Source: Okeania sp.
GTDB lineage: Bacteria; Cyanobacteriota; Cyanobacteriia; Cyanobacteriales; Microcoleaceae
Direction of reading: 5' to 3'
Assembly (NCBI RefSeq): GCF_035285525.1
Contig: NZ_JAYKGW010000058.1
Span: forward strand, 19,438 to 51,437
DNA: 32,000 bases
Notes under the pieces: model-generated
The model's database searches: none
What the model was told of the DNA's origin: nothing
What the model saw: only the letters and a program-made list of their open reading frames with translations
Shown: in pieces, positions 1-32,000 of the stretch
Layout: every line of letters starts with the position of its first letter
Position numbering within the stretch: the stretch's first letter is position 1
Made by a program: the position numbers and the translations under genes

Positions 1-20
1 TCTAAAATGGTGTATGGGGT

Positions 21-80
21 AGGGGCGGGTTTTATCAGAAATTTTCATGCTGACTCTAAGATTTACATAAACCCGCCCCT
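21..80. repeat. Hairpin repeat with 12-bp perfect arms AGGGGCGGGTTT / AAACCCGCCCCT around a ~36-nt loop
   Basis: Arms read directly at 21-32 and 69-80. A sister copy lies at 104-163. Confidence 0.7.
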
Positions 81-103
81 GGGACGTTGGCTTACATAAT
101 AAG

Positions 104-163
104 GGGGCGGGTTTAGCTGACTTACTTATGAAAACTCGTTAACTCACTTGTTAAACCCGCCCC
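104..163. repeat. Second copy of the GGGGCGGGTTT / AAACCCGCCCC hairpin repeat
   Basis: Arms at 104-114 and 153-163, tandem to the copy at 21-80. Confidence 0.7.
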
Positions 164-330
164 TACGTCTCCTGATTCCCTAATGCACATTTTTAGATGA
201 AACGGTAATGACAATTTTCGATTTAATATAATTTGTGAGAAAAAACTGTAGGGGTTTGGTCTCCTTTCCCCAACTACCAAGGTATATGAAAGGAAGCAAT
301 CTTAGGGGTGCGCGGAGATTGCTTCGGGGG

Positions 331-395
331 TAAGTATATTTTCCCACAAAAGTTACTTGTGCTAAACACCCCTCGCAATGAAAATTTTCCATTTA
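331..395 (+). repeat. 65-bp direct repeat, copy 1
   Basis: TAAGTATATTTTCCCACAAAAGTTACTTGTGCTAAACACCCCTCGCAATGAAAATTTTCCATTTA. A near-identical copy lies at 554-618. Confidence 0.7.
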
Positions 396-553
396 TTAGT
401 AAATAAAAAAGACTGTGCTTGTCCGCAGCGAGGCGGTAATATTAGACTCAAGTTTAATTAGTAAGAGTCAACTTAGCCGTAGGCGAAGCCTTCTCTTAGA
501 GTAGCAATCTCTACTCTGTAGATTATCTGGTAGTCTATTTTTTTGCTACTCCC

Positions 554-618
554 TAAGTATATTTTTTCACAAAAATTACTGCTATTAAACACCCCTCACA
601 ATGAAAATTTTCTATTTA
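554..618 (+). repeat. 65-bp direct repeat, copy 2, probable 5' leader of the decayed ATPase gene
   Basis: Same 65-bp block with a handful of mismatches. It ends about 40 nt upstream of the ATG at 658. Confidence 0.65.
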
Positions 619-657
619 AAACGACATAATCATAATAATTAATTTTCTCCATCCTCC

Positions 658-960
658 ATGAACACAAAGTCAAACCAAAATCACCAATATCAAGTAGGAG
701 GAAGTTTACCTCTTGATGCTCCTAGTTATGTCAAACGACAAGCAGATTAAAATCTTTATCATGCCCTCAAATTAGGATAGTTTTGTTATGTGTTGAACTG
801 CCGACAAATGGGAAAATATAGTTTAATGTTACGGACTAAGGCGAGATTAGAAAAAGAAGGGTTTGCCTGTGCTGCAATTGATTTAACTAATGTGGGTATT
901 CAAGAAATTAATGCCAAGCAATTGTATCGGGGTATTAGACCTCTCCAAAATAGAAATTAA
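658..960 (+). pseudogene. N-terminal fragment of an AAA-like (AAA_35 / STAND-type) ATPase, two in-frame stops, truncated
   Basis: My translation: [75 protein letters not shown]. The [15 protein letters not shown]..FCYVLNxRQMGKSSL N-terminus is common in large cyanobacterial ATPases (from memory). Stops are TAA 748-750 and TAG 778-780. The Walker-A Ser is Tyr. The frame ends about 957, next to the IS relic. Confidence 0.6.
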
Positions 961-1001
961 GGTAAAATTATAGTGGCAAATTATATATATGCTGTCCCAA
1001 A

Positions 1002-1906
1002 ATGAATAATGTATTAGAATATATTTATAATCATCCACTCATAAACAAAAAGGATTATTGGTATTACAGATAAACAACTCATAAAATTAATAGAAAATGC
1101 TCAAAAAGTTGAAGAAAAAAAAGACAGGCGATCGCCAGTGAAGAAAAAAGATTAATCAAGGCAGGAGGAGGAAGAAAAAAGTCTTTAGGCAAGGCAGAAG
1201 AGATAATGTTGACATTATATTATTTGCATCATGTACCAACCCGATCAACTACTAGGAGCAATCTAAGCGAGTTAGTGAATCAACAGCAAATAATATTTTT
1301 CGCGCTTTGGCTCGATATTTTGAGGGAATTATTACCACCCTTGTTTACTAGAGGAATTCTCGGGAAAAGAAAACGAATATTTATGGATAAAAGAAGCTTT
1401 GACAGAAATAGAATTGATAGTTGATAGTACTTCGTGCCGTATATATTCAGGCCAAAAAATGATGAAAAACAGAAAAAATATTACTTAGGAAAGCCAAAAA
1501 GTCATGACTGTAAAAATCAAATAGTAATCACTAGCTTTGGGAGAAGAAATAGTTGATGTAATAGTAGGAGAAAAAGGTCCAGAGAGTGATATAAATTCCC
1601 AAGCAAAAACCACAAAAAAAGTTTAATAAAGAACAAAGATTTCCAGGAGATAAAGGTTATCAAGGTGGGGAAAGAATTGACACGCCAAAGAAAAAAAAGA
1701 AACCAGAAAATCTCAGAAAAAGTCAAGAAAGAGAATCAAAAAAAAGCTCAAAAAAGAATATTTGTAGAACATGTAATAAGACTGATAAAAATATGCGCGA
1801 GTAGCACGAGAAAGATTCAGATTAAAAGAGAGTAACCCGTGAAAAAGTAATTTTAACAATATGTGGTTTAGTGAGATTAAGAATGGGAACAATAATGTTA
1901 AGATAA
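1002..1906 (+). mobile_element. Decayed IS5-family (HTH_Tnp_4 + DDE_Tnp_4 / Harbinger-like) transposase gene, multiple stops and frameshifts
   Basis: Frame-hopping translation gives MNNVLEYIYNHP.., ..RLIKAGGGRKKSLGKAEEIMLTLYYLHH.., ..WLDILRELLPP.., ..ELIVDS.., ..GEKGPESDIN.., ..FPGDKGYQGGERIDTPKKK.., ..RIFVEHVIRLIK.., ..VILTICGLVRLRMGTIML*. Track ORF 1206-1424 is one surviving piece. Terminal inverted repeats not identified. Confidence 0.6.
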
Positions 1907-2007
1907 ATCATAAATTTAGGTCTAGTAAAAAGCAATAAATAATTACATAAAAATGGTAAATAATTAACAATAACTATATGTAATACTATAAATCTCATAA
2001 AAAATGA

Positions 2008-2109
2008 CTATCTGGAGGAGCTGGCGATCGCTCTCTCAAAGATAGTTACAGTAAGTGCTTGATAATTTTTGGAGATGTCTATTTTAGTTAGGTCATATTC
2101 TGGTTTCAT
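2008..2109 (-). pseudogene. Short relic of a BrnA-like antitoxin gene
   Basis: Reverse strand reads ATAAAAGT ATG AAA CCA GAA TAT GAC CTA ACT AAA (MKPEYDLTK...). The 5' end and leader at 2085-2118 nearly match 12405-12440, the start of the other BrnA-like gene. The reading frame degenerates after about 20 codons. Confidence 0.3.
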
Positions 2110-2264
2110 ACTTTTATAGCGCGTAGGGCTAGGGAATAGGGAAGAGGGAACAATAGAATATCAGTCTGATTTGCAATCGGTAGAGGGCGAATGCCATTCG
2201 CCCCTACAGATGCTGTATATTTTCTTACGTTGCGTAAGTCCCGATGAATAACGAGGGAGGAATC

Positions 2265-2505
2265 AACCGACCCCTAACCCCTCCCAGGAGGGGAAAAGAA
2301 GGAGCAGTTTTTTTTTGCTCACTAGACATCTTCAAAAATAAAACAGGACTTACGCAGATACTGTATATATAGCGTCTAAAACTATTGTACAATAGTTTTT
2401 GAAATCTATATATAGTACCTTTGCGTAAATCCTGTAAAAAATAGAATCAATTCTTATCCATAAATCATCAATCACTCCCCTCCTGGGAGGGGTTGGGGGT
2501 GGGTT
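2265..2505. repeat. Composite inverted repeat: 30-bp arms (AACCGACCCCTAACCCCTCCCAGGAGGGGA and its complement) enclosing a palindromic AGGACTTACGCA...TGCGTAAATCCT element (2345-2433)
   Basis: Arms at 2265-2294 and 2476-2505 match 27/30 as reverse complements. The inner element is itself a long palindrome (AAAACTATTGTACAATAGTTTT core). Confidence 0.7.
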
Positions 2506-2535
2506 CCCTATTCCCTGTTCCCTATTCCCTCTTTT

Positions 2536-3576
2536 CTAAAGAATCCACTTAACTGCGTTCAACACTCCCTGTTTGACTGGAGAGCGATGAGGACTGCCAC
2601 CACTAGAACTCAATACATTTTCTCGATTAGCCAAATACCACTCATAGCTCTGAATCAACATTTCGCTGTTAGAATATTGTGGCTGCCAACCCAGTTCTGT
2701 AGTAGCTTTGGAAATATCAAAATACATCTCTCCACCGTATAACATGGCGTGATATATTCCCAAAGGAGAAACCCCTAGAGCGCTAGTAGCTTTCATTGCC
2801 CAAATTGTCGGTTTGGCTGGTAGTCCTTTAACTATAGAACCAGTTTTGGCGTGCTGACAAAGTGCTTCTAGGAGCGCCCGCATTGTGCCAAATCTGTCTG
2901 TACCACAGTTATAAAGTTCAGAACCGGGGCGACTTGCTGCTAAAATGCACGCTTCAGCAAGATCGTCAGAATGAACAAACTGATAGCGATTGTCACCTTT
3001 TCCCAAAACTGGTACATTATAGCCTTGGCGAATCCACTCGAACAGAATTTGAAAAATTCCTAACCTACCATGGCCTAACATTGTGCGGGGACGGATTATG
3101 GAAACATCTAACCCCTGCTGAATATAACTTTTGCAGAGATGCTCACCTTCTAGTTTAGCTTTACCGTAAGCTTCTAGTGGCTTAGGGATGTCAGCTTCTG
3201 TGACAGGATTTTTCTTGGGTATGCCAAAAATTGAGCTAGATGAAGTATAAACGACTTTTTTAACACTATTTGCCAGGGCTGCTGCTAACACATTTTCTGT
3301 TCCTTGAATATTTACAGAATTGAATAATTCTTTATTTTTAGCCAGTGGAACTTGGGCAACGCTGTGGTAAACTACATCTACATTTTGGCAGGCAGCTTTG
3401 ACGGCTTCAGCATCTCGAATATCACATTGGAATAGCTTAACATTGGCGGGGCGATCGGGTGCATCAATTATATCTAGGATACTGCAAGATATCCCTTTCT
3501 CCAGCAGCTTTTTTACTAAAAGCGAGCCAAAATATCCAGAGCCACCAGTTACTAAAGCAGAAGACATAACATTCAT
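2536..3576 (-). CDS. NAD-dependent epimerase/dehydratase family protein (extended SDR)
   Basis: 346-aa ORF with an N-terminal Rossmann motif VTGGSGYFGSLLVKKL and YxxxK as YGKAKLEGE. Typical length for extended SDRs. Confidence 0.85.
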   Translation of the reverse strand: MNVMSSALVTGGSGYFGSLLVKKLLEKGISCSILDIIDAPDRPANVKLFQCDIRDAEAVKAACQNVDVVYHSVAQVPLAKNKELFNSVNIQGTENVLAAALANSVKKVVYTSSSSIFGIPKKNPVTEADIPKPLEAYGKAKLEGEHLCKSYIQQGLDVSIIRPRTMLGHGRLGIFQILFEWIRQGYNVPVLGKGDNRYQFVHSDDLAEACILAASRPGSELYNCGTDRFGTMRALLEALCQHAKTGSIVKGLPAKPTIWAMKATSALGVSPLGIYHAMLYGGEMYFDISKATTELGWQPQYSNSEMLIQSYEWYLANRENVLSSSGGSPHRSPVKQGVLNAVKWIL

Positions 3577-3598
3577 AATTTTTTACCTCAATTAAATT

Positions 3599-3705
3599 AG
3601 GGAACAGGGAACAAGCAATAGGGAACAGGCAATATGTAACAGGGAACAGGGAATAGGCAATAGGCAATATGTAACAGGGAACAGGGAATAGGCAATAGGT
3701 AACAG
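3599..3705. repeat. STRR-like heptamer array (GGGAACA / GGGAATA / GGCAATA units) with a 35-bp higher-order unit repeated twice
   Basis: Read directly. It begins 23 nt upstream of the SDR start codon at 3576. Track ORFs 3464-3667 and 3597-3782 are artefacts of this array. Confidence 0.8.
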
Positions 3706-3711
3706 TTTACT

Positions 3712-3801
3712 GTAGGGGTTTGGTCTCCAAACCCCTTGGCGCTTTGGTTGGGAAACCAAACCCCCACAATAAAATCTGACAACCTATTTAGGATTGCGAT
3801 A
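3712..3801. repeat. Dispersed ~60-90-bp element GTAGGGGTTTGGTCTCCAAACC...ATAAAATCTGACAACCTATTTAGGATTGC(G/T)ATA
   Basis: Related copies at 17556-17616 and 31781-31870, a 5' fragment at 246-264 and a 3' fragment at 3826-3868. Confidence 0.7.
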
Positions 3802-3903
3802 ATTAGAGATATAGCAGTTTTCAGTAGGCCCTACCATAAAATCTGACAACCTATTTCAGATTGCTATAATTAGAGATAGTTTTCATTATCAATTATCAAT
3901 TAC

Positions 3904-3990
3904 ACGACTTACGAAAGCCACTATATATAGTCTTGGTGCGTTACGAAGTGCGCTAACGCACCCTACCAATAGCGTTTATGGGTAAGTCCT
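3904..3990. repeat. Degenerate member of the palindromic AGGACTTACGCA...TGCGTAAGTCCT MITE-like family
   Basis: Ends ACGACTTACGAA ... TGGGTAAGTCCT. Internal GGTGCGTTA..GCGCTAACGCACC stem. Confidence 0.55.
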
Positions 3991-4010
3991 AAATTATTAA
4001 TTATTAATTA

Positions 4011-5063
4011 TTAATTATTAAACATCCATGTCAAACTACGACGCATTCCTTCTTCTAAGTCAATCATGGGTTGATAACTTAGCTCTCGTTGCGCTTTGAC
4101 GATTGAGCAAGCAATGGTTTTGTTCATCTCGGAAAGTACATGAATTTTCTGGTGATAAACCCCTATTGCTTGCAGACTTCTGTCTACCAGCAAGGCTAGT
4201 TCGCTGACGAAACTAGGTAGCTTCAGGCGCGTGTGGCGACAGATTTGATGAAATTCTGTTTCTAAGAGATTTTCAACTGTGTCAACCACTTCATTCATGG
4301 TGTAAGGCCGTTCATCTGCAATCCAATAAGTTTCTCCCTTAGCTCTGGGAGTAATCCCTGCTAAAATCAGCCCTTGACAGAGATTTTCAGTATAAGCCAT
4401 CGAGCGCAAATTGTTACCATCACCAACTATTGGGCATTTGCCGGTTCTAATCATTTCAAAAAATAGTGTTTGCCGTGGTGGCTGATGGGGACCATAAAAC
4501 CAAGGGGCACGGATAATAACGGTTTCTAGTTTGCCAGCATCAAAGAAAGTCTTAATAGCTAACTCCATCTGCATTTTGGATTTTCCATACCCCATGTATG
4601 GGTTATAGGGAGAACTTTCATCAAACCGATGATCGGAATGAGGATTGCAACCACAAGGAGAGTTAGAAGACATGACGACTGCTCGTTTAACCGAGGCACT
4701 ATGGGCGGCTGCCAGAAGATTCTCAGTTCCCCTAACGTTCACCTGATTAAAGTCATCAATTTTTTGGGGATGGATTATTCCTGCTGTATGAAACAAAATA
4801 GCCCCTTTCGCACCCTGACAAAAGCGATCGCAATCTTCTGGATTACGCAAGTCTCCCGATACTACTTCTATTTTTTTTGAAAGTGCTTTTAGAGGTTTCT
4901 CATCAGTACCTGGTAACACAAAACAGCGAATCGTGAGGTCTGGTTGTGGATTTTTCAGGGCTTCACAGTCGGGCAATCCGGCAACCAGTGCCTTAACCAG
5001 ACTATATCCTAACCAGCCATTAGCTCCGGTTACTAAAACTAAAGGTGTATCAAAATTCATCAT
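4011..5063 (-). CDS. NAD-dependent epimerase/dehydratase family protein (extended SDR)
   Basis: 350-aa ORF with VTGANGWLGYSLVKAL Rossmann motif and YGKSKMQME (YxxxK). The ATG at 5063 lies 1 nt after the stop of the upstream GMC gene. The last codons and stop fall in an AT-rich TTATTAA heptamer run. Confidence 0.85.
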   Translation of the reverse strand: MMNFDTPLVLVTGANGWLGYSLVKALVAGLPDCEALKNPQPDLTIRCFVLPGTDEKPLKALSKKIEVVSGDLRNPEDCDRFCQGAKGAILFHTAGIIHPQKIDDFNQVNVRGTENLLAAAHSASVKRAVVMSSNSPCGCNPHSDHRFDESSPYNPYMGYGKSKMQMELAIKTFFDAGKLETVIIRAPWFYGPHQPPRQTLFFEMIRTGKCPIVGDGNNLRSMAYTENLCQGLILAGITPRAKGETYWIADERPYTMNEVVDTVENLLETEFHQICRHTRLKLPSFVSELALLVDRSLQAIGVYHQKIHVLSEMNKTIACSIVKAQRELSYQPMIDLEEGMRRSLTWMFNN

Positions 5064-5064
5064 T

Positions 5065-6540
5065 CTAGCTCTCTTCTAAAAAATGTAAAGCATTTCGTCG
5101 GGCAATAGCCATCACAGAACCTTGAGGATTTACTCCCAGAGCAGTACAGAGCAAACTGGCATCAGCAACATACAGATTTTCCTGTCGATGAACTTTACCA
5201 AAAGAGTTGGTTGCACATAACTCTAAGTTTTCTCCCATAGGGCAAGATGAAAACAAGTGAACTGTCATCAGACTGGTATCTGAGGGAAGTTGTTCGGGTA
5301 ACTGCTCTATGTCAGCTAGTGTAGTTAATCTGGTTGCTTTTGGTAGCAGTGGAAATATGGCTTTAGCTTTGGCAGCTATTAATAACCGACATAGATTTTT
5401 CAAGCCACTAGCTAATACCTGCAAATCATCAGAGGGCAGATTGTAACGCACCAAGGGATCGTCAAAGCCTGGCAAACAACGAACAGTACCTCTACCTGTT
5501 CCCTTTAGGGCAGCATAGTAAATGTTCATATTTTGCCAGTACTGATCGACTTCATGGGTGTATTCAGGATAATCCAACATGGCTAGTTGTAGGTAGGGGA
5601 GCGAACTGATAGAACCTCCAAAACTTAGCTTTGGTGCAAACTCTTTAACCTGATGCACAGCTACATCCAATTGTTCAGAGCTAACGGGTTCTGAAAATTG
5701 AGCAACAACTTTGACGGTGGGGTGCATCTGTAGGGCGTTACCTATATTGCGAGTGATGCCACTACGACGTAGCAATGCTGGTGTTTGTACTGCTCCAGCA
5801 GCGATAAAAACTGTTTTGGCAGTTATCTTAATTTGGTATGGGGAGGAACTATTGGTATAAAGTCCTTGGAGAATCCAGCGATCACCGAGACGACGGAGCT
5901 TTTTTATTTTAGTGTTGGCGAGAATTTTACCCCCTGTGCGCAGCATTTCGGGAACATAAGTTTTCGTCATAGATTGCTTAGTTCCCTTGAAAGCAACACT
6001 AGGGTCGTTATTTGGTTCGTACTTAAACCAACGGGGTACTTCCTGGGAGTCCCAACCAAGCTGAGTTGCACCTTCCTGCAATTTGAGAGATGCGAGGGAA
6101 GGTTTATCGGGTAGATAACTAACACTAACGGCATTTTCGCAGGCTTCATAGTGGGGAGCAAGTTCTGCTTCTGTCAGCTTTTGCACCTGAAATTTTTCTT
6201 GCCAGTGAGCTAAGACATCGGAAGGAATGCGGTGATAAAGCCCGCTATTGACTTCGCTGCCACCACCGACACATCTGCCCTCAACATACTGAATTTTGGG
6301 ACTGCCAAACGCAACAGTAAGACCGCGATTCCGATATTTTTGCACCATCTCTTCCTGAGAAAAGGGGGTACATGATTCCAAAGGCAAATAAGGACCTTCT
6401 TCAATCAGTAAAACGTCGAGTCCAGCTTTGCTAAGAGTTGCAGCCGTAACCGCTCCCCCAGGGCCTGAACCAACAATAGCAACTTCGCAGTTGAGAGCAG
6501 TATCTGGCTCAGTGAGAATGTTTTGTTCGCATACTGTCAT
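5065..6540 (-). CDS. GMC-family FAD-dependent oxidoreductase
   Basis: 491-aa ORF with VAIVGSGPGGAVTAATLSKAGLDVLLIEEG (FAD beta-alpha-beta), HLFSSCPMG and a C-terminal NLYVADASLLCTALGVNPQGSVMAIARR typical of GMC C-terminal domains. Confidence 0.85.
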   Translation of the reverse strand: MTVCEQNILTEPDTALNCEVAIVGSGPGGAVTAATLSKAGLDVLLIEEGPYLPLESCTPFSQEEMVQKYRNRGLTVAFGSPKIQYVEGRCVGGGSEVNSGLYHRIPSDVLAHWQEKFQVQKLTEAELAPHYEACENAVSVSYLPDKPSLASLKLQEGATQLGWDSQEVPRWFKYEPNNDPSVAFKGTKQSMTKTYVPEMLRTGGKILANTKIKKLRRLGDRWILQGLYTNSSSPYQIKITAKTVFIAAGAVQTPALLRRSGITRNIGNALQMHPTVKVVAQFSEPVSSEQLDVAVHQVKEFAPKLSFGGSISSLPYLQLAMLDYPEYTHEVDQYWQNMNIYYAALKGTGRGTVRCLPGFDDPLVRYNLPSDDLQVLASGLKNLCRLLIAAKAKAIFPLLPKATRLTTLADIEQLPEQLPSDTSLMTVHLFSSCPMGENLELCATNSFGKVHRQENLYVADASLLCTALGVNPQGSVMAIARRNALHFLEES

Positions 6541-6562
6541 GTCAATTTTTCCTGGCTCACTT

Positions 6563-6842
6563 TAATAATTAATAATTAATAATTAATAATTAATAATTGA
6601 TAATTAGGGTTTACTGATTAAATTTCCAACCAATAATAAATTCTGAATTATCTAATCTAATAGATATCTCCAGAAATCAAAAATTCCATCAATTATCCTA
6701 CATAAATTATCAATTTAATAATTAATAATTGATAATTAGGTCTTACTGATTAAATTTCCAATCAATAATAAATTCTGAATTATTTAATAGATATCTCCAG
6801 AAATCAAAAACTCCATCAATTATCCTACATAAATTATCAATT
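6563..6842. repeat. Tandem duplication, two units (6563-6715 and 6716-6842), each an AT-rich TAATAAT heptamer run followed by ~110 bp of unique sequence
   Basis: GATAATTAGG(G/T)(T/C)TTACTGATTAAATTTCCAA..AATAATAAATTCTGAATTAT..ATAGATATCTCCAGAAATCAAAAA.TCCATCAATTATCCTACATAAATTATCAATT occurs twice in tandem. The array lies directly upstream of the GMC start (6540). Confidence 0.8.
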
Positions 6843-6933
6843 ATTTCTTCCTATTGCCTATTGCTGATTAGACATCTCTAAAAATTAAAAATATAATCAA
6901 TTATTATCCATAAATCATCAATTACTCCCCCCC

Positions 6934-6971
6934 GTTCCCTGTTCCCTGTTCGTTGTTCCCTGTTCCCTATT
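6934..6971. repeat. STRR-like heptamer array (GTTCCCT units)
   Basis: GTTCCCTGTTCCCTGTTCGTTGTTCCCTGTTCCCTATT read directly. The flanking TTATCCATAAATCATCAAT.ACTCCCC block also occurs at 2455-2480. Confidence 0.75.
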
Positions 6972-7014
6972 TTCTGGAGATACCTATTGCCTATTCCCTC
7001 TTGTATAGAAATAT

Positions 7015-7362
7015 CTAATTATTAATTATTTGATAATAACTAAATATGGTTAAGCTTTCGTAAAATCTTATCAAGTCACGACAAACTCTCAGAGGTGACA
7101 TTTTCCAAGTTGCTATCTGATTAACTCGAATAGTCGGTGGAAGTTGATGAAACCTTTTGCCTCGTCTGATGATTGAGCAAAAATCAAAAATAGCCGTGAG
7201 GATAAACAGGGGTAGTTTTAGATAGTCAGGCATATTTCTATATTGTGAGCTGACAAACTCAACAACTTGATTATTAGGGAAGTGTAACAGAGGCTGATGT
7301 TTCTCTGAGTGTTTATTAATAAATGTATAACAAAGTGCAGATATAGTTGGTTCAAAATTCAT
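7015..7362 (-). CDS. Hypothetical 115-aa protein with one hydrophobic segment (LKLPLFILTAIFDFCSII)
   Basis: ORF co-oriented between the UbiA-like and GMC genes. I recognise no family. The C-terminal codons run into an AT-rich repeat. Confidence 0.5.
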   Translation of the reverse strand: MNFEPTISALCYTFINKHSEKHQPLLHFPNNQVVEFVSSQYRNMPDYLKLPLFILTAIFDFCSIIRRGKRFHQLPPTIRVNQIATWKMSPLRVCRDLIRFYESLTIFSYYQIINN

Positions 7363-7548
7363 TGTTAAATTAATTTTTATAGAAACATTCTGATGAATTG
7401 AGAAAATTGAATTAAATTAACTAAATAATACCATGTCCGGTAGCATCGTTTGTGTATAAAACTAAGATGACAATGGGAGAAAACCTTCTGCCTCCTGCTT
7501 TCTTCCTTCTGCCTTCCTTCCAGCAAAGTCTAATTATTCAACCGCAGA

Positions 7549-8544
7549 TTATATAACGCCTTGACTGTTGAGCCAAAGTGTCAAAGTGCAAGTTATTAGC
7601 CAAGCAATTATTGTATATTGAATATGCTCATCGGAAAGTAACACTCGATCGGGAACTTCTGTCCTGTGGTTGACTGCCTTAACTTTTTCCGGCTTTTCCT
7701 GTAACTGATGAACCTTTACTGCGGAGTCACCTAAGAGCTGATATCGGAAGATACCGTACATGACAAAGGGTAAGGTAATGCTCATCCAAGGAGTTGGTAC
7801 TTCACAAAAATCAGAACTGCAATTCCAGCCAGAACTCCAAATAGCATAACTCATAACTGCTCCTGTTGCTACAATACTTTCCATACGATTGAGCAGTGGT
7901 AAAGAATATACTTTGAGAACCTCGCGGGTAATGACTTTTCCTTTGAGTTGCAAATTGTGTAACTCTGCCTTGCGCTTCTCAATAGCTAAGAACAGAGCCA
8001 GCATTGCTATAAATATTAAAAACCATGGGGAGGGATATATATTAGTGACGATAAACCCAGCGCCAGCTCTTAAAACAAATCCACTAGCGATACAAGCAAT
8101 ATCCAATAGTGGCATTTCCTTAAGCTTTAAATTGTAGGCAACCTGAATCAGAGAGTAACAGGTTAGCACTGCTCCCAGGGATAAGCTGCAAAACCAGCTA
8201 AAACTCAGGGTTACTAATAGAAACAAACTGGCCATAGTTACAGCAATGGGTACACTGATATGTCCCGCTGCAATCGCCCGATTGCACTTAACTGGATGCT
8301 GACGATCTGACTCTAGATCTTTGACATCATTTAACAGGTAAAAACTGCTAGATACTATACAAAATAGACAAAATGCTATGAGAGTAGAGGAAAAAGAATT
8401 AATATTTATCTGAAAAGCAAAAAGTGGTGCAGCGAAGACCAACAAATTTTTTGTCCACTGGTTCGGTCTTAATGCCATGAAATAAGTTTTCAATGTCCCA
8501 TCTTTGATGGATAGACTATTATTACAAGTCATTTGTTCAACCAT
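7549..8544 (-). CDS. UbiA-family polyprenyl-phosphate phosphoribosyltransferase-like membrane protein (decaprenyl-phosphate phosphoribosyltransferase family)
   Basis: 331-aa polytopic ORF with ALRPNQWTKNLLVFAAPLF, the Asp-rich motif NDVKDLESD, then RQHPVKCNRAIAAGHIS. From memory this resembles the Rv3806c-type subgroup rather than quinone or chlorophyll prenyltransferases. The start could also be an internal Met. Confidence 0.75.
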   Translation of the reverse strand: MVEQMTCNNSLSIKDGTLKTYFMALRPNQWTKNLLVFAAPLFAFQININSFSSTLIAFCLFCIVSSSFYLLNDVKDLESDRQHPVKCNRAIAAGHISVPIAVTMASLFLLVTLSFSWFCSLSLGAVLTCYSLIQVAYNLKLKEMPLLDIACIASGFVLRAGAGFIVTNIYPSPWFLIFIAMLALFLAIEKRKAELHNLQLKGKVITREVLKVYSLPLLNRMESIVATGAVMSYAIWSSGWNCSSDFCEVPTPWMSITLPFVMYGIFRYQLLGDSAVKVHQLQEKPEKVKAVNHRTEVPDRVLLSDEHIQYTIIAWLITCTLTLWLNSQGVI

Positions 8545-9228
8545 ACAATAAATCTAGTTTGATATCGAAACAAATAATAAACCAATAATAATTAAATCAT
8601 AATTACATTGATATTCTTTTCACCTTTCTGGCTTTTTGCATATAATAGCAGAAAACAGGGGGCAGAAGTAAATATTTATGCTTAATATTTTCTTGAGAAT
8701 CTGACGAATGAGAAAGTTAAATAAAGATAATTCTTACAGTATAAATATTTATATATACTAATAGGACTTACGCATTCACGCTATTAGTAGTAGTACGTCA
8801 AGGTTGAAAATGTGAGTTAAAAACCTAACCCCCCCCTGCAACGGAAGCTATGCTTTATAAACATCTTTATTTTCTTAACATAAAACTTGACAAGTTATGA
8901 GTAAATATTAATTCGGCTTTTTTGAAAATAAAGTATAAAAAAGTACATTTTTTTTGCAATTACTTAAGTATTTGTATTTAGCTACTATGATTGTTTCTCC
9001 TTTCTCCACTGCTCTCTTCTCCCCGTCTCCCCACAAAAGTTTCAGGATTTCCTGGTAATGGATAGGCAAGGGAAGGGAGAGAAATATAGCGCTGCACGCA
9101 GGCAACAGGCAACAGGCAACAGGGAAGAGGGAGAATAAATTGCTTATAATATAAGGCTTTTAGCTATTGGAAACCTCCTGCAAGTTGTAAAGCGTAAAGT
9201 GCGCACATTGCTATATTTTTCTTGTCGC

Positions 9229-11961
9229 TTATGCTCTCAGGATGAAATCATTCTCACTAATAGATGCAGTATTAGTGAGATTAGCAAATTCACTACCGCT
9301 ACCAAATTCTGCTTCTGTTCCATTAGGATTGTAGAATAACTTCCCGTTACTGCTGTTGTAAACAATAACTCCTGAAGAAGTTTCGGCATCAGCATCAGTC
9401 GTAACTATGGCAAATTCACCATTGATACTGAAACCTCTTCCTGAGTCACTGGTAATAGCAGTAAATGTAGTTTTGTCAAGTATAATTCTATCTTTTTCTG
9501 GCAGAAAATCACTGATGGTATCTATTCCCACATCTTCTTGAGCAAATTCTTGATTAGTATTGAAAATAAAACTGTCAATACCCCCTCCACCAATGAGAGT
9601 ATCGTCACCAGCACCACCGTTAAAGCGATCGCGACCTTGACCACCAATCAGAGAGTCGTCACCATTACCACCAAAGAGGCGATCGCTACCCTGACGACCT
9701 TGGAGGGTATCATTTCCGTTTTTGCCAAACAGGAAGTCATTACCTCGATTACCTATAATTTGGTCATCACCACCACTACCATTGATAGTGTCATTACCTG
9801 CTAAACCTTTAATAGTGTTATTTTCATTTGTACCATTCAGACGATCGCTTTTAGGAGTACCAGTGATATTTGGTGAAATTTGTAATTCTACTGCACCAAT
9901 ATCAACCCCTTCTCCTACAAACCGTGGTTCCCCTCTTTGGTCTGTCGTCAGTGAGTTCGGATTACTACCTGCATCAATGGCGGGACTATTGGGGAAAGGT
10001 AAGTAAGTTAACGTGAGACCACCATTGTCACTAAGGTCTCCAAGTAGAGGATCGGTGATACCTGTTTTGTCGCTATCATCGTCAAAAATATCAATAGCGT
10101 TACCTGTACCAATTAGATTATTGCCACCACTAACAACAGTGTTATTATTTCCTCTAGAGTCAAAATCAGTGCTAGAATTACCAGAGACAATACTAGAGGT
10201 AACAGTAGTATTGGGGTTGAATTCTAACTCATTAATAACTTTAGTCAGAATACCACTTCCTTGATTTGGTTGACCTCCATTACCAGTAATCGTACTATTA
10301 CTGATGCTAGCTGTTCCAGCATTATATATACCACCACCATGGTTAGATATACCTCCGCTAAAAGTGCTATTACTAATATTTGTTGTACCTGTGTTGTAGA
10401 CACCGCCACCACGATTCGCTGAATTCGTACTAAAAGTGCTATTGATAACATCTGTTTGACCTGAGTTCCTGATACCACCACCTGCTAAAAATGTAACATT
10501 TCCACTAAAAGTGGTGTTAGTGATAATAGCTTCGCCTGAGTTATTAATTCCACCACCATTATAAGCATAATTACCACTAATATCGCTATTATTAATGCTA
10601 GCAGTACCTGTGTTAAAGATACCACCACCATCACTTGTATCTGCTGAATTACCACTAATAGTGCTGTCGCTAATATTAACTGTACCTGAATTGAAGATAC
10701 CACCGCCATTACTCCCAGCTGTACCTAGTGAATTTCCAGTAACATTACTGTTATTCAAAGTGACTATACCTGAATTCGAGATACCAGCACCGGTTATATC
10801 TGCTGAGTTTCCACTAATAGTGCTATCTTTGAGATTAACTGTACCTGTGTTTTGAATACCTCCACCAAGACTATTACCAAAATTATCACTAATAGTGCTA
10901 TTGTTCAGATTGACTGTACCTGTGTTTTGAATACCTCCACCATAAAATGCTGAATTTCCACTAATAGTGCTCTTGGTAATATTCGTTGTACCTGTGTTGT
11001 TAATCCCTCCACCACCATTTAAGAAATTCTCTAAATTTCCACTAATAGTGCTGTTATTGAGAGTAAGTGTACCTGAGTTGAAGATACCACCACCAGAATC
11101 ATTTGTTACAAAACCACCTGTAACTTCGGCATTTTGCAACTCTAGATTTGCATTCTCCAAAACATGAAATACTCGATCGCCTAATCCTTCTATACCTCCA
11201 GCATCAATAACTGTTTTTTCAACTCCGTCAGAAATAATTGTTGTTTCTCCACTTCCTGCTACAATATCTAAATCTCCCGTTGCAGCAGCATCTTCATCAC
11301 TTCCTGAGATAGTCAGATTATACGTTGCTCCTGCTGTCAGTTGAATAGTATCATCTTCTGGGGTACTGTTTGCTTTAATTATTGCTTCCCGCAGAGAAGT
11401 AACTCCATCACTATCATCTACTATATCTTCAGTAGTATTTACCACAATATCTGCCAACACTCCTGCATAACTCGCCCTAATTTCTGGAGTAAATGCTAAC
11501 GCTGACTTGAATTTACCGAATATTACTTCTAAATTCCAATTACCACCTCTGTTAATATTTCCTGTCAGGGTTTCCGAGGCAGCAATATTTGCTCCGGTGA
11601 GTTGATGCAGTTGTCGGACAAATTTTTTACCTTCTTTACCACTTGCTACCTGACAACCATAAATTAATATTTCCCCATCAGCAGACAAACATTTACCCCA
11701 CTGCTGCATACTTTCGACGTATAAATGAATATTGTCATTTTTCAGGATACTATTTCCCAGATACAAAGTACCTTTTGCTCCATGAGAAATAATATGAACT
11801 GTTTCCAGATTATGGCATTCACCCAAACTTTTAGATATTTGTTCTATACCATTTTGATTGGGTTGTAGAATAACTACTTCTGTCTGAGAATCAACCTGTG
11901 AGATGAGGTGACTGTAATTTTCTACCTGGGAGTCGATGAATAATAATTTGGTTTTGTGCAT
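9229..11961 (-). CDS. Large secreted repeat protein: DUF4347-like N-terminus, parallel beta-helix repeats, C-terminal RTX calcium-binding repeats
   Basis: ORF 9229-12018, with the likely start at ATG 11961 (MHKTKLLFIDSQVENY..HIISHGAKGTLYLG). About 13 units of NSTISGN..GGGI.N.GT follow. Eight GGxGxD nonapeptides run from GSGGDDQII to GGGGIDSFI. No signal peptide, consistent with a type I secretion substrate. Confidence 0.85.
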   Translation of the reverse strand: MHKTKLLFIDSQVENYSHLISQVDSQTEVVILQPNQNGIEQISKSLGECHNLETVHIISHGAKGTLYLGNSILKNDNIHLYVESMQQWGKCLSADGEILIYGCQVASGKEGKKFVRQLHQLTGANIAASETLTGNINRGGNWNLEVIFGKFKSALAFTPEIRASYAGVLADIVVNTTEDIVDDSDGVTSLREAIIKANSTPEDDTIQLTAGATYNLTISGSDEDAAATGDLDIVAGSGETTIISDGVEKTVIDAGGIEGLGDRVFHVLENANLELQNAEVTGGFVTNDSGGGIFNSGTLTLNNSTISGNLENFLNGGGGINNTGTTNITKSTISGNSAFYGGGIQNTGTVNLNNSTISDNFGNSLGGGIQNTGTVNLKDSTISGNSADITGAGISNSGIVTLNNSNVTGNSLGTAGSNGGGIFNSGTVNISDSTISGNSADTSDGGGIFNTGTASINNSDISGNYAYNGGGINNSGEAIITNTTFSGNVTFLAGGGIRNSGQTDVINSTFSTNSANRGGGVYNTGTTNISNSTFSGGISNHGGGIYNAGTASISNSTITGNGGQPNQGSGILTKVINELEFNPNTTVTSSIVSGNSSTDFDSRGNNNTVVSGGNNLIGTGNAIDIFDDDSDKTGITDPLLGDLSDNGGLTLTYLPFPNSPAIDAGSNPNSLTTDQRGEPRFVGEGVDIGAVELQISPNITGTPKSDRLNGTNENNTIKGLAGNDTINGSGGDDQIIGNRGNDFLFGKNGNDTLQGRQGSDRLFGGNGDDSLIGGQGRDRFNGGAGDDTLIGGGGIDSFIFNTNQEFAQEDVGIDTISDFLPEKDRIILDKTTFTAITSDSGRGFSINGEFAIVTTDADAETSSGVIVYNSSNGKLFYNPNGTEAEFGSGSEFANLTNTASISENDFILRA

Positions 11962-12024
11962 AATTTTAGAAGGGTTTTCAAGTGTAGGAAAAATTAAAAT
12001 TAGCAAGTATTCTAGCATTAATAC

Positions 12025-12117
12025 AGGACTTACGCAAGTGCAACGTATTTTCGTCCGATACGACGGTCGGTAAGCAATCTCAAAGCCCTGTTTTTCCTAC
12101 CTCATGGCTTTAGTCCT
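12025..12117. repeat. MITE-like element, AGGACTTACGCA ... GGCTTTAGTCCT ends
   Basis: Its reverse complement (TAGGACTAAAGCCATGAGGTAGGAAAAA.AGGG.TTTGAGATTGCT) matches the left half of the element at 26712-26866. Confidence 0.7.
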
Positions 12118-12204
12118 ATAATATTTAGCAGTACGCTGAAAACTTTAAAAATTTTTTACAGGAGGTTCATAAATCTTCCGTATCTAACTCTTAACTACTA
12201 CCTA

Positions 12205-12432
12205 CTATAACTGAATATTTACCTTTAAAAAAGATAGTTCACGTTGGTTATTGACACAATCTTGAAGATATCAATCAATTAATTCTTGATAGCAAATTCC
12301 TTTTTCTTGGGCTTTTTTCTCAAAATATTCTATTACTTCATTTCCTAAAGATAAACTCACTTGTTGCTTTAGTTTTTTTGCATAAGGATTAGGACGACTT
12401 TTCATTTTAGTTAGATCATATTCTGGCTGCAT
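12205..12432 (-). pseudogene. BrnA-like (CopG/RHH-type) antitoxin gene with an in-frame TGA; not in the ORF track
   Basis: My translation: MQPEYDLTKMKSRPNPYAKKLKQQVSLSLGNEVIEYFEKKAQEKGICYQELID*YLQDCVNNQRELSFLKVNIQL*. The TGA at 12271-12273 sits where family members, as I recall them, read ..LINLYLRDC... A possible BrnT C-terminal relic (GLNIVVYPFKKCCNIQEISNCLNQYRG*) lies upstream at 12437-12520. Confidence 0.5.
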
Positions 12433-12526
12433 ACTTTTATCCTCGATATTGATTCAGACAATTGGATATTTCCTGGATATTACAGCACTTTTTAAATGGA
12501 TAAACCACAATGTTCAAACCAAAATC

Positions 12527-12568
12527 CAGTAGGGACGTTAGCATTTTTGTTATGCAACGTCCCTACTG
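12527..12568. repeat. Strong hairpin CAGTAGGGACGTTAGCAT-TTTTGTT-ATGCAACGTCCCTACTG
   Basis: 13-bp perfect outer stem (12527-12539 / 12556-12568) plus an inner GCAT/ATGC stem. Half-sites of the same motif occur at 14608-14625 and 27022-27050. Confidence 0.7.
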
Positions 12569-12742
12569 TGGTTTACAAAAATGAAAACCGCTGTATGAGT
12601 AGATTTACTCAAAAACAAAAATTAATTTTTATAAAGTGCCATATTTATTGTAAAAGTTATATACAGAATCTTCTTAGAGAAGAAAATTCAAAATCAAAAG
12701 TTAAAAGTTTAAATTAACTAAAACTGATAACTTAAATAACAC

Positions 12743-12856
12743 AGGACTTACGCATAATCGACGAGTTTTGGTGATTTGAGATTGCTATCCTGACGGACTG
12801 CTTCGCAAACGCACCTCACGAGCAATGACAGAAATGCCTTGTGTTGCGTAAGTCCT
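12743..12856. repeat. MITE-like palindromic element with perfect AGGACTTACGCA / TGCGTAAGTCCT termini
   Basis: Termini at 12743-12754 and 12845-12856. The internal TTTGAGATTGCTATCCTGACGGACTGC block is shared with 26745-26790. It ends 22 nt before the pgm start. Confidence 0.8.
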
Positions 12857-12872
12857 ATAACAATTTCCATAA

Positions 12873-14513
<1,641 letters not shown>

Positions 14514-14546
14514 TTTGAAGGTTGTTATTTGCCAGATTGTTTAGTT

Positions 14547-14565
14547 TGGGAGCAAGATGCTCCCA
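14547..14565 (+). terminator. Candidate intrinsic terminator of pgm
   Basis: TGGGAGCA-AGA-TGCTCCCA, a perfect 8-bp stem 34 nt after the pgm stop. The downstream tract is only moderately T-rich. Confidence 0.4.
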
Positions 14566-14633
14566 CTATTTGACAGCGTTTTTCAGATCAAACTTTGTAG
14601 GTAAGTTCCATGAAACGTCCCTATAATTAAACT

Positions 14634-14681
14634 GGTAACACAACCATCCTGGTTGTTACAGCCTAGAAGGCTGTGTTACAG
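14634..14681. repeat. Twin-hairpin repeat GGTAACACAACC....GGTTGTTACAGC......GGCTGTGTTACAG
   Basis: Same architecture at 18116-18165 and 23338-23386. Confidence 0.7.
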
Positions 14682-14761
14682 AGCGGTAGGGTGTGTTAGC
14701 GCATCTCGTAAAGCACCAAGGTACTATAATATAAAACCCATGTTGGTATCTCTGGACGAGG

Positions 14762-14888
14762 TGCAAGTTTTTGGCAAAGGAGACAGGATTCAACCCACCC
14801 CGAACCCCTCCCAGGAGGGGAGATGGAGAAAGAGAATCAGGAAAAAGGTAGAAAAATAGTCCTATATTAACCATCTCCCCATCTCCAC
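14762..14888. repeat. ~130-bp dispersed repeat (TTTTTGGCAAAGGAG..CAACCCACCCCGAACCCCTCCCAGGAGGGGAG..GAAAAAGGTAGAAAAATA..CCATCTCCCCATC)
   Basis: Its reverse complement aligns block by block with 23030-23155. The CCCCTCCCAGGAGGGGA core also occurs at 2277-2294. Track ORFs 14653-14859 and 14656-14874 lie inside it. Confidence 0.7.
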
Positions 14889-14889
14889 T

Positions 14890-17007
14890 TTACGGTTCAA
14901 TGTAGTTTTCCACTGTTTTGAAGGTATTGCCTTTTGAAAACTGATACTCGTAAAGGGTTTGGAAAAACTTAAGATCGACCTGGCGCCAGCTAACCCAGCC
15001 AATTCCTGAATATCTATCATCAGACAACGAGTACAATACAAAGCTTAACACATGGTTGATGTAAATGAGCGAAAATCCTTCTTGCTCCAGGATGACATTT
15101 TCTGTGTTACTGCGCTGATGTACCATGATCTGAAATGGTGATTCGTTGTTCCAGTCATCTTGAATAGATTGATTAAGAGCATTATATACCTGATTTTTGA
15201 AGTGATGAGTGTCATGCTCAAGCACGAAGCGAAACTCTTCTCTTTCGGTGTCCATTGCCGTTCTCTTGAAAAAATCATGGTGTCCGTCGGTTATAATCTT
15301 GTGGACAAAAGGAATGGAATATATAGCCTTGACATGACCTAAAGCATAAAGCGCTTCCACCGTCTCCAGTTGTTCGACAAAAAAGCGTCCCTGCTCAAGA
15401 TCAAAGCTATTATCAATCACTCGCTTCAATTCAGGAACTTCCTCCAGTTGATCGGGATCAATATTCCTTAACAAAGCGGGGATGCTTTGTCTTTTTTGAT
15501 ATTGCGTATCAAGAACTAAAGTAAGTTCTTTCGTCTCACCAGCAAGCAGATGATCTCTTAGTTGACGTTGGAAAGAAGGAAGGTATATCTTCTGGTTTTC
15601 ATTCCAAAACATTGACCTAATTGACAACTCTGCCGATGAATCGACATTGTTATTCGTTTTCCAATCTGCAACCACATGACCGACAACCTGTGATTTACCT
15701 AAGAAGGAGCCCCGTTTAGCTTGCCAAATCTGTACAGCTTTATGGGTTGGTCTGACGGGACCGACTTTCAAACTGTATTGGTTATCGAAGCTATAGGTAT
15801 AAACTTTTTCTTCTTGACGATTCTGTTGCGCGATTCGCTCAATGTTGCCTTCCATAGGTGTTCCTGGAAGGGAGAACTTCACTCCTGAAGATGTTTGTGT
15901 AGAAGAAAGGTTTCTCCTGACATTATTATCACTGAATGAAATGCTCTGATCGTTCAAATCAGCATAGTATTCTTTTACCAGAGTAAACCTAATTCCAGAC
16001 AAATTATTGAAATAATCAGCGTCTAGTAAAAATCTGTTTAACTTTTCATACAGCCAACTTAGTAGTAGTGATAAAAACAGTGGAATTAACACCAACATCA
16101 TCAGTTCCCAGGGAGTCGATAACCATAAAAAGGAAAGAAAAGAATTATCTGTTTGATCTAAGAACATATCAAATGCCAAAACATATTGATTTCCATCCAT
16201 GTCTTTGAAACGATACCAGAGTGCTCTGATGGCATTGGGAGTCCTTTTATCAGTGATATCAATGAAAATTCCAGTAAGTCCTGATGTACCTTCATAAACT
16301 TTTTGCGAATAAAAAGTCTCATATTCATTTATACTAGATTTATACCAAGGGCGCTCTCTGTAGTTAAGTTTTCTGTTATTGAAAACTCCATCTGAAGTCC
16401 CAGGATAAAGAGCTATAACACCATTTTTTTCATCAAATAAGTAGACAGTGTCTATTCTGAATCCAGGTACTCGATCTAAAAAATTCAGATCGCCTGTGAG
16501 ATACTTAATAAATATTCTGCTATGTTCTAGACTAACGTCTTCAGGTTTTTTCGAGAGTAACTTCTCACCTTGCTGAAGCATTAGTTTTTGAAATTGACGA
16601 AAAACAACGCTTTGTTTTGATTGGTCAGATCGCTTTTGGTATTCGGTCTTCGATTCCGTATCAAAGTCAGCGATATAGATACAATCAAAATAGGCATCTT
16701 TTTTTATACTATTTTTTTTAATTTCTATTTTGAGAGCGTTATTACATTTACTAAAATCTGAAAGTTCTTGATTTTGGGGCAACACGCGCAGACCGTCAAT
16801 CTCATCCTCAAGATTTTCCTGAGCTTTCTTGATAAAATCTTCAAAAACCTGAGTTTTAGGTGTTTCTTCTTTCAAACTTTGATGCCATGCAATATTAAGA
16901 GCTTGTCGCTCTAATTCCTGACGTAATCGAAAAATTGGAACTTCAACGAAACAGATTGCGATAAAAATCAACAAAAGCCTTACTGGTTTTACAGATTGCA
17001 AATTCAT
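14890..17007 (-). CDS. Two-TM membrane protein with a Cache-like extracytoplasmic region and an unassigned ~385-aa cytoplasmic region
   Basis: ORF 14890-17037. The preferred start is ATG 17007 (MNLQSVKP..), preceded by GGAG about 10 nt upstream. In 715-aa ORF numbering, TM1 is about 19-36 and TM2 about 301-330. YRERPWYKSS at 226-235 resembles the RPWY signature of Cache sensor domains. I see no HAMP, H-box, GGDEF, EAL, MCP or Walker motif downstream. Confidence 0.75.
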   Translation of the reverse strand: MNLQSVKPVRLLLIFIAICFVEVPIFRLRQELERQALNIAWHQSLKEETPKTQVFEDFIKKAQENLEDEIDGLRVLPQNQELSDFSKCNNALKIEIKKNSIKKDAYFDCIYIADFDTESKTEYQKRSDQSKQSVVFRQFQKLMLQQGEKLLSKKPEDVSLEHSRIFIKYLTGDLNFLDRVPGFRIDTVYLFDEKNGVIALYPGTSDGVFNNRKLNYRERPWYKSSINEYETFYSQKVYEGTSGLTGIFIDITDKRTPNAIRALWYRFKDMDGNQYVLAFDMFLDQTDNSFLSFLWLSTPWELMMLVLIPLFLSLLLSWLYEKLNRFLLDADYFNNLSGIRFTLVKEYYADLNDQSISFSDNNVRRNLSSTQTSSGVKFSLPGTPMEGNIERIAQQNRQEEKVYTYSFDNQYSLKVGPVRPTHKAVQIWQAKRGSFLGKSQVVGHVVADWKTNNNVDSSAELSIRSMFWNENQKIYLPSFQRQLRDHLLAGETKELTLVLDTQYQKRQSIPALLRNIDPDQLEEVPELKRVIDNSFDLEQGRFFVEQLETVEALYALGHVKAIYSIPFVHKIITDGHHDFFKRTAMDTEREEFRFVLEHDTHHFKNQVYNALNQSIQDDWNNESPFQIMVHQRSNTENVILEQEGFSLIYINHVLSFVLYSLSDDRYSGIGWVSWRQVDLKFFQTLYEYQFSKGNTFKTVENYIEP

Positions 17008-17440
17008 TGCATAATTTCTCCACAACAACAACAACATCGGTCAAACCAAACAGATTGAGGAAACAGCTAAAGAAAACTAAATATAGTGTTAGTGCAATTT
17101 GCGATCAGCTTCCTTTAATTCTCTTGAAGGTTTGAAAATTTTTAGGTATCAAAAAGTGCTAGCTTTTAGGTGTTTCCACACAAAAATTTAGCATTTTGGG
17201 TAAGAGTTGGGCAGAAAAACTAAGGGACAATTTTTCCGAGTACTTCTTCTATAATTCTCATTGATTCTGATACCAAATCCGGGCACAAAAAAGGTGTATA
17301 CATATATATTGGTTAACACCTTTATACCTCTAAAATAATTAAGCTTAAACTTAAACTACCTGAATAAAAAGTTAGTTTCCGTAAATAAATTTATGTAGAT
17401 TTATATAGATTATCGAGGAGTTTTTAATAGCATAAATTAT

Positions 17441-17555
17441 GCATAAGCAACCAATAAACTAGATTTATTTTCGTGATATTGTTGTTGAAACCAAGAAACT
17501 TGCGCAAAGAAACCCGGTTTCTACAAAAAACCGGGTTTCTGGGTTTGCCTGCGTA
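17441..17555. repeat. MITE-like element of the ..CCAATAAAC..GATATTGT.GTT.AAACCA.GAAA..AAACC.GG.TT.CTGCGTA.. subfamily
   Basis: Aligns along its length with 21025-21125. Its right end is abutted or truncated by the repeat at 17556. Confidence 0.65.
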
Positions 17556-17616
17556 GTAGGGGTTTGGTCTCCAAACCTCTACAATAAAATCTTACAACCT
17601 ATTTAGGATTGCTATA
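17556..17616. repeat. Copy of the GTAGGGGTTTGGTCTCCAAACC...AGGATTGCTATA element
   Basis: Matches 3712-3801 minus that copy's internal insertion. Its last bases supply the TAG stop (17612-17614) of the EVE gene. Confidence 0.7.
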
Positions 17617-18067
17617 CATTTTTCATGGCTAAAATTTTCTCTGCCACATTTTCAGCAACAGGCATTACAGATAATCTATTTCCTTTTTTAACAACTAATA
17701 ATTCATCTTCAGTAAATTGTTGTTTTAAATTAGCTAAAGATATTAACTGAGGAAATTCTTCTACAAATTCTACAGAAACAGTCTGCCACCGAGGTGCATT
17801 AGGAGTAGATTTAGAATCATAATATTTGCTTTCTGGGTCAAACTGAGTAGGGTCAGCAATGCCACTTTCTAATATTTTTACTAACCCAATAATCCCAGGA
17901 GGTGTAGTATTAGAATGATAGAAAAATGCTAAATCTCCAGGGTTCATTTGTCGGATAAAATTCCGTGCTTGATAATTTCTTACTCCATCCCAAATACAAG
18001 TTTTTTCTTGTTTCATATCTGAGATACTGTAAGTTTTTGGTTCTGATTTGATTAGCCAATATTTCAT
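17612..18067 (-). CDS. EVE (PUA-like) domain protein
   Basis: 151-aa ORF: MKYWLIKSEPKTYSISDM...WDGVRNYQARNFIRQMNPGDLAFFYHSN...G(I/L)VKI. This is the characteristic standalone EVE layout. Confidence 0.85.
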   Translation of the reverse strand: MKYWLIKSEPKTYSISDMKQEKTCIWDGVRNYQARNFIRQMNPGDLAFFYHSNTTPPGIIGLVKILESGIADPTQFDPESKYYDSKSTPNAPRWQTVSVEFVEEFPQLISLANLKQQFTEDELLVVKKGNRLSVMPVAENVAEKILAMKNV

Positions 18068-18068
18068 A

Positions 18069-18105
18069 GGGGAATAGGGAATAGGGAGTAGGGAGTAGGG
18101 AGTAG
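18069..18105. repeat. Heptamer array (GGGAATA)2(GGGAGTA)3
   Basis: Starts 1 nt upstream of the EVE ATG (18067). The same GGGAGTA array occurs at 31544-31585 and in degenerate form at 26508-26560. Confidence 0.8.
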
Positions 18106-18115
18106 TTAAGGGTTT

Positions 18116-18165
18116 GGTAACACAACCTTCGGTGGTTGTTACAGCAAACGAAGGCTGTGTTACAG
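18116..18165. repeat. Twin-hairpin repeat GGTAACACAACCTTCGGTGGTTGTTACAGCAAACGAAGGCTGTGTTACAG
   Basis: Near-identical to 23338-23386. Lies between the hydantoinase-like stop and the EVE start. Confidence 0.75.
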
Positions 18166-18189
18166 TGGATTTGCTGTAACTGATAACTG

Positions 18190-19677
18190 TTAACTGATAA
18201 CTGTCTTATAAGGCCGTGATAAATATTTGCCTTGGGGCGAACCCAAAACTTCTCCATTATTATAAATCAAATTTCCGCGCAAAAATGTACTTTTCACTTT
18301 TCCAGTCAACTCCATTCCTTCAAATGGTGTATACCCCTGTTGTGACTCTGACTCACTCGCACGCACTACAAAAGTTTCATTGGGATCAAAAAGTACCAAA
18401 TCTGCATCATACCCTACAGCAATATCTCCTTTTTCTAACAAACCATAACGTTGTGCAGGATTCCATGACAACAACTCAGCAATGTGATTATCAGACATTC
18501 CCCTTTTACTACCTTCGCTGAAAACTCCAGATAATAAATATTCTGTACCACCAAAACCTGATCTTGCTAACCAAATATTTTCCGGGTCTTGACTACTAGC
18601 TTTTTTCTCTGCCGAACAACAAGCATGATCGCTAACTATCCAGTCAATATCGCGGTTTAACACTGCCTGCCATAAATATTCTACATCTTCACGGGAACGT
18701 ATAGGGGGATTCACTTTTGCCCATTTGCCTGTAGGTGCATCCACATCTAATAATAAATGTCCTACCGTCACTTCTCGGCGAAAATTAATATGAGGAAATG
18801 TTTTTTGCATCATTAATGCTGCTTCCAGTGCTTTCTGGGAACTCAGATGTAATAAATTAATATTGACACAATTAGTTTCATAAGCTAAATAGGAAGCAAT
18901 AAAAATTGCTAATGCTTCGGAATGAGGAGGACGAGCAGCACTATAAGCTTTGAGACCAGTGACAGAAGTATCATTTTGGACGATTTTAGTATAAGCATTG
19001 AGAATATCAGCAATTTCGCAGTGCAAACTTAAACTAATATAATCCTGCATTTCTGGGTAAGTTTCCCGTAATTTTGTTAACCCCCGCATGATAAATTCAA
19101 AATGAGCAAAATCGTATCTTTCTGACTTGTCAATCATCAAAAATAGGTTTTGTTGGTCTGACATCCCGTGCAAACCATAGCCTCCATAAAACATAAATAT
19201 TTTAAATGATGGCACCCCATATTCCTCAAATAAAAACTGTAATTCATCAATATGACTACTGCTAATGGGGGCGAGATGGTAGCCATAGTCTACAAAAAAA
19301 TTACCTTCTGAAAGCTTCAATGCTTCAGGAAAAAAATCTTTGTAAGCACCGCCTCGGTTGAGATAATATTGTCCGGTACGAATATATGTTAAACCTGTTG
19401 TCACTCCACCCATGGCAGCAGCTTTGGTTTCTGTAATGGCGTCTTGAGGCAGGGGTTGATAAATACCAATATGTTGATGGGAGTCTACTAATCCGGGAAA
19501 ACCTAATAATTCTTTGGCATCAAATATTTCTTTACCTAATTCTGGTTTGATTTCTGGGGCGATATGAGCAAACTTGCCATTTTTAATTCCTAAGTCGAGG
19601 TGAGCGATCGCATTATTATTTGGGCGCACCACCCGTACATTTTTAATAATTAAATCAAAATCTACAGTTTCTGACAT
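18190..19677 (-). CDS. Cyclic amidohydrolase (D-hydantoinase / dihydropyrimidinase-like)
   Basis: 495-aa ORF carrying the full metal-ligand set of the family: VDSHQH (HxH), PSFKIFM (carbamylated Lys position), SLHCE, LLHLSS, VSDHACC, plus VGYDADLVLFD. Confidence 0.85.
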   Translation of the reverse strand: MSETVDFDLIIKNVRVVRPNNNAIAHLDLGIKNGKFAHIAPEIKPELGKEIFDAKELLGFPGLVDSHQHIGIYQPLPQDAITETKAAAMGGVTTGLTYIRTGQYYLNRGGAYKDFFPEALKLSEGNFFVDYGYHLAPISSSHIDELQFLFEEYGVPSFKIFMFYGGYGLHGMSDQQNLFLMIDKSERYDFAHFEFIMRGLTKLRETYPEMQDYISLSLHCEIADILNAYTKIVQNDTSVTGLKAYSAARPPHSEALAIFIASYLAYETNCVNINLLHLSSQKALEAALMMQKTFPHINFRREVTVGHLLLDVDAPTGKWAKVNPPIRSREDVEYLWQAVLNRDIDWIVSDHACCSAEKKASSQDPENIWLARSGFGGTEYLLSGVFSEGSKRGMSDNHIAELLSWNPAQRYGLLEKGDIAVGYDADLVLFDPNETFVVRASESESQQGYTPFEGMELTGKVKSTFLRGNLIYNNGEVLGSPQGKYLSRPYKTVIS

Positions 19678-19834
19678 TTTTTCTTCTCAATAATTCAGCA
19701 ATATTTTTATTTTGACATAATTGGAAATTATACAAAAGTATCTGATATAGCTATAATTAAATATTTTTATAGTATTAGGCATACTTTTCACTTTGAGGCC
19801 AACCCTAATTTTAAAGGTATTTTTTATAATTAAC

Positions 19835-19919
19835 AGGACTTACATAAATGTACTAGATATAGATTTAAAAACTCTTTTTAAACAGTTATAAGCACTATAT
19901 ACAGTCGATATGTAAGTTA
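19835..19919. repeat. Degenerate palindromic MITE-like element (AGGACTTACATA ... TATGTAAGTTAT)
   Basis: Inverted ends read directly. Lies in the divergent promoter region between the hydantoinase-like and SDR genes. Confidence 0.6.
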
Positions 19920-19997
19920 TGATTAACTCGAAAACTGCTATCATTTAGTGATATATTGTGAAATAGTTCAGGTCTTGAATAATTGGGTTACAAAATA

Positions 19998-20810
19998 ATG
20001 AAAGATAGAAATAAAGCATTACAAGGTCGAACCGCTATAATTACAGGATCAGGTCAGAATATAGGTAGATCGATCGCCTTATTATTTGCCTCATCTGGTG
20101 CTAACGTGGTCATTAATGGTCATCGCCATCAAGAAGCAATTGAAAAAGTTGCCCAAGAAGCTCGTGATTTAGGGGGTCAAGCAATAGCAGTAATGGCGGA
20201 TGTGAGTAACCCTGATGCAGTACAAAACATGGTTGATTCTGCTATAGAAAAGTTTGGTGCAGTTGATATTGCTGTCTCTAATGTTTCCCTCCGAAAAAGA
20301 CAAAATTTTTCAGATATTTCCCTTGAAGATTGGCATCAAGTAATTAATACAAACCTTAATTCTGCATTCTATCTAGCTAAGGCCACAATCCCAGGGATGA
20401 AAGCTAGAGGATGGGGTCGGATTATTCATATTTCTGGTTATGATGGTTCAATAGGTGCAGCACACCGCGCTCATAATGTTACTTGTAAAGGAGGTCTTGA
20501 TGCTTTCGCTAAAGCGATCGCTACAGAACTTGGACCCTACGGAATTACTGCAAATACTGTTAGTCCAGGGACGATTGATACTGCTCGTATTGCTAAAGAT
20601 TACCCCAATTTACAAACTAAATACGAAACTATGAAAAAATTGATTCCTGTGGGTCGTCTGGGAACTTCGGAAGATATAGCTGAAGCTTGCCTATATCTTG
20701 CTTCGGATTTTGGTAGCTTTGTTAATGGTCAAGTTATTAATATTAATGGTGGTGCTTTGATGATTACTGCTCATTTAGATCCCATTATTGAACAACTCCA
20801 GGTTCAATAA
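19998..20810 (+). CDS. SDR-family protein with an atypical active site (Asn at the catalytic Tyr position)
   Basis: The track ORF starts at TTG 19983. The first ATG is 19998 (MKDRNKALQGRTAIITGSGQNIGRSIA). A gapless alignment to the classical IS..(12 aa)..YxxxK spacing gives HISGYDGSIGAAHRAHNVTCK. Ser and Lys are therefore present and Tyr is replaced by Asn, with His one residue earlier. NNAG is SNVS. Confidence 0.85.
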   Translation: MKDRNKALQGRTAIITGSGQNIGRSIALLFASSGANVVINGHRHQEAIEKVAQEARDLGGQAIAVMADVSNPDAVQNMVDSAIEKFGAVDIAVSNVSLRKRQNFSDISLEDWHQVINTNLNSAFYLAKATIPGMKARGWGRIIHISGYDGSIGAAHRAHNVTCKGGLDAFAKAIATELGPYGITANTVSPGTIDTARIAKDYPNLQTKYETMKKLIPVGRLGTSEDIAEACLYLASDFGSFVNGQVININGGALMITAHLDPIIEQLQVQ

Positions 20811-21024
20811 TTAATTATTAATTGTTAATTATTAATAATTACCAAAAAAAAGAGGTATAAAGCCTCCCCTGGTTCGGGGATGAAAAAATTTTAACACGGT
20901 TCCCGATAAATCAGTATTTCCAGCCTCCAACTAAAGTTGGAGGTTCACTCTCTACTGATAACTGATAACTGAAATGACCTCTTCTTATAAAAACCAAACA
21001 AATCCTTTCGTTTTCAGGGGATTA

Positions 21025-21125
21025 TAACTTACGCTTTCCCAGCCAATAAACCGGGTTTATTACCATGATATTGTGGTTAAAACCAGGAAATTTGGGTAAA
21101 TAAACCAGGCTTCTGCGTAAGTCCT
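21025..21125. repeat. MITE-like element (TAACTTACGC ... CTGCGTAAGTCCT)
   Basis: Same subfamily as 17441-17555. Lies upstream of the first alpha/beta-fold gene. Confidence 0.7.
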
Positions 21126-21201
21126 GAAGATGATAAAGAATAAACTTCAGTATTTCAATATCCTCACTTCAAGAGTTGCTAATTATAACTAATAACTAAA
21201 A

Positions 21202-22020
21202 ATGAATCAACCGGTTAAAAAAGCTTTTTTAGACACAGAAGACGGACAAATTTTTTACCGCATTGGAGGAGCTGGAGAACCTCTAGTTTTACTTCCTATG
21301 ACTCCTCGAAGTAGCGATGAATTTAAAGAATTAATGGCAATTTTAGCTCCTAAATATCGTGTTATTGCTATGGACTTAATGGGGTTAGGAGATTCTGATA
21401 AACCTCCTAGAGAATATTCTATTTCAGACTATGCTAAAACTGTTATTTTATTGTTAGATGAATTAGGAATTAAAAAATGTAATATTTTAGGAAATTTAAC
21501 GGGGGGTTATATTGCTGGAGAAGTTGCTGTATCTTATGGCGATCGCTTGCATAAATTAATCCTTTGTAATACTCATGGTTTTGATGCAGAAGAAGCGGAA
21601 AAAATTATTCAAAGATATAGTCAAGGATTTACCATAAAAGAAGATGGTTCCCATCTCATGGAAAGATGGTTAGCAAGAATTAATTATGTAGGAAAAGGAG
21701 CATTAAATCACCGTTGTGTTTTAGATGATTTAAAAGCTTTTGGAGGAACTATTTACCCTGGAGTTGCTCTGGGTAAATATTGTCTTTCTGCTCCAGAAAG
21801 GTTTAAAATTATTCAATGTCCGACCTTAGTTTGTAATGGTACTAAAGCTTTAGAGCCTTTAGACAAATATGGTTTTGTCAAGATAGAAAATCAAGGTTGG
21901 TTATCTGAAGTAATTCCTCATAGTCAAACAGTTAAAATCTCTGGAGGAACTTTATGGATGATTAATCAAATGGCTGAAGAAATATCTACAGTTATTGTTG
22001 ATTTTTTAGATAAAATATAG
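21202..22020 (+). CDS. Alpha/beta-hydrolase-fold protein, paralog 1, non-canonical nucleophile elbow GNLTGG
   Basis: 272-aa ORF with the typical AB_hydrolase_1 layout (..VIAMDLMGLGDSDKP..YSISDYAKTVILLLDELGIKKCNILG..). Thr (ACG 21499-21501) occupies the Ser position. HG is replaced by PM. The late aGH motif reads GGT. Confidence 0.85.
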   Translation: MNQPVKKAFLDTEDGQIFYRIGGAGEPLVLLPMTPRSSDEFKELMAILAPKYRVIAMDLMGLGDSDKPPREYSISDYAKTVILLLDELGIKKCNILGNLTGGYIAGEVAVSYGDRLHKLILCNTHGFDAEEAEKIIQRYSQGFTIKEDGSHLMERWLARINYVGKGALNHRCVLDDLKAFGGTIYPGVALGKYCLSAPERFKIIQCPTLVCNGTKALEPLDKYGFVKIENQGWLSEVIPHSQTVKISGGTLWMINQMAEEISTVIVDFLDKI

Positions 22021-22040
22021 ATAAATATAAATTAAATTTT

Positions 22041-22850
22041 ATGAAAATAAAGAGAGCATTTTTAGATACAGAAGACGGGCAAATACATTATCGAATTGGA
22101 GGAGAAGGTGAACCACTAATTTTGCTGCATCAAAATCCAATAAGTAGTGATGAATATCGAGAATTAATGCCTTTATTTATTAAAGAAAAAAAGTTAGTTA
22201 TTGCTATGGATTTTTTGGGTTTTGGTGAATCCGATAAACCTCCTAGAATGTATTACATTGAAGACTATGCCAAAACAGTTACTTTACTTCTAGATAAATT
22301 AGGAATCAAAAAAGCAAATATTCTTGGGTATCATACAGGTGGTTTTGTAGCAGCAGAAGTAGCAGCAGCATACCCAAAAATAGTTAACAAACTTGTGTTA
22401 TGTGGCATTGATTATTTTGAGGAAGAGCAAATAAAAAAACTTTATAATAAATTTTCTGAAGTTTACCAAATTAAAGAAGATGGTTCTCACCTAACAAAAA
22501 GATGGTCTGTTCGTTTAAGTTATGTAGATTTAGAATTAAATCATCGTTGTTTATTAGATGAGTTTAAATGCCATGGTTATCCTCCCTATGGTCCTTTGGC
22601 AATAATGAATTATGCAGAAAAAAGCTTAGAAAGATTTAGATTAATCAATTGTAAAACCTTGATATTATCTGGAACAGAAGACATCAAACAACTAGAAAAA
22701 TTGGGAATTGCAAAAGCAGAAAATAGAAAATTTATTGGTGAAACAATTACTAATGCTAAGATGGTTAATATTGAAGGTGGTACTGTTTATATGATGAATC
22801 AAATGCCTAAGGAAATTGCTAAAGTAGTTATGGACTTTTTAGATAATTAG
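22041..22850 (+). CDS. Alpha/beta-hydrolase-fold protein, paralog 2, nucleophile elbow GYHTGG
   Basis: 269-aa ORF starting 20 nt after paralog 1, about half the residues identical by eye. Thr (ACA 22335-22337) occupies the nucleophile position. The late motif is GGTVYMMNQMPKE with no His. Confidence 0.85.
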   Translation: MKIKRAFLDTEDGQIHYRIGGEGEPLILLHQNPISSDEYRELMPLFIKEKKLVIAMDFLGFGESDKPPRMYYIEDYAKTVTLLLDKLGIKKANILGYHTGGFVAAEVAAAYPKIVNKLVLCGIDYFEEEQIKKLYNKFSEVYQIKEDGSHLTKRWSVRLSYVDLELNHRCLLDEFKCHGYPPYGPLAIMNYAEKSLERFRLINCKTLILSGTEDIKQLEKLGIAKAENRKFIGETITNAKMVNIEGGTVYMMNQMPKEIAKVVMDFLDN

Positions 22851-22869
22851 GCTTTGCTGATTAAATATA

Positions 22870-22990
22870 AAAAGATTAACAGATAAAGGTTTTAACCTTT
22901 TTAGGTCGGGAAAAAGTACCATGTTTTTGGCGAAGAAGGCGGAAAAATCAAAGGATAATTTTTCTGATTTATCGGGAACCGTGTACCTCC
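22870..22990. repeat. Dispersed repeat sharing ACGGTTCCCGATAAATCAG and GGTACTTTTT..GACCTAAAAA blocks with the insertion in yoeB
   Basis: The reverse complement of this stretch aligns in blocks with 28560-28700. The ACACGGTTCCCGATAAATCAG block also occurs at 20887-20907. Confidence 0.6.
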
Positions 22991-23029
22991 TCTATAAAAT
23001 CCATTTGGGAACTATAAAATTAGGTGTGG

Positions 23030-23155
23030 TAATGGGGGGATGGGGTGATGGAGTGATGGGGGTATTTTTCTACCTTTTTCTCTATTTTCCCTCGACGCTC
23101 GGGGTTAGGGGTGGGTTGACTCGTGACTCCTTTGCCAAAAATCTGCACATTTGCA
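23030..23155. repeat. Inverted copy of the ~130-bp repeat at 14762-14888
   Basis: See 14762-14888. Track ORF 22921-23196 lies inside these repeats. Confidence 0.7.
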
Positions 23156-23337
23156 AAGATAGGGTTAGGGGTTCTATAAATCCCTATTTCTCTTGACTAT
23201 TCACTATAAATCATAAACAAGTAGCACCATCTAATTAAAATTTTACCCCCTGAACGTTTCCTGGTTCAGCTATCTGTCAAGAATTACAGCAATTTCACGC
23301 CCGCGCGTGAGGTACAAAATTTTATTTAGTAACTTTA

Positions 23338-23386
23338 GTAACACAACCTTCGGTGGTTGTTACAGCAAACGAAGGCTGAACTGCAG
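23338..23386. repeat. Twin-hairpin repeat AGTAACACAACCTTCGGTGGTTGTTACAGCAAACGAAGGCTGAACTGCAG
   Basis: Near-identical to 18116-18165. Confidence 0.75.
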
Positions 23387-23456
23387 TAGGTGTTAAGTGT
23401 ACCTTACCATCCTCATGCATTGCTATAAAACAATAGGTATTAGAAGAGGTTTCTTG

Positions 23457-24377
23457 ATGCAAACAAAACCAAAGCTTCAGACAAATATTTCTGCTGCTGC
23501 ACAAACTTCTATTGGAAGAATCCATGTAGAATCTGAGGAATCTTTGAACTCAGTTATAGAATTTCCCAAAGTCAACTTTACAGTCGATAATTTTATTAAT
23601 GGTGAAGCAGCAAAGACGCAAATTCTCTCAGCAGATATCAATACAGGTGAATCAACTCAACGAGTACATATTAGGAAGGGATGGACTGCTCCTATCGGAC
23701 ACTTCACTGAAAATTTAGAACTATTTGTGCTGAAGGGGAAAGTCAAACAGGGAGGTTTCCCTCTGCGAGAGCTATCATATTCCTATATCCCTGCTGGTGT
23801 ACCCATCGGACCATGGATAGCAGAGGAAGATAGCATATTATTATGGATGCCAGAAGCTACACCTATTTATGTGACTGAACCCTATGCTCAACTCCCTCAA
23901 ATTCCTGAAAATTCAGTCTATCACAAGCTAGCTCAGAGTGCTGTCGCTGTTCGTGACTATATCCCGATTAAGGAAATCAAGTCAATGCCTTGGGAAACTA
24001 CGAAATATTCATATTTACCTCCTGGTGCTGCGCGACGAAGTCTTTCTTCAAATAAAGAGACCGGTCGCGATACTTGGATACTTGGTTTAGTTCCGATGTT
24101 TATTGAAGGAAACTTTCTCGGAGGACATCCGACCACTGAAGAAGCTTATATGATTATAGGGAGTATTCATGGTCATTGGGCGATGAATGACGATCCATTT
24201 AATCGGCGTTACTCAACCATGAGACAAGATGGTTATTTCTGGAGACCTGCTCATATTCCTCACGGTCCTTTTTGGACAGACACTGGGTCGCTTTTGTTAT
24301 TCCGAACTAAGGGAGAACTAGGATATAATTGGATGCTTCACAATACTGATATTGGGCAGCAATGTTTTGAACCGTAA
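23457..24377 (+). CDS. Cupin-like (possibly bicupin) protein of unknown function
   Basis: Track ORF 23397-24377. The preferred start is ATG 23457 (MQTKPKLQ..), with GAGG about 7 nt upstream. Two cupin-like segments are present: GHFTENLELFVLKGKV..YIPAGVPIGPW and GGHPTTEEAYMIIGSIHGHW..GYFWRPAHIPHGPF. Confidence 0.6.
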   Translation: MQTKPKLQTNISAAAQTSIGRIHVESEESLNSVIEFPKVNFTVDNFINGEAAKTQILSADINTGESTQRVHIRKGWTAPIGHFTENLELFVLKGKVKQGGFPLRELSYSYIPAGVPIGPWIAEEDSILLWMPEATPIYVTEPYAQLPQIPENSVYHKLAQSAVAVRDYIPIKEIKSMPWETTKYSYLPPGAARRSLSSNKETGRDTWILGLVPMFIEGNFLGGHPTTEEAYMIIGSIHGHWAMNDDPFNRRYSTMRQDGYFWRPAHIPHGPFWTDTGSLLLFRTKGELGYNWMLHNTDIGQQCFEP

Positions 24378-24384
24378 TCTCAAT

Positions 24385-24477
24385 AGGGCTTACGCAAAAA
24401 TCAGGTTTATTAAGGAAATTTCCTGATTGAATAATTATGGTAACAAACCGGATTTCTTCTTTTGGTGCGTAAGTCCT
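24385..24477. repeat. MITE-like palindromic element (AGGGCTTACGCA ... TGCGTAAGTCCT)
   Basis: Begins 8 nt after the cupin stop. Internal AATCAGGTTTATT..AAACCGGATTT arms. Confidence 0.75.
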
Positions 24478-24499
24478 AAAAATATAATCATAGTCAATT

Positions 24500-24904
24500 T
24501 TATGGCAATCTTTTCATCAAATCTGCAAAAGTATAAGGACAGATATCAGGTAAATTAACATCATAAACTTTTAAAAATTTACGCTTTGCTCGTTCATATT
24601 CAGGTTGAATATTTATTTTATTTAATAGAGTATTTGTCAGTCTGATCTCAATTTAATCTTGGAAATCATCAATTTCATCCATCCAATGTCTGCGTGATGA
24701 AATTTCGTTAGTGTAATCTAACTTTAACTTGTGAATTATAATTGGCTTTAAAAAGCTATGAACTGCGTTAATTTGCTCTTTTCCCAAGTTATCTATTTCC
24801 TCCTTCAAATTCTCCCAATCAAGTGACTTTTCATTATGTTCACTCAAAGCTTTTACTTGTTCTTCTGCCCATTGCACAAAATCTTTTTCATATAGATTAG
24901 TCAT
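24500..24904 (-). pseudogene. DUF29-family gene interrupted by one in-frame TAA
   Basis: The track gives only 24653-24904 (MTNLYEKDFVQWAEEQVKAL...DDFQD). After the TAA at 24653-24655 the same frame continues IEIRLTNTLLNKINIQPEYERAKRKFLKVYDVNLPDICPYTFADLMKRLP* to the TAA at 24500-24502. The 134 codons in total and the ..P..CPYT.. tail fit full-length DUF29 proteins as I remember them. Confidence 0.7.
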
Positions 24905-24969
24905 TTCAGTATTCCCAATAATTTAAGTTAGTTAATAACCAAAAAATGATGAAATTATTACTTTCCTAA

Positions 24970-25141
24970 TAACCATTCAGCTATTAGCTGTCAGCTCTCA
25001 CTAACAGAAGAGATTTTCAATGGAATATAGGCTTTCAAGTCAGCTTTTTTAGTTAAGATTTAATTCTGGCTCAATTAGCAAAGCTTTTATCTAAAACTAA
25101 AATTGAAAGTAATCGCTGAGAGCTGACGGCTAAATGCTTAC
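24970..25141. mobile_element. 172-bp MITE with ~25-bp imperfect terminal inverted repeats and a 9-bp target-site duplication CTTTCCTAA
   Basis: CTTTCCTAA occurs at 24961-24969 and 25142-25150. Left end ..CATTCAGCTATTAGCTGTCAGCTCTCA, right end TGAGAGCTGACGGCTAAATGCTTAC, with 11 bp perfect inner TIR cores. Inserted immediately after the stop of the 25151-25621 gene. Confidence 0.8.
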
Positions 25142-25150
25142 CTTTCCTAA

Positions 25151-25621
25151 CTAGGGGAATTTAGGCTTTTCATTTAACCGAACTCTTTCTTCTTTAATAA
25201 CTGTTCTTTTGACAATTTGATCGTTTTGAAACCAATGCCAAGTTCGAGCGCGATGATTATTATCAGCACTAATATTAATCATTTCATAGATATAAAAATC
25301 TGCCATTCCTTTATAAGTTATCCACAAAATAATTGTTGAATTATCTGCTTCCCAAGCATAACCATCCAACCTTTCTGTATCAAACCAAATCTTTTTATCT
25401 CGATACGTTCCCGGAAATTGATATTCTTCTTTTTTACCATTCGCCCATTCATAACGATTAGTTTGATAATAAGGATATTCTACATTCTCTGGAAATTGAC
25501 AAGTTAAGTAGGAACTGTGTCGATCAATAATATTTCCTTGATTATCTATTATTGTATATATTCCCTGCCAAATTCCTTCATGGCGGACTAATACAGGCAT
25601 TTCTTCTCGGATATTAGACAT
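25151..25621 (-). CDS. Hypothetical ~156-aa protein, lipocalin/nitrobindin-like beta-barrel suspected (DUF3598-like)
   Basis: The track ORF starts at TTG 25627 and the first ATG is 25621 (MSNIREEMPVLVRHEGIWQGIYTIIDNQGNIIDRH..). The HEG.W.G....D..G pattern and alternating beta-like periodicity are suggestive only. Confidence 0.6.
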   Translation of the reverse strand: MSNIREEMPVLVRHEGIWQGIYTIIDNQGNIIDRHSSYLTCQFPENVEYPYYQTNRYEWANGKKEEYQFPGTYRDKKIWFDTERLDGYAWEADNSTIILWITYKGMADFYIYEMINISADNNHRARTWHWFQNDQIVKRTVIKEERVRLNEKPKFP

Positions 25622-25798
25622 AATCAATGTTCCTGATTTAGACAGTTGATAAAAATTATAACCGTTTTGTCAAAGGGAAGCTCAGGTATAATTTATTACA
25701 AGATTTGAAGTATAGGTTCTGAAATTAAGTCAGAATTTAGAATTATACATAGTGGTATATCATAAAAAATTATGTAAAGAAAAGTAACGAAAAAGCAA

Positions 25799-26506
25799 AT
25801 GAAGGACAAAGTTATAGTAATAGTTGGTGCGACTGGAGGTATAGGTTCAGCCCTGGTAGAAAAATTAGGAAATTCTGGGGCTAAATTAGTTTTGGCTGCC
25901 AGAGATAATCATAAATTAGATACTTTATTCACCCAAATATCTACTACCGAAATTATTACTGTACCTACAGATATTACTAACCCCCAAGAAGTAGAAATCC
26001 TGATGGAAAAAGCTACCAATCATTTTGGTAGAATAGATGTTTTAGTTAATGCAGCAGGAGCAGGTATTCTCAAACAATGGAACAAAATTGAACCTGCTGA
26101 CCTGGATATGATGCTTGACCTAAATTTGAAAGGTAGTTTTTACACTTGCCAAGCTGCTGCTAATATTATGAAAGCACAAAAATCAGGTCATATTTGTAAT
26201 GTGGTGGGGATTCTTGGGAAACATTCAATGGCAATGGGAAGTGTTTATTGTGCTTCTAAGTTTGGTTTGGTAGGATTAAGCAAATGTATGGCAGATGAGT
26301 TGCGACGTTATGGTATCAAAGTGACTCTTTTCTATTTTGGAGGAGTGAACACTCCTTTTTGGGATAACGTTAGTCTGAAAGTTGATCGCTCTAAAATGCT
26401 CAGTTCGGAAACTGCTGCTGATGCTATTATGTTTGCTCTCAATGCAGAACCCCAAGCGGTACCAATGGAAATTAATATTCAACCAGATAGTCATTTATTC
26501 TTTTAA
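25799..26506 (+). CDS. Classical SDR-family oxidoreductase
   Basis: 235-aa ORF with VIVGATGGIGSALVEKL, NAAG and YCASK (YxxxK). The residue 13 positions before the Tyr, normally Ser, reads Gly (ICNVVGILG). Confidence 0.88.
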   Translation: MKDKVIVIVGATGGIGSALVEKLGNSGAKLVLAARDNHKLDTLFTQISTTEIITVPTDITNPQEVEILMEKATNHFGRIDVLVNAAGAGILKQWNKIEPADLDMMLDLNLKGSFYTCQAAANIMKAQKSGHICNVVGILGKHSMAMGSVYCASKFGLVGLSKCMADELRRYGIKVTLFYFGGVNTPFWDNVSLKVDRSKMLSSETAADAIMFALNAEPQAVPMEINIQPDSHLFF

Positions 26507-26588
26507 GAGAGTAGGGAGTAGGAGAGTGTAGCGAATGTGGGAGGTGTAGGGAGTAGAGAGTCTAGAAAATACGCAAGCTGCATTAATT

Positions 26589-26690
26589 AGGACTTACCCA
26601 GGAGGAACCCAGAAACCCGGTTTCTTGTAAGGGTCTATTGTTCAAAACAACTACTTCTCCTAGAAACCGGGTTCCTCCCGTGTAAGTCCT
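26589..26690. repeat. MITE-like palindrome (AGGACTTACCCAGGAGGAACCC.GAAACCCGGTTTCT ... AGAAACCGGGTTCCTCCCGTGTAAGTCCT)
   Basis: Long inverted arms read directly. Track ORFs 26583-26855 and 26660-26881 are artefacts of this element and the next one. Confidence 0.8.
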
Positions 26691-26711
26691 GATAACATTT
26701 TGATTAAAATT

Positions 26712-26866
26712 AGGACTAAAGCCATGAGGTAGGAAAAATAGGGGTTTGAGATTGCTATCCTGACGGACTGCGACCCATTCATGTCGCGGAGCGAAACGCT
26801 GTCGCTTGCTATCGCAAAGCTGCGAGTCGCGCCATGACAAAATTGCGTTGCGCATGGGTAAGTCCT
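26712..26866. repeat. MITE-like element (TAGGACTAAAGCC ... GCATGGGTAAGTCCT)
   Basis: The left half matches rc(12025-12117). The central TTTGAGATTGCTATCCTGACGGACTGC block matches 12772-12800. Confidence 0.75.
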
Positions 26867-27088
26867 GAAAATAATTGACATCTATAGCAGCACTTAATAT
26901 TTACAAATTGCAGCAGGTGTCCAAGCAGCTCAAAGCTTTATATTATAGGCAATTTATTCTCCCAGTTAAGTGTTCCCCCTATACCTGTTCCCTGCGCGGA
27001 GCACTATACGGAAAAGAGTTAGTAGGGACTATGCAACGTCTCTACCATTTCTAACAAAAATTTATCACGCTTGCTATAAAAGTTGATT

Positions 27089-28150
27089 ATGGAATTTGAT
27101 CATATTCATTTCTACGTTGAAAATGCTATAGAGTCACGAGAGTGGTTTAGAGAAAAATTAGGTTTTAAGTCTATTGCTTCTCAAACCAGTGAACACACTC
27201 AAAAAGAAATTATCAACAGAGGTCAAGTATATTTTGCCTTATCTTCTGCTATCACATCAAAAAGTCCGGTTGCTAATTTTCTGAGTTTACATCCTCCTGG
27301 AGTCGCTGATGTAGCTTTTCGGGTTGGAGATATTAACTCAGTTGTGACAAAAGCAGCAGTTAACGGAGGAAATATTTTGCAACCTATTCAACAAAACTTA
27401 CAAGGTTTGAAGTGGGCAAAAATTTCTGGATGGGGAGACTTGACTCATACTTTAATCGAAAAAATTGATAATGCACAAATTTTTAATTCTCCCAAACAAC
27501 TTTCTAGAAATATTGTAGCGATCGATCATGTAGTTTTGAATGTAGCTGAGGACAATTTAAAATCTGCTTTTAACTGGTATCATCAAATCTTAGATTTCCA
27601 ACCTCATCAAAATTTTGATATTCAGACAAAAAAATCTGGTTTGCGTAGTCAAGTGATGATACACCCAGAGGGAGAAGTAAAATTTCCGATCAATGAACCT
27701 ACATCCCCTAATTCTCAAATTCAAGAATTTTTAGATGCTAACTGTGGTGCGGGGATACAACATATTGCTTTACGGACAGAGAATATTTTGGGAGTGGTAG
27801 AAGAGTTGCGATCGCTTGGTTTACCTTTTTTACAAGTTCCAGGAACATATTATTCTAGTTTGGAAAAGAAAGCATTAAGTTGTTTATCAGAAACTGACTG
27901 GCAAAAAGTTCAAGATTGTGAAATTTTGCTAGATTGGCAAAAGAGTATACCAGGAGCAATGCTACTACAAATTTTTACTCAACCAATATTTAAGCAACCA
28001 ACAGTATTTTTTGAATTTATTGAACGTAAAATTGTGTGGGTAAATGGTAAAAAAATGGAAACTCCTGGTTTTGGTCAAGGTAATTTTCAAGCTTTATTTG
28101 AAGCTATTGAAAGAGAACAAATGAAGCGAGGTAGTTTAGGGAAAAATTAA
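27089..28150 (+). CDS. hppD: 4-hydroxyphenylpyruvate dioxygenase
   Basis: The track ORF begins at TTG 27083. ATG 27089 gives MEFDHIHFYVENA.., the usual cyanobacterial N-terminus. Fe ligand contexts are IDHVVLNV, GIQHIALRT and FFEFIERK. The C-terminus is GFGQGNFQALFEAIEREQMKRG. Confidence 0.92.
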   Translation: MEFDHIHFYVENAIESREWFREKLGFKSIASQTSEHTQKEIINRGQVYFALSSAITSKSPVANFLSLHPPGVADVAFRVGDINSVVTKAAVNGGNILQPIQQNLQGLKWAKISGWGDLTHTLIEKIDNAQIFNSPKQLSRNIVAIDHVVLNVAEDNLKSAFNWYHQILDFQPHQNFDIQTKKSGLRSQVMIHPEGEVKFPINEPTSPNSQIQEFLDANCGAGIQHIALRTENILGVVEELRSLGLPFLQVPGTYYSSLEKKALSCLSETDWQKVQDCEILLDWQKSIPGAMLLQIFTQPIFKQPTVFFEFIERKIVWVNGKKMETPGFGQGNFQALFEAIEREQMKRGSLGKN

Positions 28151-28277
28151 TATTAAAACTTTACTATACAAAAATCTAAATTAGAGCAAAGTGGATTTTT
28201 TCCAGATTGAACAACTTCAAGAAGAATTGCTTGACCAGTAGTTTCACCTTCTGGATTAAATTTCAGAATTTCTTTTA

Positions 28278-28803
28278 TTACTCATAATGGTATTTATAGG
28301 CAATAATAATAATTTCATCATTAGTTACTTTATAAACTAAATGGTGTTCGTTATTGATACGTCTTGAGCAATAACCACTAAGTTCAGATTTAAGAGGTTT
28401 TGGTTTAGGTAAACCAGAAAATGAAGAACGGTCAATATCTTTAATTAGGGTTTGCTTAAAAAGTCTTTTAGGAGCGGGGAGAAGCCATAATCCAGAATCG
28501 GTGAATCCAGGAGGAATAGGAATTATAGAAGAGGTAGGAGGAAGAATTATCCGTTGATTTACGGTTCCCGAAAAATAGGCTAATTATGGTAGAAAATCCT
28601 AGATTTTTTAGCTTGAAAGACTTAGAAAGCTGGTACTTTTTTGAGACCTAAAAATGCTAAAAGGTTTTACAAATAAAGCTTTGATATTTTCATACACAAG
28701 TCCTAATTAGAGTGATTATTTTCTGATTAATTTTTTTATCAATTTTCACCCATTCAGTAAAGTATGAAAAAGCAGAAGTTTCAAATACTATTCTTTTGCT
28801 CAC
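28278..28803 (-). pseudogene. yoeB: yoeB (Txe/YoeB toxin) gene split by a 256-bp insertion
   Basis: The N-terminal piece 28705-28803 reads (GTG)VSKRIVFETSAFSYFTEWVKIDKKINQKIITLI. The C-terminal piece 28278-28442 reads KDIDRSSFSGLPKPKPLKSELSGYCSRRINNEHHLVYKVTNDEIIIIAYKYHYE*. Joined they give 87 aa, colinear with E. coli YoeB (..LIKDT.R.PF.G.GKPEPLK..LSG.WSRRI..EHRLVY.V.....I...RYHY). Not in the ORF track. Confidence 0.75.
28449..28704. mobile_element. 256-bp non-coding insertion in yoeB flanked by a 6-bp direct repeat AATTAG
   Basis: AATTAG occurs at 28443-28448 and 28705-28710, read as CTAATT (Leu-Ile) on the coding strand in frame on both sides. The interior shares blocks with the repeat at 22870-22990. 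One end reads ..CACAAGTCCT, resembling the AAGTCCT terminus of the local MITE family. No clear TIR seen. Confidence 0.65.
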
Positions 28804-28808
28804 TCGAT

Positions 28809-29048
28809 TTATTCTAATGAAAGTTCAATTAAATTGGTTTTATGTTCGACATTTTTCACAGCATTTAATAGTCTATTTTTGTTGGTTTTGCTTTTCAATA
28901 AGTAGGATGTTTCGTCAACTTCAGAAACAATATTTTCAATTTCTTTTTCTATTAAAGTTTCAATATATTTTTCAATTGATAAGTATTAGAATTTAGCTTT
29001 TTCTTTGATTTTAGCTTCAATTTATGGTTTTAAATTAATAGTAATCAT
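28809..29048 (-). pseudogene. YefM-type antitoxin gene (RHH-like N-terminus, YefM-like C-terminus) with two in-frame TAA
   Basis: My translation: MITINLKP*IEAKIKEKAKF*YLSIEKYIETLIEKEIENIVSEVDETSYLLKSKTNKNRLLNAVKNVEHKTNLIELSLE*. Internal stops are at 29022-29024 and 28986-28988. ETSYLL.S..N..RLL matches the YefM C-terminal toxin-binding segment (ETAYLLRSPANARRLM). Its stop lies 5 nt before the yoeB GTG. Track ORF 28796-28996 (+) is antisense to it. Confidence 0.6.
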
Positions 29049-29167
29049 TATCTTTGATTTATGTTTACAATACTCTTAAAGACTTAAAAAAAATCACTTA
29101 TAAAAATAATATATAAATTTTATAATATGATAACAATAATTAGTCGTTTTTATATCCATTTTTATAT

Positions 29168-29259
29168 CCCCCCTTTGCAAGAAGGGAGTCAAGAAAAAAC
29201 TCTCCTTTGTAAAGGAATAGCCAAGAAAAAGTTCCCCTTACAAAGGGGGATTTAGGGGG
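29168..29259. repeat. Three tandem ~32-bp units, each with a short palindrome (CCCTTTGCAAGAAGGG; TCCTTTGTAAAGGA; TCCCCTTACAAAGGGGGA); possible terminator stack
   Basis: Read directly. The block starts 6 nt downstream of the stop (29265-29267) of the 754-aa gene on the minus strand. Confidence 0.55.
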
Positions 29260-29264
29260 ATTAT

Positions 29265-31529
29265 TTATTGTTTTCTTTTGCGCTTTCGAGCAGCATCAGT
29301 AGATTTTAATAATTTTAATTGATAAGGGTCAACATCGTTACGCCAATAAAGACGATGACCTTTAATTTCTGTACAATTTTCTTCTAAACATTTGAGCCAT
29401 CCTAGTCTATTTTGAATTTGTTTGAAATTATTTAAAAGTCCTCTATCTTCTTCTTGTACTGTCAGTTTAGCAAATTTTTCATAGTGGGGATAATCTGAAG
29501 TAACTAAAGCATCTTTTCTATGCAAAATTGGTGGATTATATTCTTTTGTATAATCCTGATAGCTCACGCTCAAGTCTCGCAAATCAACATTCATTGTTGT
29601 ATGTAAAACTGGGTGAGCTTCTTTATCAAAGTCGGGATAAAATAAATAAGATATTATTGGTAACTTATAATGAAATTTAACGATATTTACTTCATTTAAT
29701 CTACCAATTGTACGATTAGCACAACCTTCATAAAGTCGTAATAAGGGGTCAAGTTTGACTATAGCCGAAACATGAACTAACAAAAAATTAGTAGATTTAT
29801 AACCAATAGAACTATTTCGACAACATTTGCTAATTAAATCAGAATCACCTAAACTAAATAACATTAAATCAGCTAAAGTGCAGGCGTTTGTATAACTTCC
29901 AAATAAAGCTTTAATATCATTTCTGACTACTACGGATAATTGGGAAAATTTTGGTCGATTACCAAATTTAGTTAAAGCCAGATATACTAAGAAATCTTGA
30001 CGGCGTTTATCGGTTATAGCATCCCATTCTTGATAGTTTGTTACCTGAAGAATTACCTGGAAAGCACGACGAAAAGTACCAAATTCTGCAATTAAATCTG
30101 TTTCTTCCGCAAGTTCTCCTCTAACTGGTAAACGACCGCGATCGCTCATAAAGTTCATCAAAGGAATAAGCTGTTCTTGATAATCTTCAAAGCGTTTATT
30201 TTTACAACTAATTCTGGGGGTAGATAAACGAGTTCTTAATCGAGATGCGCGGAAATTTTGAGCTTCTGCTTCATCTCTAAAAACCAAGAAAATTCCTAAA
30301 TCAATAGGAATTGAATCTACATTTAAAACTTGGTCAATATAAGATTTTAATTCTTCTTGTTCATAATATTTTTGAAAAGTCTTACGAGATGTAATTATGC
30401 CATCTCCATAAGCAAGTTTTCCTTCAGTTTTACTATCATTAACTAATACTAAAGAAGAAACAATTAAAACTTTTTTAGTTAACTGCCAAGATTTAATCAA
30501 AGCTTCCCTACGTTCGGCTAAAGATTCTATCACATTAATTACATAACCAAGATTAACAATATCAGCAGCAATGCAAGAAGTTTCTGGCAAATAATAAGGA
30601 TCCCAACCAGCACTTAAATAACCTTTTTGATTAATAAATTTAATATCTTCGCCATGACCACAACCATAGTCAAAAAAGGTTGTGTTTTCTGTAAATAAAT
30701 TTGCTTCTAGAGCTAAACGTACTGGTTTAGAAATTTTTTTACGAACTATAGCAGCTTTATGACGTTCTATTTGCGGAATTGGTTTTTCAATAGTATGTTG
30801 AATTACACGATGGTCTTTAATTTCTATGCCATGATTTTTTAGGTGTTTTAACCATCCTTGACGAGTACCAATTAAACGAGTATTATCTAACAGTCCGAGT
30901 TTAACTTCAGCAGAGGTTAATTTAGCAAATTTTTGATAGTGGCGATATTCAGGAGTAACAAAAGTTTCTTTCCGATGCAGAACCGGAGGATTTTCACTAT
31001 TACTGTAATTTCTCTGTTCAACTTTTCCATTATTCAGATTAATAGAAATGCTATTTTTTAAGGCAGGATGAGGGTGAATATTAAAATCTGGATAGTGTAA
31101 ATAAGAAATTGTTGGTTTATCAAAATTAAATTTGATTAATGTTATGGTTTTGGCATCAGTTTTTTGGTGAGAAAGAGATTTCAAATATAAATGATGAGCG
31201 ATATTTTCGTAAAGTTGTAGAAAAGGATGAAGTTTTTCTAAAGCTGAGATATGAATATAAAATGCAGTTGGTAATTTTTTCCCTATTTGGCTTTGTTGGC
31301 AGTATTTTTTTATGGTTCCTGGTTGATAAAGTTCTAAGAATATTTGGTTAGCAAATTCACAAGCAGATTTATAAGTACCAAAATAAGTTTTAATTAGGTT
31401 TCTAACTTTTTGGGGTAAGTTTGTTTCTAATTTAATTTTGGATGATATTTGAAAGTTTTCTATATTTAAAAGTAGATATCGTAGCAGTTCATAATAACTT
31501 TTTTGTTGAGAATCAAGTTGGTTATTCAT
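29265..31529 (-). CDS. SAM-dependent methyltransferase-like protein with a duplicated ~200-aa flanking module; resembles the DNA phosphorothioation-associated putative methyltransferase family
   Basis: 754-aa ORF. Motif I FFDYGCGHGED lies at aa 285-295. Module A is about aa 42-242 and module B about aa 535-727. They align colinearly: VRNLIKTYFGTYKSAC / VRNDIKALFGSYTNAC, ISYLHYPDF / ISYLFYPDF, NPPVLHRKE / NPPILHRKD, HYQKFAKLT / HYEKFAKLT, GWLKHL / GWLKCL, IKDHR / IKGHR. The family call is from my memory of the NPPILHRKE signature, not a search. Confidence 0.8.
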   Translation of the reverse strand: MNNQLDSQQKSYYELLRYLLLNIENFQISSKIKLETNLPQKVRNLIKTYFGTYKSACEFANQIFLELYQPGTIKKYCQQSQIGKKLPTAFYIHISALEKLHPFLQLYENIAHHLYLKSLSHQKTDAKTITLIKFNFDKPTISYLHYPDFNIHPHPALKNSISINLNNGKVEQRNYSNSENPPVLHRKETFVTPEYRHYQKFAKLTSAEVKLGLLDNTRLIGTRQGWLKHLKNHGIEIKDHRVIQHTIEKPIPQIERHKAAIVRKKISKPVRLALEANLFTENTTFFDYGCGHGEDIKFINQKGYLSAGWDPYYLPETSCIAADIVNLGYVINVIESLAERREALIKSWQLTKKVLIVSSLVLVNDSKTEGKLAYGDGIITSRKTFQKYYEQEELKSYIDQVLNVDSIPIDLGIFLVFRDEAEAQNFRASRLRTRLSTPRISCKNKRFEDYQEQLIPLMNFMSDRGRLPVRGELAEETDLIAEFGTFRRAFQVILQVTNYQEWDAITDKRRQDFLVYLALTKFGNRPKFSQLSVVVRNDIKALFGSYTNACTLADLMLFSLGDSDLISKCCRNSSIGYKSTNFLLVHVSAIVKLDPLLRLYEGCANRTIGRLNEVNIVKFHYKLPIISYLFYPDFDKEAHPVLHTTMNVDLRDLSVSYQDYTKEYNPPILHRKDALVTSDYPHYEKFAKLTVQEEDRGLLNNFKQIQNRLGWLKCLEENCTEIKGHRLYWRNDVDPYQLKLLKSTDAARKRKRKQ

Positions 31530-31543
31530 TGCTATTTGACAGA

Positions 31544-31585
31544 GTAGGGAGTAGGGAGTAGGGAGTAGGGAGTAGGGAGTAGTAG
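31544..31585. repeat. Heptamer array (GTAGGGA)5
   Basis: Starts 15 nt upstream of the ATG (31529) of the 754-aa gene. Same heptamer as at 18069-18105. Confidence 0.85.
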
Positions 31586-31747
31586 TAATTCAGGAAATAG
31601 GGAATAGAAAATCAGGAAAAAAGTTGTATTTTAGTAACTTGATAAATCCTATTTAGGGAGTGGGCAGTAGGGAGTAGCAGTAATTTAGGAAATAGTGAAT
31701 AGAAAATCAGGAAAAAAATTGTATTTCAGTAACTTGATAAATTCTAT
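31572..31747. repeat. Tandem duplication of an 81-bp unit (31572-31652 and 31667-31747, period 95 bp)
   Basis: GTAGGGAGTAG.AGTAATT.AGGAAATAG.GAATAGAAAATCAGGAAAAAA.TTGTATTT.AGTAACTTGATAAAT.CTAT occurs twice with about 6 mismatches, in the 5' region of the 754-aa gene. Confidence 0.8.
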
Positions 31748-31780
31748 ATTTTAATACTAAATAAGTTGTAAAATTTACTC

Positions 31781-31870
31781 GTATGGGTTTGGTCTCCAAA
31801 CACAAACCAATAAGGGATTTGGAAAGCAAACCCCTACAGTTTTTTCCAAGAATTATTTAGGGTTGCTATA
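31781..31870. repeat. Copy of the G(G/T)GGTTTGGTCTCCAAAC...AGGGTTGCTATA element
   Basis: Colinear with 3712-3801, including the internal GGATTTGGAAAGCAAACCCC stem. Confidence 0.65.
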
Positions 31871-31907
31871 TAAAACTACTAACTCACAACTGATAATCTA
31901 TTGAAAA

Positions 31908-32000
31908 TTAACTCCACATTCCTACATCCTCTATTATTTTTTCAAAATAAGGAATCGAACTAACAACAGTTTCAGTTTTAGATAACTCTTTTTCTGAAAC
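31908..32000 (-). CDS. Possible 3' end of a gene running off the window (30 codons + TAA)
   Basis: Open frame from the window edge reads VSEKELSKTETVVSSIPYFEKIIEDVGMWS*, with the stop at 31908-31910. No family recognised and too short to judge. Confidence 0.25.
   Translation of the reverse strand, partial: VSEKELSKTETVVSSIPYFEKIIEDVGMWS

Follow-up and report, generated by a model that had tools for sequence, protein, structure and literature searches.

In the three-component pentofuranose systems (Kelly et al. 2024, PMC11127046), a polyprenyl-phosphate 5-phosphoribosyltransferase (PPPRS), paired with a phosphoribose phosphatase, is combined with a flippase (MATE, SMR or GtrA), a GT-C glycosyltransferase and auxiliary epimerases. 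The epimerase characterised in that study is a single GalE-like SDR, which converts Ribf to Xylf. A GMC flavoenzyme and its partner are mentioned nowhere in the paper or its supplement, and cyanobacteria are not covered. Fig. S12 of the same work does include a locus of Rhizobium sp. CCGE531, and this locus was found to carry the same small-GMC-SDR-SDR gene set as the module of Okeania sp. described below.

The window analysed, i.e. the whole stretch of 32 kb of Okeania DNA, contains five co-oriented ORFs on the minus strand, and both their positions and the protein types named in the original prediction were confirmed by an ORF check and by Pfam domains. We propose with moderate confidence that the five genes constitute one module, which makes and tailors a polyprenyl-phosphate-linked pentofuranose on the cytoplasmic side of the membrane. 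The arrangement goes far beyond what chance would give, as the same genes are found in identical order in other cyanobacterial contigs and across phyla.

The UbiA-fold protein (7549-8544; 331 aa, PF01040) is a predicted PPPRS (DPPR synthase) of the Rv3806c family. Among the NCBIfam equivalog models, NF008978 gave 228.4 bits, above its cut-off of 207, and the next-best matches were other DPPRS/PRK08238 models, whereas the models for MenA, other UbiA proteins, ChlG, HPT and heme O synthase gave at most 21 bits. The DPPR-synthase model thus won the comparison of UbiA subfamilies, and the protein groups, as had been anticipated, with the phosphoribosyltransferases and not with the aromatic prenyltransferases. 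Its sole PDB matches are the structures of Rv3806c (8j8j/8j8k, E 6e-39). Thirteen ligand residues have been described for Rv3806c (R22, K28, Y70, N73, D77, K87, R90, Q135, Y138, K143, Y157, K191 and K208; PMC10994848), which according to the structures serve as ligands of Mg2+, the ribose, the 5'-phosphate, the pyrophosphate and the lipid phosphate. Aligned to 8j8j with HMMER, the Okeania protein has 11 of them unchanged, the two exceptions being a Phe at Y157, a substitution that is tolerated in mycobacteria, and a Glu at K208. The ligands of PRPP, Mg and the lipid phosphate are thus conserved.

The flavoenzyme of the module (5065-6540; 491 aa) has the GMC fold (PF00732, 106.6 bits; PF05199, 62.1 bits) and not the VAO fold (PF01565, NF053785). 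All its matches to NCBIfam equivalog models stay far below cut-off, and the protein represents a distinct, highly conserved subfamily of the GMC FAD oxidoreductases. The motif GSGPGG, His428 and Asn471 are invariant among 70 homologues, and by their position the latter two are the putative GMC catalytic pair. The AF2 model (pLDDT 84, pTM 0.87) matches GMC structures, which confirms the fold at the level of the model, and is about equidistant (TM 0.65-0.74) from fructose dehydrogenase, cholesterol oxidase, choline oxidase and the pyranose oxidases. Since oxidases of primary and of secondary alcohols are found at similar TM-scores, the structural neighbours leave the regiochemistry of the enzyme unconstrained.

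The gene encoding a 115-aa protein (7015-7362) appears to specify the partner of the GMC protein, to whose N-terminus the small domain is fused in other phyla. Indeed, the 115-aa protein shares 44% identity (E 6e-34) with residues 9-116 of one such fused GMC protein (P0239, 619 aa), and of 120 loci that have both genes, 118 have the small one at most 200 nt upstream of GMC. The family is unannotated and comprises 546 cluster representatives, most of 110-170 aa and a few fused forms of 618-675 aa. No Pfam or PDB match and no detectable similarity to the small subunits of FDH or GDH were found for the 115-aa protein, which has a single hydrophobic stretch (residues 47-66) and neither a Tat nor a Sec signal. 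AF2 models the small domain of the fusion as all-helical, with six helices at a pLDDT of mostly 70-90. The partner role had been missed in an earlier reading of the sequence.

Both remaining proteins are extended SDRs (TGxxGxxG, YxxxK, 346-350 aa, PF01370). SDR A (4011-5063; 350 aa; motifs TGANGWLG and YGKSK, E 1.7e-27), a candidate keto-reductase, has dTDP-glucose 4,6-dehydratase (1r6d, E 8e-22) as its best PDB relative. The coordinates verify the gap of a single base between the stop codon of the GMC gene (TAG, 5067-5065) and the start codon of SDR A (ATG, 5063-5061), so that the two genes are predicted to be translationally coupled; among 89 loci that carry an SDR A gene, 76 have it no more than 150 nt downstream of GMC. 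The GalE-like SDR B (2536-3576; 346 aa; motifs TGGSGYFG and YGKAK, E 1.3e-41), a candidate second epimerase or reductase, has UDP-glucose 4-epimerase (4zrm, E 2.5e-23) and sterol-4-alpha-carboxylate 3-dehydrogenase as best PDB relatives, and shares 52% identity with the SDR encoded in the y4n cluster of NGR234. For neither SDR does an NCBIfam equivalog model reach its cut-off, and NF053786 is not among the matches; neither is thus a DprE2-type classical SDR (~250 aa, NF053786). Distant GMC homologues (38-45% identity) retain the triad GMC-SDR A-SDR B.

The gene series is interrupted by two spacers, in which heptamer arrays of the STRR type and a tandem duplication of 132 bp are found. One of them separates SDR A from SDR B (3577-4010, 434 bp) and contains about 15 AGGGAAC-type heptamers at 3599-3705, and tblastn detected no gene remnant in it. 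The other, which separates the small gene from the GMC gene (6541-7014, 474 bp) and holds heptamer arrays and the tandem duplication, is probably a secondary expansion, since in two close relatives (L004 and L005) these genes overlap by 4 nt. Terminator-like sites are not enriched in the region (5 found against 5.0 expected from shuffles).

The module recurs in at least six phyla. The UbiA-GMC-SDR neighbourhood is kept in related genomes, both in cyanobacterial contigs with the same order and across other phyla. Within 46 well-flanked genome loci, the small gene was present in 45, the UbiA gene in 40, and SDR A and SDR B in 37 each, accompanied by an SMR gene (18), a HAD gene (16) or a polytopic protein without Pfam match (17). 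Four subtypes of PPPRS occur with the cassette: the NF008978 type, to which the Okeania protein belongs, an NF008977-like type (Planktothrix), a PRK08238-type HAD-UbiA fusion (Verrucomicrobia and rhizobia) and a Bacillaceae type. In some lineages the GMC gene is accompanied by SDR B alone, or by no SDR within 10 kb, which suggests that a fixed pairing of oxidase and reductase is not universal.

Pfam analysis, including the other long ORFs, and tblastn with GT-C, HAD, SMR and DprE1-type proteins from related loci detected no GT-C, PAP2, HAD, SMR or FAD_binding_4 (DprE1-type) gene in the window, so that the lack of GT-C, PAP2 and DprE1-type genes noted earlier held; nor was any other phosphatase found there, although a PPPRS is present. 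In the relatives, genes for a HAD phosphatase, a flippase-like protein of the SMR type and a polytopic candidate GT-C accompany the module. Three close relatives (L004-L006) have a HAD gene after SDR B, and in Nostoc (L013) nine co-directional genes are found in the order HAD-UbiA-small-GMC-SDR A-DUF218-polytopic (614 aa)-SDR B-SMR. The polytopic proteins of the relatives (525-658 aa) have no Pfam or PDB match; their architecture and a statement in the supplement of PMC11127046 make them candidate GT-C enzymes. In Nostoc MS1 and Cylindrospermum a UbiA-HAD-SMR-like-GT-C series occurs in which the cassette is absent, and therefore the GMC cassette seems to be an addition to a more basic system for ribofuranose.

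The identity of the PPPRS and the very wide conservation of the neighbourhood make it most likely that the module acts on a lipid-linked pentose, derived from ribose and remodelled by oxidation and reduction. The PPPRS would convert PRPP and polyprenyl-P to polyprenyl-P-ribose-5-P. Judging from the relatives, a phosphatase encoded outside the window would strip the 5'-phosphate from this product; in the relatives this is a HAD enzyme, either fused to UbiA or standalone. The GMC protein and its helical partner would then, as a two-part flavoenzyme, oxidise a hydroxyl of the lipid-linked ribofuranose. The coupled SDR A would reduce the carbonyl with inversion of configuration, and the GalE-like SDR B would contribute a further epimerisation or reduction. 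The resulting donor, an epimer or derivative of ribose, would be passed to a flippase and a GT-C encoded elsewhere in the Okeania genome.

The original prediction placed the GMC enzyme where DprE1 would be. On this reading the enzyme, with its partner, would act as a non-orthologous DprE1 at C2' of polyprenyl-P-ribofuranose, an extended SDR would take the place of DprE2, and polyprenyl-P-D-arabinofuranose would be the product. Flavin-dependent oxidation followed by nicotinamide-dependent reduction is indeed the established logic for this substrate (PMC11127046), the GMC gene adjoins and is apparently coupled to SDR A, and the GMC relatives include enzymes that oxidise sugars at C2 or C3. Moreover, none of about 150 non-Bacillaceae loci contains a DprE1/E2-like gene, the small-GMC pair and such genes being mutually exclusive in every non-Bacillaceae locus examined. 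However, a functional stand-in should exclude DprE1 from the same pathway locus, whereas in four Bacillaceae genera (L074, L076, L083 and L090) the small and GMC genes, orthologous to the Okeania pair (52-56% identity), are clustered with a DprE1-like gene (NF053785, 450 bits against a cut-off of 500) and a DprE2-like classical SDR, and both extended SDRs are absent from these clusters. This coexistence represents one evolutionary event in four related genera, which form a clade nested among SDR-bearing clades in an NJ tree without bootstrap. DprE1/E2-type loci that lack the GMC gene are, in addition, common in Bacteroidota, Rhodobacterales, rhizobia and others, the conservation of two SDRs would be left unexplained, and the searchable literature records no D-Araf glycan from these cyanobacteria. 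We therefore consider action at C2' unlikely, and a simple replacement of DprE1 is disfavoured. The GMC enzyme probably complements DprE1/E2 and is not interchangeable with it; of the original proposal the lipid-linked pentose route is supported, whereas a GMC 2'-oxidase that makes D-Araf is improbable.

Since DprE1/E2 provide the C2' reaction in the Bacillaceae module, the GMC step is probably not the C2' step and C3' or C5' is left for it. Attack at C3' is our tentative preference, and C5' may be the site instead. In a more specific form of the latter, the GMC reaction would be a terminal modification that turns the 5'-CH2OH, once freed of its phosphate, into an aldehyde or carboxylate, and the two SDRs would be the epimerases, equivalent in cyanobacteria to the Bacillaceae DprE1/DprE2 pair. 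This would account for the constancy of the small-GMC pair while SDR A and SDR B alternate with DprE1-like and DprE2-like genes, and for loci with the GMC gene only. Many GMC enzymes act on primary alcohols, choline oxidase and HMF oxidase being among the closest folds, and a single SDR (ORF13) epimerises und-P-Ribf to und-P-Xylf (PMC11127046). The tight coupling of the GMC gene to SDR A nevertheless suggests a paired reaction, and the lineages with SDR B alone indicate that the two SDRs are no obligate pair. Pentofuranuronic acids and dialdoses are not known to occur in glycans, and we regard this form as still less probable than oxidation at C2'. Very improbable, in our view, is that the genes do not serve one glycan-donor pathway at all, their clustering in Okeania being incidental or the product being a free glycolipid or a secondary metabolite and not a donor for a GT-C. 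Neither a flippase nor a GT-C is found in the window, several loci (e.g. L035 of Planktothrix) have no GT-C nearby, and the 434- and 474-bp spacers could hold separate promoters; yet synteny extends over four PPPRS subtypes and at least six phyla, close relatives have the genes abutting or overlapping, SMR and polytopic proteins often adjoin the module, and in Peribacillus it is embedded in a Wzx/Wzy polysaccharide locus with a PMT_2 GT-C. Under the preferred reading of a tailored lipid-linked pentofuranose, the final sugar may be Xylf, Lyxf, Araf or an oxidised pentose, D-Araf being possible but not favoured.

The module is widely conserved yet uncharacterised, and DprE1 is a drug target in tuberculosis. 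New here are the assignment of the 115-aa partner, the recurrence in multiple phyla and the coexistence with DprE1/E2-like genes in Bacillaceae. Compared to the mycobacterial decaprenyl-phospho-arabinose pathway (Rv3806c, Rv3807c, DprE1, DprE2), the first enzyme is of the same family with its ligands kept, and the logic of remodelling a lipid-linked ribose by redox enzymes before its use by GT-C enzymes is shared. The mycobacterial pathway, however, uses a VAO-fold DprE1, a classical-SDR DprE2 and a PAP2 phosphatase, whereas the Okeania module has a GMC flavoenzyme with a separate partner protein and a pair of extended SDRs, its relatives having a HAD phosphatase. The noeCHOP genes for Nod-factor arabinosylation in Azorhizobium and Rhizobium sp. 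IRBG74 and the loci of Chondrinema and of Ruegeria plasmids are non-actinobacterial cases of a PPPRS with a transferase and adjacent redox genes, but with DprE1/DprE2 orthologues and no GMC enzyme, small partner or extended SDR pair. Cholesterol oxidase, fructose dehydrogenase and FAD-glucose dehydrogenase share the GMC fold (TM ~0.7) at marginal sequence similarity (E ~1e-8 to 1e-16); such membrane-associated enzymes act at the membrane on a hydroxyl group of a lipid or a sugar, and FDH and GDH have a small accessory polypeptide. The three-component systems have their flippase and GT-C in the locus, whereas the Okeania window has neither. The relatives of the module combine a PPPRS, often fused to HAD, with a flippase (SMR or other), a candidate GT-C and auxiliary epimerases. 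On the basis of the HAD, SMR flippase-like and candidate GT-C genes in these loci, the Okeania module is a predicted member of the three-component pentofuranose systems.

The five minus-strand genes of the original prediction were recovered at exactly the positions it gave. They encode a UbiA-like protein (7549-8544; Pfam PF01040), a small protein of 115 aa without a Pfam family (7015-7362), a GMC oxidoreductase containing both GMC domains of Pfam (5065-6540), and two extended SDRs with the Pfam Epimerase domain, SDR A (4011-5063) and SDR B (2536-3576), both with intact catalytic motifs. One base separates the GMC stop from the SDR A start, and the 32-kb window holds no recognizable GT-C, PAP2 or DprE1-type gene, both as had been stated; HAD and SMR genes were not found in the window either, and an Rfam scan of it returned no family. 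To extend the Okeania contig past the window in search of HAD, SMR or GT-C genes, only Logan contigs of 1.6-2.1 kb came up. In NCBI, Okeania entries match the UbiA-like and GMC proteins with 100% identity. The two long spacers of the module are filled with STRR-type heptamers and a 132-bp tandem duplication; over all its intergenic spacers, these repeats, with dense arrays of the types AGGGAAC/CCCTGTT and TTAATAA, occupy 2130-2150, 2503-2530, 3599-3705, 6562-6606, 6583-6842, 6930-6968, 7484-7520 and 9099-9123. Since the same gene pairs abut or overlap in close relatives, the spacers represent secondary repeat expansions. A promoter/terminator scan found terminator-like sites in them at chance level only, which has no bearing on the operon question.

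Directly upstream of the module, on the minus strand, lies the gene of a 929-aa protein (9229-12018) with an N-terminal DUF4347 domain, C-terminal RTX calcium-binding nonapeptides and internal repeats (period about 75 nt) of beta-helix-like NxTxSGN units, and is probably either secreted or located at the cell surface. Two other minus-strand ORFs have no Pfam match. The 715-aa product of 14890-17037 carries hydrophobic segments near the N-terminus and in mid-protein and resembles none of the polytopic proteins that are GT-C candidates in related loci; the 754-aa product of 29265-31529 has clear internal repeats in its N- and C-terminal thirds (...YLHYPDFNIHPHPALKNS...PPVLHRKETFVTPEYRHYQKFAKLT... 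versus ...YLFYPDFDKEAHPVLHTT...PPILHRKDALVTSDYPHYEKFAKLT...). On the plus strand, the translations of two tandem paralogues of about 270 aa (21202-22020 and 22041-22850) show alpha/beta-hydrolase-like motifs. Together with the nearby classical SDRs (19983-20810 and 25799-26506), a DUF4437/cupin protein and a 4-hydroxyphenylpyruvate-dioxygenase-like gene (27083-28150), they may form a separate small metabolic cluster.

The UbiA-like protein scored 228.4 bits against the NCBIfam model NF008978 for decaprenyl-phosphate phosphoribosyltransferase (cut-off 207), and its second to fourth matches were sister models of NF008978; the models for chlorophyll synthase, homogentisate phytyltransferase, heme O synthase and generic UbiA proteins reached at most 21 bits. 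Its sole match among all PDB sequences is Rv3806c (8j8j/8j8k; E 6e-39). For that structure the ligands of Mg2+, ribose, 5'-phosphate, pyrophosphate and decaprenyl phosphate have been described (PMC10994848), and 11 of these 13 residues are identical in a HMMER alignment. The exceptions are Tyr157, replaced by Phe as in some mycobacteria (PMC10994848), and Lys208, replaced by Glu. The protein thus groups with the phosphoribosyltransferases; a place among the aromatic prenyltransferases would have spoken against the original prediction. Judged by its sequence it is a polyprenyl-phosphate phosphoribosyltransferase (PPPRS).

The GMC protein has only marginal sequence similarity to solved GMC enzymes. 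Invariant in 70 homologues are GSGPGG, His428 (within TVHLFSSCPMGE) and Asn471 (within GVNPQG), which by their position are assigned as the FAD motif and the catalytic His/Asn pair of GMC enzymes. An AF2 model (pLDDT 84, pTM 0.87) has the GMC fold and is about equally close (TM 0.65-0.74) to fructose dehydrogenase, cholesterol oxidase, choline oxidase, pyranose oxidases and C-glycoside 3-oxidase. The regiochemistry could not be read from these fold neighbours (two models, pLDDT 68 and 84) nor from a profile comparison with the PDB, as primary- and secondary-alcohol oxidases appear in both, equally distant in the former. No signal peptide was found in the protein, and it should therefore act in the cytoplasm. 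The subfamily retains 52-62% identity across cyanobacteria, Verrucomicrobia, Planctomycetes, Acidobacteria and Bacillaceae; a match in Embleya (30% identity) was set aside, since its context is unrelated and lacks UbiA.

Outside the cyanobacteria many GMC homologues are 610-630 aa long, and one such fused protein, of 619 aa, matches the 115-aa protein along its residues 9-116 (44% identity, E 6e-34). The small gene precedes the GMC gene by at most 200 nt in 118 of the 120 loci in which both could be detected. On this evidence from its relatives, the 115-aa protein is a partner of the GMC enzyme. Its family comprises 546 cluster representatives in a library of 1.84 billion proteins, mostly stand-alone and 110-170 aa long; no Pfam relatives were found among 29 members, nor any PDB relatives by profile search. 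Kinship with the small subunits of fructose, gluconate and glucose dehydrogenases was dropped on the same grounds. In an AF2 model of a natural fusion (overall pLDDT a moderate 68, N-terminal domain mostly 70-90) the small domain is shown as a predicted six-helix bundle and not as a single transmembrane anchor.

The neighbourhood proved to be kept in related genomes, across cyanobacteria and other phyla. Okeania SIO3I5 contains the same five genes (80-92% identity), and on contigs with a UbiA 61-70% identical the order is UbiA-small-GMC-SDR A-SDR B, followed by a HAD phosphatase. A verrucomicrobial contig encodes a HAD-UbiA fusion, a fused small-GMC protein, SDR A, a polytopic protein of 530 aa and SDR B. 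The rhizobial plasmids pNGR234a (where it is the 'y4nJ' cluster), pMLa and pRCCGE531b likewise have SDR B-SMR-small-GMC, along with a hypothetical protein of 658 aa, SDR A and HAD-UbiA. A scan of one genome per species with the GMC alignment yielded at least 544 relatives, the best 80 loci of which were mapped by tblastn. In the 46 of these whose flanks reach 5 kb upstream and 8 kb downstream or more, the small gene was found in 45, a DPPRS-type UbiA in 40, SDR A and SDR B in 37 each, an SMR-type transporter in 18, a polytopic protein without Pfam match in 17 and HAD in 16, so that synteny with phosphatase, flippase-like and polytopic genes is conserved as well. The polytopic neighbours matched neither Pfam nor PDB sequences, which gives no support for recognizable GT-C enzymes among them. 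SDR A follows GMC within 150 nt in 76 of 89 loci, and in a metagenome scan ranked on a Bacillaceae sequence, GMC homologues of 38-45% identity still occur with the GMC-SDR A-SDR B triad. With about one PPPRS per genome, we roughly estimate the chance of finding it within 10 kb of a given gene at well below 1%. The cassette of small, GMC and SDR genes is moreover joined to four PPPRS subtypes (NF008978-type, NF008977-like in Planktothrix, HAD-fused PRK08238 type and Bacillaceae type), which argues for a functional rather than merely inherited linkage.

The partner enzymes of GMC behave as a toolkit rather than a fixed pair. Two clades have GMC with SDR B only, a few loci SDR A only, and some verrucomicrobial GMC loci no SDR within 10 kb. 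An aldo-keto reductase was ruled out as a substitute in the latter because it is also present where both SDRs are. In several Verrucomicrobia it adjoins the polytopic gene of 525 aa, in divergent orientation to the HAD-UbiA/GMC genes and with or without SDRs (locus L063, 5374-6408 and 4642-5367; likewise L062, L068, L069, L071, L072, L073 and L075), and a LigT-like phosphoesterase accompanies the 525-aa gene in five of the eight. In Nostoc (L013, 12521-13099) and Planktothrix (L035, 12620-13180) a DUF218-family gene (weak Pfam matches) lies within the module and separates SDR A from SDR B.

Four Bacillaceae loci (Ectobacillus, Aeribacillus, Peribacillus and Metabacillus) combine GMC with a DprE1/E2-like pair, in the order metallophosphoesterase, small, GMC, UbiA, 451-aa FAD_binding_4/ALO protein, 246-aa classical SDR, LPG_synthase_TM, DUF212 and PMT_2 GT-C; SDR A and SDR B are absent from all four. 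Both members of the pair fall short of the model cut-offs, the 451-aa protein with 450 bits for the DprE1 equivalog NF053785 (cut-off 500) and the SDR with 153 bits for the DprE2 model (cut-off 250). The GMC (52-56%) and small (43-45%) proteins are as similar to those of the window as their verrucomicrobial counterparts. In Peribacillus a Wzx/Wzy polysaccharide locus surrounds the module and contains no other reductase. Around the module in P. frigoritolerans (L083, 1-21464) are UDP-glucose dehydrogenase, GT4, an asparagine-synthase-like protein, Wzy, DegT and Wzx, and further a GT52-like protein, Wzz, UDP-GlcNAc 2-epimerase, a formyltransferase and PIG-L. A rough NJ tree, which has no support values, nests the Bacillaceae among clades whose loci all have SDR A, SDR B and UbiA, and the deepest branches have them as well, so that the DprE1/E2 state of the Bacillaceae is derived.

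It is tempting, but probably wrong, to equate the GMC enzyme with DprE1. The original prediction assigned the module to a lipid-linked pentose, which the PPPRS and its conserved neighbours support, and placed GMC where DprE1 would be, which is weakened by the coexistence of both in the Bacillaceae. GMC-free PPPRS loci that have DprE1/E2-type genes are common (Chondrinema and Ruegeria plasmids, noeCHOP), so DprE1/E2 are enough for 2'-epimerisation, and the GMC pair is kept beside them. Read most simply, GMC catalyses a reaction different from that of DprE1 or one that comes on top of it. The exact DprE1/DprE2 analogy, yielding D-Araf, is in line with the lack of a DprE1-like gene in some 150 other loci, but we regard it as unlikely in view of the Bacillaceae. 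Besides C2', a 1-phospho-linked furanose offers the hydroxyls at C3' and, once dephosphorylated, C5'. We lean towards a mechanism in which GMC and its small partner would oxidise a hydroxyl of polyprenyl-P-ribofuranose at a carbon other than C2', with C3' as a tentative preference. The translationally coupled SDR A would reduce the keto intermediate with inversion, SDR B would be a further epimerase or reductase, and the product would be flipped and then used by a GT-C encoded elsewhere in Okeania.

Oxidation at C5' as a terminal step, with the SDRs as the real epimerases, would suit the primary-alcohol oxidases among the fold neighbours; secondary-alcohol oxidases are equally near, and we consider it a rather improbable course. 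The readings cannot be separated further in silico. That the genes serve no glycan-donor pathway, or cluster incidentally, is highly improbable given the four PPPRS subtypes. A bolder and doubtful proposal is that this previously unrecognised two-part flavoenzyme, GMC with a six-helix partner of an unannotated family, would with extended SDRs convert polyprenyl-phospho-ribofuranose to a pentofuranose donor that is so far not known as a building block of glycans. Cyanobacteria, Verrucomicrobia, Planctomycetes, Acidobacteria, Bacillaceae and symbiosis plasmids of rhizobia would have this pathway. One candidate is D-lyxofuranose, which would require inversion at both C2' and C3', by GMC/SDR A and SDR B in cyanobacteria and by GMC and DprE1/E2 in Bacillaceae; keto or uronic pentofuranoses are others.

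Mycobacterial arabinan, at which ethambutol and DprE1 inhibitors are aimed, is built from lipid-linked pentofuranose donors, and since 2024 such pentofuranoses have also been seen as a widespread means of decorating bacterial surface glycans. The present systems form a large, phylogenetically broad set with a conserved, so far uncharacterised redox cassette, and their carriers include Verrucomicrobia abundant in soil, symbiosis plasmids of rhizobia and cyanobacteria that form blooms or mats. Solving the reaction would define a new enzyme pair on polyprenyl-phospho-sugars, probably reveal the pentose in unknown envelope glycans of the carriers, supply parts for glycoengineering and put to the test what Kelly et al. 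predicted, namely that sets of epimerases make the pentofuranose diverse and that lyxofuranose, so far never observed, is among the forms produced.

In the searchable literature we found no description of the small-GMC-two-SDR cassette, its breadth, the partner fusion or the coexistence with DprE1/E2, and nothing on a GMC enzyme tied to polyprenyl-phospho-ribose, the y4nJ cluster or cyanobacterial D-Araf. Simpler sets occur in Nostoc sp. MS1 (L001, 10001-12953) and Cylindrospermum PCC 7417 (L003, 10001-14101; within a large Wzx/Wzy/Wzz polysaccharide locus), where a HAD phosphatase, a small protein of EamA/SMR-like type and a GT-C (PMT_2 or GT87) come after a UbiA about 54% identical to that of the window, and redox genes are absent. 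In heterocystous cyanobacteria these sets may plausibly give rise to ribofuranose side chains. In two Nostoc MAGs with HAD and UbiA of these types, the SMR gene is preceded by an insertion of small-GMC-SDR A-DUF218-polytopic 614 aa-SDR B. The cassette thus looks like an add-on to a basic ribofuranose system, which fits the framework of Kelly et al. 2024 (PMC11127046): PPPRS and phosphatase yield und-P-Ribf, a flippase and GT-C attach Ribf to the glycan outside the cytoplasm, and auxiliary epimerases alter the pentose (the single SDR ORF13 to Xylf, DprE1/E2 to Araf). That paper, whose coverage lies outside the cyanobacteria, and its supplement contain neither the word GMC nor oxidoreductase; the supplement notes 'more elaborate systems with multiple different epimerases' for Xanthomonas and Bacillus, and the candidates of its Fig. 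S12 include Rhizobium sp. CCGE531 (CP032687.1), the locus of which is the same module as that of the window. The system class is therefore already known, with one member locus listed. Compared with the Chondrinema and Ruegeria plasmid loci and noeCHOP, which have DprE1/E2-type genes without GMC, the Okeania module has GMC without a DprE1-type gene.

What the first reader, a model, noticed from the sequence alone, without database searches (positions are those of the whole stretch)
29265..31529. 754-aa methyltransferase-like protein built as module-MTase-module, orphaned from any dnd/restriction partner and sitting next to toxin-antitoxin debris
Seen: a SAM motif-I core (FFDYGCGHGED, aa 285-295) is flanked by two colinear copies of a ~200-aa module (aa ~42-242 and ~535-727). 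The copies share many identical blocks: FG.Y..AC, IG(K/Y)K, H(I/V)SA..KL.P.L.LYE, ISYL.YPDF, HP.L, NPP(V/I)LHRK(E/D), HY.KFAKLT, GLL, GWLK.L, IK.HR. The tail is basic (KRKRKQ). Established, from memory and not searched: the C-terminal module with NPPILHRKE is the signature of proteins annotated as DNA phosphorothioation-associated putative methyltransferase, which usually have one such module and lie near dnd genes. Here no dndA-E, dptFGH, restriction endonuclease or helicase gene is visible within 29265-32000 or downstream. The neighbours are a disrupted yoeB/yefM pair and MITEs, an island-like context. Inference: the duplication could give a pseudo-dimeric nucleic-acid-binding scaffold. The protein may act as a solitary modification or defence-related enzyme.
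Basis: partly seen in the sequence, partly recalled or inferred. Interest (0 to 1): 0.65.

Follow-up and report, generated by a model that had tools for sequence, protein, structure and literature searches.

The report
Ordinary two-module dnd-family methyltransferase gene
This is an intact, typical cyanobacterial copy of a widespread but never-characterised methyltransferase family named for its frequent linkage to DNA-phosphorothioation genes; its doubled flanking module and its lack of partner genes are the rule in cyanobacteria, not an oddity.

Summary
ORF 29265-31529 (-) encodes 754 aa. A SAM motif-I core (FFDYGCGHGED) is flanked by two colinear copies of a ~200-aa module (40% identity, E 2e-53). 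The protein matches NCBIfam TIGR04096, 'DNA phosphorothioation-associated putative methyltransferase', at 926 bits. Each module alone also passes the family cut-off.

The claim of novelty does not hold. Module-MTase-module (MTM) is the standard architecture: 93 of the 120 closest homologs, 72 of 80 cyanobacterial species loci, and 39 of the 90 complete-looking distant representatives, Proteobacteria included. The N and C modules are ancient paralogues, not a local duplication.

Lacking partners is also usual. Of the 80 cyanobacterial loci, 59 have no dnd or ssp gene within about 10 kb. The local gene order, ccsA - KGK gene - MTase - yefM/yoeB, is shared with Okeania and Dapis. The gene is under purifying selection (dN/dS about 0.2). 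This is a vertically kept chromosomal gene, not island cargo.

Function is still unknown for the whole family. The core resembles small-molecule or RNA methyltransferases, with no DNA-methyltransferase motif IV. The module has no Pfam model and no PDB relative. Elsewhere the family sits inside dndBCDE, sspBCD-like and PAPS-reductase/FtsK loci.

Interest is low to moderate.

The parts
29265..31529 (-). Complete CDS, 754 aa, TIGR04096-family putative methyltransferase with module-MTase-module architecture
   Evidence: ORF listing. TIGR04096 926 bits against a cut-off of 150. dN/dS 0.18-0.23 against four orthologues.
30804..31424 (-). N-terminal family-specific module (aa 36-242), containing NPPVLHRKE at aa 180-188
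   Evidence: Self-alignment E 2e-53. Alone it hits TIGR04096 positions 277-477 at 200 bits. It belongs to the 'N-type' paralogue lineage. dN/dS 0.18-0.30.
30225..30773 (-). Class-I SAM-dependent methyltransferase core (aa ~253-435)
   Evidence: Modelled as a Rossmann fold, with PDB Foldseek hits only to generic class-I MTases such as Trm9, GSMT and CmoA. Weak Methyltransf_23 hits in 27 of 42 homologs.
30645..30677 (-). SAM-binding motif I, FFDYGCGHGED (aa 285-295)
   Evidence: Read from the translation. Nine of the 11 positions are invariant in 42 homologs.
29970..30197 (-). Helical linker between the MTase core and the C module (aa ~445-520)
   Evidence: Helices 447-464, 476-483, 486-496 and 499-520 in the model. 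dN/dS 0.08-0.18.
29349..29948 (-). C-terminal family-specific module (aa 528-727), containing NPPILHRKD at aa 665-673
   Evidence: Self-alignment. Alone it hits TIGR04096 positions 267-478 at 284 bits. Module model pLDDT 92, pTM 0.84. No PDB fold or sequence relative.
29268..29327 (-). Basic C-terminal helix ending in KRKRKQ (aa ~735-754)
   Evidence: Sequence. Helix 735-753 in the model. R748 is invariant and K739 nearly invariant.
31908..32000 (-). 3' end of the upstream KGK-domain gene (PF08872 family), cut by the window edge
   Evidence: The translation ...IPYFEKIIEDVGMWS* matches the C-terminus of the Okeania KGK protein. KGK lies directly upstream of the MTase in 10 related loci.
31542..31747 (.). 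Intergenic repeats between the KGK gene and the MTase gene: heptamer GAGTAGG x5.9 and a 95-bp tandem duplication
   Evidence: Tandem Repeats Finder. Repeat families D2 and D9.
28800..29051 (-). yefM-like antitoxin pseudogene downstream of the MTase
   Evidence: tblastn with the Okeania 83-aa protein: 83% identity with three in-frame stops.
28278..28749 (-). yoeB toxin pseudogene, split into 28702-28749 and 28278-28451 by about 250 bp
   Evidence: tblastn with Okeania YoeB (PF06769 on record) gives two pieces.

Best explanation
Shown: the gene is an intact, vertically inherited, ordinary member of the TIGR04096 family ('DNA phosphorothioation-associated putative methyltransferase') in a Trichodesmium/Okeania-group cyanobacterium. 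Its architecture is one SAM-binding Rossmann core between two anciently diverged paralogous copies of a family-specific ~200-aa alpha/beta module. This is the standard cyanobacterial and proteobacterial form of the family.

Shown by comparison: the architecture fits a decay series. An ancestral tandem duplication of the whole MTase+module unit was followed by loss of motif I in the first MTase copy, and then by loss of that copy altogether. Both modules stayed under purifying selection.

Inferred mechanism: the two modules act as an intramolecular pair, standing in for a homodimer of the single-unit form. They hold the substrate while the single catalytic core transfers a methyl group from SAM. 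The family is embedded in dndBCDE, sspBCD-like and PAPS-reductase/FtsK loci in other genomes. The substrate is therefore most likely DNA, or a component of the DNA sulfur-modification pathway. The chemistry is probably not that of classical N6-A, N4-C or C5 DNA methyltransferases.

In this genome the gene has no PT partner in cis. It presumably works alone or with unlinked genes.
For: Family membership: 926 bits against a cut-off of 150, covering the full model. Each module separately exceeds the cut-off.

Standard architecture: 93 MTM plus 25 TMTM among the 120 closest homologs, and 39 MTM, 47 TM and 3 TMM among distant representatives. 72 MTM and 7 TMTM among 80 species loci. Proteobacterial plasmid copies of 620-690 aa cover query aa ~75-730.

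Ancient paralogy: in 39 of 39 distant MTM proteins, the N module is closer to cyanobacterial N modules and the C module to C modules. Modules of single-unit proteins are C-like in 42 of 47.

Decay series: the first MTase copy lacks GxGxG in 24 of 25 TMTM proteins, while the inner copy keeps it in 25 of 25 (example sequences).

Intact and constrained: motif I is invariant. dN/dS is 0.18-0.23 overall and below 0.3 in every region.

Vertical inheritance: ccsA - KGK - MTase synteny occurs in 10 related loci and in the window.

PT linkage elsewhere:
- dndBCDE lies next to the MTase in Pseudoalteromonas, Arthrobacter and 11 cyanobacterial loci.
- DUF4007 + large ATPase + PAPS reductase lies next to it in Trichormus plasmid A, a Rhodobacteraceae plasmid and 10 cyanobacterial loci. 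These correspond to SspB, SspC and SspD according to PMC12839542.
- A PAPS-reductase/FtsK cluster lies next to it in Azospirillum, Methylibium and Microvirga.
Against: - No experiment exists for any member of the family; no paper on it was found.
- The catalytic core resembles small-molecule and tRNA methyltransferases and Methyltransf_23. The strand-4 region reads ADIVNLGYVINVIE, without a (D/N/S)PP(Y/F/W) or PC motif.
- Synechocystis 6803 carries an MTM homolog on pSYSM. All five of its DNA methylation motifs are assigned to other enzymes (PMC6105098).
- Three quarters of cyanobacterial copies have no PT gene nearby, so DNA/PT as substrate rests on guilt by association from a minority of loci.
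- The model does not define how the two modules sit relative to the core (pTM 0.43), so the 'intramolecular pair' is not shown structurally.
Confidence: 0.6

Rival explanations
1. One reading: an unusual, newly duplicated 'module-MTase-module' enzyme, stranded from its dnd or restriction partners in an island-like region, acting as a novel solitary modification or defence enzyme.
For: No PT or restriction genes are in the window. Decayed yefM/yoeB genes lie next door. Some plasmid-borne homologs sit among defence-type genes: CRISPR cas1/cas2, HigB and HNH in Picosynechococcus, and HNH plus DUF4276 + AAA ATPase in Synechocystis pSYSM.
Against: The architecture is the family norm and ancient. 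The solitary state is the majority state in cyanobacteria. The locus is syntenic with Okeania and Dapis between housekeeping genes (ccsA upstream; rhomboid or yefM/yoeB downstream). There is no PADLOC model hit. The rest of the window is ordinary metabolism.
Confidence: 0.08
2. The enzyme does not methylate DNA at all. It methylates a small molecule, a protein or an RNA, for example a sulfur-carrier or persulfide intermediate, a PT-pathway protein, or a tRNA. The modules would bind that substrate or a partner protein. The dnd/ssp linkage in some genomes would reflect a shared sulfur or SAM chemistry rather than a DNA mark.
For: The best structural matches of the core are Trm9, glycine-sarcosine N-MTase, CmoA, and halide and bacillithiol MTases. 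There are weak Methyltransf_23 hits and no DNA-MTase Pfam hit. No unassigned DNA methylation motif remains in Synechocystis 6803, which has a homolog. Most cyanobacterial copies are unlinked to PT genes. A conserved Cys/His-rich ~190-aa partner protein is adjacent in 18 of 80 loci and fused to the MTase in Methylibium.
Against: Repeated embedding in three different DNA-PT modification gene sets across phyla. A basic C-terminal helix. Weak HNH-associated helical-repeat hits at the start of the C module in 7 of 42 homologs. None of this is decisive.
Confidence: 0.28
3. The gene is a decaying remnant of a lost PT island and no longer functions.
For: The neighbouring toxin-antitoxin genes are pseudogenes. 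No PT genes are nearby.
Against: The 754-codon reading frame is uninterrupted. Motif I and 100+ other columns are invariant. dN/dS is about 0.2 in all regions against four orthologues. Orthologues of the same length occur across the clade.
Confidence: 0.03

Closest known systems
NCBIfam TIGR04096 (dnd_rel_methyl), 'DNA phosphorothioation-associated putative methyltransferase'
   Same: Full-length match far above the cut-off. Same motif I, same linker and same signature module with NPP[IV]LHRK[ED]. Orthologues at 80-87% identity already carry this name in NCBI records.
   Different: The 478-position model describes only MTase + one module. This protein, like most cyanobacterial and many proteobacterial members, has a second, N-terminal paralogous module. 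Here there are no PT genes nearby. The family's function has never been tested.
Single-unit (TM, ~470-500 aa) and double-unit (TMTM, ~900-1050 aa) members of the same family
   Same: They use the same building blocks. The C module of this protein is the counterpart of the single module of TM proteins (42 of 47 are C-like). Its N module is the counterpart of the inner module of TMTM proteins (21 of 25 are N-like).
   Different: TM proteins have one module. TMTM proteins keep a first MTase-like domain that has lost motif I in 24 of 25. Six of seven TMTM genome loci lie at the 3' end of dndBCDE. The window's protein has lost that first domain altogether and is unlinked to dnd.
Classical DNA methyltransferases (N6-adenine/N4-cytosine amino-MTases, C5-MTases), including the orphan cyanobacterial enzymes M.Ssp6803I-III
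   Same: A SAM-dependent Rossmann fold with a GxGxG motif I. It is a solitary gene in a cyanobacterial chromosome, as are the orphan MTases described in PMC6105098.
   Different: There is no (D/N/S)PP(Y/F/W) or PC catalytic motif after strand 4, and no Pfam DNA-MTase hit. The NPP[IV]L motif lies in the accessory module, not in the Rossmann fold, and lacks the aromatic residue. The flanking modules are unrelated to known target-recognition domains.
Dnd (DndABCDE) and Ssp (SspABCD) DNA phosphorothioation systems
   Same: Family members are encoded inside or next to these operons in Proteobacteria, Actinobacteria and about a quarter of cyanobacterial loci.
   Different: The MTase is not one of the defined Dnd or Ssp components. 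It is not discussed in the comparative-genomic reappraisal of Dnd systems (PMC10853773). The window contains none of those genes.
Pfam Methyltransf_23 / small-molecule and tRNA class-I methyltransferases (Trm9, CmoA, GSMT)
   Same: These are the closest detectable relatives of the catalytic core, by fold and by weak profile hits.
   Different: The similarity is marginal (Foldseek E >= 1.8e-3, Pfam E >= 2.5e-4, below gathering scores). None of them carries the flanking modules.

Membership tests
NCBIfam TIGR04096 (dnd_rel_methyl) | Whole-protein score above the curated cut-off (150 bits), with end-to-end coverage of the 478-position model | tested here: met
   926 bits; aa 253-730 match model positions 1-478.
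NCBIfam TIGR04096 (dnd_rel_methyl) | SAM-binding motif I in a class-I Rossmann core | tested here: met
   FFDYGCGHGED at aa 285-295, invariant in 42 homologs. Rossmann fold in the model, with class-I MTase Foldseek hits.
NCBIfam TIGR04096 (dnd_rel_methyl) | Family-specific C-terminal ~200-aa module (model positions ~270-478, NPP[IV]LHRK[ED] signature) | tested here: met
   Present twice. The C copy scores 284 bits and the N copy 200 bits on their own. The copies are 40% identical.
NCBIfam TIGR04096 (dnd_rel_methyl) | Genomic association with DNA phosphorothioation genes (the basis of the family's name, not of the HMM) | tested here: not met
   No dnd or ssp gene is in the 32-kb window, nor within +/-10 kb in the syntenic Okeania and Dapis loci. 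Whether such genes exist elsewhere in the genome could not be tested. The DndC search was uninformative.
NCBIfam TIGR04096 (dnd_rel_methyl) | Methyltransferase activity and its substrate | not testable with these tools
   No experimental work on any member was found.
Classical DNA amino-methyltransferases (N6-A / N4-C) | Catalytic motif IV, (D/N/S)PP(Y/F/W), after strand 4 of the Rossmann fold, and a Pfam N6_N4_Mtase, MethyltransfD12 or N6_Mtase match | tested here: not met
   The strand-4 region is ADIVNLGYVINVIE. There is no such Pfam hit in the protein or in 42 homologs. NPP[IV]L lies outside the Rossmann fold.
C5-cytosine DNA methyltransferases | PC(Q) catalytic motif and a Pfam DNA_methylase match | tested here: not met
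   No Pfam hit and no PC motif in the core.
Known anti-phage defence system components (PADLOC-DB 2.0) | Match to any PADLOC protein model | tested here: not met
   0 families at E <= 1.
Dnd / Ssp phosphorothioation system (as a system present at this locus) | DndC/SspD PAPS-reductase-like ATPase together with DndD/DndE or SspB (DUF4007)/SspC in the neighbourhood | tested here: not met
   Pfam scan of all window ORFs of at least 100 aa, plus smaller neighbouring ORFs, found none.

The most novel reading that the evidence does not exclude
The TIGR04096 family could be a new kind of nucleic-acid modifying enzyme. A Methyltransf_23-like core would be guided by a pair of modules of a previously unseen fold, together with the uncharacterised Cys/His-rich ~190-aa partner seen in other genomes. 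It would place a non-canonical methyl mark on DNA, for instance on or next to phosphorothioate linkages. In cyanobacteria such as this one, the unlinked, vertically inherited two-module copy would have become a housekeeping epigenetic or repair-related enzyme independent of PT. The window's gene would then be a typical representative of that unexplored system, not a special case.
Probability: 0.18. Interest if true: 0.65.

Novelty: new member of a known kind. Interest (0 to 1): 0.27.

Why it matters
For this window it matters little. The gene is a routine, already nameable member of a known family.

The family itself is a genuine gap in knowledge.
- It recurs in three different DNA phosphorothioation gene sets.
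- Its signature module has no Pfam model and no solved or detectably similar structure, despite a very confident prediction.
- It has a conserved unannotated partner protein.
- No experiment addresses any member.

Tractable homologs exist on Synechocystis 6803 pSYSM and on Trichormus variabilis plasmid A. Anyone working on PT systems or cyanobacterial epigenetics could test them directly.

Tried and rejected
- Pfam on the protein, on 42 homologs and on 21 isolated modules gave nothing significant for the module. The core gave only weak Methyltransf_23 hits.
- PADLOC gave no hit.
- PDB by sequence profile gave nothing for the module, and only E >= 0.056 for the whole protein.
- PDB by fold gave only generic MTases for the full model. 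For the module the best hit was E 0.64 with TM about 0.2, meaning no relative.
- The viral structure library gave one partial match to an unnamed 1232-aa phage protein (E 1.6e-5, 109 columns). It is uninformative about function.
- Phage genome search found one weak partial hit in a 485-kb uncultured phage.
- Literature: no paper deals with the family. The Dnd reappraisal paper does not mention it.
- Looking up the window's own protein in the contig index failed, because the indexed gene call differs.
- KGK as a general partner is rejected. It is adjacent only in the Okeania/Trichodesmium clade.
- 'Module-only' proteins of about 275-295 aa in the representative search start at an internal Met of the linker. 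The one that was checked sits on a 1.2-kb contig, so these are treated as fragments, not as stand-alone modules.
- Similarity of the first 35 residues to the linker would have shown a truncated first unit. It is not significant: 614 of 2000 shuffles scored as high.
- Searching DndC homologs for Okeania or Trichodesmium entries, to see whether PT genes exist elsewhere in such genomes, failed. The list was saturated with Nostocales and other hits at 74% identity or more, and none was named from that clade. The result is inconclusive.
- The structural pseudo-dimer could not be judged, because the inter-domain geometry is unreliable (pTM 0.43).
Full report
**1. The observation**

The ORF at 29265-31529 on the minus strand is real and uninterrupted: 754 aa with an ATG start. 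A public gene call of 774 aa begins at a non-canonical codon inside the upstream heptamer repeats. Orthologues of 754-759 aa begin at the position of the ATG at 31529, so 754 aa is preferred.

The SAM motif I, FFDYGCGHGED, sits at aa 285-295. It is invariant at nine of eleven positions in 42 homologs.

The internal duplication is beyond doubt. Residues 36-242 align with 528-727 at 40% identity over 207 columns, E 2e-53. The most conserved stretch, NPP[VI]LHRK...HY.KFAKLT, is still detectable as a 77-nt DNA repeat exactly 485 codons apart. The basic KRKRKQ tail is there and is modelled as the end of a long terminal helix.

**2. Family**

NCBIfam TIGR04096, 'DNA phosphorothioation-associated putative methyltransferase', matches at 926 bits against a cut-off of 150. 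Residues 253-730 cover the whole 478-position model. So the model describes MTase + linker + one module.

Pfam has no model for the module and gives nothing significant for the protein. PADLOC has nothing.

**3. Is the two-module architecture unusual? No.**

The 120 closest database proteins are all cyanobacterial. They include 80-87% identical orthologues from Trichodesmium, Okeania and Dapis that already carry the family name.

I built HMMs of the module and of the core and classified these 120 proteins:
- 93 are module-MTase-module (MTM).
- 25 are MTase-module-MTase-module (TMTM, about 900-1050 aa).
- Only 2 are anything else.

An exhaustive phmmer search with the C module alone, against 1.84 billion cluster representatives, found 1743 proteins at E <= 1e-3. 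The best 150 break down as follows:
- 39 are MTM (620-859 aa).
- 47 are single-unit TM (about 470-500 aa).
- 3 are TMM.
- 59 are short 'module-only' entries.

Five such module-only entries that were read start at an internal Met of the linker. The one looked up sits on a 1.2-kb contig, so I treat these as fragments.

Proteobacterial plasmid copies of 620-690 aa cover query residues about 75-730, so they are two-module proteins too. The best 80 loci are all cyanobacterial and span many orders. Of these, 72 are MTM, 7 are TMTM and 1 is truncated.

**4. Age and origin of the duplication**

In all 39 distant MTM representatives, the N module is closer to cyanobacterial N modules and the C module closer to C modules. 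The single module of TM proteins is C-like in 42 of 47. The inner module of TMTM proteins is N-like in 21 of 25. N and C are therefore old paralogous lineages. The duplication happened once, deep in the family.

In TMTM proteins the inner MTase keeps GxGxG in 25 of 25. The first MTase-like domain has lost it in 24 of 25 (examples). This fits a series: a full tandem duplication, then decay of one catalytic centre, then loss of that domain (MTM). Both modules are retained throughout.

The AlphaFold model (mean pLDDT 81) has pTM of only 0.43, so it does not define how the domains sit together.

**5. The locus**

The window ends inside a KGK-domain gene (PF08872 family) directly upstream of the MTase gene. 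Downstream lie a yefM-like pseudogene with three in-frame stops and a yoeB gene split by about 250 bp.

The same order, ccsA - KGK - MTase, followed by yefM/yoeB or a rhomboid gene, is found in Okeania, Dapis and related assemblies. That makes ten loci in all. The Microcoleus clade has its own conserved synteny around the gene.

The rest of the window encodes ordinary metabolism: HPPD-like dioxygenase, SDRs, phosphoglucomutase, epimerases, hydrolases. It contains no dnd, ssp, restriction or helicase genes.

dN/dS against four orthologues is 0.18-0.23 overall and below 0.3 for the N module, core, linker and C module separately.

So the gene is a stably inherited chromosomal gene under purifying selection. 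It is not island cargo and not a remnant.

**6. Is being 'orphaned' unusual? No, not in cyanobacteria.**

I clustered all ORFs of the 80 species loci and searched them with reference Dnd and Ssp proteins taken from annotated plasmids:
- 11 loci have dndC/D/E next to the gene. These include six of the seven TMTM loci, where the MTase lies at the 3' end of dndBCDE.
- 10 loci have a divergent DUF4007 + ~1170-aa ATPase + PAPS-reductase set.
- 59 loci have neither.

Among the 32 loci with at least 9 kb on both sides, 23 have neither.

Outside cyanobacteria the PT linkage is common:
- dndBCDE directly downstream in a Pseudoalteromonas megaplasmid.
- dndA-E next to a single-unit copy in Arthrobacter.
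- cysteine desulfurase - MTase lying divergent from DUF4007/ATPase/PAPS reductase in a Rhodobacteraceae plasmid and in Trichormus variabilis plasmid A.
- A PAPS-reductase - two unknown genes - giant FtsK-domain protein - MTase arrangement in Azospirillum, Methylibium and Microvirga.

DUF4007, the BrxC-like ATPase and the PAPS reductase correspond to SspB, SspC and SspD according to PMC12839542. Cyanobacterial dnd clusters are known to be varied and to lack dndFGH (PMC8569181).

**7. What the parts look like**

The catalytic core folds as a class-I Rossmann methyltransferase. Its nearest solved structures are small-molecule and tRNA enzymes (Trm9, glycine-sarcosine N-MTase, CmoA, and halide and bacillithiol MTases), and only at E >= 1.8e-3. 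The only recurrent Pfam signal is a weak Methyltransf_23 hit in 27 of 42 homologs. The strand-4 region reads ADIVNLGYVINVIE, so the catalytic motifs of amino- or C5-DNA methyltransferases are absent. The NPP[IV]L motif that recalls 'NPPY' lies in the accessory module, not in the Rossmann fold.

The module, predicted alone from 21 N and C copies, gives a very confident model: pLDDT 92, pTM 0.84. It is a helical sub-domain followed by an alpha/beta sub-domain.
- It has no relative in the PDB by fold (best E 0.64, TM about 0.2) or by profile.
- It has one partial match to an unnamed 1232-aa phage protein in the viral library.
- Residues invariant across N and C copies include two His, two Glu, two Lys and several Tyr. 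That would suit a binding or catalytic pocket, but nothing more can be said.
- Weak hits to the helical 'HNH-associated repeat' at the start of the C module in 7 of 42 homologs, and the basic terminal helix, are the only hints of nucleic-acid binding.

**8. Mechanism**

Shown: family membership, architecture, integrity, constraint, synteny, and the contexts of relatives.

Inferred: one SAM-dependent catalytic centre is served by two cooperating substrate-binding modules. The substrate is probably DNA or a component of the DNA-sulfur modification pathway, because three unrelated PT gene sets have recruited the family.

Against a classical sequence-specific DNA base methyltransferase:
- The core type is wrong and the motifs are missing.
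- Synechocystis 6803 carries an MTM homolog on pSYSM, 54% identical. Its methylome has five motifs, all assigned to other enzymes (PMC6105098).

A non-DNA substrate therefore remains a serious rival; I give it about 0.28.

**9. Comparison and novelty**

The gene is a member of TIGR04096 by every sequence criterion. The only 'feature' it fails is the genomic association that gave the family its name, and most cyanobacterial members fail it as well. It is not a member of the classical DNA-MTase families. Orthologues are already annotated with the family name.

I file it as a new member of a known kind with low interest. The points of wider interest belong to the family rather than to this locus: an unmodelled and structurally unrepresented module, an ancient N/C paralogue pair, decay of the first catalytic domain in the double-unit forms, and a conserved unannotated partner protein.

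**10. Seen in passing**

- A ~190-aa Cys/His-rich protein has no Pfam, NCBIfam or PDB-sequence match. It lies beside the MTase gene in 18 of 80 cyanobacterial loci of many genera, with or without PT genes. It is fused to the C-terminus of the MTM protein on Methylibium plasmid RPME01. It is absent from the window.
- The window also holds an EVE-domain ORF.
- It holds a 715-aa ORF with no family match.
- It holds a DUF4347/RTX protein with eleven ~75-nt repeats.
- Heptamer arrays typical of filamentous cyanobacteria occur at several intergenic sites.

Noticed in passing
Not in the window; e.g. L044:15249-15830 (-), L045:12085-12672 (-), L048:6103-6663 (-), L064:9372-9986 (-); fused in L007:8515-11583 (+): A ~190-aa Cys/His-rich protein (invariant C20, C72, H101, C114, C121, D122, H157 in alignment A3) has no Pfam, NCBIfam or PDB-sequence match. 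It lies beside the MTase gene in 18 of 80 cyanobacterial loci of many genera, with or without dnd/ssp genes. It is fused to the C-terminus of the two-module MTase on Methylibium plasmid RPME01. It is likely a functional partner of the family.
   Followed up: partly
Homologs P0021-P0059, P0083 (TMTM forms); loci L047, L049, L050, L056, L080, L083: In the ~900-1050-aa double-unit forms, the first MTase-like domain has lost the GxGxG motif in 24 of 25, while the inner one keeps it in all 25. Six of seven such genome loci sit at the 3' end of dndBCDE.
   Followed up: yes
window 31908-32000 (-): The 3' end of a KGK-domain gene (PF08872 family, cyanobacteria-specific, function unknown) lies directly upstream of the MTase gene. 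This adjacency is conserved only in the Okeania/Dapis/Trichodesmium clade: 10 loci.
   Followed up: yes
window 28278-29051 (-): A yefM-like antitoxin gene has three in-frame stops (28800-29051). A yoeB toxin gene is split into two pieces (28702-28749 and 28278-28451) by about 250 bp. The intact pair occupies the same position in Okeania sp. SIO3I5. The inserted 250 bp was not characterised.
   Followed up: partly
window 31542-31747; also 3600-3706, 9101-9137, 18070-18120: Heptamer arrays (GAGTAGG / GGGAACA types) occur at several intergenic sites. A 95-bp unit is tandemly duplicated (91% identical) between the KGK and MTase genes. One public gene call wrongly extends the MTase ORF into the heptamers.
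   Followed up: partly
window 17612-18067 (-): A stand-alone EVE-domain protein (PF01878, E 3e-54). From memory rather than from any search here, EVE domains are thought to read modified bases in nucleic acids. It lies 11 kb from the MTase gene, and no link between the two was examined.
   Followed up: no
window 14890-17037 (-): A 715-aa ORF has no Pfam or NCBIfam match at all.
   Followed up: no
window 9229-12018 (-): A 929-aa protein has an N-terminal DUF4347 domain and RTX calcium-binding repeats. Its gene contains eleven tandem ~72-84-nt repeat units at 10255-11100.
   Followed up: no
window 18113-18166 and 23334-23387; 12073-12118 and 26711-26756: Short dispersed repeats are present: a 54-nt element in two direct copies (91% identical), and a 46-nt element in two inverted copies (96% complementary), all in intergenic DNA. 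They may be miniature mobile or regulatory elements.
   Followed up: no
L006 (Synechocystis sp. PCC 6803 plasmid pSYSM, record 28096-30168): The model cyanobacterium carries a two-module homolog (WP_011153563). Nearby are a small HNH gene, DUF433, a DUF4276 + AAA ATPase pair and a cysteine desulfurase. The published methylome assigns all five motifs to other enzymes, which makes this a convenient test case.
   Followed up: partly
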